A program made the position numbers and the translations under genes. The notes under the pieces are model-generated. The model saw only the letters and a program-made list of their open reading frames with translations, had not been told where the DNA came from and searched no databases. This document shows positions 1 to 61,232 of a stretch of DNA of 61,232 nucleotides, in pieces; within the stretch, counting starts at the first letter, position 1; each line of letters starts with the position of its first letter. Source of the stretch: Chloroflexota bacterium (GTDB lineage: Bacteria > Chloroflexota > UBA11872); assembly GCA_047516685.1 (NCBI GenBank), contig JAKZUJ010000032.1, positions 1 through 61,232 on the forward strand, in the 5' to 3' direction.

Positions 1-665
1 CCGTTCGTCAGCACCGTAATCCGGTCGGTGAAGTCCTGGGCGCCCTGCACCACCTCAAAGATGTAGTCGCCCACCCCCACGATCGCCAGATGCTGGTCCA
101 CGTGCAGGTGGCCGTCGCATCGAATGCACAGGTGCCAACCCCGGCTGTTGCCGGCGAAGCGGTAGACCAGTTGATGCTTGCGATACATCCGGTGCGCCGT
201 TTCGTTGACCTCGATTTCCGGCCACCCGTCCTCGAACCCGCTGGCCACCACCACGGTCCGCCCCAGCGCGGCGGTGGTCGCGCCCACCTCGCCGTCCCGC
301 GTCAGCGGCTCAGTCGCGTAGGTCAGCCGAAAAGAGCCGTCAGGCACTCTCTCCAGGTCCAGCGCGAATCCATCGGCCCGCCGAATCCCAGCCATCCGAT
401 CCACGCCGCCTCGTTGGATCGTCCGTTCCGGCTGACTTTCGATCCAGCCCTTGAGGGCCTTCGCAAACTGCACGCCGGTGATCCCCGCGAACACCGGCGC
501 GTCCTCGATCTTGACCGTCTTCGACCAGTAGGCCCGCCCCCGCCGGCGGCTCACCTTGCTGGCGTCCAGCAGCAGCACGTGTCGCATCTGGTGCGCCGCG
601 CTCACCGCCGCCTGCGTCCCCGCTGGCCCGGCGCCGACAACCAGCACTTCGAACACCTCGCTCAT
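1..665 (-). CDS. FAD-dependent pyridine nucleotide-disulfide oxidoreductase, thioredoxin-reductase-like (C-terminus cut by window edge)
   Basis: Absent from the ORF track because it runs off the window. Own translation from ATG 665-663 gives MSEVFEVLVVGAGPAGTQAAV... (GxGxxG) and ...GWHLCIRCDGH... (CxxC where TrxR has CATCDG). The frame stays open to nt 1. Confidence 0.75.
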   Translation of the reverse strand, partial: MSEVFEVLVVGAGPAGTQAAVSAAHQMRHVLLLDASKVSRRRGRAYWSKTVKIEDAPVFAGITGVQFAKALKGWIESQPERTIQRGGVDRMAGIRRADGFALDLERVPDGSFRLTYATEPLTRDGEVGATTAALGRTVVVASGFEDGWPEIEVNETAHRMYRKHQLVYRFAGNSRGWHLCIRCDGHLHVDQHLAIVGVGDYIFEVVQGAQDFTDRITVLTN

Positions 666-696
666 CCGACTTGCCCGCGGTGTCCTTCGCGTCGCC

Positions 697-1695
697 TCAC
701 GGCGCTGGCTTCGGCGCCCATTCCTCTGCCTCCGTGATCGCGTCAATCATCTTCATCGTACCCACGGCGTCATCCAGCGTCGGGGCCGGGAACGTCACCG
801 GCTGGCCCGTCCGAACAGCCCGCAGGAATGCCCGCGACTCGCCCGGAAATCCCGGCTTCAGCCGCCGGTCCAGACCCGTCAATTCGAAATGAATCGGATC
901 GCGCCCGTGCCGATCCAACGTGCACGATGCCAGCCCGTCGACCGAAGTCAACACGGCACTGGCGGTCCGTGCCTGATAGTGATGGCCCGTTCCCTTCGGC
1001 CCAAAGTGATCCGCGATGGCCCGTCCCACCGCGCCGGACTCGAACTCCAGCAGCGCGCTGAAACTGTCCGGCTTCGGCAACGCGCGTTGTCGCACCATTG
1101 GCGTCACGCTGGCCACGTCGCCGCCCAGGTACCGCAGCAGGTCCAGCGCGTGAATGCTGTTCGCATACACCCAGCGCATCGCCACTTCCGGCGGAAACTT
1201 GGAACCGTCCCACTTGTCCCCCGCGACTTCGTCCGCATGCACGGTCACCGACACCACATCTCCCGTGTCCAGCAGCGCCTCGCGCCCCGCCTGCAGGCAC
1301 GTATAGAACCTGCGGTTGAAGCCGACCATCGCCGTTGTTCCCGTCTCGCGCACCGCCTGCGCCAGCCGTTCGGTGTCGGCGGAGTACAGCCCCGGCGGCT
1401 TTTCCAGGAATGTTGGTACACCCGCGCGGATGAAATGCTCCGCCACTCCGGCCACCGCCAGCACGCTCACCAGCACGTACACGGCGTCGAACTCGCCCCA
1501 GGCCTGAAGCTCATCAACGCTGGTGAACGTCTGCCTGACGCCGAATTCACGCGCCGTTGCGTTCACGGCTTCCGGGTCGATGTCGCACAGCGCCGCCACC
1601 TCGGCTTCCGGCAGCGCCTGCAACACCGGTATGTGTTGGCCAGCAATGTTCTTGGTGCCGATCACGGCGCATCGAACGGGGTTTGGCTCGGGCAT
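697..1695 (-). CDS. Gfo/Idh/MocA family oxidoreductase
   Basis: ORF 697..1755. Start moved to the internal ATG (MPEPNPVRCAVIGTKNIAGQH...). It has an N-terminal Rossmann segment and an FLEKPPG (EKP) motif typical of the family. Confidence 0.8.
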   Translation of the reverse strand: MPEPNPVRCAVIGTKNIAGQHIPVLQALPEAEVAALCDIDPEAVNATAREFGVRQTFTSVDELQAWGEFDAVYVLVSVLAVAGVAEHFIRAGVPTFLEKPPGLYSADTERLAQAVRETGTTAMVGFNRRFYTCLQAGREALLDTGDVVSVTVHADEVAGDKWDGSKFPPEVAMRWVYANSIHALDLLRYLGGDVASVTPMVRQRALPKPDSFSALLEFESGAVGRAIADHFGPKGTGHHYQARTASAVLTSVDGLASCTLDRHGRDPIHFELTGLDRRLKPGFPGESRAFLRAVRTGQPVTFPAPTLDDAVGTMKMIDAITEAEEWAPKPAP

Positions 1696-1757
1696 ATCAG
1701 CCTCCTTGGCGCTTGCGGCGTATCCTCGCACGCCCCTCGAACGCGCGCCCACCACGC

Positions 1758-2609
1758 ATGGCTCTGAACCGCGACCGCATCGCGGACGACTTGCGGCGCC
1801 TTGGGGTGCGCCCCGGCCAGATCCTCATGCCGCACAGCTCCCTCCGCAGCCTGGGCCAGGTCGACGGCGCCGCGCCCACTGTCGTCGACGCCCTGCTCGA
1901 TGCGCTCGGCCCCGATGGCACCCTGGTCGGCTCCTCCTTCAACTACGCCACCGCGCAGGCCTCCGACTTCGTATTCGACCCGCTCAACACCCCGTCCGAT
2001 ATGGGCGCCATCGCCGACGAGATCCGCCGCCGCGCCGGCAACGACCGCAGCCGCCATCTCACCCACAGCGTCAGCGCCAGCGGCCGCCACGCCCAAACCA
2101 TCGTCACCGCCGGAGGCTTGACCGCCTGGGACGCCGACAGCCCGCTGGGCGCCGTCTTCAAGCTCGGCGGACAATTCCTCCTGCTCGGCGTGACCTACCA
2201 GAGTTTCACCGCCGCCCACGTTCTCGAAGTGGCGTTTCCACTCCGCTACCGCACGATCGGTACCTTGCGCCGGCGGCTCCGCCAGGCGGACGGAGCACTC
2301 ATCCCCTTCGAGAGCACCATTTACCTTCGCGATGTCACCTATCCCGGCTACGACTTCAACCGGCTCGGACAGGCCCTGGAAGACGCCGGACTGACCCGCG
2401 TTGGACCCGTGGGGAACGCCATTTCCCGCCTCATCCCGGCCCAGCCCATGCGTGAATTCGCGACCGAGCAAATCAAGCGAGACCCCGACTACCTCCTACA
2501 GCGAGGATCGGGCGTCACACCCCTCCGCGGCGGCGTCACCCTCAACCTCCCGCGCGGCGACCTCTCGGTCGTCGATCCTCGAACAATTTTTAAATCTCGT
2601 TCAACCTGA
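1758..2609 (+). CDS. Aminoglycoside N3-acetyltransferase (AAC(3)/Antibiotic_NAT) family protein
   Basis: Internal ATG of ORF 1557..2609 (MALNRDRIADDLRRLGV...). The LMPHSSLRSLGQVDGAAPTVVDALLDALGPDGTLV block matches the AAC(3) family N-terminal signature. Confidence 0.7.
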   Translation: MALNRDRIADDLRRLGVRPGQILMPHSSLRSLGQVDGAAPTVVDALLDALGPDGTLVGSSFNYATAQASDFVFDPLNTPSDMGAIADEIRRRAGNDRSRHLTHSVSASGRHAQTIVTAGGLTAWDADSPLGAVFKLGGQFLLLGVTYQSFTAAHVLEVAFPLRYRTIGTLRRRLRQADGALIPFESTIYLRDVTYPGYDFNRLGQALEDAGLTRVGPVGNAISRLIPAQPMREFATEQIKRDPDYLLQRGSGVTPLRGGVTLNLPRGDLSVVDPRTIFKSRST

Positions 2610-2672
2610 CCGAGCGGCGCCGTGCGCCCGTTTATGCTTAGCATGAGACGAAAGGTTCGTGGGAAATAGCCC

Positions 2673-2840
2673 ATGCGTCGCGATCAATTGCAAAACCGCG
2701 TCCGTTCTCCCCGCATCACCCGCCGTCGCGCCCTGCTGGCCGGCGTGGTCGCCGCCGGAGTCCTGAGCCTGCTGGCGGCGTGCGGTGACGACGACGACGA
2801 AAGCGGGAAATTCAAGCTCCGTAGCGGAGCAAGCTGGTAG
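2673..2840 (+). CDS. 55-aa mini-ORF with a Tat-like signal and lipobox (possible small lipoprotein or gene remnant)
   Basis: Own translation: MRRDQLQNRVRSPRITRRRALLAGVVAAGVLSLLAACGDDDDESGKFKLRSGASW*. It has a twin-Arg n-region, a hydrophobic core and an LAAC lipobox, then stops after 18 more residues. It falls below the ORF-track size cutoff. Confidence 0.3.
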   Translation: MRRDQLQNRVRSPRITRRRALLAGVVAAGVLSLLAACGDDDDESGKFKLRSGASW

Positions 2841-3254
2841 TCGGCGGGACTGGCAACTGCCGCCAAAGGCCTCCGCAGGGCCACGCGGCAACCGTCGGAG
2901 TTGACGACCTGGCGAACAGTCGGCGCCCTGTGGGTCTTGCGGCTGTCAGCCGAGCGTGCCCGGATTGGTGGGGCCGCCGCGGTGCCGTGGGCTGCCGTCA
3001 CCACGCCAGATGGCAGGTTGGTGGTGTCACAGGTTGACCCGTACTAAATTCCCGCGCACGCGGAAACAACCGGTACCATGCGCCGCCCCATGTACCGAGT
3101 GAGACGTGAGTGCGCCCGTGGACCATGGGTCCCTGTGCCGCCCGTCGATTTCAAAGTGACCCACGACCGGCAGGTTTCCGTATCAGCGCGTACGCGCTAC
3201 CATTCAGGTGGCTCTGACCAAGTGCCGCGGGTCCTAGGGGACGCAGGAGGGGAT

Positions 3255-4724
3255 ATGCGACATCTGACACGTCGAGAAATGCTTCGAGCCGGGAGTGCTG
3301 GCGCTATTGGAGCCGCCGGCGTTGCCGTGCTGGCGGCGTGTGGCGAAGGCGAAGTCGTCGAGGTCGTCAAAATCGTCACGCAGGTCACGCAGGTCGAGAG
3401 GATCGTCGAGAGAGAAGTCCCGGTCACGGTCGAGAAGATCGTCATGGCCCCTACCGCCGCGCCCGCGGCGGAACCCGTCAGCGTGCGCTTCGCCACGGAC
3501 CACACCTCCGGCCCGCGCGGCAACGCCATGAAGTGGGGAATGGAGCAGTTCTCGCGCCAGTTCCCCAACATCCCCGTGAAGATTGACGTCATCGGCGGTG
3601 ACTACTTCGACGCCCTCAACCTGCAGTTCGCCGCTGGCAGCATGGCTGAGGCCATCCTGTTTGAGGGCAACCTCTACCAGGCGCACTATTCGGCCGGATT
3701 CTTCCCGGACATCACCGACCAGGTGGAAAAGCTGGGCTTTTCGCTGGACGACTACTGGGTGCTGCCCACCGGCTGGCTCCCCTGGGAAGGCGCTCTCTAC
3801 CAGGCCAACGGCCGCCTGCACGGGCTTCCGTTCCAGGGCGGCATGAACGGCCTCGTCTACAACGTCTCCCTGTTCGAAGCCAACGGCGTGGACCAGCCCG
3901 CCGAGGGCTGGACTTGGGATGACGCGATGGAGGCCTCCCGCGCGCTCACCGACGCCGATAGCGACCAGTTCGGCATGTGGGCGCCCACCAGCGACCAGTT
4001 CGGCTGGGGACCCATGCTGTGGTCCAACGGCGTTGAATTCTGGTACGACGAGAACGGCGTGTCCCAGTTGGATTCGTCGCCCGCGATTGAAGCGCTCGCC
4101 TGGGCCCACGGCAGCATGCACACCGAAAACGTCGCCTTCACGCAGGAAATTCAGCAGCGCGTCGCCGGTGAGTTCGGTGACCCGTTCTCCTCCGGCAAGG
4201 TTGGTCTCTGGCCCGGTGGCCGTGTCTACAGCACCGGCTTCGGCATCCCGCGAATCAAGGACCGCTTCACTTGGTCCGTCGCTCCGATGTACGCGGCGCC
4301 CAAGACCGGACAGGTGCGGCATGGCTGGAACGACCAGCCGCACATCGTCACCATCGCCGCCGAGCGGCTGGGCAACCTTGATCAGACCGTCCAGCTGGTC
4401 ACCTACCTCGCGGGTCCGGAATATCAGGCTCGCGTCGGGATCGACCGTGGCCACTTCCCGGTCTACAAGGAAGTCGCCGATCTACCCGAGTCGCTGGCGG
4501 GCCCACCCGAAGGCATGCACTGGCTCAAGACCTACGCCACCACGCCCGAACCGCGCACCCCTGGCTACTTCCCGTACTGGGACGAGTTCATCGGCGCGTA
4601 TCGGACAGTGGCATCCAAGCTTTGGGTCAACGAAGTTGGCCCGGAGGAAGCCGGAGCCAAGATGGCCGCGGACACCAACGCCATCTTCAACACGTACGAC
4701 GACTGGACGCCGATCCCGGCCTAG
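3255..4724 (+). CDS. ABC transporter substrate-binding lipoprotein (carbohydrate, family-1 SBP-like)
   Basis: ORF 3078..4724. ATG 3255 follows AGGAGGGG. MRHLTRREMLRAGSAGAIGAAGVAVLAACGEGE gives a Tat-like signal plus lipobox. The body has family-1 solute-binding character. No permease or ATPase gene is adjacent. Confidence 0.85.
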   Translation: MRHLTRREMLRAGSAGAIGAAGVAVLAACGEGEVVEVVKIVTQVTQVERIVEREVPVTVEKIVMAPTAAPAAEPVSVRFATDHTSGPRGNAMKWGMEQFSRQFPNIPVKIDVIGGDYFDALNLQFAAGSMAEAILFEGNLYQAHYSAGFFPDITDQVEKLGFSLDDYWVLPTGWLPWEGALYQANGRLHGLPFQGGMNGLVYNVSLFEANGVDQPAEGWTWDDAMEASRALTDADSDQFGMWAPTSDQFGWGPMLWSNGVEFWYDENGVSQLDSSPAIEALAWAHGSMHTENVAFTQEIQQRVAGEFGDPFSSGKVGLWPGGRVYSTGFGIPRIKDRFTWSVAPMYAAPKTGQVRHGWNDQPHIVTIAAERLGNLDQTVQLVTYLAGPEYQARVGIDRGHFPVYKEVADLPESLAGPPEGMHWLKTYATTPEPRTPGYFPYWDEFIGAYRTVASKLWVNEVGPEEAGAKMAADTNAIFNTYDDWTPIPA

Positions 4725-4739
4725 TCTTCGCAGTTCCTC

Positions 4740-4772
4740 AAACGGCCCGCCGCCCCGCGCGGCGGGCCGTTT
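4740..4772 (+). terminator. GC-rich hairpin 16 nt after the SBP stop (candidate intrinsic terminator)
   Basis: aaacggcccgcc(4740-4751)/ggcgggccgttt(4761-4772) form a perfect 12-bp stem. The trailing T-run is only TTT. Confidence 0.5.
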
Positions 4773-4792
4773 GGCATGCCCGCCACCACCCC

Positions 4793-4952
4793 CTCATGGT
4801 GAGCCTCCATCCGTTCGTGGCGAGCCGGTCCGCCGGTCCGCCGGAGGACCGAGTCCGTTCGTGGTGAGCCGGTCCACAGGTCCGCCGGAGGACCGAGTCG
4901 AACCACAGCCCCCGCCCCCTCCGTTCATGGTGAGCCGGGTCGAACCGCGAAC
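4793..4952. repeat. Tandem GC-rich intergenic repeats: two 44-bp units plus truncated copies
   Basis: Unit 1 is 4811-4854 (ccgttcgtggCgagccggtccGCCggtccgccggaggaccgagt). Unit 2 is 4855-4898, with 4 mismatches. Partial copies lie at 4793-4810 (tcatggtgagcc) and 4921-4948 (ccgttcatggtgagccgggtcgaaccgc). Each unit holds an internal ggtcc...ggacc hairpin. Confidence 0.75.
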
Positions 4953-5013
4953 TTGCCCCAAATCTCAAAAACCCCAGGCTCAGGCCCGTGCCAGACTCAG
5001 CCGGGGCCGGCGC

Positions 5014-6720
5014 TCAGCCCAACTCCACCGCCCCCTCCGCCGCCAGATCCGCAATCACCGTCCCAACAATCGGCCGTAGCGCCGCCGCGTCGGTTCGCAC
5101 GCTCCCCGCAAACCGCTCCGCCAGCGTCTGCGCCACCTGCGCCCCACTACGACGACCGTCCAGCAGATTCAGCACCGACAGCGTCGGCAGCGACAGCAGA
5201 ATCTCCCGCTTATCCCCGTTCGTCGCCCCCGGCAATTCCACCTGCGTAACCGGCCGCAATCCCCGTTCCGTTTCCTGCATCCACGCCCGAACGCCCGCGC
5301 CCGCCACAAACGCCGGAGTCCCGGCCAGTGCCTGCTCCGCCGTCACCGCGATTCCCTCTCGCGCCAACGGAAGTGCTGGTGTCTCCGCAGGCAGTGGAGG
5401 GGCGCCGTGCGCCCCCTCCGCCGCCAGATTTTCGTACGTCACCGCCAGCTGCCCCGGTGTAAACCCGCCCATGTAGCGAATCGACTCTTCAGGCGACTCC
5501 CGCGTCAGCCCCGACGAAATGAACACGAACGCCTGTCGCAACGACAAGTTCTGACTGGGGTCCACCAGCCGGTGCGCCGTCCAGTACCACGACTCCTGCA
5601 ATCGCTGCCCGTGGTACCAGTGATTCGCCATGTCCACGAAGTCGTTGGCTTGCTGGAGGTAGCCCTCCTGGTACCAGTCCATCGCCAGCCCGTTCAGGTC
5701 CGGCGCTACCAGCGAGGTGCGGATGGCCTTGGCTGCTCGCAGCACCCCCTGCAGCGCCAGCGCGATCCCCGACGCCAGAATCGGGTCCACGAAACACGCC
5801 GCGTCCCCTACCAGCAGATAGCCGGGACCGTGGAACTGCCGGCAGATAAACGACCAGTCCGTCACGATGTCAAAGTCGCCCGCCCAGCGCCCGCCCTCCA
5901 GCAGCTGCTTGAAGTCTTCGCACGATTCGACCTGGCGCTGCCAGTACGCCCGCCGTTCGGTCCGGGTCATGCCGCGAATTCGTTCGGGGTCGGTCACCAG
6001 CCCAATGCTGCGCAGACCGCCCGCCAGCGGGATGTGCCACAGCCATCCGTCGTCCACGGCCACCACGTACACGTTGCCCGAGTCTGTGGGCTCCATGTCC
6101 TGCAGCACGTCCGGGAGCGTGGCCGGCCCGCCGTGGTAGTGCCCGAACAGCGCCACGTGCCGCAGGTTCTCGTTGTGCTCCCGCAGCCGGAACTGCCGCC
6201 CCAGCACCGACCACTGCCCCGAAGCGTCCACGCATAGCCGCGCGCGAACTTCGCCCCGATTGCCGTCCCCGTCCGTATACGCAAGCCCAGTCACCCGCCC
6301 ATCAGTCGTCAGGGCGCGCGTGACCTGGTGGCTTTCCCGTACGTCCACGCCTTCGTCCCGCGCGTGATCCAGCAGCAGCTTGTCGAACACTTCGCGGTTG
6401 CACTGAAAAGTGAACGTGCGGTCCTGCGAAATCTCCGAAAAGCGAATCGTCCACGGATCGCGCGACCGCCCCCAGATATACGTGGCGCCGTACTTGCGCG
6501 TGAAGCCCGCCCGCTCCACCCGCTCCAGCGCTCCCGTCTTCGCCAGCGCGAACAGCACCCCCGGTAGCATCGACTCGCCCACGTGCGGACGTGGAAACGT
6601 CTCCCGTTCCAGCAGCGTCACCCGGTAGCCGCTCTGACGCAGCAACGTAGCCAGCGAGGACCCCGCCGGCCCCCCGCCAATCACCGCAATGTCGGTCTCA
6701 ACAGCCCGCATGGCGCCCAC
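5014..6720 (-). CDS. Flavin-dependent halogenase (tryptophan-halogenase family) with a C-terminal PqqD/RRE-like domain
   Basis: Motifs seen: DIAVIGGGPAGS (GxGxxG), FPRPHVGESMLP, the halogenase-diagnostic WxWxIP motif (GWLWHIPL, nt ~6020-6050) and GDAACFVDPILASG. The C-terminal ~100 aa are PqqD-like (LNLLDGRRSGAQVAQTLAERF...IADLAAEGAVEL). The start may be ATG 6711 rather than GTG 6720. Confidence 0.8.
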   Translation of the reverse strand: MGAMRAVETDIAVIGGGPAGSSLATLLRQSGYRVTLLERETFPRPHVGESMLPGVLFALAKTGALERVERAGFTRKYGATYIWGRSRDPWTIRFSEISQDRTFTFQCNREVFDKLLLDHARDEGVDVRESHQVTRALTTDGRVTGLAYTDGDGNRGEVRARLCVDASGQWSVLGRQFRLREHNENLRHVALFGHYHGGPATLPDVLQDMEPTDSGNVYVVAVDDGWLWHIPLAGGLRSIGLVTDPERIRGMTRTERRAYWQRQVESCEDFKQLLEGGRWAGDFDIVTDWSFICRQFHGPGYLLVGDAACFVDPILASGIALALQGVLRAAKAIRTSLVAPDLNGLAMDWYQEGYLQQANDFVDMANHWYHGQRLQESWYWTAHRLVDPSQNLSLRQAFVFISSGLTRESPEESIRYMGGFTPGQLAVTYENLAAEGAHGAPPLPAETPALPLAREGIAVTAEQALAGTPAFVAGAGVRAWMQETERGLRPVTQVELPGATNGDKREILLSLPTLSVLNLLDGRRSGAQVAQTLAERFAGSVRTDAAALRPIVGTVIADLAAEGAVELG

Positions 6721-7156
6721 TCCCCCTATGCGTTCGTCTCCGTCAATCCCGCCGTCGTCCCGGCGTCTTCAGCGGGCACCAAGTTTGCCTTCGTTGTTTC
6801 GGGGTCTTCACCCGGAATCCAGTACTCATCCCCATCTTGTCACTCCGGCGTCCCAACCCGGAACCCATCCTCCCCCTCCCCTCTCGCCCCCCGTCTTGCG
6901 CCCGTGCTCGTTCCGCACCATCTGCGAATTCACCTTCCTCGACGATCAGCCGCGCCCGCCTCAGTGAAATCCGTCCCGAACGCCGAGTTAAGTCGTCCGA
7001 AAGACTCCCCAAGCCGCATCAGTGCCTCGCCAGCGAGACACGCACCGCGGGGCGTGGCGAAAACTCAACTGCAACCGCGCAACCAGTCTCACAATGGGCA
7101 GGCAGGGTGCGGCAAGGCGGCTTCGGCGCAGACTCCTCCGGGGCTCATGCGTTCAC

Positions 7157-8377
7157 TCACCGGACCAGCACGGAGTCCAGCGAACCTTCGAAGACCTTGT
7201 ACGTAAAGACCCCGTCCTCCGTAAGGGTGAATTGCAACACTGGGATCAGACCGACCTCTTCCCGATTGACGTTCGGCCGCGCGGCGAGCATCCAGGTCCC
7301 CGGCGCCAGTTGCGCCTGCGACGCCGAGAGGCTTGTGTAGGCACTGCCGTCCCACAGCGCCAGCGTTCCCGTCCGAAGCTCGAACTCGTACAAGAAGAAG
7401 TAGCCGTGCGCTTCGGTTTCGAGAACGGGCGCCACTTGGCCGTCGAACCACCGAACAAACACGGAGTTGAATTCCACCGTTCCAAATCGATACGGAAGCC
7501 GCCACGGAGAATCGTCCGTTGCCACCACCACCCAGTCCTGCCCCTGCCACCGATCGGTGGCCCGATCGGTAAATGTGGCGGTGAACGAGATACGTTGGTC
7601 GGCCACCCGCACGTCCGAAAGCACGATGCTGAAGTGCCGCGGCGGCGGATCAACGATCGGCCCGATGGCGCCCCTGGGCGCATAGACCGCGACTTCGTGA
7701 TTCCACCACACCGGACGTCGAGCGTCACGATCGAAGGTGGATGGAGCCATCCGGGCCGGGACAACCACCAGATCGGTCTCTTGCGCATGCAGCGATCTCG
7801 TGGCGCTGCGCGTCATCAGGTGGGGGCTCGAGAAATCCGCCGAGCCATGCAGTTGCGCATGCGCCAAGGCCGATGCTATTCGAGGTACGTGCCGCGGCTG
7901 GAGACTTGGCGCCAAATAGACGTCGGTCGACGCAGGCACGGCCTGCCGCAGGGACTCATAGGAAGCGGGGGCGTAGCTCCCGGTCAGGTCACGAAACGCT
8001 GGCAGAATTCGAAACAGCGCGTCCGATTCCGTACGGACTAGCCGCTCGAACAGCTGTGGGTCCTCCAGCCAGCGTTGGGCGTGATCGGGCAACTTCCCGA
8101 TCCACGCGTCGGTGGCATGCAGGTACTCGAAACCCTGCCGGCGAAGCGGCCCGGGTTCCAAATAACGCGCGACGTCATCGAAACCTGGGCCGATATACGG
8201 GCGGAGGTGTAGGTGTCCCGCAAGTCCCGAGGCGTTTGGACGCCCCGTTGCGATGCTAAACGCGCTCGCCTGCGGCGAGAACACGCGCGTGTTCACCGCG
8301 GTATGGTCACGCACATAGCTGACCACCTCGTCCGATGCCGAACCGGCGATCGCGCCAACCATTCGCCGATCCGTCAT
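7157..8377 (-). CDS. Hypothetical protein (406 aa; no recognisable domain)
   Basis: ORF 7157..8407. ATG 8377 is preceded by GAGGAT at good spacing. GC3-rich codon usage and balanced composition suggest real coding. No signal peptide or TM segment was seen. Confidence 0.6.
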   Translation of the reverse strand: MTDRRMVGAIAGSASDEVVSYVRDHTAVNTRVFSPQASAFSIATGRPNASGLAGHLHLRPYIGPGFDDVARYLEPGPLRRQGFEYLHATDAWIGKLPDHAQRWLEDPQLFERLVRTESDALFRILPAFRDLTGSYAPASYESLRQAVPASTDVYLAPSLQPRHVPRIASALAHAQLHGSADFSSPHLMTRSATRSLHAQETDLVVVPARMAPSTFDRDARRPVWWNHEVAVYAPRGAIGPIVDPPPRHFSIVLSDVRVADQRISFTATFTDRATDRWQGQDWVVVATDDSPWRLPYRFGTVEFNSVFVRWFDGQVAPVLETEAHGYFFLYEFELRTGTLALWDGSAYTSLSASQAQLAPGTWMLAARPNVNREEVGLIPVLQFTLTEDGVFTYKVFEGSLDSVLVR

Positions 8378-8623
8378 GGATTGATCCTCGAACGGCACGG
8401 TCCACAACCTTCGTGGCTCCCGAAGGTGTCCTCCATGCCTCCGAACACCCGTCCACTATGTGTCCGGTCTGGAAACCCTTGAGGGCGAGCCACTGTGTTG
8501 GGAGGCAAGCGAGAGGCGCCCACGCCCGGGTCCGCCATCTCCCCTGCTCTCAGGGCAACCGTTCTGCCTTCTGCTTCGAGAAAGAGGTATTGGGAGATCG
8601 TATGTGCGACTCCTTGATCAGAG

Positions 8624-10426
8624 TCACCAACTCCCGGTGGCCAGCCCCTGCCTCCGGCGCACCAGGTTCAGGTTGTTCGAAATCACCTGGTGCTGCTGAG
8701 GATTCGTTGCCGGCGTATAGACCGCCAGCGCCTGCTCGTAGTGATACGCCGCTTCTTGCAGAAGCTCAGGCTCGTTCTGTTTGGCCATGCCAAACAGCAT
8801 GCTCCCCAAATTGGCGTGCGCCACCGCCGCTTGCGGCGGCGCGTTGGGACCCGTCCAGATCCGCAACGCCGTGCGAAAGGCCTCAACGCTCGCCGCCAGG
8901 TCCGCTTCCTGTGATCCCCCGGCTCGAATGGCCAGGGCCATCCCCAGGTTGAACTGCGCGACCGCGTGCGGCGCCGGATGCGTGGCCAGCGGGCGCGACG
9001 CGCTGGCGCCTTGCAGGCGTTCGATCGCCCGGTCCAGGTGCACGGCGTCGCGCTCTGAAGCGTGCAGCGTCATGAACACCATCCCGGCGTTCAGCTGGCT
9101 CCCGCCCGCGTCCTCCGGCCTGCCCAGCGACGCCCACAGCTCCGCGGCCCGATCCAGCGCCGCCGCCGCGTCCGCCAGCGAGGCCGGCTGCCCGTGGTTG
9201 GCCGCTGTCATGATGGCTGACCCCAGGTTGTTCGCCAGTTGAGCCTCCAGCGCCGTCGCCTCGCCCCCGCTGGCTGCTTCCAACCCCTCGCGAAACGCCG
9301 TCACCGTCGCGCTCACGGCGCCCGGGATTCCCCGCTGCGCCACTTCCGCCTGCGCCAGTCCCCGCGCATTCCACGTGGCCGCCCGCTCGCCGCGGTAAGC
9401 GTCATCTGACAGATGCTCGATCGCCGACTGCAGCGCGCCGTCCGCCTGCCGCAGGTTCTCTACTCGATCGCCGCCCGGCCGTTGCGCCCAGGCAGTACCC
9501 AGCGCTCGATAAAGCCGGGCGGAGTCGGCTGGAAAGCGCTCAAGACCCGGCAGTCGCACGGCTCGGTTGTAGCTCGCAATCGCTTCGCGCAGATTCGCGT
9601 CCCGATCGCCCGTCTCGCGCAGGCCATACGCCGCCGCTCGGTTGCCATGCACCGCCACCGCTGAACCAAAGGCGGCGTCGTCAACCAGCGAAGCCGCTTC
9701 GTCGAACCGCGTCAGGGCCGCGTCCGCGTGCAGTGCGCCGCTCTCGTCTCGATTCGCCGCAATCAGCCGACCAGAATCGTTCAGCAACGACGCCAGCAGC
9801 GCCTGCGATCCAGCCCGTCGTGCCGCCTCGATGGCCGCGTCGAACGAACCGATCGCATCCCCAACGCTGATCCCATCGCCCGCCCCGGCCGCCCGACCCA
9901 GCATCCGCGCCGCGCTGGCCAACAGCCGCGCTTGCGGGGCATGCCGCTGCGCGCCCCCCAGCGCGCCCGCCGTCTGGGCATACGTACGTTGCGCGGCATC
10001 GCGCCGTCCGGCCCGCCACTGCGCCATCCCCAGGCGCTCGCTGGCCCCGGCGAACAGGTCGGGCAGCTCCTGCGGCGTGAAGACCAGCAGCGCCCGCGCC
10101 GCCGCCTGCGCGGCCTCTTCAAGGGCGTTGGCCGGAGCGTCGCCCTCCAGCAGCAGGCCGGCCAGGTCGTAATTCGCCAGCCCAAACTCGACCGGATGCG
10201 TTTCGAGACGCAGCGTCGCCAGCCCCGCCCGCAGTTCTCCGACCGCCGCCTCCGGGTCTCGTTCCCGCAGCGCCGCGGCCCGCTCACGCCGCTCCAGCGC
10301 CAACTCAGCCGCCTTGGCTTCCAGGTTCGTCCTCCGCGCCGCCCAACGTTCCGGCCAGTCTACGAACCTCACGCCGCAACCCAGCCACCCGGCCCGACCC
10401 CAGTCCCCGCCCCAAAAGACCGCCAA
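8624..10426 (-). CDS. Ala-rich TPR-like repeat protein
   Basis: 600-aa ORF with repeated helical A/L/R-rich ~34-40 aa segments (e.g. AVAQFNLGMALAIRAG..., AVAHANLGSMLFGMAKQ..., EAAYHYEQALAVY). It resembles the TPR scaffolds that precede CHAT domains, but no CHAT domain is present. The TTG start is uncertain. Confidence 0.55.
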   Translation of the reverse strand: MAVFWGGDWGRAGWLGCGVRFVDWPERWAARRTNLEAKAAELALERRERAAALRERDPEAAVGELRAGLATLRLETHPVEFGLANYDLAGLLLEGDAPANALEEAAQAAARALLVFTPQELPDLFAGASERLGMAQWRAGRRDAAQRTYAQTAGALGGAQRHAPQARLLASAARMLGRAAGAGDGISVGDAIGSFDAAIEAARRAGSQALLASLLNDSGRLIAANRDESGALHADAALTRFDEAASLVDDAAFGSAVAVHGNRAAAYGLRETGDRDANLREAIASYNRAVRLPGLERFPADSARLYRALGTAWAQRPGGDRVENLRQADGALQSAIEHLSDDAYRGERAATWNARGLAQAEVAQRGIPGAVSATVTAFREGLEAASGGEATALEAQLANNLGSAIMTAANHGQPASLADAAAALDRAAELWASLGRPEDAGGSQLNAGMVFMTLHASERDAVHLDRAIERLQGASASRPLATHPAPHAVAQFNLGMALAIRAGGSQEADLAASVEAFRTALRIWTGPNAPPQAAVAHANLGSMLFGMAKQNEPELLQEAAYHYEQALAVYTPATNPQQHQVISNNLNLVRRRQGLATGSW

Positions 10427-10574
10427 GTCGCGGCGCCGCCAGATCCGACCCGCTACGAGGTTTGGTGTCGCCGGGTCACAGTTCCCCGAAAAATGTCTGA
10501 ACCGTGTAGTATCGCATTACAGGGTCTCGGCAGACGCCCGTCGGCCATCCAACGACGGCGGCAGGAGTACTCGA

Positions 10575-11375
10575 ATGGCAGTGGCGGAACCACAACTGCG
10601 CACACTCACGCCCGCGCAAGTCGACAAATTCCACGTAGACGGTTACCTCGTCGTCGAAAACCTGCTGAGTTCCAATGAGGTGGCGGACCTGGCCGAACGC
10701 GCCGACCTCATCGCCGCCGGCAAAGCCGATCACATTCCCGAGGAAAGCGTCCAGCTCGAACGCGTTTTCCGGGAAGGCGAACGCGAAGTCGAAAACCTGG
10801 TCCTCTCGGTCCGCAAGCTGTACAACCTCGCCGTCTACGACGACCTCCTCTGGGGCCACGTGACCAACCCCAAGATCGTTGACGTGATCGCCGACCTGAT
10901 GGGCACCGACGACATCAAGCTCTACGGCGATCAGCTCTTCATGAAGCCCCCCGAAATCGGCGCCGCCCAGGACTGGCACCAGGACTCGGCCGCCTGGCGC
11001 GACATCCTGCCGATGGACCTTGTCACCGCCTGGACCTCCATCGACCACGCCACCACCCAGAACGGCTGCCTGAATTTCGCACCCGGCACCCACCGCTGGG
11101 GCATGCTCACGCGACCCCGCCTGGCGCCGCTGCTGCCCGACCTGGGCACTGATGAATGGCCTGTTCGGCCGGTGCCGCTGGGCCCGGGCAGCGTGAGCTT
11201 CCACCACAGCCTGGTGCTGCATCAGAGCAACGCCAATACGACCGGCATGCGCCGTCGCGGCTACGCCACGCACTTCATGCGCGCCAGTTCGTACCAGGAC
11301 GAGGAAGTAACCGACGCGCCCAAGATGCCTCCGTTCAAGCAGGTACGCGGACGCTCGTTCCCGGGCCGAGTCTGA
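10575..11375 (+). CDS. Phytanoyl-CoA dioxygenase (PhyH) family Fe(II)/2-oxoglutarate oxygenase
   Basis: Internal ATG of ORF 10314..11375, after GGCAGGAG. Motifs: LTPAQVDKFHVDGYLVVENLL, WHQDSAAW (HxD), FAPGTHRWG and SVSFHHSLVLHQSNAN. Confidence 0.85.
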   Translation: MAVAEPQLRTLTPAQVDKFHVDGYLVVENLLSSNEVADLAERADLIAAGKADHIPEESVQLERVFREGEREVENLVLSVRKLYNLAVYDDLLWGHVTNPKIVDVIADLMGTDDIKLYGDQLFMKPPEIGAAQDWHQDSAAWRDILPMDLVTAWTSIDHATTQNGCLNFAPGTHRWGMLTRPRLAPLLPDLGTDEWPVRPVPLGPGSVSFHHSLVLHQSNANTTGMRRRGYATHFMRASSYQDEEVTDAPKMPPFKQVRGRSFPGRV

Positions 11376-11412
11376 CCAACCGACGCAGAGTTCTAAATCA
11401 AGGAGGTCGGTG

Positions 11413-12201
11413 ATGAGTTCCCCGCACCGCACACTCACCGCCGAACAGGTGGACAGCTTCTGGCGAAACGGCTGGTTGGCAGTCGAAGACCTTCTGTCGC
11501 CGGATGACGTTGCCCGTCTCGGCCAACGCGCCGACCAGATCGCCCGCGGTGAAACCGACGCCGACCCGCAGCACGTTCAGGCCGAAAAGCTCGTTCGTGA
11601 GGGCGAAGTCACGGCCACCGCCCGAGAACTTGAGATCCGCAAGCTGTACTGGCTCGCGGGACAGGACGACGTCCTGCAAACCCATGCTCGCCACCCAGCC
11701 ATCGTGGACGTCATCGCCGATCTGCTCAACAGCGACGACATCAAGCTCTACGCCGACCAGCTGTTCATGAAGCCGCCGGCCATTGGCGCCGCGCAGCCCT
11801 GGCACCAGGATTCCAAGTCATTCATAGACATATATCCCATGGACCTCGTGACGGCCTGGGCTGCCATCGACGACGCCACGCTCGACAACGGCTGCCTCGA
11901 ATTCATCCCAGGGAGCCACCTCTGGGGCGTTCTGAGCAACGACGAGATGGGCGAGCACCGCGAACTCATCGGGAACGACGCCGATTACATGCCGCAGCCC
12001 GGCCCGTTGCGAGCGGGCAGCGTCAGCTTCCACCACAGCCTCACGTGGCACGCCAGCCGCGCTAACACCAGCACGGCTCGCCGACGCGGCTACGCGGTGC
12101 ACTACATGCGGGCCGACTCTCGCCGCGCGGCGGCAATCGACGGCCCGAGCGTACCCCCGCCGCTACAGATCCGCGGCCGGTCCTTCGAGGGCTGCGTCTA
12201 G
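11413..12201 (+). CDS. PhyH family Fe(II)/2-oxoglutarate oxygenase (tandem paralog)
   Basis: AAGGAGG lies at 11399-11405 and the ATG at 11413. The protein is collinear with the previous gene (LTAEQVDSFWRNGWLAVEDLL, WHQDSKSF, FIPGSHLWG, SVSFHHSLTWHASRAN). Confidence 0.85.
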   Translation: MSSPHRTLTAEQVDSFWRNGWLAVEDLLSPDDVARLGQRADQIARGETDADPQHVQAEKLVREGEVTATARELEIRKLYWLAGQDDVLQTHARHPAIVDVIADLLNSDDIKLYADQLFMKPPAIGAAQPWHQDSKSFIDIYPMDLVTAWAAIDDATLDNGCLEFIPGSHLWGVLSNDEMGEHRELIGNDADYMPQPGPLRAGSVSFHHSLTWHASRANTSTARRRGYAVHYMRADSRRAAAIDGPSVPPPLQIRGRSFEGCV

Positions 12202-12206
12202 CCGAG

Positions 12207-13295
12207 CTACGACACGTCGGGGATCGAGACGGCCTGTCGCATGCCCGTCTCCGACGAGCGGTAGGCCGCCTGCACAGCCTCGTTCACCCACATCCCGGCT
12301 TCGTTCTCCAGCGGCGGCGGACCGCCGGTCAGACACGACTGGAAGAACGCGCTGGTGATCAGGCTGTACTCGTCATTCCTCGCGTCCTCGTTGCTGAAGT
12401 TCCACGACTTGTGCGGCGACCCGGCGTGAACGCCCTGATGCGACATCCACTCCAGGGGATCGCCTCGGCGCGATCCGCCAGGGTTGAACCGAAGCCAGCC
12501 GTCGCGGCCCCAGAGGATGAAACCGGAGTGCCGGCCTGAGCCGTATTCCTGGCGGGTGACGTAGTAGCCGGCGCTGAGGTTGCCAACCATCCCGCTCTTG
12601 AACTCGACGGTCACCGAGGCGGCGTCTTCGACCGGCAACGGCTCGCCTCCCACCACTCCGGCAATCGCGCTGACGGATGCAAAGTCGTCGCCCGAAATGA
12701 AGCGCATCAGATCGAGGTAGTGGCAGCCCAGAAACGTCAGATACCCACCGCCCGAACGCGCCTTATCGAAAATCCAGCCGCCTTGCAGCGTGGCCCACTG
12801 ATGGGTTCGGTCGTGATCCGCAATGAACCAGGCCTGGCAAGCGAAGAGGTCGCCCAGCAGACCCTCGGCCACTATGCGGCGAGCTTCCTGCACGATGGCC
12901 CGCTGCCGGCTCACGTACGCAATAGTGAGATTCAGACCCGCGGCGTGGGCTTTGCAATAGAGGCGTCGGTAGTCGTCGAGGTCGGCGAATCCCGGCTTTT
13001 CGTGCCAGACGTGACAGCCCGCGTCCAGCGACGCCTCGATCATGGCCGGCATGCGCCAGGCTTCCAGCGTGACCAGGGACGCGGCTGGCTTGAAGTCGCT
13101 GAAGAGGGCGTCGGGGTCGGTATAGGTGGCGGTCACCCGGTCGCCCACGGCCTCTTTGGCGGCTTCAAACATTTCACCGGTGGCGTCAAGCACCGCGACT
13201 TCCCCAACTTCGGGATTCCTCGCCGCCGCGTAGAGGGACGACAGGTGATTGCCGGTGGGTTCGATGATCAGCGCGACGCGCAGCGAATCACTCAC
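12207..13295 (-). CDS. Gfo/Idh/MocA family oxidoreductase
   Basis: GTG start. A Rossmann-like N-terminus is followed by a VWHEKPG (EKP) motif and a C-terminal alpha/beta domain. Confidence 0.8.
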   Translation of the reverse strand: MSDSLRVALIIEPTGNHLSSLYAAARNPEVGEVAVLDATGEMFEAAKEAVGDRVTATYTDPDALFSDFKPAASLVTLEAWRMPAMIEASLDAGCHVWHEKPGFADLDDYRRLYCKAHAAGLNLTIAYVSRQRAIVQEARRIVAEGLLGDLFACQAWFIADHDRTHQWATLQGGWIFDKARSGGGYLTFLGCHYLDLMRFISGDDFASVSAIAGVVGGEPLPVEDAASVTVEFKSGMVGNLSAGYYVTRQEYGSGRHSGFILWGRDGWLRFNPGGSRRGDPLEWMSHQGVHAGSPHKSWNFSNEDARNDEYSLITSAFFQSCLTGGPPPLENEAGMWVNEAVQAAYRSSETGMRQAVSIPDVS

Positions 13296-13360
13296 AGGAC
13301 GGCTCCCGACAGGCGCGCCGCCAGCCGCGGCGCGGTATCGCCAGAGTGTGCCCCGCCTGG

Positions 13361-14215
13361 CTAACCCTCGCCAGACACACGCGCGATTGTGATCTCTGCG
13401 TCGTGCGTCCAGACCTCGTTGAACACCAGTGGCTTGGGTCTGCCGCGGTCAGCGTCGGGTGGCTCGACCGCGCCCACACGAAGTTCGTTGCGGTCACGTC
13501 CGCGGACCTGGTGGTACCACGACAGCTCGCTGGCGGCCGGTTCGATTTCACGCCGCAGGATGAACTCGACGCGGTTGAAGCCGCTGAACGCCACGCCGGC
13601 CAGGAAGACGCGATCAAGCCCATGTCCGTCCCAAGTGGCCAGATCCGGCAGGATCACAGGCTCTGTGCACACTTGGAACTTCTCGTTGTTTTCGTCGAAG
13701 TTGATCAGTTCGATGGGAAACTCGACGGTCACGGTCAGCTTGCGCGCCTCGTCGCGGTAGACGCAGGACGCGTTCAACAGCGCACCGGCCCAGGTGGCCT
13801 CGATCACCTCGGGTACGGTTGTCAGTGCCTCGGCGTGCGCAAAGTGGCCAATGTCGACATCGAACCTCTCGTACTTGTCCGCCAGCGACTGGCGGCTGAC
13901 ATTCTCCGCCGCGGCTGAGGGCTGCTTCGCGATGGGAATACCCAGCGTCTCGGAGAAGACTGACCGGTACTCGCCGCTCGGAATCTGGAACAGGTTGTCG
14001 CTGACGATCGTGTATTCGGCTCGGCAGGGAGCGATGACGTAACAGTTGAACGGATCGCCCACGTCAGGCCGAATCTCCAGACGGGCATCGGCCTTGAGGC
14101 GCACGCAAATCACGTCGCCTGGATCAGCCAGCAGCCCGCCGCTGTATTTGTAGAGCGAATCGGGTTGGTGCGGACGGTGCGTCCAGGTGAGAAACGACCG
14201 CGAGAAATCAATCAT
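13361..14215 (-). CDS. Hypothetical protein (284 aa)
   Basis: ATG 14215 is preceded by GGAGA. I recognise no motif. Parts of the gene are locally less GC-rich than neighbours (one 60-nt line near 13681 is ~48% GC). Confidence 0.6.
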   Translation of the reverse strand: MIDFSRSFLTWTHRPHQPDSLYKYSGGLLADPGDVICVRLKADARLEIRPDVGDPFNCYVIAPCRAEYTIVSDNLFQIPSGEYRSVFSETLGIPIAKQPSAAAENVSRQSLADKYERFDVDIGHFAHAEALTTVPEVIEATWAGALLNASCVYRDEARKLTVTVEFPIELINFDENNEKFQVCTEPVILPDLATWDGHGLDRVFLAGVAFSGFNRVEFILRREIEPAASELSWYHQVRGRDRNELRVGAVEPPDADRGRPKPLVFNEVWTHDAEITIARVSGEG

Positions 14216-14317
14216 GACGGTCTCCGGCGTCTGCGTGGACGGCGAGCATAGCCTTACCTGGAACGTGTGCGCGCCGGGTTACGCTGGCGCGGTTTGTGCG
14301 CGAGTGCCGCCCTGCTG

Positions 14318-16315
14318 ATGGCTGAGCCGTACGAGTACCTCACGACCTTCCTGATCGCCTTGCTGCCGTGCGCGGCAGGCCTGCAGATTGTGCGCTGGCT
14401 GCTGCCCGGCGAGCGCCGCCTGCTGGTGGTGGGTGGCTTGGGGGGCGGACTTGGCATCGGCCTGGTGACGTTTGGGATCGGTGCGCTGGTGCAGATCGTC
14501 CCGCTGCTCGCCGCCGCGGTTCTGGTCAATTCCGCCAGCGCGCTCCTGGTGGGATGGCTGATCTGGCAATGGCGGCGTGATCCGCTGCCCCTGGACTTGG
14601 GCCGCTGGACGTGGCTGGTCGGCACGCTGTTGCTGCTGGTGCTGTTTATTGCCGGCGTGGAATTCGTCTCGAGCATCTGGCACGCCAATACGCACGAGAA
14701 CCTGCTGATTCGGCTTGGCTTGGCCGCTCATTTCCTGGCGGGCAACTGGCCGCCGGCGCATCCCTGGGAGCCAGACACTATCTTTTTCTACCGCTTTGGC
14801 GCGCCACTGTGGACCGCCGCGGTCGCCTTGCTCGGTGGCGCCGACGTCTTTGCCGCCGGGCTTGCGGTCACGCTGGTCAGCGTACTCGCCTGTCTATGGG
14901 GCGTCGCGGCGGCAGTGACGCTGCTAAGCGACAAGATCACAGGGTTGCTGGCTGGATTCCTGGTAGCCGTGGCCGGTCCGCAGAACTTCCTTGCGCTACC
15001 CAATGCACCCTTCGGCGAACTGACGGCTTCAACCGCCCAAAAGCTTGTTGACATAGGCCCCGCGCGCCTGCAAGAGGGCTACGTGCTGGGTGAGTCGTTT
15101 CAGCAGCTTGTCCCATTCAGCTACACGCTCGTTGTGGGGTTGGCGGCCGCGGCAGGAGTCGGCGCTCTGGCGGTGGCGGTGTCCGCGGGGAACGCCCGCC
15201 TCCTTGCCAGCCTGCTCGTCGGAAGCCTTGCGTTTGCCGGCATGAGCGTTACGGCGGAGCACCTACTCCCGGTGATGGCGGCCGCACTCGTCCTGGCGGC
15301 CCCCGTTCTGTTCTTGACGAACCGCCGCGGTCAGGCGATGGCGCTGGTGGGCCTTGCGCTCGCTGGGTCTCTCTTGGCGATCATTCCGGAAGGCCCGCTC
15401 GCTCAGATCGTTCGCGGCCCGGCCAGTGCTGGCTTCCTCAGCCTGAATGCCAGCTCCCTCTTCACGGTACCTACCCACGGGATTTTCCCCGAGCCCTCGC
15501 TCTTTACGTCCACGGTGCCCGCGCCGCAAGCGGGCGTATTGGATCCAGTGACATGGAAAGGGTTCGGGTGGGTACTGATAGCTATTTCCGGGTCGGGGCT
15601 CGTGGCCGTGGCGCGAGGCCGGGCCGGACTCGCCGCACCGGCAATAGCAGGCCTGATAGCGCTGCTCATTCCGGGCATTCTTCACGACGAACTGAACCCA
15701 TGGAACACCTGGCGCTTCACCCAGGCCGGACTTCTGCTCGCCGCGCCAGCGCTGGCAATCCTGGTGACCGCGGTGTGGCGCTGGTCGTGGATTGGTCGCC
15801 GACCAGCGCGTGTGGCAGCGGTTGGCCTGGTTGGATTGGCCGCCGGCACGTGGCTCGTAAGTCTCAGCCTGCTGCCTGGAGTTGTGAGAACGCCCGAGAG
15901 CACGGTGCTGGAGGACGAACTCGCCGCCGCGAGATACGCGGCTCAACTCGACTATCCGCAGCGTGCCCTACTCCTGCCAGGCCCGCGGACTTTCATCGAG
16001 CTCAGTAGCAGTATGGCCGACGGCATGCACAAGTACGCCGTGAGCTTCGGTCGGCTGCAGGTTCCCATGGGTTTCGACAATCGGGGGGCGCGGGAGCGTT
16101 ACGCCCACGCCTACGCCAAGGCTCAGGACAGGCTCTTACCCGAGGACCTCAGGGATTTAGAGGTCAATCTCGTCTATACCGCACAGAATCATCTCAGCCT
16201 CGACCAGCGGCTCACGATTGACCAGGCGCTGGCCCGCGGAACGCTTACGCCAGTGTTTACCAGCCCTGGCGGCGCAAGGGTGATCTACCGCGTAGTGAGT
16301 AACGACGATGGCTAG
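14318..16315 (+). CDS. Polytopic membrane protein, GT-C-like (function unknown), with a C-terminal soluble domain
   Basis: ORF 14267..16315; ATG 14318 (MAEPYEYL...) preferred. More than 12 hydrophobic segments are followed by a ~150-aa hydrophilic tail. This architecture resembles ArnT/PMT-type glycosyltransferases, but I cannot confirm a diagnostic motif. Confidence 0.65.
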   Translation: MAEPYEYLTTFLIALLPCAAGLQIVRWLLPGERRLLVVGGLGGGLGIGLVTFGIGALVQIVPLLAAAVLVNSASALLVGWLIWQWRRDPLPLDLGRWTWLVGTLLLLVLFIAGVEFVSSIWHANTHENLLIRLGLAAHFLAGNWPPAHPWEPDTIFFYRFGAPLWTAAVALLGGADVFAAGLAVTLVSVLACLWGVAAAVTLLSDKITGLLAGFLVAVAGPQNFLALPNAPFGELTASTAQKLVDIGPARLQEGYVLGESFQQLVPFSYTLVVGLAAAAGVGALAVAVSAGNARLLASLLVGSLAFAGMSVTAEHLLPVMAAALVLAAPVLFLTNRRGQAMALVGLALAGSLLAIIPEGPLAQIVRGPASAGFLSLNASSLFTVPTHGIFPEPSLFTSTVPAPQAGVLDPVTWKGFGWVLIAISGSGLVAVARGRAGLAAPAIAGLIALLIPGILHDELNPWNTWRFTQAGLLLAAPALAILVTAVWRWSWIGRRPARVAAVGLVGLAAGTWLVSLSLLPGVVRTPESTVLEDELAAARYAAQLDYPQRALLLPGPRTFIELSSSMADGMHKYAVSFGRLQVPMGFDNRGARERYAHAYAKAQDRLLPEDLRDLEVNLVYTAQNHLSLDQRLTIDQALARGTLTPVFTSPGGARVIYRVVSNDDG

Positions 16316-17057
16316 CCGAAACATCGTCAACCTGTTCGTCGCCATCGCGGTGGTGGGTTTGTGGTGCGCGGTGATGCTCACTCCGGTCGATTGGCCCCTG
16401 AGCGCCTATCAGAACGAAAACGCCGTATTCCCCTTGGGGCCAGTCTCAGCTGATGTTCAGCCAGGACAGACCTTCACCGCTCGCGAGCCGTTTGACGTGG
16501 TGGCGGCCCCAGTGAGAGTCGGTGGACCGTTCGACAGCGTCGCGACGCTGAGCACCCGCGTGCGCGTCGCCGGCCCGCAGGGGCCGTCCGTGGCGGTATC
16601 CGCGCCCGTGACGGCCGTGTCGACCGAGCGTGCATACCAAATGGTCGTGTTCCGATTCCCGGAAACCATTCCCGCTCGAGAGGGGTACTTCGTCGAATTC
16701 GACATTCCGCGCGGCACTCGCTGGCCGGTTTATCTGGCGGCGATCGGCGGGAACAAAGACCCTGATGGGCAACTGTACATGCGAGGCGCCCCGACGCCCG
16801 AGGGGCAGGATCTCGTGTACCAGTTGCTTCGCCGCCAGTCCATCAGCGAGCGTCTGCCAACGTGGTGGCGCGCCAACCAAGGCTCCGTAGTCGCTGGCGT
16901 TGGGTTGGTGGTTCTCCTGCACATGGTCAGCTTCGCCGCCATACATGGGTTGCCGCCTCGTGTGCGTCGCCGGCTGCCGAGCGCCTTCGTGTTGGGGTTG
17001 GCGCCGCCGGCCCTGCTGGCCGCGGCGCAATTCGCACTCTTCTTGCTTGTGCTCTGA
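16308..17057 (+). CDS. Membrane-anchored hypothetical protein
   Basis: Its start overlaps the upstream stop (ATGGCTAG, 8-nt overlap). It has an N-terminal TM (IVNLFVAIAVVGLWCAVML), a beta-rich middle and two C-terminal TM segments. Confidence 0.6.
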   Translation: MASRNIVNLFVAIAVVGLWCAVMLTPVDWPLSAYQNENAVFPLGPVSADVQPGQTFTAREPFDVVAAPVRVGGPFDSVATLSTRVRVAGPQGPSVAVSAPVTAVSTERAYQMVVFRFPETIPAREGYFVEFDIPRGTRWPVYLAAIGGNKDPDGQLYMRGAPTPEGQDLVYQLLRRQSISERLPTWWRANQGSVVAGVGLVVLLHMVSFAAIHGLPPRVRRRLPSAFVLGLAPPALLAAAQFALFLLVL

Positions 17058-17117
17058 CTGCAAGCAGCTCGCCGGCCGCGCTAGGCTCCGGGATGGCCGG
17101 GCAGGGAGACCAGAGCG

Positions 17118-18260
17118 ATGAAAATCACAGGGCTGACTTGCGACTTCATCAACGACGGCTCGCGGAACTGGCCGATCGTGCGAGTGATGACCGATGCCGG
17201 CATCACGGGAATCGGGGAGGCCTATCCGGTTGGCCCTGACAAAGCGGTCGCTGAAACGGTTCGATATTTCGAAGACTGGGTGCTCGGTTTTGACCCGTTC
17301 GATGCCGAGCGCATCTGGCACGAACTGTATGCCGGCAGCCGCTTCCCGACCGGTTCGGTGATCACGGCGGCGATCAGCGGCATTGACCAGGCGCTTTGGG
17401 ACATCAAGGGCAAGGCGCTGGACACGCCGGTCTACCAACTGCTCGGCGGCAAGGTGCGCGACCGCATACGCGTGTACCAGTCAGCGCATGGCAATACGCC
17501 CGAAGCCATGGGCGATCACGCCAGGCAACTCATTGAGACGTACGGCTACACCGCGCTGAAGATCGGCCCGTCCGCACCGAACAGCGACGCCGATCCCTGG
17601 GCGGTGCAGCTGGATACGGCCGAGCGGCGGATGGCCGCCGTCCGCTCCGCGGTCGGTGACGACATCGACATTGGCGTCGACCCGCACGCCAAGATCCTGG
17701 AGCCGGCGCGTGCGCTGGAAATGGCTGAGCGAATCCGCCCCTATCGACCGTACTTCTTTGAGGAACCCGTGCGACCCGAGCAGTTTGAACCGCTGGCCAA
17801 GCTGGCCCGCAAGTCGCCGATCCCCATCGCCACCGGGGAGTGCCTGTACACGAAGTACGAGTTCCAGCAGCTGCTCGCCACTGGCGCGGCGGACATCATT
17901 CAGCCTGACGTCTGCGTGACTGGGGGGCTGACTGAGATGAAGAAGATCGCGGCCATGGCCGAAGCACACTACGTGAGCGTTGCTCCGCACAATCCGCTCG
18001 GGCCGCTGGCCACGGCTGTGAACGTCCACTTTGCGGCGAACGCGCCCAACTTTCTGATTCTCGAGTACCACGCCGATGACTCCGGAGTCCGCGCCGAGGT
18101 ATTAAGAGAGCCGGTCCAACTGCACGACGGCTACGTGTCCATTCCCGACCGACCGGGACTTGGCGTGGAACTGACTCCGGGAATCCTGGAGAAATACCCA
18201 TACGCACCCTGGCGACGCGGACGTCCCACCAAAGCCGACGGCATGCTGGCGTACATCTAG
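17118..18260 (+). CDS. Enolase-superfamily dehydratase, D-galactonate dehydratase-like
   Basis: MKITGLTCDFINDGSRNWPIVRVMTDAGITGIGEA... and AISGIDQALWDIKGKALDTPVYQLLGG are typical of the mandelate racemase / DgoD subgroup. Confidence 0.85.
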   Translation: MKITGLTCDFINDGSRNWPIVRVMTDAGITGIGEAYPVGPDKAVAETVRYFEDWVLGFDPFDAERIWHELYAGSRFPTGSVITAAISGIDQALWDIKGKALDTPVYQLLGGKVRDRIRVYQSAHGNTPEAMGDHARQLIETYGYTALKIGPSAPNSDADPWAVQLDTAERRMAAVRSAVGDDIDIGVDPHAKILEPARALEMAERIRPYRPYFFEEPVRPEQFEPLAKLARKSPIPIATGECLYTKYEFQQLLATGAADIIQPDVCVTGGLTEMKKIAAMAEAHYVSVAPHNPLGPLATAVNVHFAANAPNFLILEYHADDSGVRAEVLREPVQLHDGYVSIPDRPGLGVELTPGILEKYPYAPWRRGRPTKADGMLAYI

Positions 18261-18262
18261 CC

Positions 18263-19030
18263 GTGCCGCCAATCGGATGGTGGCCGCGATTGTTGGGGCA
18301 GCGACTGCTGCTGACGGTAGTGACCGTCGTTGCCGTGATGTTGGCTGGGTGCGGCGACAACGAGGCGACGCCAGCGGCGTCTGCCCAGCCCACCGAGGCC
18401 GACTTCGACCAGGCGGCCTACGCCGCCGCAATCGCGGGAAGCGATCCGGCCCTGTCGGCGCGTCTGGAGTCACCAACGGATGACGGCAATGGTGACGTGC
18501 GAGTCGAAGTGGATCGCCGTCCGGCCGATGGCACGATCCGGCTCGCCGTGCAGATCACGCGCCCGGCGGGACGTCTGGCTTTCGAGACGTTGGAGGTGGG
18601 CAACCGGACGTACTTCCTGGACGGTCCCGCGGGCGCCGACGGCGACTGGATTGCCGTGGACCGCGGAGCCGCAGGTCCGGAAACGCCGCGCGTCGAGTCA
18701 CTGCTATCGACCTTTCCAGTGGTTGGGGACATCGCCGGGTCCGTTCGTGCCGAGGGCTGGTCCGAGCGTGGTGTTGAGCCGTGTCCCAGAAGCGGCGCCT
18801 GCTTCGTGCTTACGAATCCCGCCTTTGCATTTGCCAGCCTCTTTATCGACACACGCACGCACCGGCCAGTTCACCTGCGGCTGGCGCGACCTGGGATGAG
18901 GGCCGCTGGTGAAATCGAGATTGACTGGATGGCCACGGATCCCGTGAAGCCGCCCGCGAACGCACGGGAAGTCAACGGGACGGAATTCCAACAGGCGCTC
19001 GCGCCGGTTCTGCAATCGCTCGGCCTTTAG
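18263..19030 (+). CDS. Hypothetical lipoprotein
   Basis: Signal peptide with an MLAGC lipobox (LLLTVVTVVAVMLAGCGDNE). The body is unassigned. Confidence 0.6.
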   Translation: MPPIGWWPRLLGQRLLLTVVTVVAVMLAGCGDNEATPAASAQPTEADFDQAAYAAAIAGSDPALSARLESPTDDGNGDVRVEVDRRPADGTIRLAVQITRPAGRLAFETLEVGNRTYFLDGPAGADGDWIAVDRGAAGPETPRVESLLSTFPVVGDIAGSVRAEGWSERGVEPCPRSGACFVLTNPAFAFASLFIDTRTHRPVHLRLARPGMRAAGEIEIDWMATDPVKPPANAREVNGTEFQQALAPVLQSLGL

Positions 19031-19058
19031 CCGCGGCCAAACGCTGGGGCGCCGCCGC

Positions 19059-19418
19059 CTAGGGCGACTCGGAAATCAGAGTGAAACCGTTGACCTCGCC
19101 GTGGGCGATCGGTCCGTCGTGAGCGGTCCGCCAGAATTGGATGAACGGAAGCAAGGCGTCGGGGATGTCGTCCTTCGCCGCCAGGTCGCCGGCCATCGCC
19201 ACCGTCTTCACCGCGTCGTCCAGACCCGAGTAGATGTGCACGCTGCCGTAGTCGAACTTGCTTGGTGCCAGCGCGTGCGTCTCGGCGCCGAACCCGCGCA
19301 ATAGCATGATTCGTTCGATGCCCCAGGTTGGCCGCGCGTCTCGAAAGGCCTGCTCGAAGGCCGCGGGGTCGGCGTCCTCGCGAAGCTTGTAGAAGCGGAT
19401 CGACACATATTGGGGCAT
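19059..19418 (-). CDS. Small hypothetical protein (119 aa)
   Basis: ORF 19059..19424. ATG 19418 is preceded by AAGGAA. No motif recognised. Confidence 0.55.
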   Translation of the reverse strand: MPQYVSIRFYKLREDADPAAFEQAFRDARPTWGIERIMLLRGFGAETHALAPSKFDYGSVHIYSGLDDAVKTVAMAGDLAAKDDIPDALLPFIQFWRTAHDGPIAHGEVNGFTLISESP

Positions 19419-19450
19419 CGGCAATTCCTTTCAGGCGTATGAGTGGGCAG

Positions 19451-20638
19451 CTAGCCAAGATGTTCGCGCAGCACCGAGCCTGCGTGGGCAAGCGTGCTCG
19501 GGGCCAGGAGGCCAAAGTTGTACACCATCACACGGTCGGGCTCGATCTCGCTCAGCCGGCGTGCGCGCGCCACGAAGCCCGGTCCATGCGGATCCACGGC
19601 GTGGTGCGCCGTCTGGTTGACGGTAATCTCGATGTCCGCGCCGGCGTGACGCACCGTTGAAACCTGCGCATCGGCGACGGCCGGATGGTCGGTGGGGTCG
19701 GCAATCATCAGCGCGCCCAGTGTGTCCAGCAGGTCTGACAGGCGCAGCCCATGGTTCGCCCAACCCAGCGATGCCTCGCCGACGCCGACCCGCACATGAT
19801 GGCGCCGGAGGGCGTGGCGTATCGCCTTGACGAGGCCGACCGCCGACTGCTCGCGCGACTCCAGAAACCCGCGAAACTCCTCGTCCGCTTCGCAGCGTTC
19901 GGCCACGAGCGCCGCAAGATCGCTCCCAGTGTTCGTGGGGCCAGGCGGTGATTCAAGCGTGTCGCGAAGTTCGCGAGCCACGTTCGTCCGCACTTCTTCC
20001 GGATCTACGCCATGGGCGCGGGCCGCCGACATCGAGTATTCGTTGAAGCAGAGGCCCGCCAGGAACTCGGTCCACGGGCTCATGTACACCAGGATGCGCG
20101 GACGCACCCAGCCGTACGCGAAGTCCGGGTAGCCGACGTTTTCGAGGGTCAGGCCGCTGATCTGATACTGATCGCACAGGTCAGCCAGTAGTTCGGGCAG
20201 GTAGGTCTGAATGTCCGGGTGCGCAGGACAGGTTGCGGCAAAGCTGCGGTGTCCAAACGCGTTCTCGATGGCTGTTTCCGGGTAGGCGCGCGCGAGCCAG
20301 GGCTGGAACATCCCGATGACCCAGGCGTTGAGCTGCATTCCACGGGCATCCGCGCCGCGGGCGGTCTGCTCGTACACCCTCAGAATGTCGCCTTCCGCAT
20401 GCAGCGCTGGCTGGATTCGGCTGTATCGCTCGGAGCGGGCCGGGAAGTACACGGCCCCCTGCTCCGAATAGAACTGCGATCGGCGTCGGTTGCGCGGCGA
20501 AAACGTCGCTATGGCGTGATAGTTGGGGCACAGGTCAATCGCGTCGAACCCGTGACCGACCAGCCAGTCCAGCGCTCTATCCACGCCTTCGTCGGCCAGG
20601 TCCCAGGGATACGCCCAAACTGATAGTCGAGGGGGCAC
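19451..20638 (-). CDS. Hypothetical protein, possibly a TIM-barrel glycoside-hydrolase-like fold
   Basis: 395-aa ORF with a GTG start. The alternating beta/alpha character of the N-terminal 250 aa (WAYPWDLADEGVDRALDWLVGHGFDAIDL...) is only suggestive. Confidence 0.55.
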   Translation of the reverse strand: MPPRLSVWAYPWDLADEGVDRALDWLVGHGFDAIDLCPNYHAIATFSPRNRRRSQFYSEQGAVYFPARSERYSRIQPALHAEGDILRVYEQTARGADARGMQLNAWVIGMFQPWLARAYPETAIENAFGHRSFAATCPAHPDIQTYLPELLADLCDQYQISGLTLENVGYPDFAYGWVRPRILVYMSPWTEFLAGLCFNEYSMSAARAHGVDPEEVRTNVARELRDTLESPPGPTNTGSDLAALVAERCEADEEFRGFLESREQSAVGLVKAIRHALRRHHVRVGVGEASLGWANHGLRLSDLLDTLGALMIADPTDHPAVADAQVSTVRHAGADIEITVNQTAHHAVDPHGPGFVARARRLSEIEPDRVMVYNFGLLAPSTLAHAGSVLREHLG

Positions 20639-20715
20639 GGTAGGCTAGCGCTGCTGCGAACGGCTCATCCTAGGCTACGGGTTGAGTTTCCGTCGCGCTG
20701 AAGGACGACGCCGTT

Positions 20716-21675
20716 GTGAATGTGTTGATGGTGGGGTCCGGCAGCATCGCCGGCTTCCACTCGCGCGCCATTCGCGAGCTGGGCCACACCCTCTATCACG
20801 TGGTCGGTCGCCGCGAGTCGCAGGTATCCGAATTCGCCGCCGAAGCGGGCTTCGCACGGCATGGCATTGACCTGGAACGCGGGCTGGATGATCCCGCGGT
20901 GGACGCCGTGGTCATAACTTCACCAAGTGACTTCCACCGAGCGCACGCCGAAGCGGCGCTGGAACGGAAGCTGCCGACACTGCTGGAGATTCCGGTGGCG
21001 ACGTCACTTGAAGACGCGGAAGCCGTGGGGCGAGCCGCCCAGGCGGCGGAGACGCCGGTGATGGCGGCCCATACGCGGCGTTTTCAGCCGGCCATGCGGC
21101 ACTTGCGTGCGCTGGTGGCCGACGGCGCGCTGACCGTTCATCACGCGGTGCAGCGCTACGGATTCATCCGGCGCCGCAACGTGAATTGGGTTGGCAACCA
21201 GCGGAGTTGGACCGACAACCTGATCTGGCATCACGGCGGCCATGCCATGGACGCCTGGATGTGGATGCTGGGCGTATCCGAGATTGAGGTTTCCGCGAAG
21301 CTGGGTCCGCCGCACCACCACCTGCAGATTCCCATGGACATCGCCATCGCGCTGAAGACTCCCAGCGGCCAGGTAGGCAGCATTTCGCTGTCCTACAACA
21401 CGCACCAGGCGCTGGACGACGCCCTATATATCGCCGAAGAGGACACGATCGCGGCGAACTACGCGACGGGGACGCTGGTTGGCAAGGACGGAGTGATCTT
21501 TGACGCCGGCATGACCGAAGTCGTGCCGCACGATGTGATTACCGCGCAGGATCGCGAGTTTTTCGCCGCGGTCGACGAGCAGCGCGAGCCGAAGCCGACA
21601 GTCAGCGACGTTCTGCCGAGCCTGCGCGCCCTTCAGGTCGTGCAGGACACCTATAGCGCGGAGTACGGCGAATGA
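20716..21675 (+). CDS. Gfo/Idh/MocA family oxidoreductase
   Basis: [19 protein letters not shown]... gives a Rossmann N-terminus. LLEIPVA sits at the position of the EKP motif. Confidence 0.8.
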
Positions 21676-22613
21676 GCGAAGAAGCCGGACCTGGACGCGT
21701 CGTCTATCTCAATGGGGCATGGGTACTGGAGCGCGACGCCGCAATTTCGATTTTCGACTCGTCGCTCGTCTGGGGCGACGCGGTCTTCGAGACCACGCGC
21801 ACGTTTCTGCATGAGCCGTTCCGTCTGGACGCGCACCTGGAGCGGCTGGAGGATTCACTGGGCGCCGCTGGCGTGCCCTTCAACGACTCCATGGACGACC
21901 TAGCCGAACGAACCGCTGAACTGATCGAGCGAAACCGAGAGGCCTACGATGCCGAAATCGACTTTTCGATCGTGCATCAGATTTCGCCAGGCGCCCTGGG
22001 TCGATATCAAAGTTCGGTCGCACATGCCGGACCGTCGACGCTGATCTATACCTACCCGCTGAACGGCATGCTGGGCGAAGCGGCCCGCTGGTACGACGAG
22101 GGTCTGAACGCCGTGGTGCCGCGGCAGCGCGCGATTCCTTCGCGGCTCCTCGATCCAAAGATCAAGAGCCGGTCTCGATTGCACTACCAGGTTGCCAACC
22201 ACGAAATCGCCAGGCACGGGGCTGACGCCTGGGCGGTGCTCCAAGGCGAAGACGGCTTCATCACCGAGGGCACGGGCTCGAATTTCTTCATCGTGCGTGA
22301 CGGCGAAGTGCTGACGTCGCGCGGCCACAGCGTGCTGCGCGGGGTCACCCGCGACACAACGTTGACGCTGGCCGGCGAGCTTGGCCTGCCAGCGCGCGAG
22401 GCTGACTTCGAGCCTTACGACGTCGCCACCGCCGAGGAAGCCTTCTTCACGACGACGCCCTACTGCCTGATTCCCGCCACGCGCTTCAACGGAGCGCCAA
22501 TCGGTGACGGAACCGTCGGCCCGGTATATCGACGTCTGGCCGACGCCTTCAGCGAGGACATGGGCGTGGACTTTATTGCCCAGGCGAAGCGCTACGCCGA
22601 AATGATGACCTGA
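21672..22613 (+). CDS. Class IV (branched-chain / D-amino-acid type) aminotransferase
   Basis: ATGA overlap with the upstream stop. [35 protein letters not shown]... and [20 protein letters not shown] (Lys region) fit PLP fold-type IV. Confidence 0.85.
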
Positions 22614-22634
22614 GCGCTTCTCCGCAGAACATAC

Positions 22635-22670
22635 GAGCGCCGCGCCGCCGAGTCCGGAAGCGCGGCGCTC
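22635..22670. terminator. Hairpin between convergent genes (candidate bidirectional terminator)
   Basis: gagcgccgcgc(22635-22645)/gcgcggcgctc(22660-22670) form an 11-bp perfect stem. It lies between the aminotransferase stop (22613) and the aquaporin stop (22678). Confidence 0.5.
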
Positions 22671-22677
22671 GCCGCGC

Positions 22678-23367
22678 TTAGCCCGTTTCGCCTTCCTGGC
22701 GAAGGTTGTGCAGGTAGAAACCAACCCCGGCGGCGACAAGTGCGCCGACAATCGGTCCGACCCAATAGATCCAGATCGAATCAAAGTTGAGGGCCACGAT
22801 GGCGGGGCCGAACGAACGCGCGGGATTCAGCGCCGCGCCGGTCAGCGCCCCACCCACGAGCCAACTGGCGGCCAGCGTGAGACCGATGGCCAGGCCGTGA
22901 AAGCCCTGGGCGGCTTTTCCGCTGACCGCGGCGCCGATGATGACCGACACCAGAAAGAACGTGAGCACCGCTTCAAGAACCAGCGCCTGCCCAGCGCCGA
23001 CATCGGCGCCCGGCAGTGGAAGGCCGTAGTGGGTAGCGCCCTCGGCGCGCACCAGCGCGTGCAGCAGGGCGCCGACGACGGCGCCGCCCAACTGAAACAC
23101 GATGTAGCCCGGAACCGACCGCAACGGGAACTTGCCAATCGCAGCCAGCGCGATGGTGACGGCCGGGTTGATATGGCAGCCGGAGACGGCGCCGATTCCA
23201 TATATCAAGGCGACGAGGATCAGGCCGTGAGCCAGGCCGGCCAGCACGACGCCGCCCGTACCGCCGTCAAGAGCTTCAAACGCCACGGCCGCGCTCAGCG
23301 AGCCGATAAAGATGAGCGTTAGCGTGCCGACGAATTCGGCCAACCAAGCGCGCGGTTCATATTGCAT
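22678..23367 (-). CDS. MIP-family channel (aquaporin/glycerol facilitator)
   Basis: Two NPA boxes (GCHINPAVT and AALNPARSFG), six hydrophobic segments, and AGGAG before the ATG. Confidence 0.9.
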   Translation of the reverse strand: MQYEPRAWLAEFVGTLTLIFIGSLSAAVAFEALDGGTGGVVLAGLAHGLILVALIYGIGAVSGCHINPAVTIALAAIGKFPLRSVPGYIVFQLGGAVVGALLHALVRAEGATHYGLPLPGADVGAGQALVLEAVLTFFLVSVIIGAAVSGKAAQGFHGLAIGLTLAASWLVGGALTGAALNPARSFGPAIVALNFDSIWIYWVGPIVGALVAAGVGFYLHNLRQEGETG

Positions 23368-23567
23368 GAGCTGCTCCTATCGGCAGGTGCCACCCGCGGG
23401 TCCCGCGGGTCGACGACGAAACGCCCTTTTTGTAGCAGATTTGCTTTGATCCCGTCGTATAAGCGCTGGCGGGTCCTGACGCTTGTGGGCCTTCAGCGCC
23501 ATTGATCAACCCCACGCCAAACTGGCTGACCGTGCGTGCGCACGGGTCTCGCGGTCATGTCCGATCC

Positions 23568-24767
23568 CTAGATGAGCCCGCGCGCTCGCGGCGCTGCCGT
23601 GTGATCCCAGGGCGTGATCCACTCTTCGTCGATCTCCAGGCCCCAGCCCGGCGCGTCATTCGGTTCGATGTAGCCGCCCCTGGGTACCGCGAGGCCGGGA
23701 AGGGGCCACACCTCCTCCAGCGGTACTCCGGGATCGCTGCCCATCCAGAACTCCGCCATCGGCGACTCCGGCATGGAAATAGCGAAGTGCTGGCCCCAGG
23801 GGGACGCGACGGCGGCGTGAGGCACCGTGATGATCCCGGCCGCCTCGCCAATGGTGTATATCTTCAGCGCTTCCGAGAGACCGCCGCACCACGTCAGGTC
23901 GGGTTGCAACACGTCCACGGCGCGATGCTCCACGAGCTGCCGGAACGTCCAGCGCCCGTGGTGGTCCTCGCCCGTGGCTAGCGGAACCCAGTTGATCGCC
24001 TTGCGCAGCTCGATATGTCCCTCCAGGTCTGTCGGGATCAGCGGCTCTTCCAACCAGCGCAGGTTGTAGGGGCGCAGGCGCTCGGCAAGTCTGACGGTGA
24101 ACTCCACGTTGAAGCTCATGACCGGGTTGTACATCAACTCGGCATTCGGCCCCACGGCATCCCGCGCTTTCGCAATGTGCTCCTCGACGATGTTGATGCC
24201 GTCGATCCCTTCGTCGTAGTGCGCGGGGTTCGAAACCTTGAAGCACTTGAAGCCAAGTTCCTGTGCCCAATCCAGGTCGTCGGACGTGCAATACACGAGG
24301 GCCTTGTCGCGGCAGGGACCGCCGATCAGCGAATACACCGGCTGACCCAGCAGTTTTCCCTTGAGGTCCCACAGCGCCAGGTCGATCCCGGATTGCGCGA
24401 CCGTGGCAATGCCGCCGGCGCCGAAGCGCTGGGTCGAGCGCCACATCAGATCGTTGAGGAACTCGAGTGCCAGGCAGTCCCGCCCTTCCAGGAGCGGCCC
24501 GAAGTGAAAATCGATCAAGGCGGCCGTGGGCTCGCCGAAGCTGCACTCGCCCAGGCCACACGTCCCATCTTCGGCTGTCACTTGTACCCATACCCGGTCC
24601 CAGGTGGTGGCGCCGGGCATCCGGCCGTGGAGCCGCGAGAACTCCGGGTACTTGTTGATCGGCAAGGCGCGCCGCGCGTGCGAGTTCCAGCCGGGACGTC
24701 GCGGCGGCGTGGTCGGGGGTTTCCGCGGGACGTTCAGGCGGACGGCCCGGATCTGGGTTATGCGCAC
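23568..24767 (-). CDS. Enolase-superfamily dehydratase, L-rhamnonate dehydratase-like
   Basis: GTG start. A long N-terminal extension precedes the capping domain. GIDLALWDLKGKLLGQPVYSLIGG, LRWLEEPL, ATGEDHHG and VLQPDLTWCGGLSE parallel the E. coli RhmD layout as I recall it. Confidence 0.75.
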   Translation of the reverse strand: MRITQIRAVRLNVPRKPPTTPPRRPGWNSHARRALPINKYPEFSRLHGRMPGATTWDRVWVQVTAEDGTCGLGECSFGEPTAALIDFHFGPLLEGRDCLALEFLNDLMWRSTQRFGAGGIATVAQSGIDLALWDLKGKLLGQPVYSLIGGPCRDKALVYCTSDDLDWAQELGFKCFKVSNPAHYDEGIDGINIVEEHIAKARDAVGPNAELMYNPVMSFNVEFTVRLAERLRPYNLRWLEEPLIPTDLEGHIELRKAINWVPLATGEDHHGRWTFRQLVEHRAVDVLQPDLTWCGGLSEALKIYTIGEAAGIITVPHAAVASPWGQHFAISMPESPMAEFWMGSDPGVPLEEVWPLPGLAVPRGGYIEPNDAPGWGLEIDEEWITPWDHTAAPRARGLI

Positions 24768-24867
24768 GGTTGCCGTCTCTCTAGTTCACGAATCGGGTTA
24801 GCGGCTGCCGATCCGAGACGCCTTGCCTGATCGATTGAGGCGGTCCCTTTGGGCTTCGGGGATCACG

Positions 24868-25866
24868 TTAAGTCTCTGCTGATCCGTTCGATCCGGCCGG
24901 CGAGGGCTCGCCCTTGATCGCTTCAAGGAGTCCCATCATTTGGCCCGTCGCCAGCGCTCGTCCGCGGTGTCCCCAGGGTGTGTCGTCCACCATGTGCGGG
25001 ACATGGTCGTCGATCAGGAATCCGGTGAAGCCTGCCTGGTAAAGAGTTCGCATGGCGGCGGCGATGTCCACGTTGCCCTCGCCGAGGAAGCACTCGTTGA
25101 ACACCGGCACCGTGCCCTGCACGTCTCGGAAGTGCACGTAGAACAGTCGCTTCTCGGCGACAAAGTGCCGCATGGCCGCCAGGACGTCCTCGCCCATCTC
25201 CGACCAGCAGCCCATGCAAAAGTCCAACCCGTTGTTGGAACTGTCGCCGATCCGCATGGCTCGCTTGAAGCCGTCGAACGAGCGCATCAGGCGGGCGACG
25301 CCGCCCAGCGACGGGACGGGCGGGTCATCGGGGTGCAGCGCGAGCCGTACGCCGCTGGCTTCGGCCACCGGCAGCACGGCGTCCATGAACCGCGCGTAGT
25401 TGGCCCACATCTCGTCGGCGCTGAAGGTTCGTCCGTGCGTGGGCGCGGCGCCTGATGCCTGGGCCAGGTCAAACGCTGTGACCCGGGCGCCGCCGCGTGT
25501 CGTTGCGGGCGCCGTACGCCAGACGCCGTTTGGCATCCAGTTGTAGCCGAGGATTGGGATTCCAGCCTCGCCGATGTGCCGGATGGTTGCCTGGTAATTC
25601 GCGATTTGCCGTTCGGCGCCTTCAAGTCCCAGCATTGCCAGGTCATAGAAATGGGTCGGCACGTTTTCGATCGACTCGATCCGGAGACCAGGGGCCTCGA
25701 CGCGCTGGCGCAGGCGTACGAGGTCCTCGACCTCCCAGCGTTCGGCGCCGGGCAGGCGCGGGGTGTTGAGGACGATGCCACTGACACCCATCTGGGCGGA
25801 AAATTGCAGGACTTCCGCCGTGGGTTCGCTGAACTGGCCCGTTGCGATTCGCATTTCCTCGGCCAT
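24868..25866 (-). CDS. uxuA: Mannonate dehydratase
   Basis: ORF 24868..26007, trimmed to ATG 25866 (MAEEMRIATGQF...). LALHPDDPP, GLDFCMGCWSEMG, LFYVHFRDV and GFLIDDHVP are UxuA-like xylose-isomerase-fold motifs. Confidence 0.8.
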   Translation of the reverse strand: MAEEMRIATGQFSEPTAEVLQFSAQMGVSGIVLNTPRLPGAERWEVEDLVRLRQRVEAPGLRIESIENVPTHFYDLAMLGLEGAERQIANYQATIRHIGEAGIPILGYNWMPNGVWRTAPATTRGGARVTAFDLAQASGAAPTHGRTFSADEMWANYARFMDAVLPVAEASGVRLALHPDDPPVPSLGGVARLMRSFDGFKRAMRIGDSSNNGLDFCMGCWSEMGEDVLAAMRHFVAEKRLFYVHFRDVQGTVPVFNECFLGEGNVDIAAAMRTLYQAGFTGFLIDDHVPHMVDDTPWGHRGRALATGQMMGLLEAIKGEPSPAGSNGSAET

Positions 25867-26041
25867 GCCATGCCTCCGACCGACAGCGAGCGTTGCAGGA
25901 CGACGTGCGTCGCGTTGTTCAGCATGCCACGGAGCGGAACGTCGCTGCGCGGGCACAGGCAGCGCTCCCGCTGACGGCTGCGCGGCAAGGTTCGGTGGCG
26001 GCTTCACTTGGCCAACGGCGTGGCAGAATCGCGTGTCCGCA

Positions 26042-27286
26042 ATGAACGTAGTCAGTCTGATTCTCGCCCGCGCAATTGACCGGATAGCCCGCGCGCTCGT
26101 GCTGAGCCGTCTGCGCGACTGGCACTACGGACGGCTGGAGTTGCGTCTCCCCGACGGCGCCATGCTGGCTGTGGGCGACCCGACACGCGGGGGGATTGCG
26201 CGGGCCGAATTTCACGACGACCGCGCGTTTACTCGCTTGCTCGTGGGCGGGTCGACCGGCGCTGGCGAGGCCTACATGGACGGACAGTGGTCCAGCCCCG
26301 ATCTTCGCGCCGTGCTTAGCGGGGCGCTGGCCAACGCGCAGCGGGTGCGGCTGGATGCCGCCATGTCGCTGCCGCGCCGGCTATCCGACCTGTGGCGCCA
26401 CGCGCGCCGTCGCAATACCCGCTCGGGCAGCCAACAGAATATCCACGCGCACTATGACCTCGGGAATGAGTTCTTCCGGTTGTTCCTGGACGAGTCGCTG
26501 GCGTACTCCTGCGCCATTTGGGACGGCTGCGAGGACCTGGGGGCGGCCCAGCAGGCGAAGTTTGACCTCGTGTGCCGAAAGCTGGATCTGAGACCGGGCG
26601 ACCGGGTTCTGGAGATCGGCTGCGGGTGGGGCGGGTTCGCCATCCACGCCGCGCAAACCACTGGATGCCAGGTCGTGGGCATTACGGTGTCGCGCGAGCA
26701 GCAGCGGCTGGCCAGCCAGCGGGTTACCGCCGCCGGGCTGGATGACCAGGTGCGGATCGCGTACTCGGACTACCGCGATGTTGAGGGGACGTTCGACAAG
26801 GTGGTCTCCATCGAGATGTTCGAAGCCGTTGGCCGCGAGTATTGGGACGAATTCTTTGCGACGTGCGAGCGCGTGCTGCGACCGGGCGGAGCCATGCTGC
26901 TGCAAACGATCGGTATCCAGGACCGCGATGCCGAGTCCGGGATGCGCGCCTCCGGCTGGATCAGCAAGTACATCTTTCCAGGGGGCGTCTTGCCCGCGGT
27001 CGTAGAGATTCGGCAATCGGTGCGGCGCGGCGGGCAGGCCCTGGCGGTGCGAGCGATCGACGAAATCGGCCCGCACTATGTTCGGACGCTCGATGAATGG
27101 AGGCGTCGCTTCTGGCGGGCCGAAGCGCGTGTGCGTTCGCTTGGCTTCGATGACAGATTCATTCGGATGTGGGACTTTTATCTCGCAGCCTGCGCCTCCA
27201 GCTTCGAGACCAACACAATTCGCGATGTCCAGGTGCTGATCGAGCGAGCTGAATCTCTTAGGTCAGCAGAGCACGCTGGCGTCTAG
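26042..27286 (+). CDS. cfa: Cyclopropane-fatty-acyl-phospholipid synthase family SAM methyltransferase
   Basis: ATG 26042 within ORF 25763..27286. Motifs: NIHAHYDLGNEFFRLFLDESLAYSCAIW, VLEIGCGWGGFA (SAM motif I), IEMFEAVG and YIFPGG. Confidence 0.85.
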   Translation: MNVVSLILARAIDRIARALVLSRLRDWHYGRLELRLPDGAMLAVGDPTRGGIARAEFHDDRAFTRLLVGGSTGAGEAYMDGQWSSPDLRAVLSGALANAQRVRLDAAMSLPRRLSDLWRHARRRNTRSGSQQNIHAHYDLGNEFFRLFLDESLAYSCAIWDGCEDLGAAQQAKFDLVCRKLDLRPGDRVLEIGCGWGGFAIHAAQTTGCQVVGITVSREQQRLASQRVTAAGLDDQVRIAYSDYRDVEGTFDKVVSIEMFEAVGREYWDEFFATCERVLRPGGAMLLQTIGIQDRDAESGMRASGWISKYIFPGGVLPAVVEIRQSVRRGGQALAVRAIDEIGPHYVRTLDEWRRRFWRAEARVRSLGFDDRFIRMWDFYLAACASSFETNTIRDVQVLIERAESLRSAEHAGV

Positions 27287-27470
27287 GCGTCGGCGCCTTG
27301 CTCGCGGCGCGCCCCGCCCGGACGATGCTGCCTGGTCCATTACCAGGCGCTCCCGTTCCCCCGGACTCTGGGTCGCGGGGTTGCGAGCCGCCCGCTCATC
27401 TCGCATCCTCGCCATGGACGCACCTTCGCCGCCGCGACAGCGATGTGGCACGTAGGGAGATAAACGGCCG

Positions 27471-28415
27471 GTGACGGAATCAAGCCTTGAGGCTTCGCCG
27501 GAGGGCCTGAAGCTGGAGAACAGCACGCCGCCGACGCGTGTCGAGCAGCGCTACACCGTCTGGCAGGCGATTCGGCACAACTGGGGCTTCATCGGGCTGC
27601 ACGCCAGCGTGCTCGCGGCATTCTTCGTGGGGGTCAGTTGGCCGGCGTTGGTGGCCTGCCTGGGCTTCTACTGGATGCGCGTGTTCTTCATCACGGGCTT
27701 TTATCACCGCTACTTCTCGCACCGCACGTTCCAGACAACCCGAGTGTTCCAGGCCGTGATGGCGGTGCTGGGCACACTGGGCATCCAGAAGGGGCCCTTG
27801 TGGTGGGCTGGGCATCACCGCTTCCACCATCGGCACTCCGACGATGAACAGGACGTGCACTCACCGCTGAAGGGTGGCTTCTGGTGGGCGCACATTGGAT
27901 GGTTGCTGGCCTATAACCGCGACGACACTCGCTGGGATGAGGTCAAGGACCTGAGTAGATTTCCGGAATTGCGCTGGCTCGACCGGTGGTACTTCGGCAG
28001 TACGCTGCTCTACGCGGGCGGCACTATCGCGTTGGGTTTCTGGCTGGAACGCGCATTTCCCGGCACGGGCGTGACCTGGGCCCAGGTGTTCGTGTGGTGC
28101 TTCCTCGTCAGCACCGTGATGTTGTTGCATACGACATACCTCATCAATTCAGGCGCGCACATGTGGGGAGGCCGCCGCTTTCCCACCAAAGACACCAGCC
28201 GGAACAATCTCATCCTGGCGCTGATCACGCTGGGCGAAGGCTGGCACAACAACCATCACCGCTACCCGGGCTCCGAGCGGAACGGCTTTTTCTGGTGGGA
28301 GATCGATGTCACTCACTACGTCCTGACCATTTTGAGTTGGACCGGATTGATCTGGGATCTGCGGCGACCGCCGGCGCACATCTACGACGAAGGCGCCGGC
28401 GCCGCTAGAGCGTGA
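27471..28415 (+). CDS. Membrane acyl-CoA/acyl-lipid (delta-9 type) fatty acid desaturase
   Basis: Three His boxes: HRYFSHR, HHRFHHRHSD and HNNHHRYP. Hydrophobic N-terminal segments are present. Confidence 0.85.
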   Translation: MTESSLEASPEGLKLENSTPPTRVEQRYTVWQAIRHNWGFIGLHASVLAAFFVGVSWPALVACLGFYWMRVFFITGFYHRYFSHRTFQTTRVFQAVMAVLGTLGIQKGPLWWAGHHRFHHRHSDDEQDVHSPLKGGFWWAHIGWLLAYNRDDTRWDEVKDLSRFPELRWLDRWYFGSTLLYAGGTIALGFWLERAFPGTGVTWAQVFVWCFLVSTVMLLHTTYLINSGAHMWGGRRFPTKDTSRNNLILALITLGEGWHNNHHRYPGSERNGFFWWEIDVTHYVLTILSWTGLIWDLRRPPAHIYDEGAGAARA

Positions 28416-28425
28416 GTTGACATAA

Positions 28426-29331
28426 ATGCGCGTCGCTGTCAGCGGGTCGACCGGGCTGGTTGGCGAGGCGCTCGTCCAAAGCCTGCGTGCGGACGGTCAC
28501 GACGTTGTGCGCCTCGTGCGCCCGGCGACAAGGTCCGCGCAGCAGGGTGATATCCGCTGGGATCCCGAAACCGGCGAGGTGGATCAGTCGGCGCTTGAAG
28601 GCGCCGATGCGGTTGTGCACCTCGCTGGCGAGACGATCAGCGCGCTGCGATGGACGCGCGACAAGCGACGACGAATCCGCGAGAGCCGCGTGCGCGGAAC
28701 GGACACGCTGGCTCGGGCCATCGCGGGCCTGTCCCGAAAGCCCTCGGTCCTGGTGTGCGCCGGCGCGACTGGCTACTACGGTGATCGCGGCGCTGAAGTA
28801 CTGGATGAGCGAAGCCCCCCGGGGCAAGGGTTTCTGGCCAACGTATCCACTGTGTGGGAAGCCGCGACGGCGCCGGCTGCTGACGCCGGGGCCCGGGTTG
28901 GCATCGCGCGCATGGCGCCGGTGATTGATGCTCGATCTCCCGTCGTGACCCGGATGCGGCTGCCGGTCATGCTGGGACTCGGCGGCTGGTTTGGCTCCGG
29001 CCGCCACTACTGGCCCTGGATTGCGCTTGACGACGTGGTGGGCGTCTTTCGTCTGGCGCTTGAGCGGGAGGCGCTTCGTGGGCCGATCGTGGTTGCCGCG
29101 CCCGAGCCCGTAACCAACCGTGAATTCGTGAAGACGATGGGCCGCGTGCTGCGACGTCCCGTGCTCTTTCCGGTGCCCTCGCTGGTCCTGCACGCGGCGC
29201 TTGGCGATTTCGCGCGCGAAGCGCTGCTTTGCAGTCAGCGGGTTGTCCCGCGGAAGCTTTTGGACATCGGCTACGAGTTCCGCCAGCCACGCCTGGAAGG
29301 GGCGATGCATGCGGCGCTCCGATCAGGCTAG
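28426..29331 (+). CDS. YfcH/TIGR01777-type atypical SDR epimerase-family protein (NAD-binding plus DUF1731-like C-terminus)
   Basis: MRVAVSGSTGLVGEAL (GxxGxxG) and a C-terminal ...CSQRVVPRKLLDIGYEFRQP resemble YfcH-family proteins. Confidence 0.8.
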   Translation: MRVAVSGSTGLVGEALVQSLRADGHDVVRLVRPATRSAQQGDIRWDPETGEVDQSALEGADAVVHLAGETISALRWTRDKRRRIRESRVRGTDTLARAIAGLSRKPSVLVCAGATGYYGDRGAEVLDERSPPGQGFLANVSTVWEAATAPAADAGARVGIARMAPVIDARSPVVTRMRLPVMLGLGGWFGSGRHYWPWIALDDVVGVFRLALEREALRGPIVVAAPEPVTNREFVKTMGRVLRRPVLFPVPSLVLHAALGDFAREALLCSQRVVPRKLLDIGYEFRQPRLEGAMHAALRSG

Positions 29332-29375
29332 GTCCATGCACCGCCCATGAGTTGGCGCAGCCGGCCGGAAGTGCC

Positions 29376-31841
29376 GTGATTTACCGGCGACTCCCAAGGG
29401 CGCGGCCGGTGGCTCGAATTTCGGTCGCTGTCCGCAAGTGCCGCGTTGCCGCCGTGAGCCTTGCGGCATTTGCTCTCGTCGCGCTGTCAGCGACGGGTAG
29501 CGCGGCGGGCCCGGCCAGTTTTCCGCTCCATGAGGGCTTCTTCTTTATGCCGACCGGCGGTGGCGGGGGGCTGGGTTACGCAGTCCGGGACGAGCCCGGA
29601 GCCGGATTCTGGACAGCCTTTCAGGACCTCGGCGGCCACGAGGTCCTCGGATATCCCGTGTCTCAGGCATGGCGCGAAGGACCATTCGCATTCCAGGCGT
29701 TTCAGCGGGCGTTGCTCCAGGCTGCTCCTGACGGCCAAGTCCGCCCCGCCAATATTTATGACCTGTTATCCGCAGCCGGGCACGACGACTGGCTGCGGAC
29801 GGTAAAGGGTGTGCCGCCGGTTGCGCTATTGCCTCCCGAGGCCGGTCCGTTGGCTCGCTTGGAGACCATGACGGTCGCTGCGGAAATTCAACGGTATTGG
29901 CGTGACGCCCCGAATGCCCTGAGTCGCTTCGGGTTGCCGCTGGGCTACGCATCAGGTGCGGGCGGCGGGGTGCTCCGCGCACAACGCGCGGTTCTGCGGC
30001 TTCATGATGGCGTCGTGCGACTGGCCCCGGCCGGTGATCACTTCAAACAGGCTGGGATGATCCCGGCGTTACCTGCGACGCCAGTGGCGCCGCCGCGAAT
30101 TCCACGACCGCTGGTAGATGCCCACGACCTGCTGGTGACCAGCGTGGCCTTCGACCCCTCAGGTTCCCAGTTCGCTTCCGGTGGATACGACCGGAAAGTC
30201 GTCATATGGGACCGGGCGACCTTGACGCCCGTCCACGAACTGGACGGCCATTACGACGGGATTTACGAAGTCGCCTATTCGCCTGACGGTTCGGTGCTTG
30301 CCAGTGCTTCCGAGGATGACACGGTGCGACTGTGGGATCCCCGAACAGGTCAGCTCTTGCAGGTGCTCGAAGCTAGTGAACGGTGGTTCACGAGCGTCGC
30401 CTTCAGCCCAGATGGAACAAAGGTGGCGGCCACCACCTACGGCGCGGTGCACGTGTGGGATGTGGCAACGGGGGAACATCTGATCGAGTTCGACGACATC
30501 GACGCCTGGTCAAACGGTGTCGCTTTTACGATGGACGGCAGTCGCCTGATCACGACCGGCTGGGCCGGAGCGGACATCTGGGACCTGACAACGGGCGAGC
30601 GCCTGCTCTCGCTCAGCGATCAGCACACGCGCGCCGTGCTTTCCCTGGCCATCAGTCCCGACGGCACGCGCTTGGTCACCGGCGCTGACGACAACACGGC
30701 CGTGATATGGGACGCGAACGATGGGTCGGCCCTGGCCACGCTCAAGGGCCACAAAGACTCCGTCTGGCAGGTGGCGTTCAGCCCTGACGGGCGCCGGCTG
30801 GCCACGGCATCCGGCGACGAAACCGTGGCTGTGTGGGATGTCGCAACGGCAACGAGGCTGTACAGCCTGACTGGCCATCGGGCGCAAGTACAAGGAGTCA
30901 GCTTCAGCCCGGACGGCGAACTCCTGATTTCGGGGAGCTGGGACGGTGACGTGGGCGTGTGGTCCACGGCGCTGTCGGAATTGGCAGCCGAAGCCTCCCT
31001 GCCTGCGCCGGTCAATGCGGTGGACTTCAGTCCCGACGGCGGGACCGTGGCGGCCGCCTTGAACGACGGCTCGCTTGTGATTGTCGGAACCGAAGGTGAG
31101 ATCCGAGCGTCGATCGCGGCCCATGATCGCCCGGCCCGTGCCGTGTCCTTCTCGCCGGACGGACAGACTCTTGCCTCCGGCGGGGACGACGGCCGAGTGC
31201 GGCTGTGGGACGCGGCGCGCGGCGTCCTGCTGGCTGAAGCGCCGACCGTGCCGGACAGCGTGACCGCTTTGACGTTCGCATCGGACGGTTACCTGCTGGC
31301 CGGTGATGCCCGAGGTGTCGTGCGCAGCCTGGACGCGAGCAGCGGTGCCGAGCGCTGGGCCGCTGTGGCATCTGCCTCCGTCACGGCGCTTGCAACTGAC
31401 GGTAATGACCTCGCGGCGGTTGGCACGTTCCGCGAGATTTTGCTGCTGGATGCCGCGACTGGCGCCGAGCGGCTGCGGATAACGGGCTTTGATGATTGGA
31501 TTCGCACGATCCGCTTCGACCCGGAGGTCGACGAGATGGCTGTCGCGGATGGTCACAAGGTCAAGATTTTGGAGAGCGGCTCCAACAGTCTGCTGCGAGA
31601 GATTGAGCCGGAGGCGGGACTCATCACGGCGATGGCCTATCAGCCACACTGGGGCGACCTGGCCATTGGCGCCTACCAGCGCGCCTACCTGCGCGACCCG
31701 ACAGGCAGCCTGCGCCTTGGCCGCATCATCGATGCGCATATCGACTGGATCCGAGCGCTGGCGTACAGCCCAGACGGTGCGCTGCTTGCCACGGTCGGGG
31801 ACGACCGCGCGCTGCGTTTCTGGGTCACTGGCGCTCCCTAA
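29376..31841 (+). CDS. Secreted WD40-repeat protein (~12-14 blades) with an unassigned ~220-aa N-terminal domain
   Basis: ORF 29229..31841. GTG 29376 is chosen because it sits just downstream of the previous gene's stop (29331) and gives a signal-like N-terminus (VAAVSLAAFALVALSATGSAAG). Many SPDG...D.T..(V/L)WD units are present (e.g. VAYSPDGSVLASASEDDTVRLWD). Confidence 0.8.
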   Translation: MIYRRLPRARPVARISVAVRKCRVAAVSLAAFALVALSATGSAAGPASFPLHEGFFFMPTGGGGGLGYAVRDEPGAGFWTAFQDLGGHEVLGYPVSQAWREGPFAFQAFQRALLQAAPDGQVRPANIYDLLSAAGHDDWLRTVKGVPPVALLPPEAGPLARLETMTVAAEIQRYWRDAPNALSRFGLPLGYASGAGGGVLRAQRAVLRLHDGVVRLAPAGDHFKQAGMIPALPATPVAPPRIPRPLVDAHDLLVTSVAFDPSGSQFASGGYDRKVVIWDRATLTPVHELDGHYDGIYEVAYSPDGSVLASASEDDTVRLWDPRTGQLLQVLEASERWFTSVAFSPDGTKVAATTYGAVHVWDVATGEHLIEFDDIDAWSNGVAFTMDGSRLITTGWAGADIWDLTTGERLLSLSDQHTRAVLSLAISPDGTRLVTGADDNTAVIWDANDGSALATLKGHKDSVWQVAFSPDGRRLATASGDETVAVWDVATATRLYSLTGHRAQVQGVSFSPDGELLISGSWDGDVGVWSTALSELAAEASLPAPVNAVDFSPDGGTVAAALNDGSLVIVGTEGEIRASIAAHDRPARAVSFSPDGQTLASGGDDGRVRLWDAARGVLLAEAPTVPDSVTALTFASDGYLLAGDARGVVRSLDASSGAERWAAVASASVTALATDGNDLAAVGTFREILLLDAATGAERLRITGFDDWIRTIRFDPEVDEMAVADGHKVKILESGSNSLLREIEPEAGLITAMAYQPHWGDLAIGAYQRAYLRDPTGSLRLGRIIDAHIDWIRALAYSPDGALLATVGDDRALRFWVTGAP

Positions 31842-31931
31842 CCCAGCCGGGTCCACGCACTAACGCAGATCGACGCCTGGCTGACGGTCTTTACGGGACT
31901 GGCGTCCGCCGCGGCCGCTGCGTGGGTCTGG

Positions 31932-33065
31932 TTGCTGATCGGTCGCGGCTGGTACTGGCGAACCGACGTGCAGCTGCCAGCGACGAGCCCGGACACGGCG
32001 TCGAACGACTGGCCGGCCGTGACAGTCGTAGTGCCTGCGCGCAACGAGGCAACGGTTCTCCCGTCAACGCTGCCCACGCTGTTGCGTCAGGACTATCCAG
32101 GGCGCCTGAAGGTCGTCGTGGTGGACGACTCCAGCACCGACGGCACCGCGGACGTTGCCGTGGGAATTGGCGCTCGTTCCGACGTCCGTGAAGTCAGCGT
32201 CATCACTGCGCCTTCGCTGCCGGACGGATGGGCCGGCAAGGTCTGGGCCATGCACACCGGCGCGACGTCGGATTCAGTCAGATCCTGTGACTTCGTACTG
32301 TTCACCGACGCGGACATTGCGCACCCGCCCGACCACCTTCGGCGACTGATCGGCCAGGCCCGACAAAGGGATCTGGACCTCGCATCAGTGATGGCGCACC
32401 TGCGGGCGGTCTCGCCATTCGAACGGCTACTGGCGCCAGCCTTCGTCTACTTCTTTGGTCTGCTCTACCCTTTCCGCTGGTCGAACGACCCTGGGCAAAA
32501 GACGGCAGCCGCCGCCGGTGGCTGCATGCTGGTCCGTCGGCGCCTGTTCGAGCGGATAGGCGGCTTTGAGCCGCTCCGCGGCGAGATCATTGACGACTGC
32601 GCGCTGGCAGCCGCCATCAAGCGCGCCGGCGGCCGAACGTGGCTGGGACTTGCACACGACGTATGTAGCCTGCGCAGTTACGCCGGACTGCCGGGGATCT
32701 GGCACGTGGTGGCACGGACGGCCTACACGCAGCTTGCCTACTCGCCCGTGCGGCTTGTCGGGGCGGTCGTCGGTCTGCTGTTGGCTTTCGGTGCGCCGCC
32801 GGCCGCGGCTATCGCCGGGGTCATTGGGCTCGCCGCGGGAGAGCAGATCAGTGTTTCCGCGGCCGCGCTGGCAAGTGGAGTGACCGGTTGGGGGCTGATG
32901 GCCTTCAGCTACCTGCCGATGACGCGCTGGTACGGAGGGTCGGCGCTGCGGACGTCCACCCTGCCTTTGGCCGCGGCCTTCTACGTCGCTATGACGGTGG
33001 ACTCGGCGCGACGCCACATGGCAGGGATCGGTGGCGGTTGGAAGGGTCGAACTTACGATCGCTAG
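31932..33065 (+). CDS. Family-2 glycosyltransferase, HpnB-like
   Basis: Motifs: VTVVVPARNEA, VVVVDDSSTDGT, GWAGKVWA and FTDADI. The first canonical start is TTG 31932, but a TM-like segment continues in frame upstream (see findings). Confidence 0.8.
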   Translation: MLIGRGWYWRTDVQLPATSPDTASNDWPAVTVVVPARNEATVLPSTLPTLLRQDYPGRLKVVVVDDSSTDGTADVAVGIGARSDVREVSVITAPSLPDGWAGKVWAMHTGATSDSVRSCDFVLFTDADIAHPPDHLRRLIGQARQRDLDLASVMAHLRAVSPFERLLAPAFVYFFGLLYPFRWSNDPGQKTAAAAGGCMLVRRRLFERIGGFEPLRGEIIDDCALAAAIKRAGGRTWLGLAHDVCSLRSYAGLPGIWHVVARTAYTQLAYSPVRLVGAVVGLLLAFGAPPAAAIAGVIGLAAGEQISVSAAALASGVTGWGLMAFSYLPMTRWYGGSALRTSTLPLAAAFYVAMTVDSARRHMAGIGGGWKGRTYDR

Positions 33066-33249
33066 CTAGGCGACGTGTGACCTCCCAATTTGCCTGGACC
33101 AAGCCGTCAGTTGCGACGACCAGCGGCGCCAGACTTCGAAAGCAAGGATGGTCGGGGCCCCCACCTCAACCGGCGCAGCACGACAGCGAACAGTTTGAGG
33201 CCGTATGTCCGGGATAGACTGCCGCGGCCGCGCCGGGGGAGCACATCCC

Positions 33250-34479
33250 ATGCAGATCGATCCCGAGCGATTCCTCGACGACGGATTCCTGATTCTGAAG
33301 AACGTCGTTCCGCCCGAACGGCTGGACGGGCTACGCGCCAGCTTCGAAACGCTGGTGGACCGGCAGCAGGCCATCTGGGCGCGTGATCGCGACCACCCAA
33401 GCAGCTTCGCTTACATGGCCAAGCAGCCTCGCCTCGCGTTTCAGACCGTCATAGATGCAGCGACGGCCAACACGGTGGAGTTTTGTCTCCACGAAAACAC
33501 GCTCGGTGTAAGCCGGCAGGCGCTTGCCACACGCGACGTGGGGCTGAAGCAAATGATCCTCCTGTGCAACCCAGAGGCCGACTATGGACCGGATTTGTGG
33601 CATCGCGATGTAAGTCATGGGCCAACAAACAATGCTCCCCTGGCGGGTTTACAGGCGGACATGCTGGCCAACGGTCCGAGCTCCGTGCAGTGGAACATCC
33701 CGCTGTACGACGATGATGTGCTGTGGATCGTCCCCGGCAGTCATCGGCGTCTGAACACGGCGCTGGAGAATCAGGAGCTCTTGAACGACCCCCGCGCACC
33801 GCTTTCGAGCTGTACGCAGGTCAGGCTCAAGGCCGGCGACGGCGTCATGTACATCAACACCATCTTGCATTGGCCCAGCAACTACAGCACCAAGCTGCGG
33901 CGCATCATCCATCTCAGGTACACCTCGTTCGGTGGCCAGCTGTATCCGTACGGCTCCCGCTTCCTTTGGGAGCCAAGTTTCGTCAAGCATCTATCGGCGG
34001 AGGGACGAGCGGTCTTCCAGCGGTTTATCGCACTGGCTGAACACGAGGACGATCGGATCGAAGCGTTCTATCGCGCGATTCTCGCCCAGGATCCAGAAGC
34101 ATTCCGGCAGGCTCTGGCCCTGCTGCATCCAGGCGACACCGGGCGGATGATCTGCCTGGTCCTTTTGTCGAAACTGGCTCACAGGATCGGCGCGCTGAAG
34201 CGCCCGGAGCTGGCCAACCTACCGGAAGGCGAGCGCGCGTCAGCTGTAGGCGAGCAAACCTTCAGCATCAGCAATCTCGAGGCGCTGGCCCGGCGATTCA
34301 CCGTCGCTGAAACGAGGCTGCTTGGACAGCGCTTTGAATCGTTGGACGCCAAGCTCCAAATGGAGGCCGAGCAGTTTGTGCCAAGTCTCTCGAGCAGACC
34401 GACCCGCTACGCGCAGGAGCAAATGCCCGCCGATTTTGGCCTGGACGACTTCATCGCGAGTTGGAGCAATGCCGCCTAG
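33250..34479 (+). CDS. PhyH-family dioxygenase with a ~140-aa helical C-terminal extension
   Basis: ATG 33250 within ORF 33205..34479. Motifs: FLDDGFLILKNVVPPERL, WHRDVSH (HxD) and WIVPGSHRR. Confidence 0.75.
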   Translation: MQIDPERFLDDGFLILKNVVPPERLDGLRASFETLVDRQQAIWARDRDHPSSFAYMAKQPRLAFQTVIDAATANTVEFCLHENTLGVSRQALATRDVGLKQMILLCNPEADYGPDLWHRDVSHGPTNNAPLAGLQADMLANGPSSVQWNIPLYDDDVLWIVPGSHRRLNTALENQELLNDPRAPLSSCTQVRLKAGDGVMYINTILHWPSNYSTKLRRIIHLRYTSFGGQLYPYGSRFLWEPSFVKHLSAEGRAVFQRFIALAEHEDDRIEAFYRAILAQDPEAFRQALALLHPGDTGRMICLVLLSKLAHRIGALKRPELANLPEGERASAVGEQTFSISNLEALARRFTVAETRLLGQRFESLDAKLQMEAEQFVPSLSSRPTRYAQEQMPADFGLDDFIASWSNAA

Positions 34480-34647
34480 GCTCAAAGAGGACCGCTAACC
34501 GCGTCGACGCTCACACCGTCACTCCGGCGTGCGCCGGAATCCAGATGGCGTCCAACGGTGTCTCGACACCCAGCCCAGGAACGTGCTCCCATCGTGTCCC
34601 GCAATGATCTTCTGTGGGGTCGGTGCCATGTGGCCATCACGTAACAG

Positions 34648-34724
34648 GTTTGGATGTTGGTCGGGGCGGCCGGATTTGAACCGGCGACCTCCTGACCCCC
34701 AGTCAGGTGCGCTACCAGCCTGCG
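34648..34724 (-). tRNA. tRNA-Pro (anticodon GGG)
   Basis: The reverse complement reads CGGGGCGTGGCGCAGGCTGGTAGCGCACCTGACTGGGGGTCAGGAGGTCGCCGGTTCAAATCCGGCCGCCCCGACCA. This gives a 7-bp acceptor stem, a CCTGA/TCAGG anticodon stem with loop CTGGGGG, a GGTTCAAATCC T-arm and an encoded CCA. Confidence 0.9.
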
Positions 34725-34748
34725 CCACGCCCCGGAGATGCGAGTCTA

Positions 34749-35792
34749 TCAGCGAGCTGTTGGCGTTGATGGGCCGCGCGGCGCCACGGCGCGGCGAAGT
34801 CGCCGGTAGCGGCGCCACACATGCCAGGGCCACGACGGTCCCGCGACGAAGGGGCGGATGTCCTTCCAGGCAACTCGACGACGCGCGGCCATGCGCTGTC
34901 GCTGTCGCAGCATTGGCCCAAGAGCGCGTAAAGCGGCCATCCTGCCACGCAGCGCCGCAAGGTTGCGCTGGCGAGCCATCGTGATTGGCAGCGAGGCCAG
35001 GTCATAGGCCACCAGCGGCAGCCCGTAGATCAGCAAGGCGTGGGCGGGGTGGTTCTTGGCAATCGTCCAGATCTTGTTGCGACCCAGGTGAAACGTTTTG
35101 AAGGCCGACTCTTCAGTACCCGTGGCCGAGTGCGCATGCAGCACCCGGGCTTCCGGTACATAGCGGGCCGTCCATCCCAGCCAGCGGGCGCGCCACGCCA
35201 GGTCCACATCCTCCAGGTAGGCGAAGAATGCCGGATCGAAGCCACCGGTCTCATCCAGCAACGCTTTTCGATATAGCGCTGCCCCGGCGCATGCGCCAAA
35301 GACCTCGCCTGCTGCGTCGGAGCCAACAGGCTCGGCGTTGTGCCGGTCCCAGGCAATCCCCAGCACGTCGGTCACAACCCCGGCTGAATCGATGATGCCG
35401 GGATCACGGTCCAGCACGATGCGACTGCTGAACGATCCGGCTTCGGGATGCTGGCGCGCCGCTTGCACGAGTGCCTGGAGCCAGTCGGGATCGGGCACCG
35501 CGTCGTTATTCAAGGTCGCGACCAGATCGGCACGCGCCAGCCCAAACCCAATGTTGTTTGCCGCGGCAAACCCGTGATTGGTCGCTAGCTGCTGCAATGC
35601 GATCTGCGGATGCTCGCGAGCAATCCACTCGGCGCTGCCGTCGGTGCTGCCGTTTTCCACAACAATAGTCTCGAACGTCACGCCGATCTGGGCGCGCAGA
35701 GCCGGCAGGCAGCGCCGCAAGTGGCGCAGCCCGTTCCAGGTCACGATCACGATCGAGACCTCGGGCTGGTCGTTCACGGCGCCGACAGCCAT
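34749..35792 (-). CDS. Family-2 glycosyltransferase (rhamnosyltransferase-like)
   Basis: Motifs: VSIVIVTWNG, VVENGSTDGS and LNNDAV (DxD-type region). Confidence 0.85.
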   Translation of the reverse strand: MAVGAVNDQPEVSIVIVTWNGLRHLRRCLPALRAQIGVTFETIVVENGSTDGSAEWIAREHPQIALQQLATNHGFAAANNIGFGLARADLVATLNNDAVPDPDWLQALVQAARQHPEAGSFSSRIVLDRDPGIIDSAGVVTDVLGIAWDRHNAEPVGSDAAGEVFGACAGAALYRKALLDETGGFDPAFFAYLEDVDLAWRARWLGWTARYVPEARVLHAHSATGTEESAFKTFHLGRNKIWTIAKNHPAHALLIYGLPLVAYDLASLPITMARQRNLAALRGRMAALRALGPMLRQRQRMAARRRVAWKDIRPFVAGPSWPWHVWRRYRRLRRAVAPRGPSTPTAR

Positions 35793-35891
35793 CGTTGGCC
35801 GGCATGGCCAGCTTGAGACTGCCGAGTCGCCCGGCGCGGCGGGCCGATTGGGTCTACGCTTGCGCGGGCGCTCGGTGGTTTCCGCTCAGTC

Positions 35892-36746
35892 ATGCAACGC
35901 CAACTTCGGTCGATCTCTCCCACGCAGCTGCGTGCGTACGACACCTGCCCGCTCCAGTATCGGATGCGCTACGTGGAACGGGTTCCGACCAGGGACTCGC
36001 CGGCATCACTGGTCGGCCAGGCGGTCCACGCCGCCCTTGAAAGTAATTTCCTCCTGAAGCGCCGTAGCGGTCGCGATCTCGAAGGAGAGGACGCCGCCGA
36101 GGTGTTCGATGACGTCTGGGAGGCTCGATTTCCGCCCGGCGCGGCGTCGGGACCATTGGCGGAGGACTTCGATCGCGCCTATGCGTCGGGCCAATCGGTC
36201 TTGGAACTCTACTTGGCCGAGGTGGCGCCCAGTGTCATTCCGCACCTGGTCGAGCACCGCTTCCGATTTGACATTCCCGGTGTCCAGGTCCAGTTGGTCG
36301 GAACCGTTGACCTGATCGACCGGAACGGAGTGGTGATCGATCACAAGACGTCGGTCAAACCCTACCCCGAGGCGTATCCCAGTCGAGACCTGCAATTGCA
36401 GTGCTACGCGATCGGGTACGGGGTCTTCAGAGCCGGGACGCGGATTCGTCCGGGTAGCTTGCCGGCGGCGTTCTTTATCCCCCCGGTTCGGGTCGATGTG
36501 CTGGTACGCGAAGACCCTCCGTATATCCAGCAGCTGACCGGCTCATACGGGCGAGAGGACCTGGAAGGCTTTTCGGCCCGTGTCACCGCGATCGTGGCCG
36601 GAATTGAATCGGCGGCCTTCGATCCGTTTTGGCAGGCGCCGGATCGGATTACCGACCGCCAGGTTTGCCGCCGCTGTCCCTATGGCCGCGTGTGTTCCGC
36701 GTCGCTCGTGCGGGATGAATTACTGGAGGACGGCGGCCAGGATTGA
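35892..36746 (+). CDS. PD-(D/E)XK nuclease, Cas4/RecB-like with a 4-Cys cluster
   Basis: An N-terminal Cys (YDTCPLQY), VDLID...IDHKT (D...DxK), QLQCYAIGY (QxxxY) and C-terminal CRRCPYGRVC match the Cas4/AddB-type iron-sulfur nuclease layout. Confidence 0.7.
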   Translation: MQRQLRSISPTQLRAYDTCPLQYRMRYVERVPTRDSPASLVGQAVHAALESNFLLKRRSGRDLEGEDAAEVFDDVWEARFPPGAASGPLAEDFDRAYASGQSVLELYLAEVAPSVIPHLVEHRFRFDIPGVQVQLVGTVDLIDRNGVVIDHKTSVKPYPEAYPSRDLQLQCYAIGYGVFRAGTRIRPGSLPAAFFIPPVRVDVLVREDPPYIQQLTGSYGREDLEGFSARVTAIVAGIESAAFDPFWQAPDRITDRQVCRRCPYGRVCSASLVRDELLEDGGQD

Positions 36747-36941
36747 AACGAGGAAGAAAACGGCCGACGCGCCGATCGTGAAGTTGAACGTCAGCCGGTC
36801 AATGCCGCGCCGGGCGTGGAAGGAGGAGCTGTCACTGCCGCCCAGGGCCGATCCCATGCCGGTGTTGCGCAACTGAATCAACACCGCGGCGATCACAATG
36901 AGGGACAAGACCAACTGCGCCAACTGTAGAGGGGCGTTCAT
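36720..36941 (-). CDS. secG: Preprotein translocase subunit SecG
   Basis: Internal ATG 36941 of ORF 36720..37103 gives MNAPLQLAQLVLSLIVIAAVLIQLRNTGMGSALGGS...FNFTIGASAVFFLVSILAAVLQ. This is 73 aa with two TM segments and a central G/S loop. Confidence 0.75.
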   Translation of the reverse strand: MNAPLQLAQLVLSLIVIAAVLIQLRNTGMGSALGGSDSSSFHARRGIDRLTFNFTIGASAVFFLVSILAAVLQ

Positions 36942-36945
36942 TCGT

Positions 36946-37977
36946 TCAGGACGTCTCCGTGGATGCCGTCGGAGCGGCGCGCATGGCCATGGTGGCCGCG
37001 ATGTCGATGGCCATCTCCATACTATCCGCCCGCGCAATGCCCTGCCCGGCAATGTCGAAGGCCGTGCCGTGATCCACGCTGGTGCGGATGATCGGCAGGC
37101 CAACGGACACGTTCACTCCGTCGAAAAACCCGGCCACTTTCACTGCTACGTGCCCCTGGTCGTGATACATCGCCACCACGCCGTCGAACACTCCGTTGCG
37201 GGCGCGATTAAATACCGTATCGCCCGGCTCGGGCCCGGTGACGTCGATGCCGTCCGTCCGCGCGTCTTCCAGTGCCGGCCGAATGAACGCGTCGTCTTCG
37301 TGGCCAAAGAGGCCGCCTTCGCCGGCGTGCGGGTTCAATCCGCACACGGCCAAACGCGGCTTCTCAATGGCCATCATCCGCAACGTCTCGTCCAGAAGGC
37401 CGATCACATGGCGCACGTTCTCCCGCGTGACGCGGTTGATGGCCTCGCGCAGGGACACGTGTGTGCTGTTGTGAATAACCCTGAGTCCTGGCGCCACCAG
37501 CAACATGCGGGCGCCGGGCGAGTCGGTCAGGTCGGCCAGCAACTCGGTGTGCCCGGCGTAGTGATAGCCGGCCTCGTTGATCGCGGCCTTGTTGATCGGG
37601 GCGGTGACCATGGCGGCCACGCGGCCATCGAGTGCGAGCTGCGTCGCTGCAATCACCGCCTGCGCCGCGGCGGAGCCGGCCAGCGCACTCACCGATCCCA
37701 CCGGTAGCTCTTCAAGGTCGTGACCCCAGGGGTCATACACCTGGATGTCGTCCGTATCCAGGTCCAGCTTGCTCGGATCGGCGGCGATGACGTTCGTGCC
37801 GACAGCCTCGGCGGCCCGACGCATGGTTGGCAGATCCCCAACCACCAGCGCGTGACAGACGGCACTGACCTTCGGATTCCGTAGGGCCTTGGCCGTGATC
37901 TCGGGTCCGACGCCCGCGGGGTCGCCCATGGTGACGGCAATAAGCGGGCGCTGGTCCGCGGACATCAAGCCCCGCAT
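36946..37977 (-). CDS. PdxA-family NAD-dependent 4-phospho-hydroxyacid dehydrogenase (PdxA2-like by context)
   Basis: Motifs: IAVTMGDPAGVGPEI, GHTELLA, NPHAGEGGLFG and IRTSVDHGTAFDIAG. It is adjacent to a DUF1537 kinase. Confidence 0.85.
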   Translation of the reverse strand: MRGLMSADQRPLIAVTMGDPAGVGPEITAKALRNPKVSAVCHALVVGDLPTMRRAAEAVGTNVIAADPSKLDLDTDDIQVYDPWGHDLEELPVGSVSALAGSAAAQAVIAATQLALDGRVAAMVTAPINKAAINEAGYHYAGHTELLADLTDSPGARMLLVAPGLRVIHNSTHVSLREAINRVTRENVRHVIGLLDETLRMMAIEKPRLAVCGLNPHAGEGGLFGHEDDAFIRPALEDARTDGIDVTGPEPGDTVFNRARNGVFDGVVAMYHDQGHVAVKVAGFFDGVNVSVGLPIIRTSVDHGTAFDIAGQGIARADSMEMAIDIAATMAMRAAPTASTETS

Positions 37978-38023
37978 ACGATTCGCTGCCGCCGGGCCGG
38001 GCGTCGGCTGCGCAGGAGTGAAG

Positions 38024-39256
38024 TCACGCTGCTCGCTCGAGCGGGCGGCACAGGCGCTGAAATGCGGTAATCAAGGCGTCAGGTCCTCCCATCGTTCCGC
38101 CCTTGGTGACGACGGACGCGATCTGGCGCGTTCCGCACAGCGCGAGGCCCGCGGGTACGCCCCACTCAATTTCTTCCAGCACTTCAATGGAGTCCACCTC
38201 AAGGCCGCCAAGACCAGCTCGCGCTGTATCGCCACCGGTAAGGATTAGTCCCAGGGAGTCGAGAGCGTTGGTCAGCGCGACGCACAGTTCACCGACCAAT
38301 GCTAGCTGCCGTCGCCGTTCGGCCGACCGTGGCGCTTCGCCCTCAAGCGTTGTGTCAAAAATCACGGCGCGCTCGGCCGGCCGATCCGAGCGCATCTCGC
38401 GGACCGCGACTTGAATGTCCTCGCTGCTTCTGATGCGTAGGAGCCGCGCGCTTCCCGTGTTCAACGCGCGTTCGATCTGCGCTTGCGTGTGCGCGCTCGG
38501 TGTGCCGACAACCGCGGCGACATGGGCCGACCGCGCCAAGCCGTGGGGTGGAGATACATACGGATCCGGTCGGGCCAGATGCTCGGCGAGACCGGCGGAA
38601 CCCGCGCAGATACGCCCGCTGGCCGTCGCACGCAGCGCCCGCGCGATGGCGCATAAGTCGTCGTTGGTTTCAACGTCCGGCGCCAGCACGTCAATACCGG
38701 ATTGGTCCGCACTTGTCAGCGCCGCGACCAGGACGTCGTGACCGCCGCGCACGACGTCAAGCGGTACGGATTCAACCTTCAGCTGGGCGCTGTCCAGCAA
38801 GAGCGTTGGGATGTGGGACTCACTGACTGGCGAAAGCACATCGCGGCCTGGCGCTGTTTGAGCTATCGGGACGCCGTCAAGCCTATGGATGCCGCCAATT
38901 GTGGTACGACCGCCTGCTGGAAAGGCCGGGGCGAACACGATTGGATCGGCGCCTGCGGCGTGACGCAACACTCGCAACTCCGCGCCGACGTTTCCGCGCA
39001 GCAGAGAATCGGTCTTCTTGTACAGCCGCCGTTGCGTTCCAGGCCGCAGGGCGCGGAACGCGGCCTGAACTTGTGCGGCGGCCGTCTCGGCCGATGTGTG
39101 CCTGGTCTCGGTGCTCATGGCAACGACCCGGCCGTCCGCAGGCCAGACGCCGGATCGGGTCGAAACGAAGGCCTGCTGTCCGGCCTTACGGAACTGGAGT
39201 GCGGTGTCTAGCGCGCCGGTCAGATCGTCCGCGATGACGGCCCAGCGCTCCGCCAC
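38024..39256 (-). CDS. Four-carbon acid-sugar kinase family protein (DUF1537)
   Basis: A GTG start abuts the upstream stop. WAVIADDLTGALDTALQFRKAG is the characteristic N-terminal motif. The C-terminal nucleotide-binding half carries GGDTA. Confidence 0.8.
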   Translation of the reverse strand: MAERWAVIADDLTGALDTALQFRKAGQQAFVSTRSGVWPADGRVVAMSTETRHTSAETAAAQVQAAFRALRPGTQRRLYKKTDSLLRGNVGAELRVLRHAAGADPIVFAPAFPAGGRTTIGGIHRLDGVPIAQTAPGRDVLSPVSESHIPTLLLDSAQLKVESVPLDVVRGGHDVLVAALTSADQSGIDVLAPDVETNDDLCAIARALRATASGRICAGSAGLAEHLARPDPYVSPPHGLARSAHVAAVVGTPSAHTQAQIERALNTGSARLLRIRSSEDIQVAVREMRSDRPAERAVIFDTTLEGEAPRSAERRRQLALVGELCVALTNALDSLGLILTGGDTARAGLGGLEVDSIEVLEEIEWGVPAGLALCGTRQIASVVTKGGTMGGPDALITAFQRLCRPLERAA

Positions 39257-40531
39257 TCAGGCCACCAGAGGCAGCGTGTCCGGTGCGTGCGTCAGAATCC
39301 CAACCCGAGGCGCTGCGCCATTTTTTCGTGCGACGACCGCAAGCGCGGTTTCCACGTCCGGCGCCGTATCGAAGCCAAGCGCCGCCGCTTCGTGCGACGC
39401 AATGCCATCGGACACCAGCACGACGCTCGCGTAATCGCGAACTCTGGCCCAAGCCACGGCAAGCGAGGCGGCCACACGGTCGCTGATCTCGTTGCGCTGG
39501 TAGCGGCGCAGCAGCGCCTCGGCCGGCTGCGCGGTGTATTCCAGGATTTCCGGATGGGTGACAGCCACGCCTTCCGGACACGGCGTGACCACGATGATGG
39601 TTCCACCGGGCCGCACCATGAGCATTGCCGGATACAGGCTCTTGTGGGCCTGCCAGAACTCGATATCGCATGGATGTGACCCGGCCACCACCGCGTCCAG
39701 GCCGGCGGGGGTGCGGACGCCGTAGATGCGCCGGGCGTCGGCCACGGCCCGCCGATAGGTGGGACGGGTTGCGCCGAAGTGGGCGGTAACGATCTGGCCG
39801 TCGGCGTTGAGTGTCACGTTCAAGACGTGCGTCATGCCGCAGCGTTCCGCGATGAGCTCCATTTCGGCTCGTACGGGGGTATCGATCCGGCCCAGCAAGG
39901 GCGTGCGTGCTCGGGCGCTGAACATGTGTGTCGCGGCTGTCGTGGCTGCGCCCGAGACGCCAGGTTGCACGATCTTGGCCCCAGCCGAGAATCCCGCGAT
40001 GTGGTGTGGCACCACGGCGCCTGTCCCGATGACGATGTCGGCCTCAAACAGATGCTCGTTCACCTCGATTGGCGTGCCACTTGGCGTCACCCCCAGGTTG
40101 CGTAAGGGCGCCGTGCGGTGGTCGTGCTGCATTACCTCAACCCGCGCCAGCACCTCGGCCCCGACTTTGTGCCGGATCTCGCTATCGGTCATTGGCCGGT
40201 GGGTGCCCAGCGCGATCATCACGAGGATGTCGTCGGCCTCGAGTCCAGCCGCCTCCAGGTCGTCAAGGATCGGCGGCAGCAGCAGGTCGGCCGGCGTTTC
40301 GCGCGTGATGTCGTCGATGAGGATTAACGCGCTGGCTTTGCCGCGAGCCGCTTCGCGCAGCGGTATCGACTCGATCGGGTTGTCCAGCGTCGCCCGCACG
40401 AGCGCCTGGGGATCGTGCGCTGGCCGCGTCGGAAGCGGCGCGTATATGCCAGTGATCTCGACGCCCGCGCTGCGAACGGCCAGCGTGCCGTCGCCGTATG
40501 GCAGTTCGATTGTGCGGGTCATGCTGGCCAA
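39257..40531 (-). CDS. LarA-like nickel-pincer-cofactor-dependent 2-hydroxyacid racemase/epimerase (DUF2088)
   Basis: LIDDITRETP (DxTR), ALGTHRPM (His), VVPHHIAGFSAGAKIV (His...GFSxGxK tether Lys) and ATHMF correspond to the LarA catalytic and cofactor residues as I recall them. The start is TTG 40531 or ATG 40522. Confidence 0.75.
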   Translation of the reverse strand: MASMTRTIELPYGDGTLAVRSAGVEITGIYAPLPTRPAHDPQALVRATLDNPIESIPLREAARGKASALILIDDITRETPADLLLPPILDDLEAAGLEADDILVMIALGTHRPMTDSEIRHKVGAEVLARVEVMQHDHRTAPLRNLGVTPSGTPIEVNEHLFEADIVIGTGAVVPHHIAGFSAGAKIVQPGVSGAATTAATHMFSARARTPLLGRIDTPVRAEMELIAERCGMTHVLNVTLNADGQIVTAHFGATRPTYRRAVADARRIYGVRTPAGLDAVVAGSHPCDIEFWQAHKSLYPAMLMVRPGGTIIVVTPCPEGVAVTHPEILEYTAQPAEALLRRYQRNEISDRVAASLAVAWARVRDYASVVLVSDGIASHEAAALGFDTAPDVETALAVVARKNGAAPRVGILTHAPDTLPLVA

Positions 40532-40543
40532 GGTTGCGGTGCG

Positions 40544-41368
40544 CTAGGCGGCGACCACCGGGTTGCTGAGCACGCCCACGCCCTCGACCTCAATTTCAAC
40601 TACGTCGCCTGGCGAGAGCGCGGAGGGTCCGGCGGGCGTACCGGTGTAGATGCAGTCGCCGGGGTTCAGCGTGATGCCCTGCGAGGCATAGGCAACCAGG
40701 GCCGCCACGCTAAAGAGCAGGTCGGAGGTGTTGCTGTGCTGCAACTCCTGACCGTTCAGCCGGGCCATGATATCGAGGTTCGTGGGATCGAGATCGGTGG
40801 CAATACACGGCCCGAGTGGCGCAAACGTGTCCATTCCCTTGCCCATCAGCAGAACGCCGGTGGCCATTTCCTTGAACTGCAGGCCCCGGGCGCTGACGTC
40901 GTTGCCGCAGCTATAGCCCAGCACGTAGTCCAGCGCGTCGTCCTCGGACACCTGTCGACAGCGTTTCCCGATCACCGCCACCAGCTCGGCTTCGTAGTGC
41001 ACTTCGCCAAACGGGTCCTGCTGAAGGTCTGGGTCGGTCATCGACTGCGTGAACTTCGCCGGATCCGGCAGCACGATGGGTGCGCCGGGACCGGTGATGG
41101 CCGAGGTGGGCTTCATGAAGAGCATTGGAAACTTTGGAATGGCGTCCTCGTCGTGGCCTTCCAGGATGTGGGCCAGATAGTTGGCGCCCACTGCTATGAC
41201 GTTGCCCGGATCGACCGGCGCCAGCAGCTCCAGGTCGTTCACGGCGCCAACCTGCGTGCCGACCTCGTACTCGCCAAACATGTCACCGGTGATCGCGTAC
41301 ACCGCGCCCGTTTCCTTGAGTGACCCGAGGGCTGGTCCGGATGACGTGGCGTAGCGAACGAATTTCAT
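40544..41368 (-). CDS. Fumarylacetoacetate hydrolase (FAH) family protein
   Basis: ORF 40544..41554, trimmed to ATG 41368 (MKFVRYATSSGPALG...). Motifs: FMKPTSAITGPGAPIVLP, YEAELVAVIGK, GYSCGNDVSAR and GDCIYTGTPAG. Confidence 0.85.
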   Translation of the reverse strand: MKFVRYATSSGPALGSLKETGAVYAITGDMFGEYEVGTQVGAVNDLELLAPVDPGNVIAVGANYLAHILEGHDEDAIPKFPMLFMKPTSAITGPGAPIVLPDPAKFTQSMTDPDLQQDPFGEVHYEAELVAVIGKRCRQVSEDDALDYVLGYSCGNDVSARGLQFKEMATGVLLMGKGMDTFAPLGPCIATDLDPTNLDIMARLNGQELQHSNTSDLLFSVAALVAYASQGITLNPGDCIYTGTPAGPSALSPGDVVEIEVEGVGVLSNPVVAA

Positions 41369-41429
41369 GCGAACTGTCCGACTCGTGGTAAGCGCGACAA
41401 GCCGGAGGCTAGCACGGCACTCCCCGGCG

Positions 41430-42206
41430 TTAGAGGTCGAAGAACCGCACCAGTTCGGCGCGCAACTCGTCGGGCGCTTCCAGGCTCGGCCAGTGTCCAA
41501 CGCCGTCCAGCGTGAAGACTTCGGCCCCCGCCAAGCGGGCAGCCAGAATCTCAACGTCGCCGCCGCTCACGAACGGGTCATTAGACCCGCTGACGAGTAG
41601 CGATGGCGCGTTGCCAGCGCTTGCGTCCTCCAGCAACACGCGGCGGGCGCTGCTGGCCAGGCACCCGGCAATCAGGTCCGCATCCACGGCGGCTGCGTCG
41701 TCGCGCAGGGCGGAAAAGTGCTCCCCGGCCAGGTCCTCCACCAGACCCTCCCGCAGCCAGGCCTCGACTGTGGCCGCCCCCCAGCCGTTGGACTGGACAT
41801 CATCGCTTCGTTCCAGGGTCGTCGCTGGATTACGGTCAAAGCCCGCTGTCGACACGAGCGCAAGCCGGCTGACGTGACTCGGGAAGCGAGCAGCGAAGCT
41901 GAGGGCGACCAGTGCTCCGTACGCGTGCCCAACGATCGGTAGCGCCTCGGTGTGGCCGTGGGCGTGCAGGACGCGATGAACCAGTGTGGCCGCGTCAGCG
42001 AGGTCGCCAGCGAAATCCCCGCGTGCGCTCGCCCCAAACCCGGGCAAATCCAGCACGAAGGCCCGGCAGGTGTCCGTCAACCCTTGCGTAACGAGGTCCC
42101 ACGTCACGCCTCCAGGCCCAACGCCGTGGATGAACAACACCGTGGCGGCGCCGGATCCCCGCACGTCCAGCGAGATATCGCGGTTTTCGACGGTGATCAG
42201 GGGCAT
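41430..42206 (-). CDS. Alpha/beta-hydrolase-fold protein with Ala at the nucleophile position
   Basis: VLFIHGVGPGG (oxyanion region). The nucleophile elbow reads IVGHAYGALVAL, where GxSxG is expected. The later Asp (SGSNDPFV) and His (GVGHWPSLE) are retained. Confidence 0.75.
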   Translation of the reverse strand: MPLITVENRDISLDVRGSGAATVLFIHGVGPGGVTWDLVTQGLTDTCRAFVLDLPGFGASARGDFAGDLADAATLVHRVLHAHGHTEALPIVGHAYGALVALSFAARFPSHVSRLALVSTAGFDRNPATTLERSDDVQSNGWGAATVEAWLREGLVEDLAGEHFSALRDDAAAVDADLIAGCLASSARRVLLEDASAGNAPSLLVSGSNDPFVSGGDVEILAARLAGAEVFTLDGVGHWPSLEAPDELRAELVRFFDL

Positions 42207-42210
42207 AAGG

Positions 42211-42864
42211 CTAAGGTCCGCCGTTCAACTCAAAGGCGTCAGCGTTTGCAATATAGGGCAGGCCACGAAATCTGCCATCCAGATCGAGGCCGTAGCCAAC
42301 GACGAAAACGTCCTCGATCTCGAACCCGACCCAGCGGGGAGTCACGTCGATCAGGCGCCGTGAGGGCTTGTCGAGCAGCGTTACGACTTCGATCGAGCGC
42401 GGATGCCGCGGCTCCAGCACGTCCAGCGTGGCCGCGAGCGTGCGGCCCGTATCGACAATGTCCTCGACGATTAGCACATCCTGCCCGGCGATGTCGCAGC
42501 CAAGGTCCTTGACGATTCGCACCTGGCCGCTCGACTCGCGGCCCTGGTAGGAAGTCAGCGCCAGCGACTCCACTCGGTGCGGGGTGGTGAGGACACGACT
42601 GAGATCCGCCGCGAAGATGAACGCGCCGTGCAGCACCAGCGTCAGAATTGGTTCACGGCCTGCGTAGGCCGCCGAGATCTCCGCGCCGAGTTCACGAACG
42701 CGGCAGGCAATCGCATCGGCTGGGAAGACCGTTGGCAATCGAACGTCGGACTGACTCGCTATGTGCGTCGCTGCGGTTGTCACGCGTCCGTGTGCTGCCT
42801 CGGTGATCCAGGACCGCTGTGGTCCGGTGACGACGTGCGGAAGTCTGCGGAGTTTTCCACTCAT
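42211..42864 (-). CDS. hpt: Hypoxanthine(-guanine) phosphoribosyltransferase
   Basis: DVLIVEDIVDTGRTL (PRPP motif), LLDKPSRR and GYGLDLDGRFRGLPYI. The start is uncertain: ATG 42864, GTG 42783 or a TTG further in. The long N-terminal part of ORF 42211..43089 looks non-coding. Confidence 0.8.
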   Translation of the reverse strand: MSGKLRRLPHVVTGPQRSWITEAAHGRVTTAATHIASQSDVRLPTVFPADAIACRVRELGAEISAAYAGREPILTLVLHGAFIFAADLSRVLTTPHRVESLALTSYQGRESSGQVRIVKDLGCDIAGQDVLIVEDIVDTGRTLAATLDVLEPRHPRSIEVVTLLDKPSRRLIDVTPRWVGFEIEDVFVVGYGLDLDGRFRGLPYIANADAFELNGGP

Positions 42865-43105
42865 GCCGCAAATCGAACGCGCCGTTGCCTCCGGTACGGC
42901 GGGGCCTTGCATTGCGCCCACGCACCAGGCCACGACGGCAGGATCGACGCTTGGAATCGGCAACAGTGTTCTCGGTTCCGAGCTTAAGTTGCCTGAACGC
43001 GCAGTAATCGTCTGACGACTTGGTCGGCTGCCGCCAGCGCCTGCAGGCCGTGCGGGACGAAGTTGCGGGCGCTTAAACGAGGCAACCACCGGGCCTGTCG
43101 GCGAT

Positions 43106-43423
43106 CTAGGTTTTGCCGCCTATGTGCGCCGTGCGCTTTAGATCGTCGAGCGCGCGCCTTGCCTGTTCCAGCGTCGAGCGAGCCGCCGCGCGGCCGCGGT
43201 GATACTGGACGACTGGCGGAAGAATCCGTGTTTCCACCACCGTGTCCACTCGCTCGCCGGCCCGCTCCAGCTTGACGGCCGCGCGCCGCAGGCCACGTCG
43301 CACATTCACGGTGGACTCCACAATGGCGATGGACGCTAGGACCCCGGCCACGAAAACGGCCAGCCCAATCATCAGCCCCTGGATCACCAGGATGATGATG
43401 GCGATATCGCGTACGGCTTCCAT
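43106..43423 (-). CDS. Small membrane protein, DUF948-like (tentative)
   Basis: MEAVRDIAIIILVIQGLMIGLAVFVAGVLA gives a TM segment followed by a charged helical tail. It is a paralog of the ORF at 43672..43956. Confidence 0.5.
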   Translation of the reverse strand: MEAVRDIAIIILVIQGLMIGLAVFVAGVLASIAIVESTVNVRRGLRRAAVKLERAGERVDTVVETRILPPVVQYHRGRAAARSTLEQARRALDDLKRTAHIGGKT

Positions 43424-43671
43424 CAGGCCCGGCTTCGGCGTCCCCGGCTGCGCCGGCGTCGGCCGCCGCGCGAACGCGGCGAGCGACGTTGCACCGCCGC
43501 TTCGGCTTGGCTAGCTGCTTCCTGCGCCGCGCTACGGATGGCGCTCAGCCGTTCGGGCAGCATTTCCAGCACCTTCTGGGCACGCTGCGGCGCCGCGATC
43601 GTTCCGATCGCGCCTCCGACAAAGAACCCAAGGGCTGCGCCAACAATTATCCAAGCCATGGTCGAGTCCAC
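43423..43671 (-). CDS. YtxH-like small membrane protein (tentative)
   Basis: WIIVGAALGFFVGGAIGTIAAP is Gly-rich and hydrophobic. It is followed by a helical A/E/Q region and an Arg-rich tail. Confidence 0.5.
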   Translation of the reverse strand: MDSTMAWIIVGAALGFFVGGAIGTIAAPQRAQKVLEMLPERLSAIRSAAQEAASQAEAAVQRRSPRSRGGRRRRSRGRRSRA

Positions 43672-43956
43672 TCAGGTCCACCAGCGCAGGGCCATCTGAA
43701 GAACCCGCCGGAACTTCTTGAGAGCTCCCGAGGTTGAAGTGGCGCCGTCCTTGACCACCTCACTCACGAGATCCGTGGTCTCACGCACGGTGTCCACGGT
43801 CTCCCGGGCTGACTGGATGATCGGTGTGACGTCGGCCCGAATCGCGGCCAGCAGACGCCAGACCAGCATGCCGGTAATGAGTAGAACCAGCGTGGTGACG
43901 AGCGCGACCGCGGCCAGTACGACCACCGCAATGTCGCGAACACCTGCCAGGTCCAT
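43672..43956 (-). CDS. Small membrane protein, DUF948-like (tentative)
   Basis: MDLAGVRDIAVVVLAAVALVTTLVLLITG gives a TM segment followed by a helical tail (ARETVDTVRETTDLVSEVV). Confidence 0.5.
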   Translation of the reverse strand: MDLAGVRDIAVVVLAAVALVTTLVLLITGMLVWRLLAAIRADVTPIIQSARETVDTVRETTDLVSEVVKDGATSTSGALKKFRRVLQMALRWWT

Positions 43957-43959
43957 TGA

Positions 43960-46380
43960 TCAGGCGCGAGACGGCGTCAGCCGACGCAAGGGCCGACCGA
44001 TCATGCGGATGGCGATTCGCATACGTACGCGCCGCCAGGCTTTGTCAACCATTCGTCGCTCCGAACGTGAGATCTGCCGCCGGCCATATGTAGCGCGAAC
44101 ATACGTTGCCACAACAACCTCGGGTGGGGTCGGGAGATAGGTGGGCGCTGCTGTGCTGGTCACTGGGAAAAGCTCGGCAGCGAGCTGGCCCCCGAGCTCC
44201 GCCGGCGTGAATCCCGGTCGCGTATTGTACCCAGAGCGGGTGGCCCATCGCACCATCCGCTGGTAGCGCCGACTCACGGCTGCGCGGGGATTCTGCAGCC
44301 AGTCGCGCACGAGCGATCCGAGCAGGTAGAGCACTCCCAGCATCGCGAGCGTGCCGCCAGCCACGACCAGCGCCAGAATGGCGCCGCCCAGGTTGGCCAA
44401 GAATTCCTGAACTGGATTCAGTCCGTCGGATGGCTCCAGGGGCTGGAAATTGGACATGCCCATTTCCTCCAATTCATCGAGGAAATCATCGACCATCGAG
44501 AGATCGGCGGCCTCGGGATTGGGACCTCCGCTACCTTCAAATCCGTCGGCTGCGCCGCCGCGCACTTCGGGCGTTCTGAACCCTGACGGTTCGAAAAGCA
44601 CCCAGCCATACGTCGGGAAATACACCTCCACCCACGTATGCGAATCAGAGGGGTTCACGATGTAGCGTTGGGTAACCGGATCAAATGCGCCCAGGGCATA
44701 GCCTGAGGCCACTCGCGCCGGGATGCCCATGGCTCTGACTAAAACGGCCATGGTGGAGGCAATGAGCGTGGAATGCCCACGGCGCAGGTCAAAGAGAAAA
44801 AAGTCGGTCGCGTCGCGCTCCGGTGGCAGCGGTTCTGTTTCCTGCGCGAACGGGAAGCGCCGCATGAAGAACTCGGCGGCGCGGGCGCGGTCAACGGCCG
44901 TCTCTCCGGTGTCGGCCAGGCGGCTGGCAAACTCCAGCACGCGCGGTGGGACTTCTGGAAGTTCGATGTAACGCTGCGTCCAGGCCGGATAGGTAGTCGG
45001 CGCGGTGCGAAGCTGCTCGGTCGTAGCCGCCGCCAGCGTCGAGTCCACGGAATAGACAAGCCGCTGGCCAACGCGTCGGGTGGCGCGAATCGACGCATAG
45101 TCATCAATGGCGACGTCACGCTCCGCCACCTGCACCTGATACGGCCGATTGAGCCGCAGGACGTCGCCCGGCGCGAACAAAATGGCCGAATTCGAATCAA
45201 GAATCTCGATGTTCGAACGCGACGCGAGGCGCGACCGCAGGTTCAGGCTCTCGGTGAGCGGCTCGTTCGCCTTGCGTCCGTCCAATAGCCGAAGCGTGCT
45301 GCGCCAACCCTGCCCGGTGTAAGTGTCAAAGGTCTGACCGCGCCAGTACGAGGGCACCGTGCTCTCGATAATCAAGGTTTCCTTGCGCGCAAACGGCTCG
45401 GGTCCCCCCAGCGCCAGCGTCTCGCGTCCGGCCAGGGTGGAGCCCGACGGGTTCGTGACACCGCCGAACACGCGCTGGATGCCGGCTTCAACGTTGCCCC
45501 AACCGTCGCCCATATACGTCCAAAAGGCCTCGGCCAGCGGGTTGCCGCCGGCACGCGGCAGGACGAGTGCCAGAAACACCACGCCGGTAATCAGCAGGGC
45601 GCTCACGAGCAGAACCGTGGGCCCAAGCTCATCCGAGTAATCGGTGCGCGTGTCCTCCCATCTGGCTTCAAGCGAGGCCAGGCGCGTGTGCACGGTCAGC
45701 GCCAGGGCCGCAATCAGGAAAATCGCAAACGGCGCCCAGTCGGGTCCCACGTAGGTGACGTTGACCGCGATCGCCAGCGTGGCTGGCGCGACAGCCAGAA
45801 AGGCATTGCGCAACCGGAAAGCCGCCCAGGCCGCCGTGTACCCCATGCCCCAGGCGGCCATCGTCATCCAGAAAAGGAAGACCACGTTGTCGCGGCTGGC
45901 CTGGAAGGCAAAAGCAGCCTGGAACCAGGATTCGAGCCGGAAAAACAGGTCCTGCAGCAGCCCGGCGCTCTCGCCAACGGCCGAGGCCAGCGGCTGTTCG
46001 CGCACCAGGTTTCCGGCCTGCCGCAGCTGCACCCATTCCACCGTGTCGCCAAAGAGCAGCACGAAGTTCCGAATGCCGTCCAGGGGTCCGGGAAACGCCT
46101 CGGAGGCCACGATGTAGGCCACACCCAGGTCGCTGACCAGCCCGATCAGGATGATCCAGGACGACGCCAGGCTGCTGCGCGACAGTGCAAACCCAACGAG
46201 AATTGCCACTACCGCCACCGCCAGGAGCACCTCCGTGCCCGGCGCCCAGCCAACAGTGTGGATGCTGACAAGCGGGGCCAGCGTGGCCGTTGCTATCAGG
46301 ATCAGCGGCAGCCACGAGGTGCGGGGCAGTTGCAGGGCGCGCGCCAGCATACGTGGGCGGCTTGCGGCGGCTGCGGTCAT
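43960..46380 (-). CDS. TgpA-like membrane transglutaminase-domain protein (nucleophile Cys replaced by Ser)
   Basis: An N-terminal multi-TM region is followed by the core RRGHSTLIASTMAVLVRAMGIPARVASGY...DSHTWVEVYFPTYGWVLFEPS, a C-terminal TM and a DUF4129-like tail. Confidence 0.8.
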   Translation of the reverse strand: MTAAAASRPRMLARALQLPRTSWLPLILIATATLAPLVSIHTVGWAPGTEVLLAVAVVAILVGFALSRSSLASSWIILIGLVSDLGVAYIVASEAFPGPLDGIRNFVLLFGDTVEWVQLRQAGNLVREQPLASAVGESAGLLQDLFFRLESWFQAAFAFQASRDNVVFLFWMTMAAWGMGYTAAWAAFRLRNAFLAVAPATLAIAVNVTYVGPDWAPFAIFLIAALALTVHTRLASLEARWEDTRTDYSDELGPTVLLVSALLITGVVFLALVLPRAGGNPLAEAFWTYMGDGWGNVEAGIQRVFGGVTNPSGSTLAGRETLALGGPEPFARKETLIIESTVPSYWRGQTFDTYTGQGWRSTLRLLDGRKANEPLTESLNLRSRLASRSNIEILDSNSAILFAPGDVLRLNRPYQVQVAERDVAIDDYASIRATRRVGQRLVYSVDSTLAAATTEQLRTAPTTYPAWTQRYIELPEVPPRVLEFASRLADTGETAVDRARAAEFFMRRFPFAQETEPLPPERDATDFFLFDLRRGHSTLIASTMAVLVRAMGIPARVASGYALGAFDPVTQRYIVNPSDSHTWVEVYFPTYGWVLFEPSGFRTPEVRGGAADGFEGSGGPNPEAADLSMVDDFLDELEEMGMSNFQPLEPSDGLNPVQEFLANLGGAILALVVAGGTLAMLGVLYLLGSLVRDWLQNPRAAVSRRYQRMVRWATRSGYNTRPGFTPAELGGQLAAELFPVTSTAAPTYLPTPPEVVVATYVRATYGRRQISRSERRMVDKAWRRVRMRIAIRMIGRPLRRLTPSRA

Positions 46381-46387
46381 CCCGGCC

Positions 46388-47725
46388 TCACGCCGGAGCG
46401 AGCGTGACGGGCCGCCGCTGGGAGCGTTCTAACTCCGCGAGGTTACGGCCGTCCGCGCGGATCAATTCGAAGCGCATCCCCTGGTCGACGCCAACGAAAC
46501 CAATCCCGGCCGCGCCGGCCGCCTGGTTGAGTCCCGCGTTGGACTCTCCAGGGCCAAACGTGGAGGCGTCAATCGCGATGGCCAGCGGATAGATCGCGCG
46601 GTGGCCAAGCTGGGTGAGACTCGTGAGCCACCGCGCATCGGCCGAGGGCGTGATCGCGACCAGGCTCGTGCCGCGCCCCAGCCCAGCCGTGCTGGCGGAA
46701 AGGAAGTCATGAAACGGCGCCGTACCGGTGGCGTGCACGACCGCCAGCGTCTCCAGGATGCGCCACAGTTGCTTGAGGCCCTTCTGCGGCTCGATCAAGT
46801 GTCGCCCCTGGCGGCTCAGCGCAATGAACCCCACGGCCTTGTTGTCACGTACGAACTGATGGGCGAGCGACGAGACGATTTTGACGCCATATTCCTCGGT
46901 GGATTCATCGCCGTGTCCTGCCTGCACCGACCGGTCAAGGTCCAGCGCAATCCATAGATTGGCTGTTGGCTCCAGGTCGAACTCCTTGACCAGGAGCTGC
47001 TCGCGCCGCGCGCTGGAGAGCCAGTGGATGCGCTTGAGCGGGTCGCCGGGCTGGAACTCTCGCAGCCCCCCCGCATCCGATGTGACCTGGTGGGTTCGGA
47101 TAGACGAGCGTGAAGTGCCCACCATCGACCCGGCGGGGATTTCCACGTCGGCCATGACTGAGATCGGTGGATAGACCACGATCGTGCTCCGGACGTCGAG
47201 CCGCCGCTCCGAGGCGAAGATTCCAAACGGATCGCCAATGCGAAGATCCGTCGGTCCGAGACCGTAGAGTCCGCGACGGTTGGCGGTGCCTCGCGAAGTC
47301 CAGCGCTTGCGCTGGCGCGGCCCCAGGCTTTCGGCAACGGACGCCTGGTAGCCGGGCAGTTCCGAGTGGTCGTCGACTTCCACGAGCAGGATCGGCAGAC
47401 GGCTGGTATTAACGAGCTCAAAGTCCTCCTGAACGTCGTCGCCCACGGTGAATTGATGTCCGCGCAGCCGTCGGCGTAGCTCCAACGAACGCGCCGCGTT
47501 GCGGGTCCACACGTACGAAAGGATGACGAGACCACCGAGCGCGTAAAGCAGCCAGTAGGCGATGGGGGACGTCGTGACCATGGCGGCCACCACCAGCACG
47601 CCCAGCAAAATGACGATTGACGGCCGCTGGAGGCTTACTGACGGTCCAGCTTCGGACGGCGCGTTTGCCAAAGGGCCTCCACCGCCCGTCTCAGCGCCTG
47701 GTTCGTACCCAGACGACACTGCCAA
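46388..47725 (-). CDS. DUF58 domain protein
   Basis: Two N-terminal TM segments, then GDPFGIF, REFQPGDPLKRIHWLSSARREQLLVKEFDLEP. This is the usual DUF58 signature and the usual partner of TgpA. The TTG start is uncertain. Confidence 0.8.
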   Translation of the reverse strand: MAVSSGYEPGAETGGGGPLANAPSEAGPSVSLQRPSIVILLGVLVVAAMVTTSPIAYWLLYALGGLVILSYVWTRNAARSLELRRRLRGHQFTVGDDVQEDFELVNTSRLPILLVEVDDHSELPGYQASVAESLGPRQRKRWTSRGTANRRGLYGLGPTDLRIGDPFGIFASERRLDVRSTIVVYPPISVMADVEIPAGSMVGTSRSSIRTHQVTSDAGGLREFQPGDPLKRIHWLSSARREQLLVKEFDLEPTANLWIALDLDRSVQAGHGDESTEEYGVKIVSSLAHQFVRDNKAVGFIALSRQGRHLIEPQKGLKQLWRILETLAVVHATGTAPFHDFLSASTAGLGRGTSLVAITPSADARWLTSLTQLGHRAIYPLAIAIDASTFGPGESNAGLNQAAGAAGIGFVGVDQGMRFELIRADGRNLAELERSQRRPVTLAPA

Positions 47726-47857
47726 GTTCGATCAGTATGCGCGGTACGGCGCGCGCCCGCCTAGGCGGGTGGTCCGAAAGTCGCCCGAACACGCGGCCCA
47801 TCCCGCATGAAACCGCGATCGATGCCGCGCGTGCACATCCGGAACCAGGTGCGTCGG

Positions 47858-48913
47858 CTACGCCGCCAGACCAAACCCCTTCATCACGGCGCCTACGATC
47901 GCCCCAGCCAGAATCAGCCAGAGCGAGTTGATCTTGGTCAAAATCAGGACGGCCAGGGCCGCAAGCGCTACCAGGATCGTTGGAACGTCGACAAGGGCCG
48001 ATCGGCCAAGGAACACGGTCACTAGCGTCATCAAACCCACTGCCGCGGCGTTGACGGCGTCCAGAATTGGGGCGGTGATGCTGGATGCGCGCAACCGCTT
48101 GACCTGCGAGTGAATCGCGGCCACGAACACGAACGATGGCAGGAAGATGGCGACGGTGGCAACGATGGCGCCAGGCACGCCCGCGAGCAGGAACCCGATG
48201 AATGTCGCGGTGGTAAATACGGGGCCGGGCGTGACTTGCCCAATCGCCACGGCGTCCAGCAGCTGTGTTTCCGTCAGCCAACCCAGCCGATCCACGAAAT
48301 CGGCACGCAGAAACGCGAGCAGTACGTAGCCGCTGCCGTAGAGCACTGCGCCTATCTTCAGAAATAGCAATGCCATGCCGACAAGGCTGAATGTTGCCGG
48401 CGCCGCGGCGGCCAGGTTCAGAGTTGCCAGCGGCGCGAACATCACGCCGGAGATGCGTCCTGTTAGCCAGCGCGGACGTTGGAGCACAGCGCCAACGGCG
48501 CCACCACCGAAGAGGAGCAGGAGCTCGTTAACTCCCAGCAGCCCCAAGGCGATGACTGCGGCTGCCACCAGCCCGGTTTGCCAACGACGCACAATCACGC
48601 GCCCCAGACCCCAGATGGCCTGCGCCACGATCGCGATGACGACCGGCTTGACCCCGTACAGCACCCAGGTCACCGCCGGCGTCGATCCGAACTCGACATA
48701 AACCCACGCGAGTACCGAGACCATCACCGCGGCCGGCGCGATGAACGCAATGCCGGCGCCCGCAAGTCCCCGCCAGCCGGCCCGCTCGCGTCCCAGATGA
48801 ATCGCCATCTCGGTGGAATTGGGCCCGGGGATCAGGTTCGTGACGCCCAGCAGATCGAGAAACCGACGGTCGGTCAACCAGCGACGGCGCGTTACGAACT
48901 CATGCCGCATCAT
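47858..48913 (-). CDS. chrA: Chromate ion transporter (CHR family)
   Basis: RRRWLTDRRFLDLLGVTNLIPGPNSTEMA and a second repeat, TETQLLDAVAIGQVTPGPVFTTATFIG. Conserved N-terminal sequence (LRLGLTAFGGPAAHIA) continues in frame upstream of the first canonical start (see findings). Confidence 0.85.
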   Translation of the reverse strand: MMRHEFVTRRRWLTDRRFLDLLGVTNLIPGPNSTEMAIHLGRERAGWRGLAGAGIAFIAPAAVMVSVLAWVYVEFGSTPAVTWVLYGVKPVVIAIVAQAIWGLGRVIVRRWQTGLVAAAVIALGLLGVNELLLLFGGGAVGAVLQRPRWLTGRISGVMFAPLATLNLAAAAPATFSLVGMALLFLKIGAVLYGSGYVLLAFLRADFVDRLGWLTETQLLDAVAIGQVTPGPVFTTATFIGFLLAGVPGAIVATVAIFLPSFVFVAAIHSQVKRLRASSITAPILDAVNAAAVGLMTLVTVFLGRSALVDVPTILVALAALAVLILTKINSLWLILAGAIVGAVMKGFGLAA

Positions 48914-49069
48914 GGCAATGTGGGCCGCCGGGCCCCCGAAAGCGGTGAGGCCCAGGCGCAGGAATATCAGCGTGATCGCTAGCGGGCGTTCGATGCGCTC
49001 GGTCCTGGAATTTTGAAGTCGCCGAATTCATTGCCCGATTGCGCCGCATTCTGCACTAAGCTCTATGTC

Positions 49070-49624
49070 ATGGATGCGGCGATGACTTTCGGCAGTCGAC
49101 GGCTGCGGTCGGGCCTGGCCACGCTAACGCTATTGGTGGTTGGCCTTGCGGCCCTGGCCTGCAGCGGCAGCATGGAAACTTTGGCCACCCCAACGCCTAC
49201 CCCCGAGCTCAAGTTTGAAATTGAGACGGAGGAGGTTGGCCCCAGCCGCACGAACGTCATTCTGATTGTCACAAACATCGGACTGACGGACGTGCTGCTC
49301 GAAACTTCCCTGACGCTTCCGGAAAGTGCGGGATCGGACCGTGACTACAGCCCCACGACGCGCGCGACGATCACCAACGAAGGCGGGCGCGAGGTTGGCG
49401 GCAGGGCGCGCGAGTCCAAGACCCTGACCTGGGTGCCCGAACGGCTGCGGGCCGGCGTCACCCTGCGCTGGGAGTCGGCCTTGCGCTGCCTCGTCGAGGA
49501 ACCGATGCGGGTTTCCGCCCGGCTCACGTCCGTTGAGGTTGGAAATGTTCGCGAGGCGCACTTCGACGATTTAACCAACGAAGCCGAGGTGACCTGCCCG
49601 CCGCCGCGTCGACCGGGGAGCTAG
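49070..49624 (+). CDS. Hypothetical lipoprotein
   Basis: ATG 49070 within ORF 49013..49624. LATLTLLVVGLAALACSG gives a signal plus lipobox. The body is unassigned. Confidence 0.55.
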   Translation: MDAAMTFGSRRLRSGLATLTLLVVGLAALACSGSMETLATPTPTPELKFEIETEEVGPSRTNVILIVTNIGLTDVLLETSLTLPESAGSDRDYSPTTRATITNEGGREVGGRARESKTLTWVPERLRAGVTLRWESALRCLVEEPMRVSARLTSVEVGNVREAHFDDLTNEAEVTCPPPRRPGS

Positions 49625-50349
49625 CTGCCCGGAACGGCCGGCACGACGATCTGGGGCCGCGACGGCAGGTCCTCGGGACGCAGCGCAATTTCGGTTTCAG
49701 CGAGTCGCCGCACCTCACGGCCAACCAGGAATCCAGTCTCCGCCAGCGGCGAGGTTGGATGTCCGGGCAGTCGCGATGTCCGGTAGTGGATGGGAATCGT
49801 GAGCGCTGGTCGAATCTCGTCCATCGTTGCGGCCGCGGTCTCGCCGTCAATCGTGTAGAAGCCGCCGACCGGAATGAGCAATACCTGATGTCCGCGACAT
49901 TGGGCCAGCAGGTTGGTGTCCAGCCGGTGTCCCAGGTCGCCCAGATGCAGGATGCGAAGCCCACCGACTTCAACCGACATCAGCGCGGTGCGCCCGCGTA
50001 ATTCGCCGTGGGCCTCATCGTGGAAAGCTCCGCCGATCATCGTCAGGGTCACGTCCCCTAACGTCACGGTTCCCGGATGCCAGCCGCTCGCCGAGATTCC
50101 GCGGACGACCTTGGGGGCGCCCGATGCCAGCGCCACATTGTTGTGGTCGGCATGCTCGTGGCTGACCCCGATCAGATCGATCGGCGGAAGTTCGGGCACG
50201 GGATAGCCGAGTTCGGCGTGGAACGGGTCCAGCAGCAGCTGCACGCCAGCGGGGCTGCTCAGCAAGAAGGTTGCGTGGCCCAACCAGCGCAATCGGGTGG
50301 GCTCAGCGTCGGTCGCGGCATCGGGTTGGGCTGGAAGTTCAGATCTCAC
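49621..50349 (-). CDS. MBL-fold metallo-hydrolase
   Basis: LRWLGHATFLL and VSHEHADHNNV (HxHxDH). The start is set at GTG 50349 because the longer ORF would run far into recR. Confidence 0.75.
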   Translation of the reverse strand: MRSELPAQPDAATDAEPTRLRWLGHATFLLSSPAGVQLLLDPFHAELGYPVPELPPIDLIGVSHEHADHNNVALASGAPKVVRGISASGWHPGTVTLGDVTLTMIGGAFHDEAHGELRGRTALMSVEVGGLRILHLGDLGHRLDTNLLAQCRGHQVLLIPVGGFYTIDGETAAATMDEIRPALTIPIHYRTSRLPGHPTSPLAETGFLVGREVRRLAETEIALRPEDLPSRPQIVVPAVPGS

Positions 50350-50941
50350 GACGTCCCTCCAGCGCCTGGGCGATTGTTGCCGCGTCAACGTACTCGATGT
50401 CCCCGCCGGTCGCGAGCCCTCGCGCCAGGCGGGTGACCCGGATGTCCAGATCGCTGAGTCGCTGGCGGATTTCCATGGCCGTGGCATCGCCTTCTATGGT
50501 CGCGTTGGTCGCCACCACAATCTCGCCGATGCCCTCGCGTCCGGCGCGACGGACCAGCAGGTCGATCGTGAGATCGTCCGGTCCTACGCCCTCCAGCGGT
50601 GAAATGGCGCCGTGCAGCACGTGATAGAGGCCGCTAAACCCTCCCGAGTTCTCAACGGCCACCAGGTCGAGCGGATCCTCGACCACGCAGATCAACGCGC
50701 TGTTCCGCGTGGGATCCTGGCAGATCGCGCACGGGTCTCCATCAGCAAAGTTCCGGCAACGCGTGCAGGTTTGAATGCCCTCGTGCAGCGACGAGATTAC
50801 CGTTCCGAGCGTGCGTGCCTGGCTTGACGACCCGCGCAGCAGAAAGAACGCCAATCGCTGCGCGGTCTTTGTGCCGATCGTCGGCAGCCGTGCCAGCTCC
50901 TCAATCAGCCGCGTGACCGCGCGCGGGAGCGGGTCAGCCAC
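50339..50941 (-). CDS. recR: Recombination protein RecR
   Basis: LIEELARLPTIGTKTAQRLAF (HhH), a CTRC...CAIC zinc finger and a Toprim region (VVEDPLDLVAVE). Confidence 0.9.
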   Translation of the reverse strand: MADPLPRAVTRLIEELARLPTIGTKTAQRLAFFLLRGSSSQARTLGTVISSLHEGIQTCTRCRNFADGDPCAICQDPTRNSALICVVEDPLDLVAVENSGGFSGLYHVLHGAISPLEGVGPDDLTIDLLVRRAGREGIGEIVVATNATIEGDATAMEIRQRLSDLDIRVTRLARGLATGGDIEYVDAATIAQALEGRREI

Positions 50942-50944
50942 GCG

Positions 50945-51241
50945 CTAGCCGAGGCCCGGAATATTCAGCCCGCCGGTCAACCCGCCCAGTTTGCTCTTTG
51001 CCAGCGCCTGCGACTGCTCAATGGCGTCGTTCACTGCCACCATGAGCATGTCGGCCAGCAATTCGGCATCCTCGGGATCAACGGCTGACGGGTCGATGTC
51101 GATCGAGACGATCCGCTGGTCGCCGGTGGCAACCACCGTAATTGCGCCACCGCCCGCCGATGCCTCAACGGTCATTTCCTGTAATTCGTTCTGAACCTTT
51201 TCCATCTGCTTCTGAAACTGCCGGAACATTTTCATCGACAT
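50945..51241 (-). CDS. ybaB: Nucleoid-associated protein YbaB/EbfC
   Basis: MFRQFQKQMEKVQNELQEMTVEASAGGGAITVVATGDQRIVSIDIDP... is the classic YbaB sequence. It sits between dnaX and recR. Confidence 0.9.
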   Translation of the reverse strand: MSMKMFRQFQKQMEKVQNELQEMTVEASAGGGAITVVATGDQRIVSIDIDPSAVDPEDAELLADMLMVAVNDAIEQSQALAKSKLGGLTGGLNIPGLG

Positions 51242-51244
51242 GGG

Positions 51245-52924
51245 TCAATCTCCCTGGTTGGAACTGCCGGTGAGGGGCGTGGCCCCATACTCGCGCATCG
51301 CCACGCGTACCACCGGATCATCGTCGACCGCTGTCCTGGCGGAACGGGGTCTGCCTGGCGCCGAAACGTTACGTTGTTCATTTCGAACCTGGATCGGACG
51401 ACCAAGCACGTGCGAAAGCGCCCGGGCTACCTGGCGCAGCGCGTCGGGCTGCTGGACACGGTCGAACAGGAACCTGCTGCGGTACCCCAAAGTCACGGTG
51501 CCGTCGGCGAAGTCCACGACCTCGGCTTCGCCCGCGTAGGGAGCGATTTCGCGCGATTCCTGGCGGATCTCCGACACCCACTCGTCCTTGCGAGCTGCAA
51601 TTATGGCTGCGGAGAGTTCGCCGTCGCTGGTGGCGGCGTGCCGCGTGGGGGCGACCGGAGGCGGCTGAGGCGGCACTTCGGTTGGGACGGCCGGCGAATC
51701 AGCCACGCGCGCCGGCGGTGATGTAGGACGGACGACTTCGCGGGCCTGGCTGGTAGCCGGTGACGCTGTCGGCGCCTCCAAGGGATCAGTGATGGCGAGC
51801 ACGGCTCGCGCGAACGCCAGCTCGAGTTCCAGCGTGGCGTCCACCCCGGTTCGCGACGGCGGATCTGGCTCCGCGAATACTTCCAGCGTGCGCACGATGT
51901 CGCGCAGACTCGAGCCCGCCGTGCGCTGACTGAGTTCGAAGGCCTCGTCCTCGGTCAGGTGACCCACGGCGCTTGTGTCGGGACTGGTCTTCATAATCAA
52001 TATGTCGCGAAGGATGTCGATGATCTGCTGGCGCAGGGTGTTGGGACTGGTGCCGTCGTCAATGGCCTTTCCAATCGCCTGCAAACCAGCGGCGGCGTCG
52101 CCGTCGATCAGCCGCCCCAGCAGTTGAATCACGGCGTCCCGCCCAGTCAATCCCAGCATGGAATTCACGGCGTCGGCCGTGACGTTGTTGTCGCTGTACG
52201 CCAGCGCCTGGTCCAGCAGGCTCACGGCGTCGCGCGCGCTGCCGCCGGCATTGCGAGCCAGCGTGTGCAATGCGGCTTCGTCGATCTGGGCGCCCTCGGC
52301 TTCAGCGATGGCGCGGAGTTGCGTCGTGAGTTCCAGCACCCCTATGCGGCGAAACGTCAGGTGCTGGGTACGCGACCGGATTGTGGCCGGCACACGGTGC
52401 GGCTCGGTTGTCGCCAGCACAAACAGCGTCTGCGGCGGCGGTTCCTCCAGCGTCTTCAGTAGCGCGTCCTTCGCGGGCGGCGAAAGCTGGTGGACCTCGT
52501 CGATGATGTACACGCGGTAGCGCCCTGCCCCCGGAGCGAACTGGGTGAGCTCCCGAATCTCGCGAATGTCGTCAATGCCGCGGTGGGAAGCCGCGTCCAT
52601 TTCGATCAGGTCCAGGAACGATCCGTTGGCGATCGCCTTGCAGTGATCGCATCTGCCGCAGGTTTCCGCCTGGATGCCCTCCAGGCAGTTCACGGCCTTG
52701 GCGAGCAGGCGGGCCGCGGTGGTCTTGCCCGTGCCACGTTCGCCCGAGAACAGGTAGGCATGGCTGAGGCGGTTGTGGACCAGTGCATTCTGGAGCGTGC
52801 GTACCACGTGCTCCTGGCCAACCAACTCGTCGAACCTCTGCGGTCGGTAGCGGTTGTAGAGAGCCTGAAACGACGGCGGACGCGACGCGGCCACGGGAGC
52901 CTCCCGGCGTGACGTAAGCGCCAT
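51245..52924 (-). CDS. dnaX: DNA polymerase III subunit gamma/tau
   Basis: YNRYRPQRFDELVGQEHV, GERGTGKTT (Walker A), a CxxC...CxxC zinc module and YIIDEVHQLS. Confidence 0.9.
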   Translation of the reverse strand: MALTSRREAPVAASRPPSFQALYNRYRPQRFDELVGQEHVVRTLQNALVHNRLSHAYLFSGERGTGKTTAARLLAKAVNCLEGIQAETCGRCDHCKAIANGSFLDLIEMDAASHRGIDDIREIRELTQFAPGAGRYRVYIIDEVHQLSPPAKDALLKTLEEPPPQTLFVLATTEPHRVPATIRSRTQHLTFRRIGVLELTTQLRAIAEAEGAQIDEAALHTLARNAGGSARDAVSLLDQALAYSDNNVTADAVNSMLGLTGRDAVIQLLGRLIDGDAAAGLQAIGKAIDDGTSPNTLRQQIIDILRDILIMKTSPDTSAVGHLTEDEAFELSQRTAGSSLRDIVRTLEVFAEPDPPSRTGVDATLELELAFARAVLAITDPLEAPTASPATSQAREVVRPTSPPARVADSPAVPTEVPPQPPPVAPTRHAATSDGELSAAIIAARKDEWVSEIRQESREIAPYAGEAEVVDFADGTVTLGYRSRFLFDRVQQPDALRQVARALSHVLGRPIQVRNEQRNVSAPGRPRSARTAVDDDPVVRVAMREYGATPLTGSSNQGD

Positions 52925-52934
52925 GATAGGGATT

Positions 52935-53207
52935 GAGGCCGCGCACCCGCCGTCGAACCGACCAGCAACGCCTTACCGTCGGGCCGCGGCTCCGGCCAGG
53001 TGGACTCGCGGCGCCCGAAGGGGGCTTCGTACCGCTGCTTCCTCTCGGACCTGACGGGGTTGGAAGGCCTTCGTCGCACGAGGCCCGGCGTTCAATACCG
53101 AGCGTCGGCGGCAGACACATTGCGGACGACCCTCAGGCGGGAATTCAGCCCGCTATAGCGGATTGCGGCTGAAGGGCACCGCTAACTCCCCACCTAGCGC
53201 GGCCTCC
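52935..53207 (-). ncRNA. ffs: Signal recognition particle RNA, long (Bacillus-type, Alu-domain-containing) form
   Basis: The minus strand carries the domain-IV core CCCGUCAGGUCCGAGAGGAAGCAGC (plus-strand 53033-53058). It also carries a 5' Alu-like segment, GGUGGGGAGUUAGCGGUGCCCUUCAGCCGCAAUCCGCUAUAGCGGGCUGAAU, closely resembling B. subtilis scRNA as I recall it. The terminal GGCCGCGC/GCGCGGCC segments can pair. It lies immediately upstream of dnaX, as in Firmicutes. Ends are approximate. Confidence 0.8.
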
Positions 53208-53293
53208 TGTCGATGGTGGCACGCGCCTCCGAGCCGGTCAATGGCGGCCTGACTACGCCGCTGGGCCACACCCGCGGACGCGCGATCACTAGA

Positions 53294-54388
53294 ATGTCGG
53301 CCGTTGGCCACCTCAAGCCGGAGGCCCCTGTGCCGCCGTTTCGCATCGAATTTCGCAGCGACACTCAGACCACACCCACCGAGGAGATGCGCGCGGCCAT
53401 GGCGCACGCCGAGGTCGGCGACGACCAGGCGGGTGAAGACCCGACGGTCCGGGCACTTGAAGACCTCGCCGCCGAGATCTTCCGCAAGGAAGCCGCCCTG
53501 TTCGTAACCAGCGGCACGATGGGAAACCTCGTCAGCCTGCTGACACTGACTCAACGAGGCGACTCGCTCCTGGTCGATCCGGAGTCGCACGTGACTCTTG
53601 CCGAGGCCGGCGGGTTCGCCACGCTGGCCGGATGCAGCCTCATCCCCATTGAGTCGCCCGGCTTTCTTACTGCCGAGGACATAGAGCCGTACATCGCGCC
53701 GGTAACCACCCACTCGCTCAATCCGGCGGTCATTTGGACCGAGAACACGCACAATCGGCGCGGCGGCGTTGCCTGGGGTCCCGACGTCATGCGCGAGCTC
53801 GCGGCGCTGGCCGGGCGACACGGACTGCGGATACACATTGACGGCGCTCGCATTTTTAACGCCGCCGCCGCCCTTGATGTGCCAGTGGCCGACTTGACCG
53901 AAGGCGCTGACACCGTGCAATTCTGTCTTTCCAAGGGTCTCGGCGCACCCTTCGGATCGATGATCGTGGGATCGCGCGACCTGATCCTGCAGGCACGCCG
54001 AACCCGCCAACTCGTGGGCGGCGGCATGCGGCAGGCCGGCATGATGGCGGCGGCCGGCGTGCTGGCGCTACGCGATGGACCAGGGCGTCTGGCGGACGAT
54101 CACCGGCGCGCCAAACAGCTTGGCGACGTGATCGATGACTTGCCCGGACTACGCCTGGTCTCGCCGGTCTACACCAACCTCATCTTCGTCACCTGGGATC
54201 CAACGGTGCTTGACCTGAATGTCTTTATCGAAGAGGCGGCCAGGCGCGGTGTGGGCGTCGGCGGTCCTCGTGGCGACATGTTCCGGCTGGTCACGCACCA
54301 TCAGATCAGCGACGCGGACATTGACGAGGCGTCGGACGTTCTGGCCGCGGCCGCGGATGCGGCCGCCGTGGCCTCAACGCCTGCATGA
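53294..54388 (+). CDS. ltaE: Low-specificity threonine aldolase (beta-eliminating lyase family)
   Basis: ATG 53294 within ORF 53213..54388. Motifs: FRSDTQTTPTEEMRAAM, GDDQAGEDPTV, FVTSGTMGNL and CLSKGLGAP (PLP Lys). Confidence 0.8.
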   Translation: MSAVGHLKPEAPVPPFRIEFRSDTQTTPTEEMRAAMAHAEVGDDQAGEDPTVRALEDLAAEIFRKEAALFVTSGTMGNLVSLLTLTQRGDSLLVDPESHVTLAEAGGFATLAGCSLIPIESPGFLTAEDIEPYIAPVTTHSLNPAVIWTENTHNRRGGVAWGPDVMRELAALAGRHGLRIHIDGARIFNAAAALDVPVADLTEGADTVQFCLSKGLGAPFGSMIVGSRDLILQARRTRQLVGGGMRQAGMMAAAGVLALRDGPGRLADDHRRAKQLGDVIDDLPGLRLVSPVYTNLIFVTWDPTVLDLNVFIEEAARRGVGVGGPRGDMFRLVTHHQISDADIDEASDVLAAAADAAAVASTPA

Positions 54389-54498
54389 TCAAGAGCGGCC
54401 AACTCTGCCATGACGTAGTAAATTAGGCTCGGCTGGATGTGAACGTGCTGGCTTCCCTGTCGTTCACGCGGGCGAGCTGGCCGTGAGAGGGTGGTTTG

Positions 54499-55917
54499 AT
54501 GGCTAGGGGTTTCAGACGAGCGGTCGTGCTGCTTGTCTCCGCAATTGTTTTCGTTCTCGCCGCATGTGGTGATGGCGGCGGCGCTGTCAGCGAGGTGGTT
54601 CGGACCGTCCAGGTCGACAGGCCCGTCACTGTTGAAGTCGAACGGGTAGTGACTGTCGAAATAGAGAAGCCGGTTGTTCAGGAAGTCGTCCGAATTGTAG
54701 AAGTCGTGAAGCCCGTTGACGTCGTGAGGGAAGTGCAGGTTGAAGTCGTTCGGGAGGCGCAGATGCTGCCCCCGTTGATCATTGGGCACCTCAACGCACT
54801 TACTGGTTCCTTGTCCTACTTCGGTGTTTCCCATGGCAACGCCGCCGATCTGGCCGCGAGCCACGTCAACCGCGCCGGTGGCATTCAGGGTGGCTCCGTC
54901 GTCATCATCAGCCGCGACACGGGCGTGAACCCGGTGCAGGGGGTCGATTCGGCACGCGCGCTGGTGGATGTGGAGAACGTGGCGGCGATCGTCGGCGCGT
55001 TGGCCAGCGGTGTGACCATTCCGGTCGCCACCTCGGTCACGGTTCCGAACAAGACGCTCCAGATTTCGCACTCGTCGACCGCGCCGAGCATCACCGCGCT
55101 GGACGACGACGACTTCCTGTTCCGTACTACCGTGTCGGATGCGGCACAAGGCGTAGTGCTGGGCCGCCTGGCCTGGGAACAAGGCTATAAGACCGCCGGG
55201 ATCATGTACATCAACAACGCGTACGGGCAGGGTCTGGCCGAACGGTTTACTCAGACCTTCACGGAGCTTGGCGGAACGGTCACGGCTTCGGTTCCACACG
55301 AGGACAGCCAGCCGACGTTCGCGTCGGAACTGGAGAAGGCCACTGACGGCGATCCCGATGTGCTGGTCACCGTCAGCTATCCCGGGCAAGCCGAGATTTA
55401 CCTTCGTGAGGCCCTGGAAGGTGAATATGCCGACACGTTTCTCTTCGTGGACGGCGTCAAGTCCGACGACATGGTTCAGGCCATTGGCGGCGGCAAGCTG
55501 GACGGGACGCTGGGCACCGCGCCTGGCGCTCCTGACAGCCCTGATCGACAGGCCTTCTATACCGCCTACACCTTGACGTTCGGCGTGGAAGCGCCGCAGG
55601 AACCGTATCTCGCCGAGACGTACGACGCCGTGGTGTTGATTGCGCTGGCGGCCGCCAAGGCCGGCACCACGACGGACTCCGTGGCCATCCGCGATGCCCT
55701 CAGGGACGTGGCCAATCCGCCTGGCGAGGTGGTTGGTCCGGGCGCAGGCGGGATTCACAAAGCCCTGCTGCTCATTGCCGACGGCCAGGACATCAACTAT
55801 GAGGGCGCGTCTGGTCCCGTGGACTTTGACGAGCACGGCGACGTGTCGGGGCCGATCGAGGTCTGGACAGTCGAGGGTGACGCGATCGAATCCACCGGCA
55901 GGTTTGAACTGCCCTAG
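54499..55917 (+). CDS. Branched-chain amino-acid ABC transporter substrate-binding lipoprotein (LivJ/K-like)
   Basis: GAGAGGGTGG precedes ATG 54499. LLVSAIVFVLAACG is a lipobox. A Val/Glu-rich stalk is followed by a type-I periplasmic-binding fold (IIGHLNALTGSLSYFG...). Confidence 0.85.
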   Translation: MARGFRRAVVLLVSAIVFVLAACGDGGGAVSEVVRTVQVDRPVTVEVERVVTVEIEKPVVQEVVRIVEVVKPVDVVREVQVEVVREAQMLPPLIIGHLNALTGSLSYFGVSHGNAADLAASHVNRAGGIQGGSVVIISRDTGVNPVQGVDSARALVDVENVAAIVGALASGVTIPVATSVTVPNKTLQISHSSTAPSITALDDDDFLFRTTVSDAAQGVVLGRLAWEQGYKTAGIMYINNAYGQGLAERFTQTFTELGGTVTASVPHEDSQPTFASELEKATDGDPDVLVTVSYPGQAEIYLREALEGEYADTFLFVDGVKSDDMVQAIGGGKLDGTLGTAPGAPDSPDRQAFYTAYTLTFGVEAPQEPYLAETYDAVVLIALAAAKAGTTTDSVAIRDALRDVANPPGEVVGPGAGGIHKALLLIADGQDINYEGASGPVDFDEHGDVSGPIEVWTVEGDAIESTGRFELP

Positions 55918-55940
55918 TCCGCAGGGCGCACCGTACACAC

Positions 55941-55973
55941 CGCGGGGGGCGGCTCACTGAGCCCCCCCCCGCG
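55941..55973. terminator. Long GC hairpin between convergent genes (candidate bidirectional terminator)
   Basis: cgcggggggc ggctcactgagcc ccccccgcg gives about 14 paired positions with one 1x1 internal loop. It lies between the SBP stop (55917) and the livM stop (56106). Confidence 0.55.
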
Positions 55974-56105
55974 CTCGTGCGGAACCAAGACCAATAGGAA
56001 CCAGGGGGGATGTCTGCTGGACGACCGATAGCCCAGCGATTCTTGCCGGAGAACCCCACCGGACCCAGTCATGGCCATCAGGGCCAGACGCTTAGTCGCG
56101 GCAAA

Positions 56106-57119
56106 CTAGAGGGTGTCTGGCTGACCCGATGACTCTGCGTCGCTCATTCTGTCCACGCGCCGCCGCCACTCGCCGAGCAATCCGGCCGGCCGCAACAGCA
56201 TGATGACGACGATGAGCACGCCAATCATGAGCAGCCGGAAGCTCGGGTCGGCCAACACTCCCGGAAGAAACTGGGTGCCGGCCCAGACGCCCCACACCAC
56301 AAAGGCTCCCACCACGGCGCCGACATTGTTGCCCGAGCCGCCCACCATGAGCATGGCCCAGATAACAAATGTGGCGAGCAGCGGATCGAAGGTCAGCGGC
56401 GAAAGGAAGCGGATGTGATGCGCGAAGAGCGCGCCCCCGACACCCATGATCATGGCGCCGAGGACAAACGACTGGAGCTTGAAGTAAAAAACGTTCTTCC
56501 CGCTCGCCGCCGTCGTGACCTCGTCCTCGCGAATCGCCCGCAGCACTCGGCCCCATGGTGAGCTTACGGCTCGCTGCACGGCCACGAAAAGGATGCCCAG
56601 GATAATCAGGACGACGACGACGTACAGATAGTCGTAGTTCTCGGGCGCAACCAGATCACCCATGAACTTGGGGATCCGATATAGTCCTTTCGAGCCATTG
56701 GCCGCCCACTTCTCGTTGAGAAAAAACAGCCGAACGCTCTCCGCGATTCCAAGTGTCGCCATTGACAGGTAGTCATCATTCAGACGCAACGTCAGGCCTC
56801 CAATGATCAGGGCAACCACCCCGCTGACCGCCGCGGCTGCGGCGATAGCCAGGAAGAACCACGCATCGAAGCCCAGGCCCAGCAAGCCAAGCTGAGCCAG
56901 ATTGCCGCCGAATATGAAGTCCTCGAACTGGGCCGCATCCGGAGGTGGAGACGTCAATAACGCCGCCGTGTATGCGCCGAGTGCAAAGAAGCCGGCTATA
57001 CCGATATTGAATAAGCCGGTGAATCCCCAATGCACATTGAGACCCAAGGCGAAGATTGCGTAGATCATCGCCATGATGGCGAAGCCAATCAAATAGTTGA
57101 TGATTCCGATCAAGTCCAT
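56106..57119 (-). CDS. livM: Branched-chain amino-acid ABC transporter permease
   Basis: Polytopic. FALGLNVHWGFTGLFNIGIAGFFALGAY is typical of LivM-type permeases. Confidence 0.85.
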   Translation of the reverse strand: MDLIGIINYLIGFAIMAMIYAIFALGLNVHWGFTGLFNIGIAGFFALGAYTAALLTSPPPDAAQFEDFIFGGNLAQLGLLGLGFDAWFFLAIAAAAAVSGVVALIIGGLTLRLNDDYLSMATLGIAESVRLFFLNEKWAANGSKGLYRIPKFMGDLVAPENYDYLYVVVVLIILGILFVAVQRAVSSPWGRVLRAIREDEVTTAASGKNVFYFKLQSFVLGAMIMGVGGALFAHHIRFLSPLTFDPLLATFVIWAMLMVGGSGNNVGAVVGAFVVWGVWAGTQFLPGVLADPSFRLLMIGVLIVVIMLLRPAGLLGEWRRRVDRMSDAESSGQPDTL

Positions 57120-57128
57120 GACGGCACC

Positions 57129-58187
57129 TTACTCTCGAGCGTCTCCAAAGATGCCCCGCGGCCTCGCCAGCAACACCCCGATCATAATGGCGAAGGCTAT
57201 GGCTGGCTTGTAGCTGGGATTTATCCATTGCGTGGAAACCTCCATACTCACGCCTACGACAAGGGCGCCCACCAGCGCACCATAGGGATTTCCTACTCCG
57301 CCCAGGATTACCGCCGCAAACAACGGTATGAGAAACTTCCATCCCATAATCGGCAGCAATTGCGCCTGTGTCACCGCCAGCATTACCCCGGCCACGGCGG
57401 CCAGGGCGCCGCTGACCGCCCATGTCCACCAGATGACGTGCTTGGTGTTTATTCCGGTCACGCGTGCCAAGGCGGGATTATCGGAGGTAGCGCGCATGGC
57501 CTTCCCCATCTTTGTATGAGTGAGCAGGAGGTAAACCGATGCCACGAGGAGGGTGGCTACCACGGCGACAAATATGCTGTCAGGAGGAACGCGAACGTCC
57601 ATCGGGAGGTGAAAAACCTGACGCGATTCTCTGGGATAGTGCTGTGTGTCCCCGGACCAGATCATCTGGACGAGCCCACGAATGGCGATGGCCACGCCCA
57701 GGGATGCCATCAGGAGAATGGCGGTGCTGACGCCGCGATCCCGCAATCGTCGATAGATCAGGACATCGAGCGCGATCGCCCCGGCTGCCACAACAATCGC
57801 GGAGAGGGGCAGCGCGACGATTACGGGCACGCCGAACGTGAACGGTCCCAAGCCCGCGCCTTCAAGCCCAATCCGTGGAAGTAATCCGTCGACGATGAAG
57901 AAGGCTACGTAAGCTCCAAACGCCATGTAGTCGCCGTGAGCAAAGTTGCCGAGCTTCAGAATGCCGTAGACCAGGGTGAGCCCGATGGCCCCGAGGGCGA
58001 TTATCGCTCCCAAAATGATTCCGTTGACCACGAGGCCCATCTTGATGAACGGGAGAAATCCGAGCGCCGCCAGCCCGGCGACAAGAACGACAGTTAGGCG
58101 GCCTGGCGACCACGCCAGTCTGAATCGCCTGGTGGCGCTCTCCGAAGCATGGACTTGGGTTTGCTGTTGAGATCGAACTCGTTGCAT
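57129..58187 (-). CDS. livH: Branched-chain amino-acid ABC transporter permease
   Basis: ORF 57129..58259, trimmed to ATG 58187 (11 nt past the livF stop). VNGIILGAIIALGAIGLTLVYGILKLGNFAHGDY is the LivH signature. Confidence 0.85.
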   Translation of the reverse strand: MQRVRSQQQTQVHASESATRRFRLAWSPGRLTVVLVAGLAALGFLPFIKMGLVVNGIILGAIIALGAIGLTLVYGILKLGNFAHGDYMAFGAYVAFFIVDGLLPRIGLEGAGLGPFTFGVPVIVALPLSAIVVAAGAIALDVLIYRRLRDRGVSTAILLMASLGVAIAIRGLVQMIWSGDTQHYPRESRQVFHLPMDVRVPPDSIFVAVVATLLVASVYLLLTHTKMGKAMRATSDNPALARVTGINTKHVIWWTWAVSGALAAVAGVMLAVTQAQLLPIMGWKFLIPLFAAVILGGVGNPYGALVGALVVGVSMEVSTQWINPSYKPAIAFAIMIGVLLARPRGIFGDARE

Positions 58188-58197
58188 TTGCTCTGGT

Positions 58198-58902
58198 CTA
58201 GCCTCCGAGATACAGGCGGCCAACGTCCGGGTTGTCGAGTAACGCCGGACCGGTGTCATCCAACTGGTTGGCGCCGCCGGAGAGCACGTAGCCTCGGTTG
58301 GACATACGTAGCGATTCCCGGGCGTTTTGCTCCACGAGCAGAATCGCCACGCCGGTTTCGTTGATCTGTTGAATGCGCTCGAAGACCGTGTGCACCAGCA
58401 CCGGCGCCAAACCGGCGGAGGGCTCGTCCAGTAACAGGAGCGCAGGGTCCAACATCAAGGCTCGGGCGATTGCCAGCATCTGGCGCTGACCGCCGGAGAG
58501 CGTACCGGCCTTCTGTCGTGCGCTACGTCGCAAGTCAGGAAACAGCCTAAGCATGTCCTCAATGCGTCCGCGGTAATCGTCCGTTCGCACGAACGCGCCC
58601 ATTTCCAGGTTTTCCCGGATCGTCAGGGACGGAAAGACATTGTCCGATTGCGGCACGTAGCACAAGCCGCTGCGCACGATTTGCTCGGGATCGTGCCTCG
58701 CAATGTCTTTCCCTCGGAAGCGCACCGCGCCTGCCTTGATGCGCACCAGGCCAACAATAGCCTTCATAAGCGTGGACTTACCGCAGCCGTTGGGACCGAT
58801 GATTGTGACTATCTCGCCCGCATTCACCGTGACCGACACGCCATGCAGAATCTCGGTCTCACCGTAGCCGGCCACGACGTTGGATGCCTCAAGCAGGGCC
58901 AT
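58198..58902 (-). CDS. livF: Branched-chain amino-acid ABC transporter ATP-binding protein
   Basis: GPNGCGKST (Walker A), LSGGQRQML (signature) and LLLDEPS (Walker B). Confidence 0.85.
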   Translation of the reverse strand: MALLEASNVVAGYGETEILHGVSVTVNAGEIVTIIGPNGCGKSTLMKAIVGLVRIKAGAVRFRGKDIARHDPEQIVRSGLCYVPQSDNVFPSLTIRENLEMGAFVRTDDYRGRIEDMLRLFPDLRRSARQKAGTLSGGQRQMLAIARALMLDPALLLLDEPSAGLAPVLVHTVFERIQQINETGVAILLVEQNARESLRMSNRGYVLSGGANQLDDTGPALLDNPDVGRLYLGG

Positions 58903-59713
58903 CGACCCGTCCGCCCAAGTAAGCCTCCAGCACGCGGGAATCTCGCTGAACCACAGGCGGCGGACCCTCGGCGATCACGGCTCCGTTGGCCATCACGATT
59001 ACTGGATCGCACATCGTCATCACGAATCGCATGTCGTGCTCAATGATCAGGAACGTCACGTCTCGCTCGACGCTGGCTCTGAGAATATTGGCCGAAAGAT
59101 CTCGAAGCAGGGTGCGGTTGATCCCGGCGCCCGGTTCATCCAGCAGCACCATCTTTGGTTCGGCCATCAGAGTCCGAGCCAGTTCCAGGAGTTTCTTCTG
59201 GCCGCCTGAGAGATTGCCGGCAAATTCGTTCGCCAGGTGCGAAAGATTGACTAACTCCAGGACGTCGAACGCTTGATCCTGTATTTGCCGTTCTTCCCGA
59301 GCGACCTTCCACGGCGTCAGCCAGCTGGACCAGAGGCGCTCGCCGGACTGTCCGGCAGGCGCCAGCATCAGGTTCTCCAGCACGGTCATGCGCCGCAATT
59401 CTCTTGGAATCTGGAAGGTGCGCATCAGACCCAACGCAAACGTCTGGTGCGGTCGCAGCCCGCCGATGGGCTGTCCGTCTAAGAGGATTTGGCCGCTGGT
59501 CGGACGAAGCGCGCCCGACACCAGGTTGAACAGCGTGGTCTTACCGGCGCCGTTTGGACCGATCAGTCCCGTGATCGTCCCGGGCATTACATCCAGGGTG
59601 CAGTGATCCACCGCTCGGACTCCGCCGAAGTCCTTGACGACGTTCCGTACCTGAAGGATGGGCGGCGACTCGTTCAAACCGTACTGGCCGTCATTCTTGG
59701 ACCGCGCTGGCAT
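58889..59713 (-). CDS. livG: Branched-chain amino-acid ABC transporter ATP-binding protein
   Basis: GPNGAGKTT, LSGGQKKLLELA and VLLDEPGAG. It overlaps the livF start by 14 nt. Confidence 0.85.
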   Translation of the reverse strand: MPARSKNDGQYGLNESPPILQVRNVVKDFGGVRAVDHCTLDVMPGTITGLIGPNGAGKTTLFNLVSGALRPTSGQILLDGQPIGGLRPHQTFALGLMRTFQIPRELRRMTVLENLMLAPAGQSGERLWSSWLTPWKVAREERQIQDQAFDVLELVNLSHLANEFAGNLSGGQKKLLELARTLMAEPKMVLLDEPGAGINRTLLRDLSANILRASVERDVTFLIIEHDMRFVMTMCDPVIVMANGAVIAEGPPPVVQRDSRVLEAYLGGRVDGPA

Positions 59714-59769
59714 TGCATTGGTGGGTTGCCGCGAGCCGCGATACTGAATCGCCGCGTAGCATATACCAG

Positions 59770-60558
59770 ATGCGTACGGTTAATGTTGGTCCGCTGCAGG
59801 CGCTGTACTGGCCAACGACGGATCTCAAGGCGTCGCAGACCCTTCTGGCCGTTCACGGCATATGGACCGGCGCCCACGTCTGGCGCCAGCTTGGGCCCTA
59901 CCTGGCGGCGCACGGCTACGCCACCTACGCCGTGTGGCTGCGGCATCACCAACCGGGCGCCGATTACTGCGGGCTCGAAGCTGCGGGACTCCGTGACTAC
60001 GCCGAGGACGTGGCCCAGGTCGTGCGGGAGTTGGACGGACCGGTGCTTCTGGGGCAAAGCATGGGCGGGCTGGTGGCGCAGATTGCCGCCACCCTGTCCG
60101 AACCGGCGGGGCTGTTCCTGCTGTCCAGCGCGCCGCCCTTCGGAATCCCCATTGTCCCGCGCCTGTCCTTCCTGATTCCCGGCATCCGCAACTTCCTCGG
60201 CCGACCATTCGATTCCAGTCCGATGCACGCATTCGCCGAAACGGTTTTCCTCGAGCGCCTCAGCCCGGCGCAGCGCGCGGAACTGGCTGCTCAAAGTGTG
60301 CCCGAGCCGCGTCGCCTTGCCCGGCAAGTCGCTTTCTGGCCCCCAGTCGTCAGACGCTCCCAAATCCGGTGTCCGGTCTTTGTCGGCGCCGGCGATGACG
60401 ATCCCGTGATCGTTCCGTGGGTTACCCGACGACTAGCGGCGCGGTACCGCGTGATCCCGACCTTTTATCACGGACGCGGACATATGCTGAACCTCGAACC
60501 TGGCTGGGAGTCTGTGGGCGATGACCTGATGCGCTGGATGGAGCGCTTCGTCGCCTGA
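59770..60558 (+). CDS. Alpha/beta hydrolase
   Basis: ATG 59770 within ORF 59713..60558. LLAVHGIWTG and an intact GQSMGG nucleophile elbow. Confidence 0.7.
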   Translation: MRTVNVGPLQALYWPTTDLKASQTLLAVHGIWTGAHVWRQLGPYLAAHGYATYAVWLRHHQPGADYCGLEAAGLRDYAEDVAQVVRELDGPVLLGQSMGGLVAQIAATLSEPAGLFLLSSAPPFGIPIVPRLSFLIPGIRNFLGRPFDSSPMHAFAETVFLERLSPAQRAELAAQSVPEPRRLARQVAFWPPVVRRSQIRCPVFVGAGDDDPVIVPWVTRRLAARYRVIPTFYHGRGHMLNLEPGWESVGDDLMRWMERFVA

Positions 60559-60576
60559 ACTAAAAAGGAGTCGGAA

Positions 60577-61232
60577 ATGACGAACCGACCGCTGGGCACA
60601 ACAGGCATGCAGGTCAGCGCACTCACGATGGGATGCTGGGAAATTGGCGGCCTGGCCTGGGGGCCGATGCCGGCGCCAGAGGCCGCGGAACTGGTCACCG
60701 CTGTCGCCGACGCCGGAATCACAACATTCGACACGGCAGAGGCCTACGGCAATGGCCGTAGCGAAGTGATTCTTGGCCACGCCCTGCGTGACCGTCGCGA
60801 AGAGGTCACGCTCATCTCAAAGACAGGCTATTTGCCGGGTGTCGACGGCGCGCAAATGCTTCTGGACGAGCAGCCGCAAGACTATCGGGCAACCTCAATC
60901 CGGCGGGCGTGTGAACTCTCGCGCCAGCGGCTGCAGACGGACTACATCGACGTCTACCTCCTCCACGATCCGCCCATGGAGGTCGTGATGCGCGAGGAGC
61001 CGTTTGCAGAACTGCGGCGTCTTCAGGATCGAGGTGAGATTCGAGCCTGGGGCGTCTCCTCGAGTCCGTCGGTCGCGGCTGAGGCCGTGCGACGCTGGGG
61101 TGCGCAAGTCGTCGAGGCGCCGTTCAACGCTGCGAGTCCGCAGGCGGCCGCCGATCTGTTTCCGGTCGCCGCGGCGTCGGGCGCCGGAGTTCTGGCGCGC
61201 AGTCCGTTCGCCAGCGGCAATCTGATTCTGAC
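60577..61232 (+). CDS. Aldo/keto reductase (3' end beyond window)
   Basis: Not in the ORF track (no stop in the window). AAAAGGAG precedes ATG 60577. Own translation: MTNRPLGTTGMQVSALTMGCWEIGG...FDTAEAYGNGRSEVILG...YIDVYLLHDP. Confidence 0.8.
   Translation, partial: MTNRPLGTTGMQVSALTMGCWEIGGLAWGPMPAPEAAELVTAVADAGITTFDTAEAYGNGRSEVILGHALRDRREEVTLISKTGYLPGVDGAQMLLDEQPQDYRATSIRRACELSRQRLQTDYIDVYLLHDPPMEVVMREEPFAELRRLQDRGEIRAWGVSSSPSVAAEAVRRWGAQVVEAPFNAASPQAAADLFPVAAASGAGVLARSPFASGNLIL

Follow-up and report, generated by a model that had tools for sequence, protein, structure and literature searches.

A flavin-dependent halogenase fused to a PqqD/RRE-family domain in an uncultured Chloroflexota bacterium

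Does a flavin-dependent halogenase that carries a PqqD-like domain at its C terminus use that domain to find a peptide? The question is raised by a gene in a 61,232-nucleotide stretch of DNA (the window) from an uncultured Chloroflexota bacterium, marine or sponge-associated; the original prediction, made from the sequence alone, had described its product as a peptide-directed halogenase. The gene occupies positions 5014..6720 of the minus strand, with the stop codon at 5014-5016, and encodes 568 amino acids if read from a GTG at 6720; public gene calls place the start at ATG 6711, which is probably the true start, and the resulting 565-aa product is called in identical form on five public contigs. 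The open reading frame has a GC3 of 0.82, a strong coding signature, and its product has more than 60 orthologs with identities of 82-90%. It is a real gene, and it combines a flavin-dependent halogenase and a PqqD/RRE-family domain in one protein.

Two domains in one protein

The flavin-dependent halogenase catalytic domain spans residues ~6-385 (5566..6705, minus strand) and was delineated with Pfam, phmmer, Foldseek and AlphaFold2 (AF2), the last with a pLDDT mostly above 85. It matched the Pfam profiles Trp_halogenase (PF04820; 133.6 bits against a cut-off of 21, E 1.2e-38) and FAD_binding_3 (E 9.7e-24). The motifs named in the original prediction were all located at the checked coordinates: the FAD-binding GxGxxG (GGGPAG, residues 15-20, 6661..6678), FPRPHVGES (residues 42-50) and WxWxIP (WLWHIP, residues 226-231, 6028..6045), the last of which separates halogenases from flavin monooxygenases. 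To these we add the second flavin-halogenase motif, Fx.Px.Sx.G (FVDPILASG, residues 310-318, 5767..5793), and the conserved halogenase lysine, Lys76, in FTRKYGA (codon 6493..6495); all of these lie on the minus strand. In an alignment of 34 homologs with identities to the window protein down to 37%, G15-G17, P18 and G20, K76, G225, W226, W228 and P231, and F310, D312, P313 and G318 were invariant, and the expectation that the lysine would be present in an alignment was thus borne out. K76 aligns with RKYGGS of FasV, IKRGGT of CndH and KKPSAT of CmlS, whose lysines we take to be the catalytic ones.

Among solved structures, phmmer ranked FasV (8ZOP, E 9e-81), CndH (3E1T, E 2e-66) and CmlS (3I3L, E 3.5e-58) highest, and matches to the wider group that also contains ChlB4, Mpy16, PltA (5DBJ) and Bmp2 ranged from E 9e-81 to 1e-34; Foldseek superimposed the catalytic domain on FasV with a TM score of 0.89 at 36% identity. 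The members of this group share with the window enzyme a common catalytic fold, the lysine, WxWxIP and FxxPxxSxG. Because the nearest solved relatives are FasV, CndH, CmlS, ChlB4, PltA and Bmp2, the catalytic half is assigned to the phenol/pyrrole ("variant B") halogenase type and not to the strict Trp type. The flavin halogenase identity given in the original prediction therefore stands, together with its Trp_halogenase profile match, but a strict likeness to the Trp halogenases does not, the nearest structures being of the phenol/pyrrole and carrier-protein type. MibH, ChlH and SrpI, which are presumably Trp-type enzymes, were not among the best solved-structure matches of the window protein.

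The catalytic domain is followed by an inter-domain segment of ~67 residues (386-452; 5365..5565, minus strand) that AF2 models with a pLDDT of 30-50. It nevertheless holds residues that are invariant in the 34-sequence alignment (S393, A397, F398, G404, G419 and Y429), and its first part, residues 386-405, can still be aligned to FasV. This segment could serve as a flexible tether or as a lid.

The last ~110 residues (~461-568; 5017..5340, minus strand) form a winged-helix domain of PqqD/RRE type, in which L488, P490 and G522, the glycine of a DG motif, are invariant in the same alignment. By itself, the window tail matched PqqD models only, and all of these matches were subthreshold: 16.1-16.6 bits against PF05402, where the gathering cut-off is 23.4 (E 0.01-0.014), and 15.8 bits against TIGR03859, where it is 46 (E 0.009). 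A profile built from 26 homolog tails gave significant matches to PqqD structures in the PDB (5SXY, E 1.2e-4; 3G2B, E 1.1e-3; 5VRD, E 1.6e-3), and individual homolog tails matched PF05402 in 19 cases and PF21782 in 5 cases out of the 26. When the tail profile was run against 1.84 billion proteins, the matches outside the fusion family were small proteins, nine of the ten checked being PF05402 members above threshold, to which hhalign joined the tail profile with a probability of 98.9% (E 1e-17); a word-indexed protein search with the same profile returned only 14 short fragments and was of no help.

The predicted fold agrees with the profiles. AlphaFold modeled the isolated tail with a pLDDT of 92.5 as strands followed by three helices (in tail numbering, E25-33, E36-45, E54-59, H62-66, H75-86 and H94-110), which is the three-strand, three-helix winged helix that the original prediction had proposed looking for, and the best Foldseek match in the PDB was PqqD 5SXY (E 8e-4, TM 0.54/0.65). 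Next came the winged helices of Rv2067c and of the PKMT enzymes, TglI and MibB, all RRE or RRE-like; GdmN was the only small-molecule enzyme among the structural neighbors of the tail. With ~10 Arg/Lys against 12 Asp/Glu residues, the tail is acidic, and DNA binding is therefore unlikely. At the level of the family profile, the C-terminal region is a genuine PqqD/RRE-family domain, as the sequence pattern had led the original prediction to propose.

Several known proteins place this domain in context. PqqD (5SXY/3G2B), PaaA (5FF5), TglI (8HI7) and MibB (5EHK) were matched by the profile with E values of 1e-4 to 1e-3 and have in common with the window tail the strands-then-helices fold and the signature L..(I/L)DG.R(S/T), but the window tail has a longer hairpin between strands 2 and 3 and extra flanking elements, and it is fused to a halogenase. 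The winged helices of Rv2067c (8HKR) and rickettsial PKMT1/2, the second-best tail matches both by profile (E 6e-4; their Pfam family is PF21782) and by Foldseek, are attached to protein-modifying enzymes; their catalytic partner, however, is a methyltransferase, and their likeness to the tail is weaker than that of PqqD proper.

Gene neighborhood and homologs

Upstream of the halogenase gene lies a 436-bp spacer (6721..7156) in which the open reading frame list and the sequence reveal no credible coding open reading frame; no credible precursor was found among all of its open reading frames of at least 20 aa. Beyond it, on the minus strand, are a gene of unknown function (7157..8407, 406-416 aa, no Pfam match) and a gene for a helical-repeat, divergent TPR-like protein (8624..10426). 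Homology and recurring linkage identify the latter as a conserved upstream partner of the halogenase, and the former is a lineage-specific insertion between the two, present only in the window/L094 and L016 and absent from L011, L012, L014, L015 and L017. The window TPR-like protein is 28% identical (E 2e-17) to its L002 counterpart, whose gene overlaps the start of the halogenase gene there, and relatives of it are encoded directly upstream of the halogenase in L001-L007, L011, L015 and L018-L022. Where the inserted gene is absent, the TPR-like gene adjoins the halogenase gene or runs into its start, an arrangement of translational coupling that recurs in three paralog groups, with overlaps of 4-11 nt in L001, L002, L005 and L011. 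The two genes occur together on at least 14 contigs of 6-144 kb, and the partner has been lost or relocated in close orthologs of the halogenase. Its TPR signals in Pfam are weak, and the family is an orphan one, restricted to the same Chloroflexota. The N and C termini of the TPR-like proteins differ between groups and contain no conserved Trp, Tyr or Cys site; since the C termini are not conserved, they offer no obvious core peptide, and the idea that this protein carries a core peptide has no sequence support.

Divergent from the TPR-like gene are two tandem paralogs encoding PhyH-family Fe(II)/2-oxoglutarate dioxygenases (10575..11375, Pfam PhyH E 3.7e-35, and 11410..12201, E 2.2e-41, both on the plus strand), the paralogy being evident from their alignment. 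The first retains the HxD...H triad (WHQDS, H216) and the RR residues in that alignment, and we ruled out that these neighbors are Fe/2OG halogenases because the HxD carboxylate is retained. PhyH genes adjoin the TPR-like/halogenase pair in L005/L006, L008-L010, L011 and L019-L021, and they recur in three paralog groups and in the lanthipeptide cluster described below. The halogenase gene is thus not isolated, and the original prediction had overlooked the recurrent linkage of both the TPR-like gene and the PhyH genes.

On the other side, convergent with the halogenase gene, lies a Pfam-assigned SBP_bac_8 solute-binding lipoprotein gene with its own Tat/lipobox signal (3255..4724, plus strand), which is syntenic, holding the same position in L011, L012, L013, L094 and L095. 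A mini-open reading frame at 2673-2840 also has a Tat/lipobox signal and a Trp at its end. As a candidate substrate it was rejected: it is restricted to orthologs of the window type and goes with the transporter genes.

Within 10 kb on either side of the fusion gene, the window genes comprise only PhyH, TPR-like, oxidoreductase, SBP/ABC and Antibiotic_NAT genes; no RiPP core enzyme, leader protease or exporter was found in that span, and no flavin reductase gene was evident next to the fusion gene. The original prediction had likewise seen no cyclase, protease, exporter or precursor nearby, and we found no credible one in the window. It had also suggested a search for a coconserved short open reading frame: all-against-all clustering of the 20- to 130-aa open reading frames of 23 loci yielded no conserved precursor shared across the Chloroflexota paralog groups, the only clusters that spanned such groups being antisense or out-of-frame shadows of high-GC genes. 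As no precursor is encoded in cis, the enzyme would act either on the partner protein or on a peptide that is encoded at another locus or otherwise acquired.

Of the 80 nearest genomic relatives, about half carry the same tail. Most of these come from uncultured marine Dehalococcoidia and from sponge-associated Chloroflexota, whose genomes often encode two or three paralogs; a metagenome scan with a further alignment (A5) and the generic motifs GDAACFVD and GGGPAGS recovered mostly ordinary halogenases. One homolog (P0098; 42% identity over 95% coverage, same tail) sits in a class III lanthipeptide cluster (L099), where its gene is flanked by two ABC exporters and a 43-aa open reading frame, MDQVLELQNIAYEESDELCWSTQSDCNILSCNAFDLYPGSQDE, directly upstream of a RamC_N/Pkinase/LANC_like synthetase (LanKC). 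This small open reading frame is a precursor peptide gene beside the halogenase homolog, a feature seen at this distant locus only. Further downstream in L099 are genes for a luciferase-like monooxygenase, a PhyH protein and an M16 peptidase, the PhyH protein having no specific kinship to those of the window.

Competing readings of the fusion

The reading that we favor, with confidence that is evenly balanced, is that of a two-module enzyme in which a variant-B halogenase bears a tethered PqqD-type domain that captures a peptide or protein and works with the TPR-like partner and probably with PhyH. By established halogenase chemistry, FAD reduced by a separate reductase would react with O2 and a halide (chloride or bromide) to form hypohalous acid, which Lys76 would bind and pass on to an electron-rich aromatic ring. 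On its flexible tether of ~65 residues, the PqqD-type domain would capture a recognition segment of the peptide or protein and so present the aromatic residue joined to it (Tyr, Trp or His-like) to the open active site; embedded RREs of RiPP enzymes work by such segment capture. The coexpressed TPR-like protein may be an adaptor or the substrate itself, and the neighboring PhyH hydroxylases would probably cooperate with the halogenase. The data establish the domain identities, the conserved motifs, the fold, the gene linkage and the placement of one relative in a lanthipeptide cluster; that the enzyme halogenates, that its tail binds a peptide or protein, and what the TPR-like and PhyH proteins do, we infer.

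The strongest competitor, which we regard as possible although rather unlikely, is a small-molecule- or carrier-protein-directed halogenase acting on a phenolic or pyrrolic metabolite, with the tail serving as a protein-docking or lid module and not as a leader reader; the PhyH, oxidoreductase and transporter genes would then serve to tailor or break down small molecules in a pathway typical of marine Chloroflexota. The enzymes whose solved structures come nearest to the catalytic domain, FasV, CndH, CmlS, PltA, Mpy16 and Bmp2, use small-molecule or carrier-protein-bound substrates, which counts against the two-module reading, and the neighborhood is rich in GFO/IDH/MocA oxidoreductase, PhyH and ABC transport genes and devoid of RiPP genes. 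Some homolog contexts point the same way: an ACP-like open reading frame and an AMP-binding (adenylating) enzyme lie downstream of the fusion gene in L181, where the TPR protein has no kinship to the Chloroflexota partner; in L182, the fusion homolog lies within an NRPS cluster; and in 15 of 34 marine relatives a luciferase-like monooxygenase gene immediately precedes the halogenase gene, frequently accompanied by an alpha/beta hydrolase gene. Against this reading, no carrier protein or adenylating enzyme is encoded near the window gene, GdmN stands alone as a small-molecule enzyme among the tail's structural neighbors, and we know of no characterized PqqD-family domain that does not bind peptides or proteins. 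One homolog, moreover, is in an unmistakable lanthipeptide cluster. The homolog contexts thus divide, with the lanthipeptide precursor neighbor and the peptide-type SBP_bac_5/Opp-like ABC importers 30-175 nt downstream of SEC-C-tailed relatives on the side of a peptide substrate and the ACP/adenylating, NRPS and luciferase-like contexts on the other, and therefore the peptide-directed reading is no more than plausible at the window locus. What survives of the original prediction is a real PqqD/RRE fusion with a relative in a lanthipeptide cluster; what speaks against it is a window that contains neither a precursor nor a RiPP core gene.

It is quite unlikely that the tail is a structural or regulatory relic, concerned with dimerization, gating or stability and without influence on substrate choice, in an enzyme that acts on free aromatic compounds. 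The C-terminal winged-helix domain of CmlS reportedly gates the active site and recruits no partner, CmlS is the best NCBIfam match of the window protein, and the tail evolves faster than the catalytic domain, being 63% identical in the homolog P0062 against 76% overall. The tail is, however, retained with a confidently predicted fold in several phyla, down to ~20% tail identity, and a long low-confidence tether parts it from the catalytic domain. Nor does it resemble the CmlS tail: the CmlS equivalog model (NF033113) scored 242.5 bits against a cut-off of 900 and was matched only over positions 3-388 of 570, CmlS profile and sequence matches end at about residue 397-407, and 3I3L was not among the Foldseek matches of the tail, so that the proposal that the tail is a CmlS winged-helix domain was rejected. 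More generally, matches to the variant-B halogenases from FasV to Bmp2 end at about residue 340-407, none covering the window tail, and none of these enzymes was among the tail's Foldseek matches.

Highly improbable is a flavin hydroxylase resembling the peptidyl-tryptophan enzymes QhpG, LodB and GoxB, halogenase-like and detectable relatives whose target residue lies in the peptide or protein product of a neighboring gene; the window enzyme would then hydroxylate an aromatic residue of the TPR-like protein to yield a protein-derived cofactor or cross-link: all three are among the best NCBIfam matches, QhpG (7CTQ) is among the structural matches, and the larger upstream gene with its overlapping start and stop has what we take to be a likeness to lodAB-type operons, but the scores fall below the family cut-offs (QhpG NF049967, 189.1 bits against 240; LodB NF038171, 122.5 against 400), the matches end at residues 381-389, short of the tail, true halogenases match far better (E 9e-81), Lys76 and WxWxIP, which are specific to halogenases, do not vary within the family, and the partner protein lacks a conserved target site in its termini, its gene having been lost or displaced in close orthologs.

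Known peptide halogenases and what the fusion may mean

The characterized peptide halogenases are MibH and ChlH (lanthipeptide and lasso peptide Trp chlorinases, 58% identical to each other [bioRxiv 10.1101/2025.01.12.632611]) and SrpI (a proteusin Trp brominase), which are likewise flavin dependent and act on ribosomal peptides. As the original prediction had it, neither MibH nor SrpI is described as an RRE fusion: SrpI has no embedded RRE and needs none in trans, depending instead on a leader segment that it reads without a dedicated domain, and MibH takes only the mature scaffold, acting once the leader has been removed (PMC10858898). The window enzyme differs from all three in having a phenol/pyrrole-type catalytic domain and a PqqD-like domain of its own. 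Halogenases are not listed among the known RRE fusions in the accessible part of a 2025 RRE survey (PMC12710340), and a literature search whose coverage of subscription papers was thin, so that absence is not proof, returned no description of an RRE-fused halogenase. A PqqD-type domain built into a halogenase is a combination unreported for characterized halogenases and a large architectural variant of a known enzyme class.

Peptide halogenases are sought as site-selective biocatalysts. If a halogenase brings a portable recognition domain of its own, engineering could follow a simple rule, in which the recognition tag is attached and the cargo is halogenated, and genome mining would gain a new handle as well. 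From the phenol/pyrrole type of the active site there is a hint that residues other than Trp may be its targets. The lanthipeptide-embedded member in L099, with its defined precursor, is a tractable test case. A bolder proposal, that the halogenase-PqqD, TPR-like and PhyH proteins constitute an unrecognized system whose targets, halogenated and hydroxylated under the guidance of the recognition domain, are aromatic residues in a protein or in peptides that are imported or encoded in trans, is speculative and, in our estimation, very doubtful; if true, it would provide the first RRE-guided halogenase, possibly a peptidyl-tyrosine halogenase. Chloroflexi abundance in sponges has been correlated with brominated alkaloids (PMC6644159), and the same system might be a bacterial route to halogenated aromatic amino acid building blocks in sponge holobionts. 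Because the architecture recurs so widely among the nearest relatives, a sizeable part of the halogenation biology of abundant ocean and sponge bacteria is uncharacterized.

The fusion gene and its catalytic half

The open reading frame at 5014..6720(-) is real, with a GC content of 0.82 at the third codon position against 0.49 at the second. In public gene calls it starts at ATG 6711, preceded 9 nt upstream by a GGGGGAG stretch, to give a 565-aa product that is identical on five public contigs. Orthologs with 82-90% identity fall into more than 60 clusters, nearly all from Chloroflexota metagenome-assembled genomes. A genome may hold two or three paralogs: the halogenases P0062, P0070 and P0080 occur together on one 3.0-Mb chromosome, and the homolog loci L017 and L020 are both on OZ244802.1. 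Translation recovered the halogenase motifs, including all those quoted in the original prediction, at their expected sites on the minus strand: the FAD motif GGGPAG (6661-6678), FPRPHVGES (residues 42-50), Lys76 (6493-6495), WLWHIP (6028-6045) and FVDPILASG (5767-5793). Their positions are invariant in a 34-sequence homolog alignment, at identities down to 37%.

The enzyme passed all sequence and fold tests for the flavin-dependent halogenase family, with matches to Pfam Trp_halogenase (E 1.2e-38) and to FasV (E 9e-81; Foldseek 36% identity, TM 0.89 on target). The nearest solved structures (FasV, CndH, CmlS, ChlB4, Mpy16, PltA, RadH and Bmp2) belong to the phenol/pyrrole group and are not tryptophan halogenases. 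In sequence alignment, Lys76 falls at the position of the catalytic lysine in FasV, CndH and CmlS. NCBIfam ranked CmlS nearest, followed by the detectable relatives QhpG and LodB, but each scored far under its equivalog cut-off; judged by sequence, the protein is thus a member of the family that lies outside every named subfamily.

The PqqD-like tail

The original prediction had read a PqqD/RRE-like domain in the tail (residues ~461-568) by pattern matching, which by itself would be weak evidence, and the single sequence gave sub-threshold matches: PF05402 scored 16 bits, short of its gathering cut-off of 23.4, and TIGR03859 gave E 0.009. The claim was tested at the family level by a profile of homolog tails, by Pfam searches of individual tails, by a search of 1.84 billion proteins with hhalign and by AlphaFold2 with Foldseek, and these four tests confirm the fusion of a halogenase to a PqqD-family domain. 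A profile of 26 tails (A3) matched the solved PqqD structures 5SXY (E 1.2e-4), 3G2B and 5VRD; it also picked up the winged helix of Rv2067c, a protein methyltransferase, and gave a weak match to PaaA, which carries an RRE. Individually, 19 of the 26 tails matched PF05402, six PaaA-like_N and five the PKMT winged helix. When run on 1.84 billion representative proteins without a word prefilter, A3 retrieved 13 fusion-family clusters at E<1e-10 and then mainly proteins of 60-120 aa, a few reaching ~300 aa, at library-wide E values of 1e-6 to 1e-3. Nine of the ten small proteins tested exceeded the PF05402 threshold (E 1e-6 to 1e-27), and hhalign aligned the A3 tails with 25 of the small matches at 98.9% probability (E 1e-17, 88 columns). 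PqqD membership is therefore significant for the family, the single sequence remaining below the cut-off.

The AlphaFold2 model of the tail (pLDDT 92.5) has the anticipated order of strands and helices, three long strands and then three helices, and its best PDB match is PqqD 5SXY (Foldseek E 8e-4); GdmN, Rv2067c, PKMT2, TglI and MibB come next, a group made up mostly of RRE or RRE-like domains. Confidence in the tail was equal in the full-length model. CmlS has a C-terminal winged-helix domain of its own, but the window tail is not its equivalent: CmlS matches end near residue 400, and 3I3L is missing from the tail's structural matches. The tether between the two domains (residues 386-452) is modeled at a pLDDT of only 30-50 yet contains invariant residues, which suggests an element that becomes ordered only upon partner or substrate binding. 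Within this segment (5365-5565(-)), the invariant residues S393, A397, F398, G404, G419 and Y429 lie in the motifs NLS.RQAF and GGF.P.QL..IY.

Gene neighborhood of the window type

As predicted, no cyclase, protease, exporter or credible precursor gene accompanies the halogenase: no RiPP core enzyme, protease or exporter was found within +/-10 kb, no small ORF near the gene and its paralogs is conserved across paralog groups, and the locus failed the RiPP-cluster tests. No partners were noticed in the original prediction, but a TPR-like gene and PhyH genes are conserved beside it. In the paralog and ortholog loci L001, L002, L005 and L011, the gene for a helical-repeat protein (330-616 aa, with only faint TPR signals in Pfam) ends 4-11 nt inside the halogenase start-codon region. 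Its ortholog in the window is the 600-aa ORF at 8624-10426(-), which shares 28% identity with the L002 partner (E 2e-17). Between this ORF and the halogenase gene, a 406-416-aa gene without a Pfam family is inserted at 7157-8407(-); its distribution is limited to the window/L094 and L016 (70% identity), and five other orthologous loci (L011, L012, L014, L015 and L017) lack it. The TPR-like proteins form an orphan family restricted to the bacteria that carry the halogenase orthologs; when contigs in the two match lists were paired by equal length, at least 14 of them (6-144 kb) bore both genes. Mobile elements can break up the pair, since GIY-YIG and DDE-transposase genes take its place in L012 (7700-9700) and L013 (300-700), where the halogenase orthologs are 89% identical; on some chromosomes of this type a TPR-like ortholog persists elsewhere.

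Two genes for PhyH-family dioxygenases (10575-11375 and 11410-12201, both +) lie divergently upstream of the window pair, as they do in L011 (three copies), L005/L006 and L019-L021, and PhyH is also found upstream in L008-L010. The HxD...H triad is retained, so these neighbors are of the hydroxylase and not the halogenase type. The immediate upstream neighbor in L008-L010 (5100-7930), one paralog group, is not TPR-like and is a 941-967-aa protein with an ArsP_1 permease domain and FG-GAP/ASPIC repeats, the PhyH gene lying further upstream. A convergent SBP_bac_8 lipoprotein gene, with a separate signal, is syntenic in orthologs. Upstream of it, at 2673-2840(+), is a 55-aa ORF, MRRDQLQNRVRSPRITRRRALLAGVVAAGVLSLLAACGDDDDESGKFKLRSGASW, with an RRR motif of Tat type, the lipobox LAAC and only ~19 residues after that; it was seen only in the window-type ortholog group, where the C terminus GKF(K/H)LRSG(A/R)SW is kept, and the ORF called as a gene, in L011, L012/13, L015, L017 and L094/95. 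Its product may be a tiny lipopeptide with a C-terminal Trp.

Distant homologs, novelty and proposed function

By the refuting condition set in the original prediction, that homologs lie consistently in non-peptide contexts, the outcome is mixed: one homolog is in a lanthipeptide cluster, and others are at carrier-protein and NRPS loci. In the lanthipeptide cluster (L099/L100, 6900-15700; JGI 3300021479; ERZ27253675), the fusion protein P0098 (42% identity, 95% coverage) has the same tail as the window protein. Two ABC exporters precede its gene, and a 43-aa candidate precursor at 9358-9489 (MDQVLELQNIAYEESDELCWSTQSDCNILSCNAFDLYPGSQDE) comes after it, followed by genes for a RamC_N/Pkinase/LANC_like synthetase, a luciferase-like monooxygenase, a PhyH protein and an M16 peptidase. 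The 43-aa ORF has an LELQ motif and a Ser/Ser/Cys segment containing Trp and Tyr, which we take to be the leader motif and core of a class III lanthipeptide. With its LanKC, this is a textbook class III lanthipeptide cluster, apparently undescribed so far, and our literature search turned up no halogenated member of class III. Downstream of the P0112 gene at L181 (9001-19500) come a 35-aa ORF and a 98-aa ORF that matched nothing in the PDB other than acyl carrier proteins (best E 0.023); behind these are genes for an AMP-binding enzyme, a MacB-type exporter, a weak-TPR protein and a radical SAM enzyme. Both here and in L099, a NusG-like gene is located upstream of the fusion gene. At L182 (GCA_034438135.1, 2600-15591), a plain 448-aa halogenase and the 591-aa fusion P0102 stand in tandem, P0102 being the second of the two. 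Next to them are an NRPS, a P450 and a Trp dioxygenase, along with a GCS2 ligase, an M20 peptidase and a third halogenase-like gene. In P0116-type proteins (also P0119 and P0120), the tail is extended by a SEC-C zinc motif; in L029, L034, L039, L046 and L049, peptide-type SBP_bac_5 and Opp-like permeases follow 30-175 nt downstream, unlike L096 (P0116), where SBP_bac_5 is absent.

Among the 80 nearest reference-genome loci, 34 halogenases beyond nine close Chloroflexota loci carry tails of 135-185 residues, in marine Dehalococcoidia/SAR202, Tepidiformaceae, Acidimicrobiaceae, Pseudomonadales and other hosts; pooled into a profile, 22 of these tails are PqqD-like too (hhalign 97.3% to PqqD proteins, 97.7% to A3). 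Actinomycete and cyanobacterial relatives in this set have short tails. The commonest neighbors in the 34 tailed loci are a luciferase-like monooxygenase (15 loci, usually directly upstream), an alpha/beta hydrolase (9), peptide-type SBP_bac_5 (9, five of them the SEC-C-tailed group with Opp-like permeases) and occasionally an FGE-sulfatase-like or NHL-repeat protein. The monooxygenase, a flavin enzyme of a family expanded in SAR202 genomes, lies at about 8500-9900 in L025, L036, L041, L053, L057 and others, often with the hydrolase before it. The survey shows that the halogenase-PqqD architecture is real and widespread, in contexts ranging from clearly ribosomal-peptide through carrier-protein/NRPS to indistinct.

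It is also apparently undescribed. In line with the original prediction, the characterized RiPP halogenases MibH and SrpI are not described as RRE fusions: MibH is leader independent, and SrpI has neither an embedded nor a trans RRE (PMC10858898), whereas the window enzyme has a PqqD-like domain fused to it. The RRE fusion partners listed in the accessible part of a survey from 2025 include carbamoyltransferases, glycosyltransferases and proteins of the Memo-like and Fe-S assembly kinds; halogenases are not among them, and PF04820 was not found in the accessible part of its supplementary file (PMC12710340). A literature search of partial coverage, and so not proof, found no description of an RRE-fused halogenase.

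We suggest, with belief and doubt in about equal measure, that the window enzyme is a halogenase guided by its recognition domain. By the chemistry usual in the halogenase family, the catalytic module would make hypohalous acid and position it at Lys76; the tethered PqqD-like module would capture a peptide or protein segment and present an attached electron-rich aromatic residue to an open, variant-B-type active site. In the window lineage, the leading candidate for a partner, as adaptor or substrate, is the cotranslated TPR-like protein, and the PhyH enzymes are probably cotailoring hydroxylases. A small-molecule or carrier-protein halogenase, its tail a general docking or lid module, is a less probable reading to which the ACP-like and NRPS neighbors lend weight and the lanthipeptide cluster does not. 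That a tail of PqqD fold has a structural or regulatory role only is distinctly unlikely, and a protein hydroxylase like its relatives QhpG and LodB is very improbable, as the invariant lysine and WxWxIP speak against it. The L099/L100 member, with its candidate precursor beside the fusion gene, offers a ready experimental test.

What the first reader, a model, noticed from the sequence alone, without database searches (positions are those of the whole stretch)
36946..41368. LarA-like nickel-pincer epimerase coupled to a tetronate kinase and PdxA2-type dehydrogenase
Four co-directional genes have 0-46 nt gaps: FAH-family protein, LarA-like protein, DUF1537 kinase, PdxA-family dehydrogenase. 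secG follows 4 nt later. Established knowledge: DUF1537 proteins are kinases for four-carbon acid sugars or their oxo forms (D-threonate, 3-oxo-tetronates). The adjacent PdxA2 oxidatively decarboxylates 4-phospho-D-threonate to DHAP. LarA homologs are NPN-cofactor racemases or C2-epimerases of 2-hydroxy acids. D-erythronate and D-threonate are C2 epimers. Inference: the LarA homolog, which retains the DxTR, GTHR, H...GFSxGxK and downstream His motifs, could interconvert erythronate and threonate (or their L-forms). That would feed the kinase/PdxA2 branch directly. It would replace the multi-step dehydrogenase/isomerase route described for these acids. The role of the FAH protein is unclear. 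No larB/larC/larE cofactor-synthesis genes are in the window.
Basis: partly seen in the sequence, partly recalled or inferred. Interest (0 to 1): 0.65.

Follow-up and report, generated by a model that had tools for sequence, protein, structure and literature searches.

The report
Nickel-pincer epimerase joined to tetronate kinase pathway
A sponge-symbiont Chloroflexota genome carries an uncharacterised LarA-type (nickel-pincer) isomerase directly beside a four-carbon acid-sugar kinase and a PdxA2-type decarboxylating dehydrogenase, a trio that recurs in at least four phyla and probably lets one kinase/dehydrogenase pair burn both C2 epimers of a tetronic acid (D-erythronate and D-threonate) to DHAP.

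Summary
Five co-directional minus-strand genes (FAH, LarA homologue, DUF1537 kinase, PdxA, SecG) sit at the stated coordinates with gaps of 0-46 nt.

The coupling is well supported. The LarA homologue, kinase and PdxA lie together in 20 of 45 non-syntenic GTDB loci from Chloroflexota, Acidobacteriota, Bacillota and Syntrophaceae, and the gene order differs between them. FAH and SecG are only lineage-specific neighbours.

- **LarA homologue:** it keeps every catalytic and cofactor-binding residue and has a LarA fold (TM 0.89). Its pocket signature matches none of the four signatures published for characterised LarA groups (lactate, malate and 2-hydroxyglutarate racemases, gluconate epimerases). 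It belongs to the "Group 23, unknown function" branch of Desguin 2020.
- **PdxA:** it is closer to PdxA2 (D-threonate-4-phosphate dehydrogenase) than to true PdxA.
- **Kinase:** it is DtnK-like.

About one in six kinase-PdxA2 loci in metagenomes carries a LarA-type gene. One such locus also carries larE-larB-larC. Sponge metatranscriptome contigs bridge every gene junction.

The specific substrates (D-erythronate/D-threonate, or their 4-phosphates) remain inferred. I could not test whether this genome has larBCE. I found no paper describing this module.

The parts
39257..40531 (-). LarA-superfamily protein (LarAH). It is the putative nickel-pincer-nucleotide-dependent C2-epimerase of a four-carbon acid sugar. 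The probable true start is the ATG at 40522 (421 aa).
   Evidence: Pfam Lar_N 179 bits plus LarA_C. The AF2 model has pLDDT 89.6, with TM 0.89 to 9EID and 0.88 to 5HUQ. All catalytic and NPN-binding residues are invariant. No NCBIfam equivalog cut-off is reached; the best is the LarAH6 malate-racemase model at 295 bits against a cut-off of 500. It shares the EFWQAHK motif with Moth_0729 and Kcr_1492 of Desguin Group 23, 'unknown function'.
38024..39256 (-). DUF1537-family four-carbon acid-sugar kinase, DtnK/DenK-like.
   Evidence: SBD_N 176 bits plus NBD_C 61 bits. NCBIfam D-threonate kinase scores 173 bits against 106 bits for 3-oxo-tetronate kinase, both below cut-off. The ADDLTGA, GGDT and TKGG motifs are readable in the translation. 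Its GTG start abuts the LarAH stop codon. It lies adjacent to LarAH wherever the flank is held in the 43 syntenic loci and within 7 kb in 20 of 45 non-syntenic loci.
36946..37977 (-). PdxA2-type NAD-dependent oxidative decarboxylase. The predicted reaction is 4-phospho-D-threonate (or 4-phospho-D-erythronate) 3-dehydrogenase, giving DHAP plus CO2.
   Evidence: PF04166 340 bits. The closest solved structures are PdxA2 2HI1 and 'D-threonate 4-phosphate dehydrogenase' 6E85 at about 292 bits, against 186 bits for E. coli PdxA 1PS6. The generic TIGR00557 model is passed, but the enterobacterial D-threonate-4-P dehydrogenase model is not (324 bits against a cut-off of 583). The GHTE, NPHAGE and DHGTAFD motifs are present.
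40544..41368 (-). FAH-family protein (HpcE / oxaloacetate-decarboxylase-like). It is an upstream neighbour, probably co-transcribed, and is not part of the conserved module.
   Evidence: PF01557 215 bits plus PF10370. PDB relatives include HpcE/HpaG and 4DBF. It is present only in the syntenic Chloroflexota lineage. It is displaced by three genes in L002/L040 and lies 5.3 kb downstream in L007/L047. RNA contig 40116-42896 spans it.
36720..36941 (-). secG, a housekeeping gene 4 nt downstream of PdxA. It is a syntenic neighbour, not part of the module.
   Evidence: PF03840 and TIGR00810. It follows the block only in the syntenic lineage. RNA contigs bridge the PdxA/SecG junction.

Best explanation
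The core is a three-gene module: LarAH, a DUF1537 kinase and PdxA2.

**LarAH.** It is a nickel-pincer-nucleotide (NPN) enzyme. It inverts C2 of a four-carbon 2,3,4-trihydroxy acid by transient hydride transfer to the cofactor, through a bound 2-oxo intermediate. This interconverts D-erythronate and D-threonate, or their 4-phosphates.

**Kinase.** The DtnK/DenK-like kinase phosphorylates O4.

**PdxA2-like enzyme.** It oxidises C3 and decarboxylates, giving DHAP plus CO2.

The epimerase lets one stereospecific kinase/dehydrogenase pair consume both C2 epimers. It bypasses the dehydrogenase/isomerase (2-oxo/3-oxo-tetronate) routes.

**Shown here**
- Gene identities.
- Intact catalytic residues.
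- Cross-phylum linkage.
- In-situ transcription.

**Inferred**
- The substrate pair.
- The order of epimerisation and phosphorylation.
- The direction of flux.
- The presence of the cofactor in this organism.

In this sponge-symbiont lineage the module has no adjacent transporter or regulator. It sits between hpt and secG. It may therefore act constitutively on an endogenous or host-derived tetronate.
For: **1. Linkage from the LarAH side.** Of 45 loci outside the syntenic lineage, 20 carry both DUF1537 and PdxA within 7 kb of LarAH. The gene orders differ: PdxA-LarAH-kinase, kinase-PdxA-LarAH and LarAH-kinase-PdxA. The loci come from Anaerolineae, Chloroflexia, Thermomicrobia, Thermoflexales, Acidobacteriota, Neomoorella carbonis, other Bacillota and Syntrophaceae. 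Trio-bearing members are scattered over every major branch of the LarAH tree.

**2. Linkage from the kinase side.** Of 80 metagenomic DUF1537 relatives, 66 have PdxA alongside. Fourteen carry a LarA-superfamily gene: seven of this family, five of the distinct 'group 22' NPN isomerase, and two others.

**3. Physical link to cofactor synthesis.** Locus L095 reads GntP - larE - larB - larC - sigma54 regulator - DUF1537 - PdxA - group-22 NPN isomerase.

**4. PdxA type.** PdxA is nearer to PdxA2 / D-threonate-4-P dehydrogenase structures than to PdxA.

**5. Kinase type.** The window kinase and five LarAH-adjacent kinases from other Chloroflexota classes and Bacillota all score best on the D-threonate kinase model.

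**6. LarAH residues.** D72, R75, H108, H174, K184, H200, Q295 and K298 are invariant in 92 sequences. A family-specific polar pocket is conserved: F175 to H, Y294 to W, V297 to H, T353 to D, and W358 to Ser/Ala/Gly. The LarA fold is confirmed.

**7. Chemistry.** D-erythronate and D-threonate are C2 epimers. PdxA2 and DtnK/DenK activities on both are on record (PMC13185595 Table 1; PMC10971088). Other LarA homologues already epimerise 4-deoxy-threonate/erythronate promiscuously (PMC11770544).

**8. Transport neighbours.** TRAP transporters, GntP permeases and sigma54 PrpR-type regulators flank the trio in Bacillota.

**9. Expression.** Sponge metatranscriptome contigs cover all genes and bridge every junction.
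Against: - No enzyme of this LarAH clade has been assayed. The only tested 'Group 23' protein, from Isosphaera pallida and a different sub-branch, was inactive on seven substrates.
- Roughly half of the family members have no kinase or PdxA within 10 kb. They sit instead next to IlvD/Edd dehydratases, GntP permeases or unrelated genes.
- Most kinase-PdxA2 pairs work without any LarA-type gene (18 of 22 well-flanked loci). The epimerase is therefore dispensable for the pair.
- The kinase and PdxA scores are below every substrate-specific NCBIfam cut-off. C5/C6 or branched acid sugars are therefore not excluded.
- A sub-lineage at 47% identity keeps LarAH-kinase-SecG but lacks PdxA in the block.
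- larB/C/E were found neither in the window nor in any of the 90 loci held (1.69 Mb). They appear only in metagenome locus L095, fetched later.
Confidence: 0.5

Rival explanations
1. The architecture is the same (NPN-dependent C2-epimerase feeding a DUF1537 kinase and a PdxA-family oxidative decarboxylase), but it acts on a different acid sugar. Candidates are a C5/C6 aldonate, a branched acid such as an apionate-type compound, or 2,4-dihydroxybutyrate/pantoate-like acids.
For: The kinase and PdxA fall below all substrate-specific cut-offs. DUF1537 kinases are known for oxo-isoapionate and for C5/C6 3-oxo acids (NCBIfam OiaK model; PMC12994016). The same LarAH family also neighbours IlvD/Edd sugar-acid dehydratases, fucose-isomerase-like, PanB-like and PanE-like genes in some loci.
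Against: All six kinases tested score two- to three-fold higher on the D-threonate kinase model than on the OtnK or OiaK models. PdxA is closest to structures named D-threonate-4-P dehydrogenase. Pantoate lacks the 3-OH that PdxA chemistry needs (established chemistry).
Confidence: 0.2
2. The LarA homologue is a malate/tartrate racemase, or another stand-alone 2-hydroxyacid racemase. Its position next to the kinase and PdxA has no functional meaning.
For: The best NCBIfam hit is the LarAH6 malate-racemase model (295 bits), and Mar2 is the second-best solved structure. Half of the family members lack the kinase/PdxA neighbours. Desguin's malate-racemase group shows some association with FAH-family genes (COG0179, 12%).
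Against: The score is far below the 500-bit cut-off. The malate-racemase signature (H/Q and K at LarA positions 358/359, PMC11770544 section 6) is replaced by Ser/Ala/Gly and Leu. The trio recurs in four phyla in different gene orders.
Confidence: 0.06
3. The PdxA here is the genuine PLP-biosynthetic 4-hydroxythreonine-4-phosphate dehydrogenase. The DUF1537 protein is a 4-hydroxythreonine kinase that salvages a toxic intermediate. LarAH is incidental.
For: The generic pdxA model TIGR00557 is passed (357 bits against a cut-off of 290). DUF1537 members can phosphorylate 4-hydroxythreonine, and PdxA2 can catalyse the PdxA reaction (PMC9997740, PMC7954711).
Against: PdxA2 paralogues are known to be mis-called as PdxA (PMC9997740). 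The protein is about 106 bits closer to PdxA2 structures than to E. coli PdxA. LarA chemistry acts on 2-hydroxy acids, not 2-amino acids. This reading leaves the conserved LarAH partner unexplained. No pdxJ is in the window.
Confidence: 0.07
4. In this genome the LarA homologue is non-functional or uses different chemistry, because the organism cannot make the nickel-pincer cofactor.
For: No larB/C/E in the 61-kb window or in any of the 90 loci held (1.69 Mb).
Against: Every cofactor-binding and catalytic residue is invariant across 92 sequences spanning 46-100% identity, which implies purifying selection. The gene is transcribed in situ. lar biosynthesis genes are usually not adjacent to LarA homologues (28-64% association where listed, none for Group 23, in Desguin Table S1). 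Moorella, which carries this family, has a characterised LarC (PMC13510736 abstract).
Confidence: 0.08

Closest known systems
DtnK / PdxA2 D-threonate pathway and DenK / PdxA2 D-erythronate pathway (Zhang et al. 2016 PNAS; KEGG K22129, K22024)
   Same: It has the same two downstream enzymes: a DUF1537 kinase at O4, then a PdxA-family NAD-dependent oxidative decarboxylation to DHAP plus CO2. The kinase-then-PdxA adjacency is seen in 66 of 80 metagenomic relatives.
   Different: The described pathways have no epimerase, and each pair is specific for one C2 epimer. Here a LarA-type isomerase is fused into the operon. The window's kinase and PdxA are below the equivalog cut-offs built on proteobacterial enzymes.
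LarA-superfamily C2-epimerases (GntE D-gluconate/D-mannonate 2-epimerases; promiscuous 4-deoxy-threonate/erythronate epimerisation by LarAH42/43/51/52 and others, PMC11770544)
   Same: It has the same fold, the same catalytic His pair, the Lys tether and the His nickel ligand. The reaction type is the same: inversion at C2 of a polyhydroxy acid.
   Different: The pocket signature is H-I / W-Q-x-H-K / D..[SAG]-L. GntE has E, V, A, H and lactate racemases have F, F, W, T/E/Q (PMC11770544 section 6). Sequence identity to any characterised member is at most 32%. A kinase/PdxA2 genomic context has not been reported (Desguin Table S1).
Malate racemase Mar2 (LarAH6, PDB 6D6Z/7S91)
   Same: It is the best-scoring NCBIfam model and acts on a C4 hydroxy acid. 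Identity is 30%.
   Different: The window protein lacks the Lys that binds the second carboxylate and the H/Q before it. Its score is 295 against a cut-off of 500.
Four-step and three-step tetronate routes (LtnD/DenD, OtnI, OtnK, OtnC; 2OtnK/2OtnC; Ltn3D) (PMC12994016)
   Same: The carbon source class is the same, the end product (DHAP) is the same, and a DUF1537 kinase is used.
   Different: Those routes release free 2-oxo/3-oxo-tetronate, made by NAD-dependent dehydrogenases, and use a class II aldolase-type decarboxylase. The module here would keep the 2-oxo species enzyme-bound on the NPN cofactor and use PdxA2.
Group-22 NPN-dependent isomerase clusters (NCBIfam NF052515; Desguin Group 22, unknown function)
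   Same: It is a second, very distant LarA-superfamily clade found beside DUF1537-PdxA pairs in six loci. One of these loci also carries larE-larB-larC, and one (L075) also carries the window's family.
   Different: The LarA clade is different: the window's family detects it by tblastn only at E > 1e-8, if at all. Its function is also unknown.

Membership tests
LarA superfamily (NPN-dependent 2-hydroxyacid racemases/epimerases) | Lar_N plus LarA_C domains and the LarA fold | tested here: met
   PF09861 179 bits and PF21113 31 bits. AF2 model TM 0.89 to 9EID and 0.88 to 5HUQ.
LarA superfamily (NPN-dependent 2-hydroxyacid racemases/epimerases) | Two catalytic histidines (His108, His174 in L. plantarum numbering) | tested here: met
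   Both are invariant in 92 family sequences, including the window protein.
LarA superfamily (NPN-dependent 2-hydroxyacid racemases/epimerases) | Cofactor-binding residues: Lys184 tether, His200 nickel ligand, Asp72/Arg75, Gln295/Lys298 | tested here: met
   All are invariant in 92 of 92 sequences.
LarA superfamily (NPN-dependent 2-hydroxyacid racemases/epimerases) | The genome can make the cofactor (larB, larC, larE present) | not testable with these tools
   They are absent from the window and from the 90 loci held (1.69 Mb). Indirect support comes from L095, where larEBC lie beside a kinase-PdxA-LarA-type cluster.
LarA superfamily (NPN-dependent 2-hydroxyacid racemases/epimerases) | Measured racemase/epimerase activity | not testable with these tools
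   This needs an enzyme assay.
Malate racemase (NCBIfam NF052593/NF052595) | Score above the curated cut-off, and H/Q plus K at LarA positions 358/359 | tested here: not met
   295 bits against 500 and 268 against 462. Positions 358/359 are Ser and Leu. The signature is taken from PMC11770544 section 6.
Lactate racemase LarA (NF033504) | Score above cut-off, and F175, F176, W358 | tested here: not met
   235 bits against 460. The residues are H, I and S.
Gluconate 2-epimerase GntE | E, V, A, H at positions 175, 176, 358, 359 | tested here: not met
   The residues are H, I, S, L. The putative hexonate-epimerase model scores 71 bits against 500.
Desguin 2020 LarAH 'Group 23' (unknown function), Moth_0729 sub-branch | Shared signature D R H H H I K H V W Q H K and the EFWQAHK motif | tested here: met
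   The motif and signature are identical to Moth_0729 and Kcr_1492 in Dataset S2. The window residues are given.
DUF1537 four-carbon acid-sugar kinases | SBD_N plus NBD_C domains | tested here: met
   176 and 61 bits. PDB relatives are 4XFR, 4XFM, 3DQQ, 5DMH and 1YZY.
D-threonate kinase DtnK (NF047819) | Score above the curated cut-off | tested here: not met
   173 bits against 450. It is still the best model, ahead of OtnK at 106 bits. The same ranking holds for six other kinases next to LarA-type genes, which score 199-354 bits.
PdxA2 (4-phospho-D-threonate / 4-phospho-D-erythronate 3-dehydrogenase) | PdxA fold family, closer to PdxA2 than to PLP-pathway PdxA | tested here: met
   2HI1 at 292 bits and 6E85 at 291 bits, against 1PS6 at 186 bits.
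PdxA2 (4-phospho-D-threonate / 4-phospho-D-erythronate 3-dehydrogenase) | Equivalog score (NF002891) | tested here: not met
   324 bits against 583. The generic TIGR00557 model is passed at 357 bits against 290.
PLP-pathway PdxA | Co-occurrence with pdxJ in the genome | not testable with these tools
   No pdxJ is in the window.

The most novel reading that the evidence does not exclude
At least two unrelated clades of the LarA superfamily have been recruited independently to DtnK/DenK-PdxA2 pairs. These are the Moth_0729-type branch of 'Group 23' and 'Group 22', both so far of unknown function. This would define a previously unrecognised, widespread nickel-pincer-dependent 'epimerase shunt' for tetronic acids. 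The LarAH family alone has 394 relatives among GTDB species representatives. In sponge-symbiont Chloroflexota the shunt is hard-wired between housekeeping genes (hpt ... secG) without a transporter or regulator. It would then act constitutively, for example to recycle erythronate or 4-phosphoerythronate arising from erythrose-4-phosphate oxidation or from the host.
Probability: 0.35. Interest if true: 0.65.

Novelty: new variant of a known kind. Interest (0 to 1): 0.58.

Why it matters
- **A function for two uncharacterised clades.** It would assign a first physiological function and substrate to two LarA-superfamily clades listed as "unknown function". The LarA field has had to find substrates largely by screening panels of candidate acids, with genomic context as the main guide.
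- **A new route for tetronates.** It would add an epimerase-based route to the three known bacterial pathways for four-carbon acid sugars.
- **Annotation.** It would explain a recurrent mis-annotation: "lactate racemase" next to "PdxA" next to "four-carbon acid sugar kinase".
- **Nickel dependence.** It would extend nickel-pincer chemistry into aerobic sponge symbionts and soil Chloroflexota and Acidobacteriota. That has consequences for the predicted nickel dependence of those organisms.
- **Testability.** The prediction can be tested directly with existing in-vitro NPN-loading systems and a simple NADH-coupled assay.

Tried and rejected
**1. FAH as a pathway member: rejected.** It is present only in the syntenic lineage and is displaced in two sublineages.

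**2. Malate, lactate and gluconate specificities: rejected** on cut-offs and pocket residues.

**3. Looking for larB/C/E.**
- A motif scan (PP-loop, LarC N-terminus) found only MnmA.
- I fetched L. plantarum LarB/C1/C2/E from a plasmid. A tblastn against the window plus 90 loci found nothing.
- I ran no further search on this. Only the best 120 hits are listed, so a distant query would almost certainly miss this lineage.

**4. Literature.** No paper in the library holds both DUF2088/LarA and DUF1537/PdxA in a meaningful way.
- Desguin Table S1 has no COG3395 or COG1995 entry.
- Zhang et al. 2016 (PMC4961189) is not held. I could not check whether its supplementary neighbourhood networks list DUF2088.

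**5. Promoter/terminator scan of 35.8-44.2 kb:** not informative, with counts at or below the shuffle expectation.

**6. Rfam scan:** no riboswitch near the operon.

**7. Other recurrent neighbours of the trio.**
- Confirmed by Pfam, but present in only 2-6 loci each: IlvD/Edd, TRAP, GntP, sigma54 regulator, PanB, PanE, enolase-superfamily and fucose-isomerase-like genes.
- Present in only one or a few loci each: FTHFS, dnaN, CN-hydrolase, UPF0047 and DUF386.

**8. Pocket analysis in three dimensions:** not possible, because model coordinates are not exposed.

Full report
**1. What is in the window**

The region 36720-41368 holds five co-directional genes on the minus strand:

| Gene | Coordinates | Evidence |
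|---|---|---|
| FAH-family protein | 40544-41368 | PF01557 plus Rv2993c-like N domain |
| LarA homologue (LarAH) | 39257-40531 (relatives start at 40522, 421 aa) | Lar_N 179 bits, LarA_C 31 bits |
| DUF1537 kinase | 38024-39256 | SBD_N plus NBD_C |
| PdxA-family protein | 36946-37977 | PF04166 340 bits |
| secG | 36720-36941 | PF03840, TIGR00810 |

The gaps are 12-21, 0, 46 and 4 nt. The LarAH TGA stop is immediately followed by the kinase GTG start. Upstream, an alpha/beta hydrolase and an hpt-like phosphoribosyltransferase continue the same strand.

No larB, larC or larE is present in the 61-kb window.

**2. Source organism and expression**

Close relatives of LarAH (84-90% identity) come from Chloroflexota MAGs. 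Several of these are complete 3.4-3.8 Mb chromosomes, and many carry sponge-derived isolate names. The runs that hold this DNA include sponge metagenomes and metatranscriptomes.

In four metatranscriptomes, assembled contigs cover all the genes and bridge every junction:

- 40116-42896 spans hpt, the hydrolase, FAH and the start of LarAH.
- 39196-39971 and two other contigs span the LarAH/kinase junction.
- 37797-38335 and two other contigs span the kinase/PdxA junction.
- 36617-37183 spans the PdxA/secG junction.

This shows expression in situ and is consistent with a polycistronic transcript. The contigs are unstranded, and DNA carry-over cannot be excluded.

**3. Is the neighbourhood meaningful?**

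I aligned 32 family members (A1) and scanned GTDB species representatives. 394 loci encode a relative, and the best 80 were fetched with 10-kb flanks.

A tblastn with the window's proteins separates two sets.

*Set a: 43 loci from one syntenic Chloroflexota lineage.*
- The block is DUF58 - TgpA - ... - hpt - hydrolase - FAH - LarAH - kinase - PdxA - secG - PD-(D/E)XK.
- LarAH and the kinase are adjacent wherever the flank is held.
- PdxA is missing from the block in six loci of the sub-lineage at 47% identity.
- FAH is displaced in two sub-lineages.

*Set b: 45 loci without that synteny.*
- Twenty carry both a DUF1537 kinase and a PdxA within 7 kb of LarAH.
- The orders differ: PdxA-LarAH-kinase is the most common, kinase-PdxA-LarAH occurs in Bacillota, and LarAH-kinase-PdxA also occurs.
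- The loci come from Anaerolineae, Chloroflexia, Thermomicrobiaceae, Sphaerobacteraceae, Thermoflexales, Acidobacteriota, Neomoorella carbonis, two other Bacillota and Syntrophaceae.

FAH and secG never accompany the trio outside the syntenic lineage.

On a neighbour-joining tree, trio-bearing LarAHs occur on every major branch. The association is therefore old, or has been repeatedly maintained, rather than being a single inherited accident.

No other gene family is found in more than six of the 45 loci. The recurrent extras are (Pfam-verified):
- IlvD/Edd dehydratase;
- TRAP DctPQM;
- GntP permease;
- a sigma54 PrpR-type regulator;
- PanB-like and PanE-like proteins.

**4. The reverse test, from the kinase side**

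I aligned 14 LarAH-adjacent kinases (A2) and scanned JGI metagenomes. Among the 80 best DUF1537 relatives:

- 66 have PdxA directly alongside. Most of the rest lack flank.
- 14 carry a LarA-superfamily gene in the DNA held:
  - seven of the window's family (42-57% identity);
  - five of the very distant 'group 22' NPN-dependent isomerase (NF052515, 548 bits for the L095 member);
  - two other LarA/malate-racemase-like proteins.

Among the 22 loci with generous flanks, four have such a gene and 18 do not. The LarA-type gene is thus an optional add-on to about one in six kinase-PdxA2 pairs. That is what is expected of an enzyme that widens the input of an otherwise self-sufficient pair.

One locus is especially telling. 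L095 reads GntP permease - larE - larB - larC - sigma54 regulator - DUF1537 - PdxA - group-22 isomerase. This puts nickel-pincer cofactor synthesis in the same cluster as the kinase and PdxA.

In L075 (a Bacillota MAG) both LarA clades flank one kinase-PdxA pair, together with a TRAP transporter.

**5. The three enzymes**

*LarAH.*
- The AF2 model (pLDDT 89.6) superposes on LarA structures at TM 0.86-0.89.
- In 92 sequences aligned with L. plantarum LarA, the residues D72, R75, H108, H174, K184, H200, Q295 and K298 are invariant.
- The family has its own conserved pocket:

| LarA position | Replacement | Count |
|---|---|---|
| F175 | H | 90 of 92 |
| F176 | I | 88 of 92 |
| Y294 | W | 90 of 92 |
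| V297 | H | 90 of 92 |
| T353 | D | 88 of 92 |
| W358 | Ser/Ala/Gly | 90 of 92 |
| T359 | L | 80 of 92 |

- This matches none of the published signatures for lactate, malate or 2-hydroxyglutarate racemases or for gluconate epimerases (PMC11770544 section 6).
- No NCBIfam equivalog cut-off is reached.
- The EFWQAHK motif and the signature string place it with Moth_0729 and Kcr_1492 in Desguin's 'Group 23 - unknown function'. No genomic context was recorded for that group.
- The single Group 23 protein tested belongs to another sub-branch. It was inactive on the seven substrates tried.

*PdxA.* It is 292 bits from PdxA2 (2HI1) and from 'D-threonate 4-phosphate dehydrogenase' (6E85), against 186 bits for E. 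coli PdxA. It passes only the generic pdxA model. PdxA2 paralogues are known to be catabolic and hard to annotate (PMC9997740).

*Kinase.* The window kinase, and six kinases next to LarA-type genes in other Chloroflexota classes, Bacillota and a metagenome locus, all score best on the D-threonate kinase model (173-354 bits). The 3-oxo-tetronate kinase and oxo-isoapionate kinase models score lower. All scores are below cut-off.

**6. Mechanism proposed**

Established knowledge:
- LarA enzymes invert C2 of 2-hydroxy acids by proton-coupled hydride transfer to the NPN cofactor (PMC7583248, PMC11770544).
- DtnK/DenK phosphorylate D-threonate and D-erythronate.
- PdxA2 enzymes convert the 4-phosphates to DHAP plus CO2 (K22129 and K22024 in PMC13185595 Table 1; PMC10971088; Zhang et al. 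2016 as cited there).
- From my own knowledge of the stereochemistry, D-erythronate (2R,3R) and D-threonate (2S,3R) differ only at C2. 4-phospho-D-threonate is the hydroxy analogue of the PdxA substrate.

Inference: LarAH interconverts the two epimers, or their 4-phosphates. One stereospecific kinase/PdxA2 pair can then use both.

The published tetronate routes (four-step, three-step and Ltn3D; PMC12994016) include no epimerase.

Which epimer is the entry point is not determined. Whether phosphorylation precedes epimerisation is also not determined. The polar His/His/Asp pocket would suit hydroxyls but does not exclude a phosphate.

In Bacillota the trio has transporters and a regulator, which is a catabolic look. 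In most Chloroflexota it stands alone, or sits among housekeeping genes as in this window. That suggests a constitutive role on an endogenous or host-derived acid. This last point is speculation.

**7. Weak points**

- Nothing in this clade has been assayed.
- Half of the family lacks the partners nearby.
- The partners' specificity models are not passed.
- A sub-lineage lacks PdxA in the block.
- The cofactor genes of this genome could not be examined.
- Zhang et al. 2016 is not in the library. A mention of DUF2088 in its neighbourhood networks cannot be ruled out.
- Within the searchable literature I found no description of the module.

**8. Verdict**

The coupling is strong. The substrate assignment is plausible but inferred. 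FAH and secG are excluded from the module.
- It is a new variant of known kinds: the LarA superfamily and the DUF1537/PdxA2 pathway.
- The hypothesis is well defined and testable, and it also draws in a second orphan LarA clade.

Noticed in passing
L095:1-9755 (metagenome contig Ga0213823_1000694): The cluster reads GntP permease - larE - larB - larC - sigma54 PrpR-type regulator - DUF1537 kinase - PdxA - 'group 22' NPN-dependent isomerase. It is a second LarA-superfamily clade of unknown function tied to the same kinase/PdxA pair and to cofactor synthesis.
   Followed up: partly
L075:5604-17558 (Firmicutes bacterium UBA2598): One locus holds a sigma54 regulator, DUF1537, PdxA, the window-type LarAH, PanB-like and PanE-like genes, TRAP DctPQM, and a group-22 LarA-like gene on the opposite strand. 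Two different LarA clades share one putative catabolic island.
   Followed up: partly
L078, L083, L084: Some genomes carry two LarA homologues within 10 kb. The second copies in L083 and L084 form an outgroup to the family and carry different pocket residues (Y/V/M at positions 175/176, G at 297).
   Followed up: no
L002/L003/L004/L040:6672-9577: In the UBA6622 sub-lineage three genes are inserted between FAH and LarAH: DUF5069, an HpcH/HpaI aldolase and an EcKL-family kinase.
   Followed up: no
window:22678-23367 (-): This is an MIP-family aquaglyceroporin, 34% identical to L. plantarum LarD (the lactate channel of the lar operon). It lies about 14 kb from LarAH and is probably a generic GlpF.
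   Followed up: partly
window:50339-53202 (-): This is the classical housekeeping string: SRP RNA (Rfam 148 bits, 52939-53202), then dnaX (51245-52924), a small ORF (50945-51241) and recR (50339-50941).
   Followed up: partly
window:34658-34734 (-): tRNA-Pro (GGG).
   Followed up: yes
window:10314-26007 and 33205-34479: The region is dense in paralogous catabolic-type enzymes: three PhyH dioxygenases, two enolase-superfamily (MR/MLE) proteins, a UxuA-like dehydratase, several GFO/IDH/MocA oxidoreductases and a class IV aminotransferase. This repertoire is typical of SAR202-like Chloroflexota.
   Followed up: no
window:7157-10426, 13361-17057, 18263-20638: Several long ORFs with good coding statistics have no Pfam hit at E <= 1e-6 (416, 600, 284, 682, 249, 255, 121 and 395 aa).
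   Followed up: no
window:29229-31841 (+): This is an 870-aa WD40 beta-propeller repeat protein. It is conserved at the same position in relatives (818 aa in L001).
   Followed up: no
window:36720-36746: The 3' end of secG (minus strand) overlaps the 3' end of the convergent PD-(D/E)XK nuclease gene (35892-36746, plus strand) by 27 nt. The same overlap is called in relatives.
   Followed up: no
window:56001-60000: G+C drops from about 0.65 to 0.60 over the branched-chain amino-acid ABC transporter genes.
   Followed up: no
PMC13185595 Table 1: pdxA2 (K22024) and dtnK/denK (K22129) are among the top genes enriched in prokaryotes with high optimal growth temperature. This fits the many thermophilic hosts of the trio (Moorella, Thermomicrobia, Thermoflexales).
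   Followed up: no
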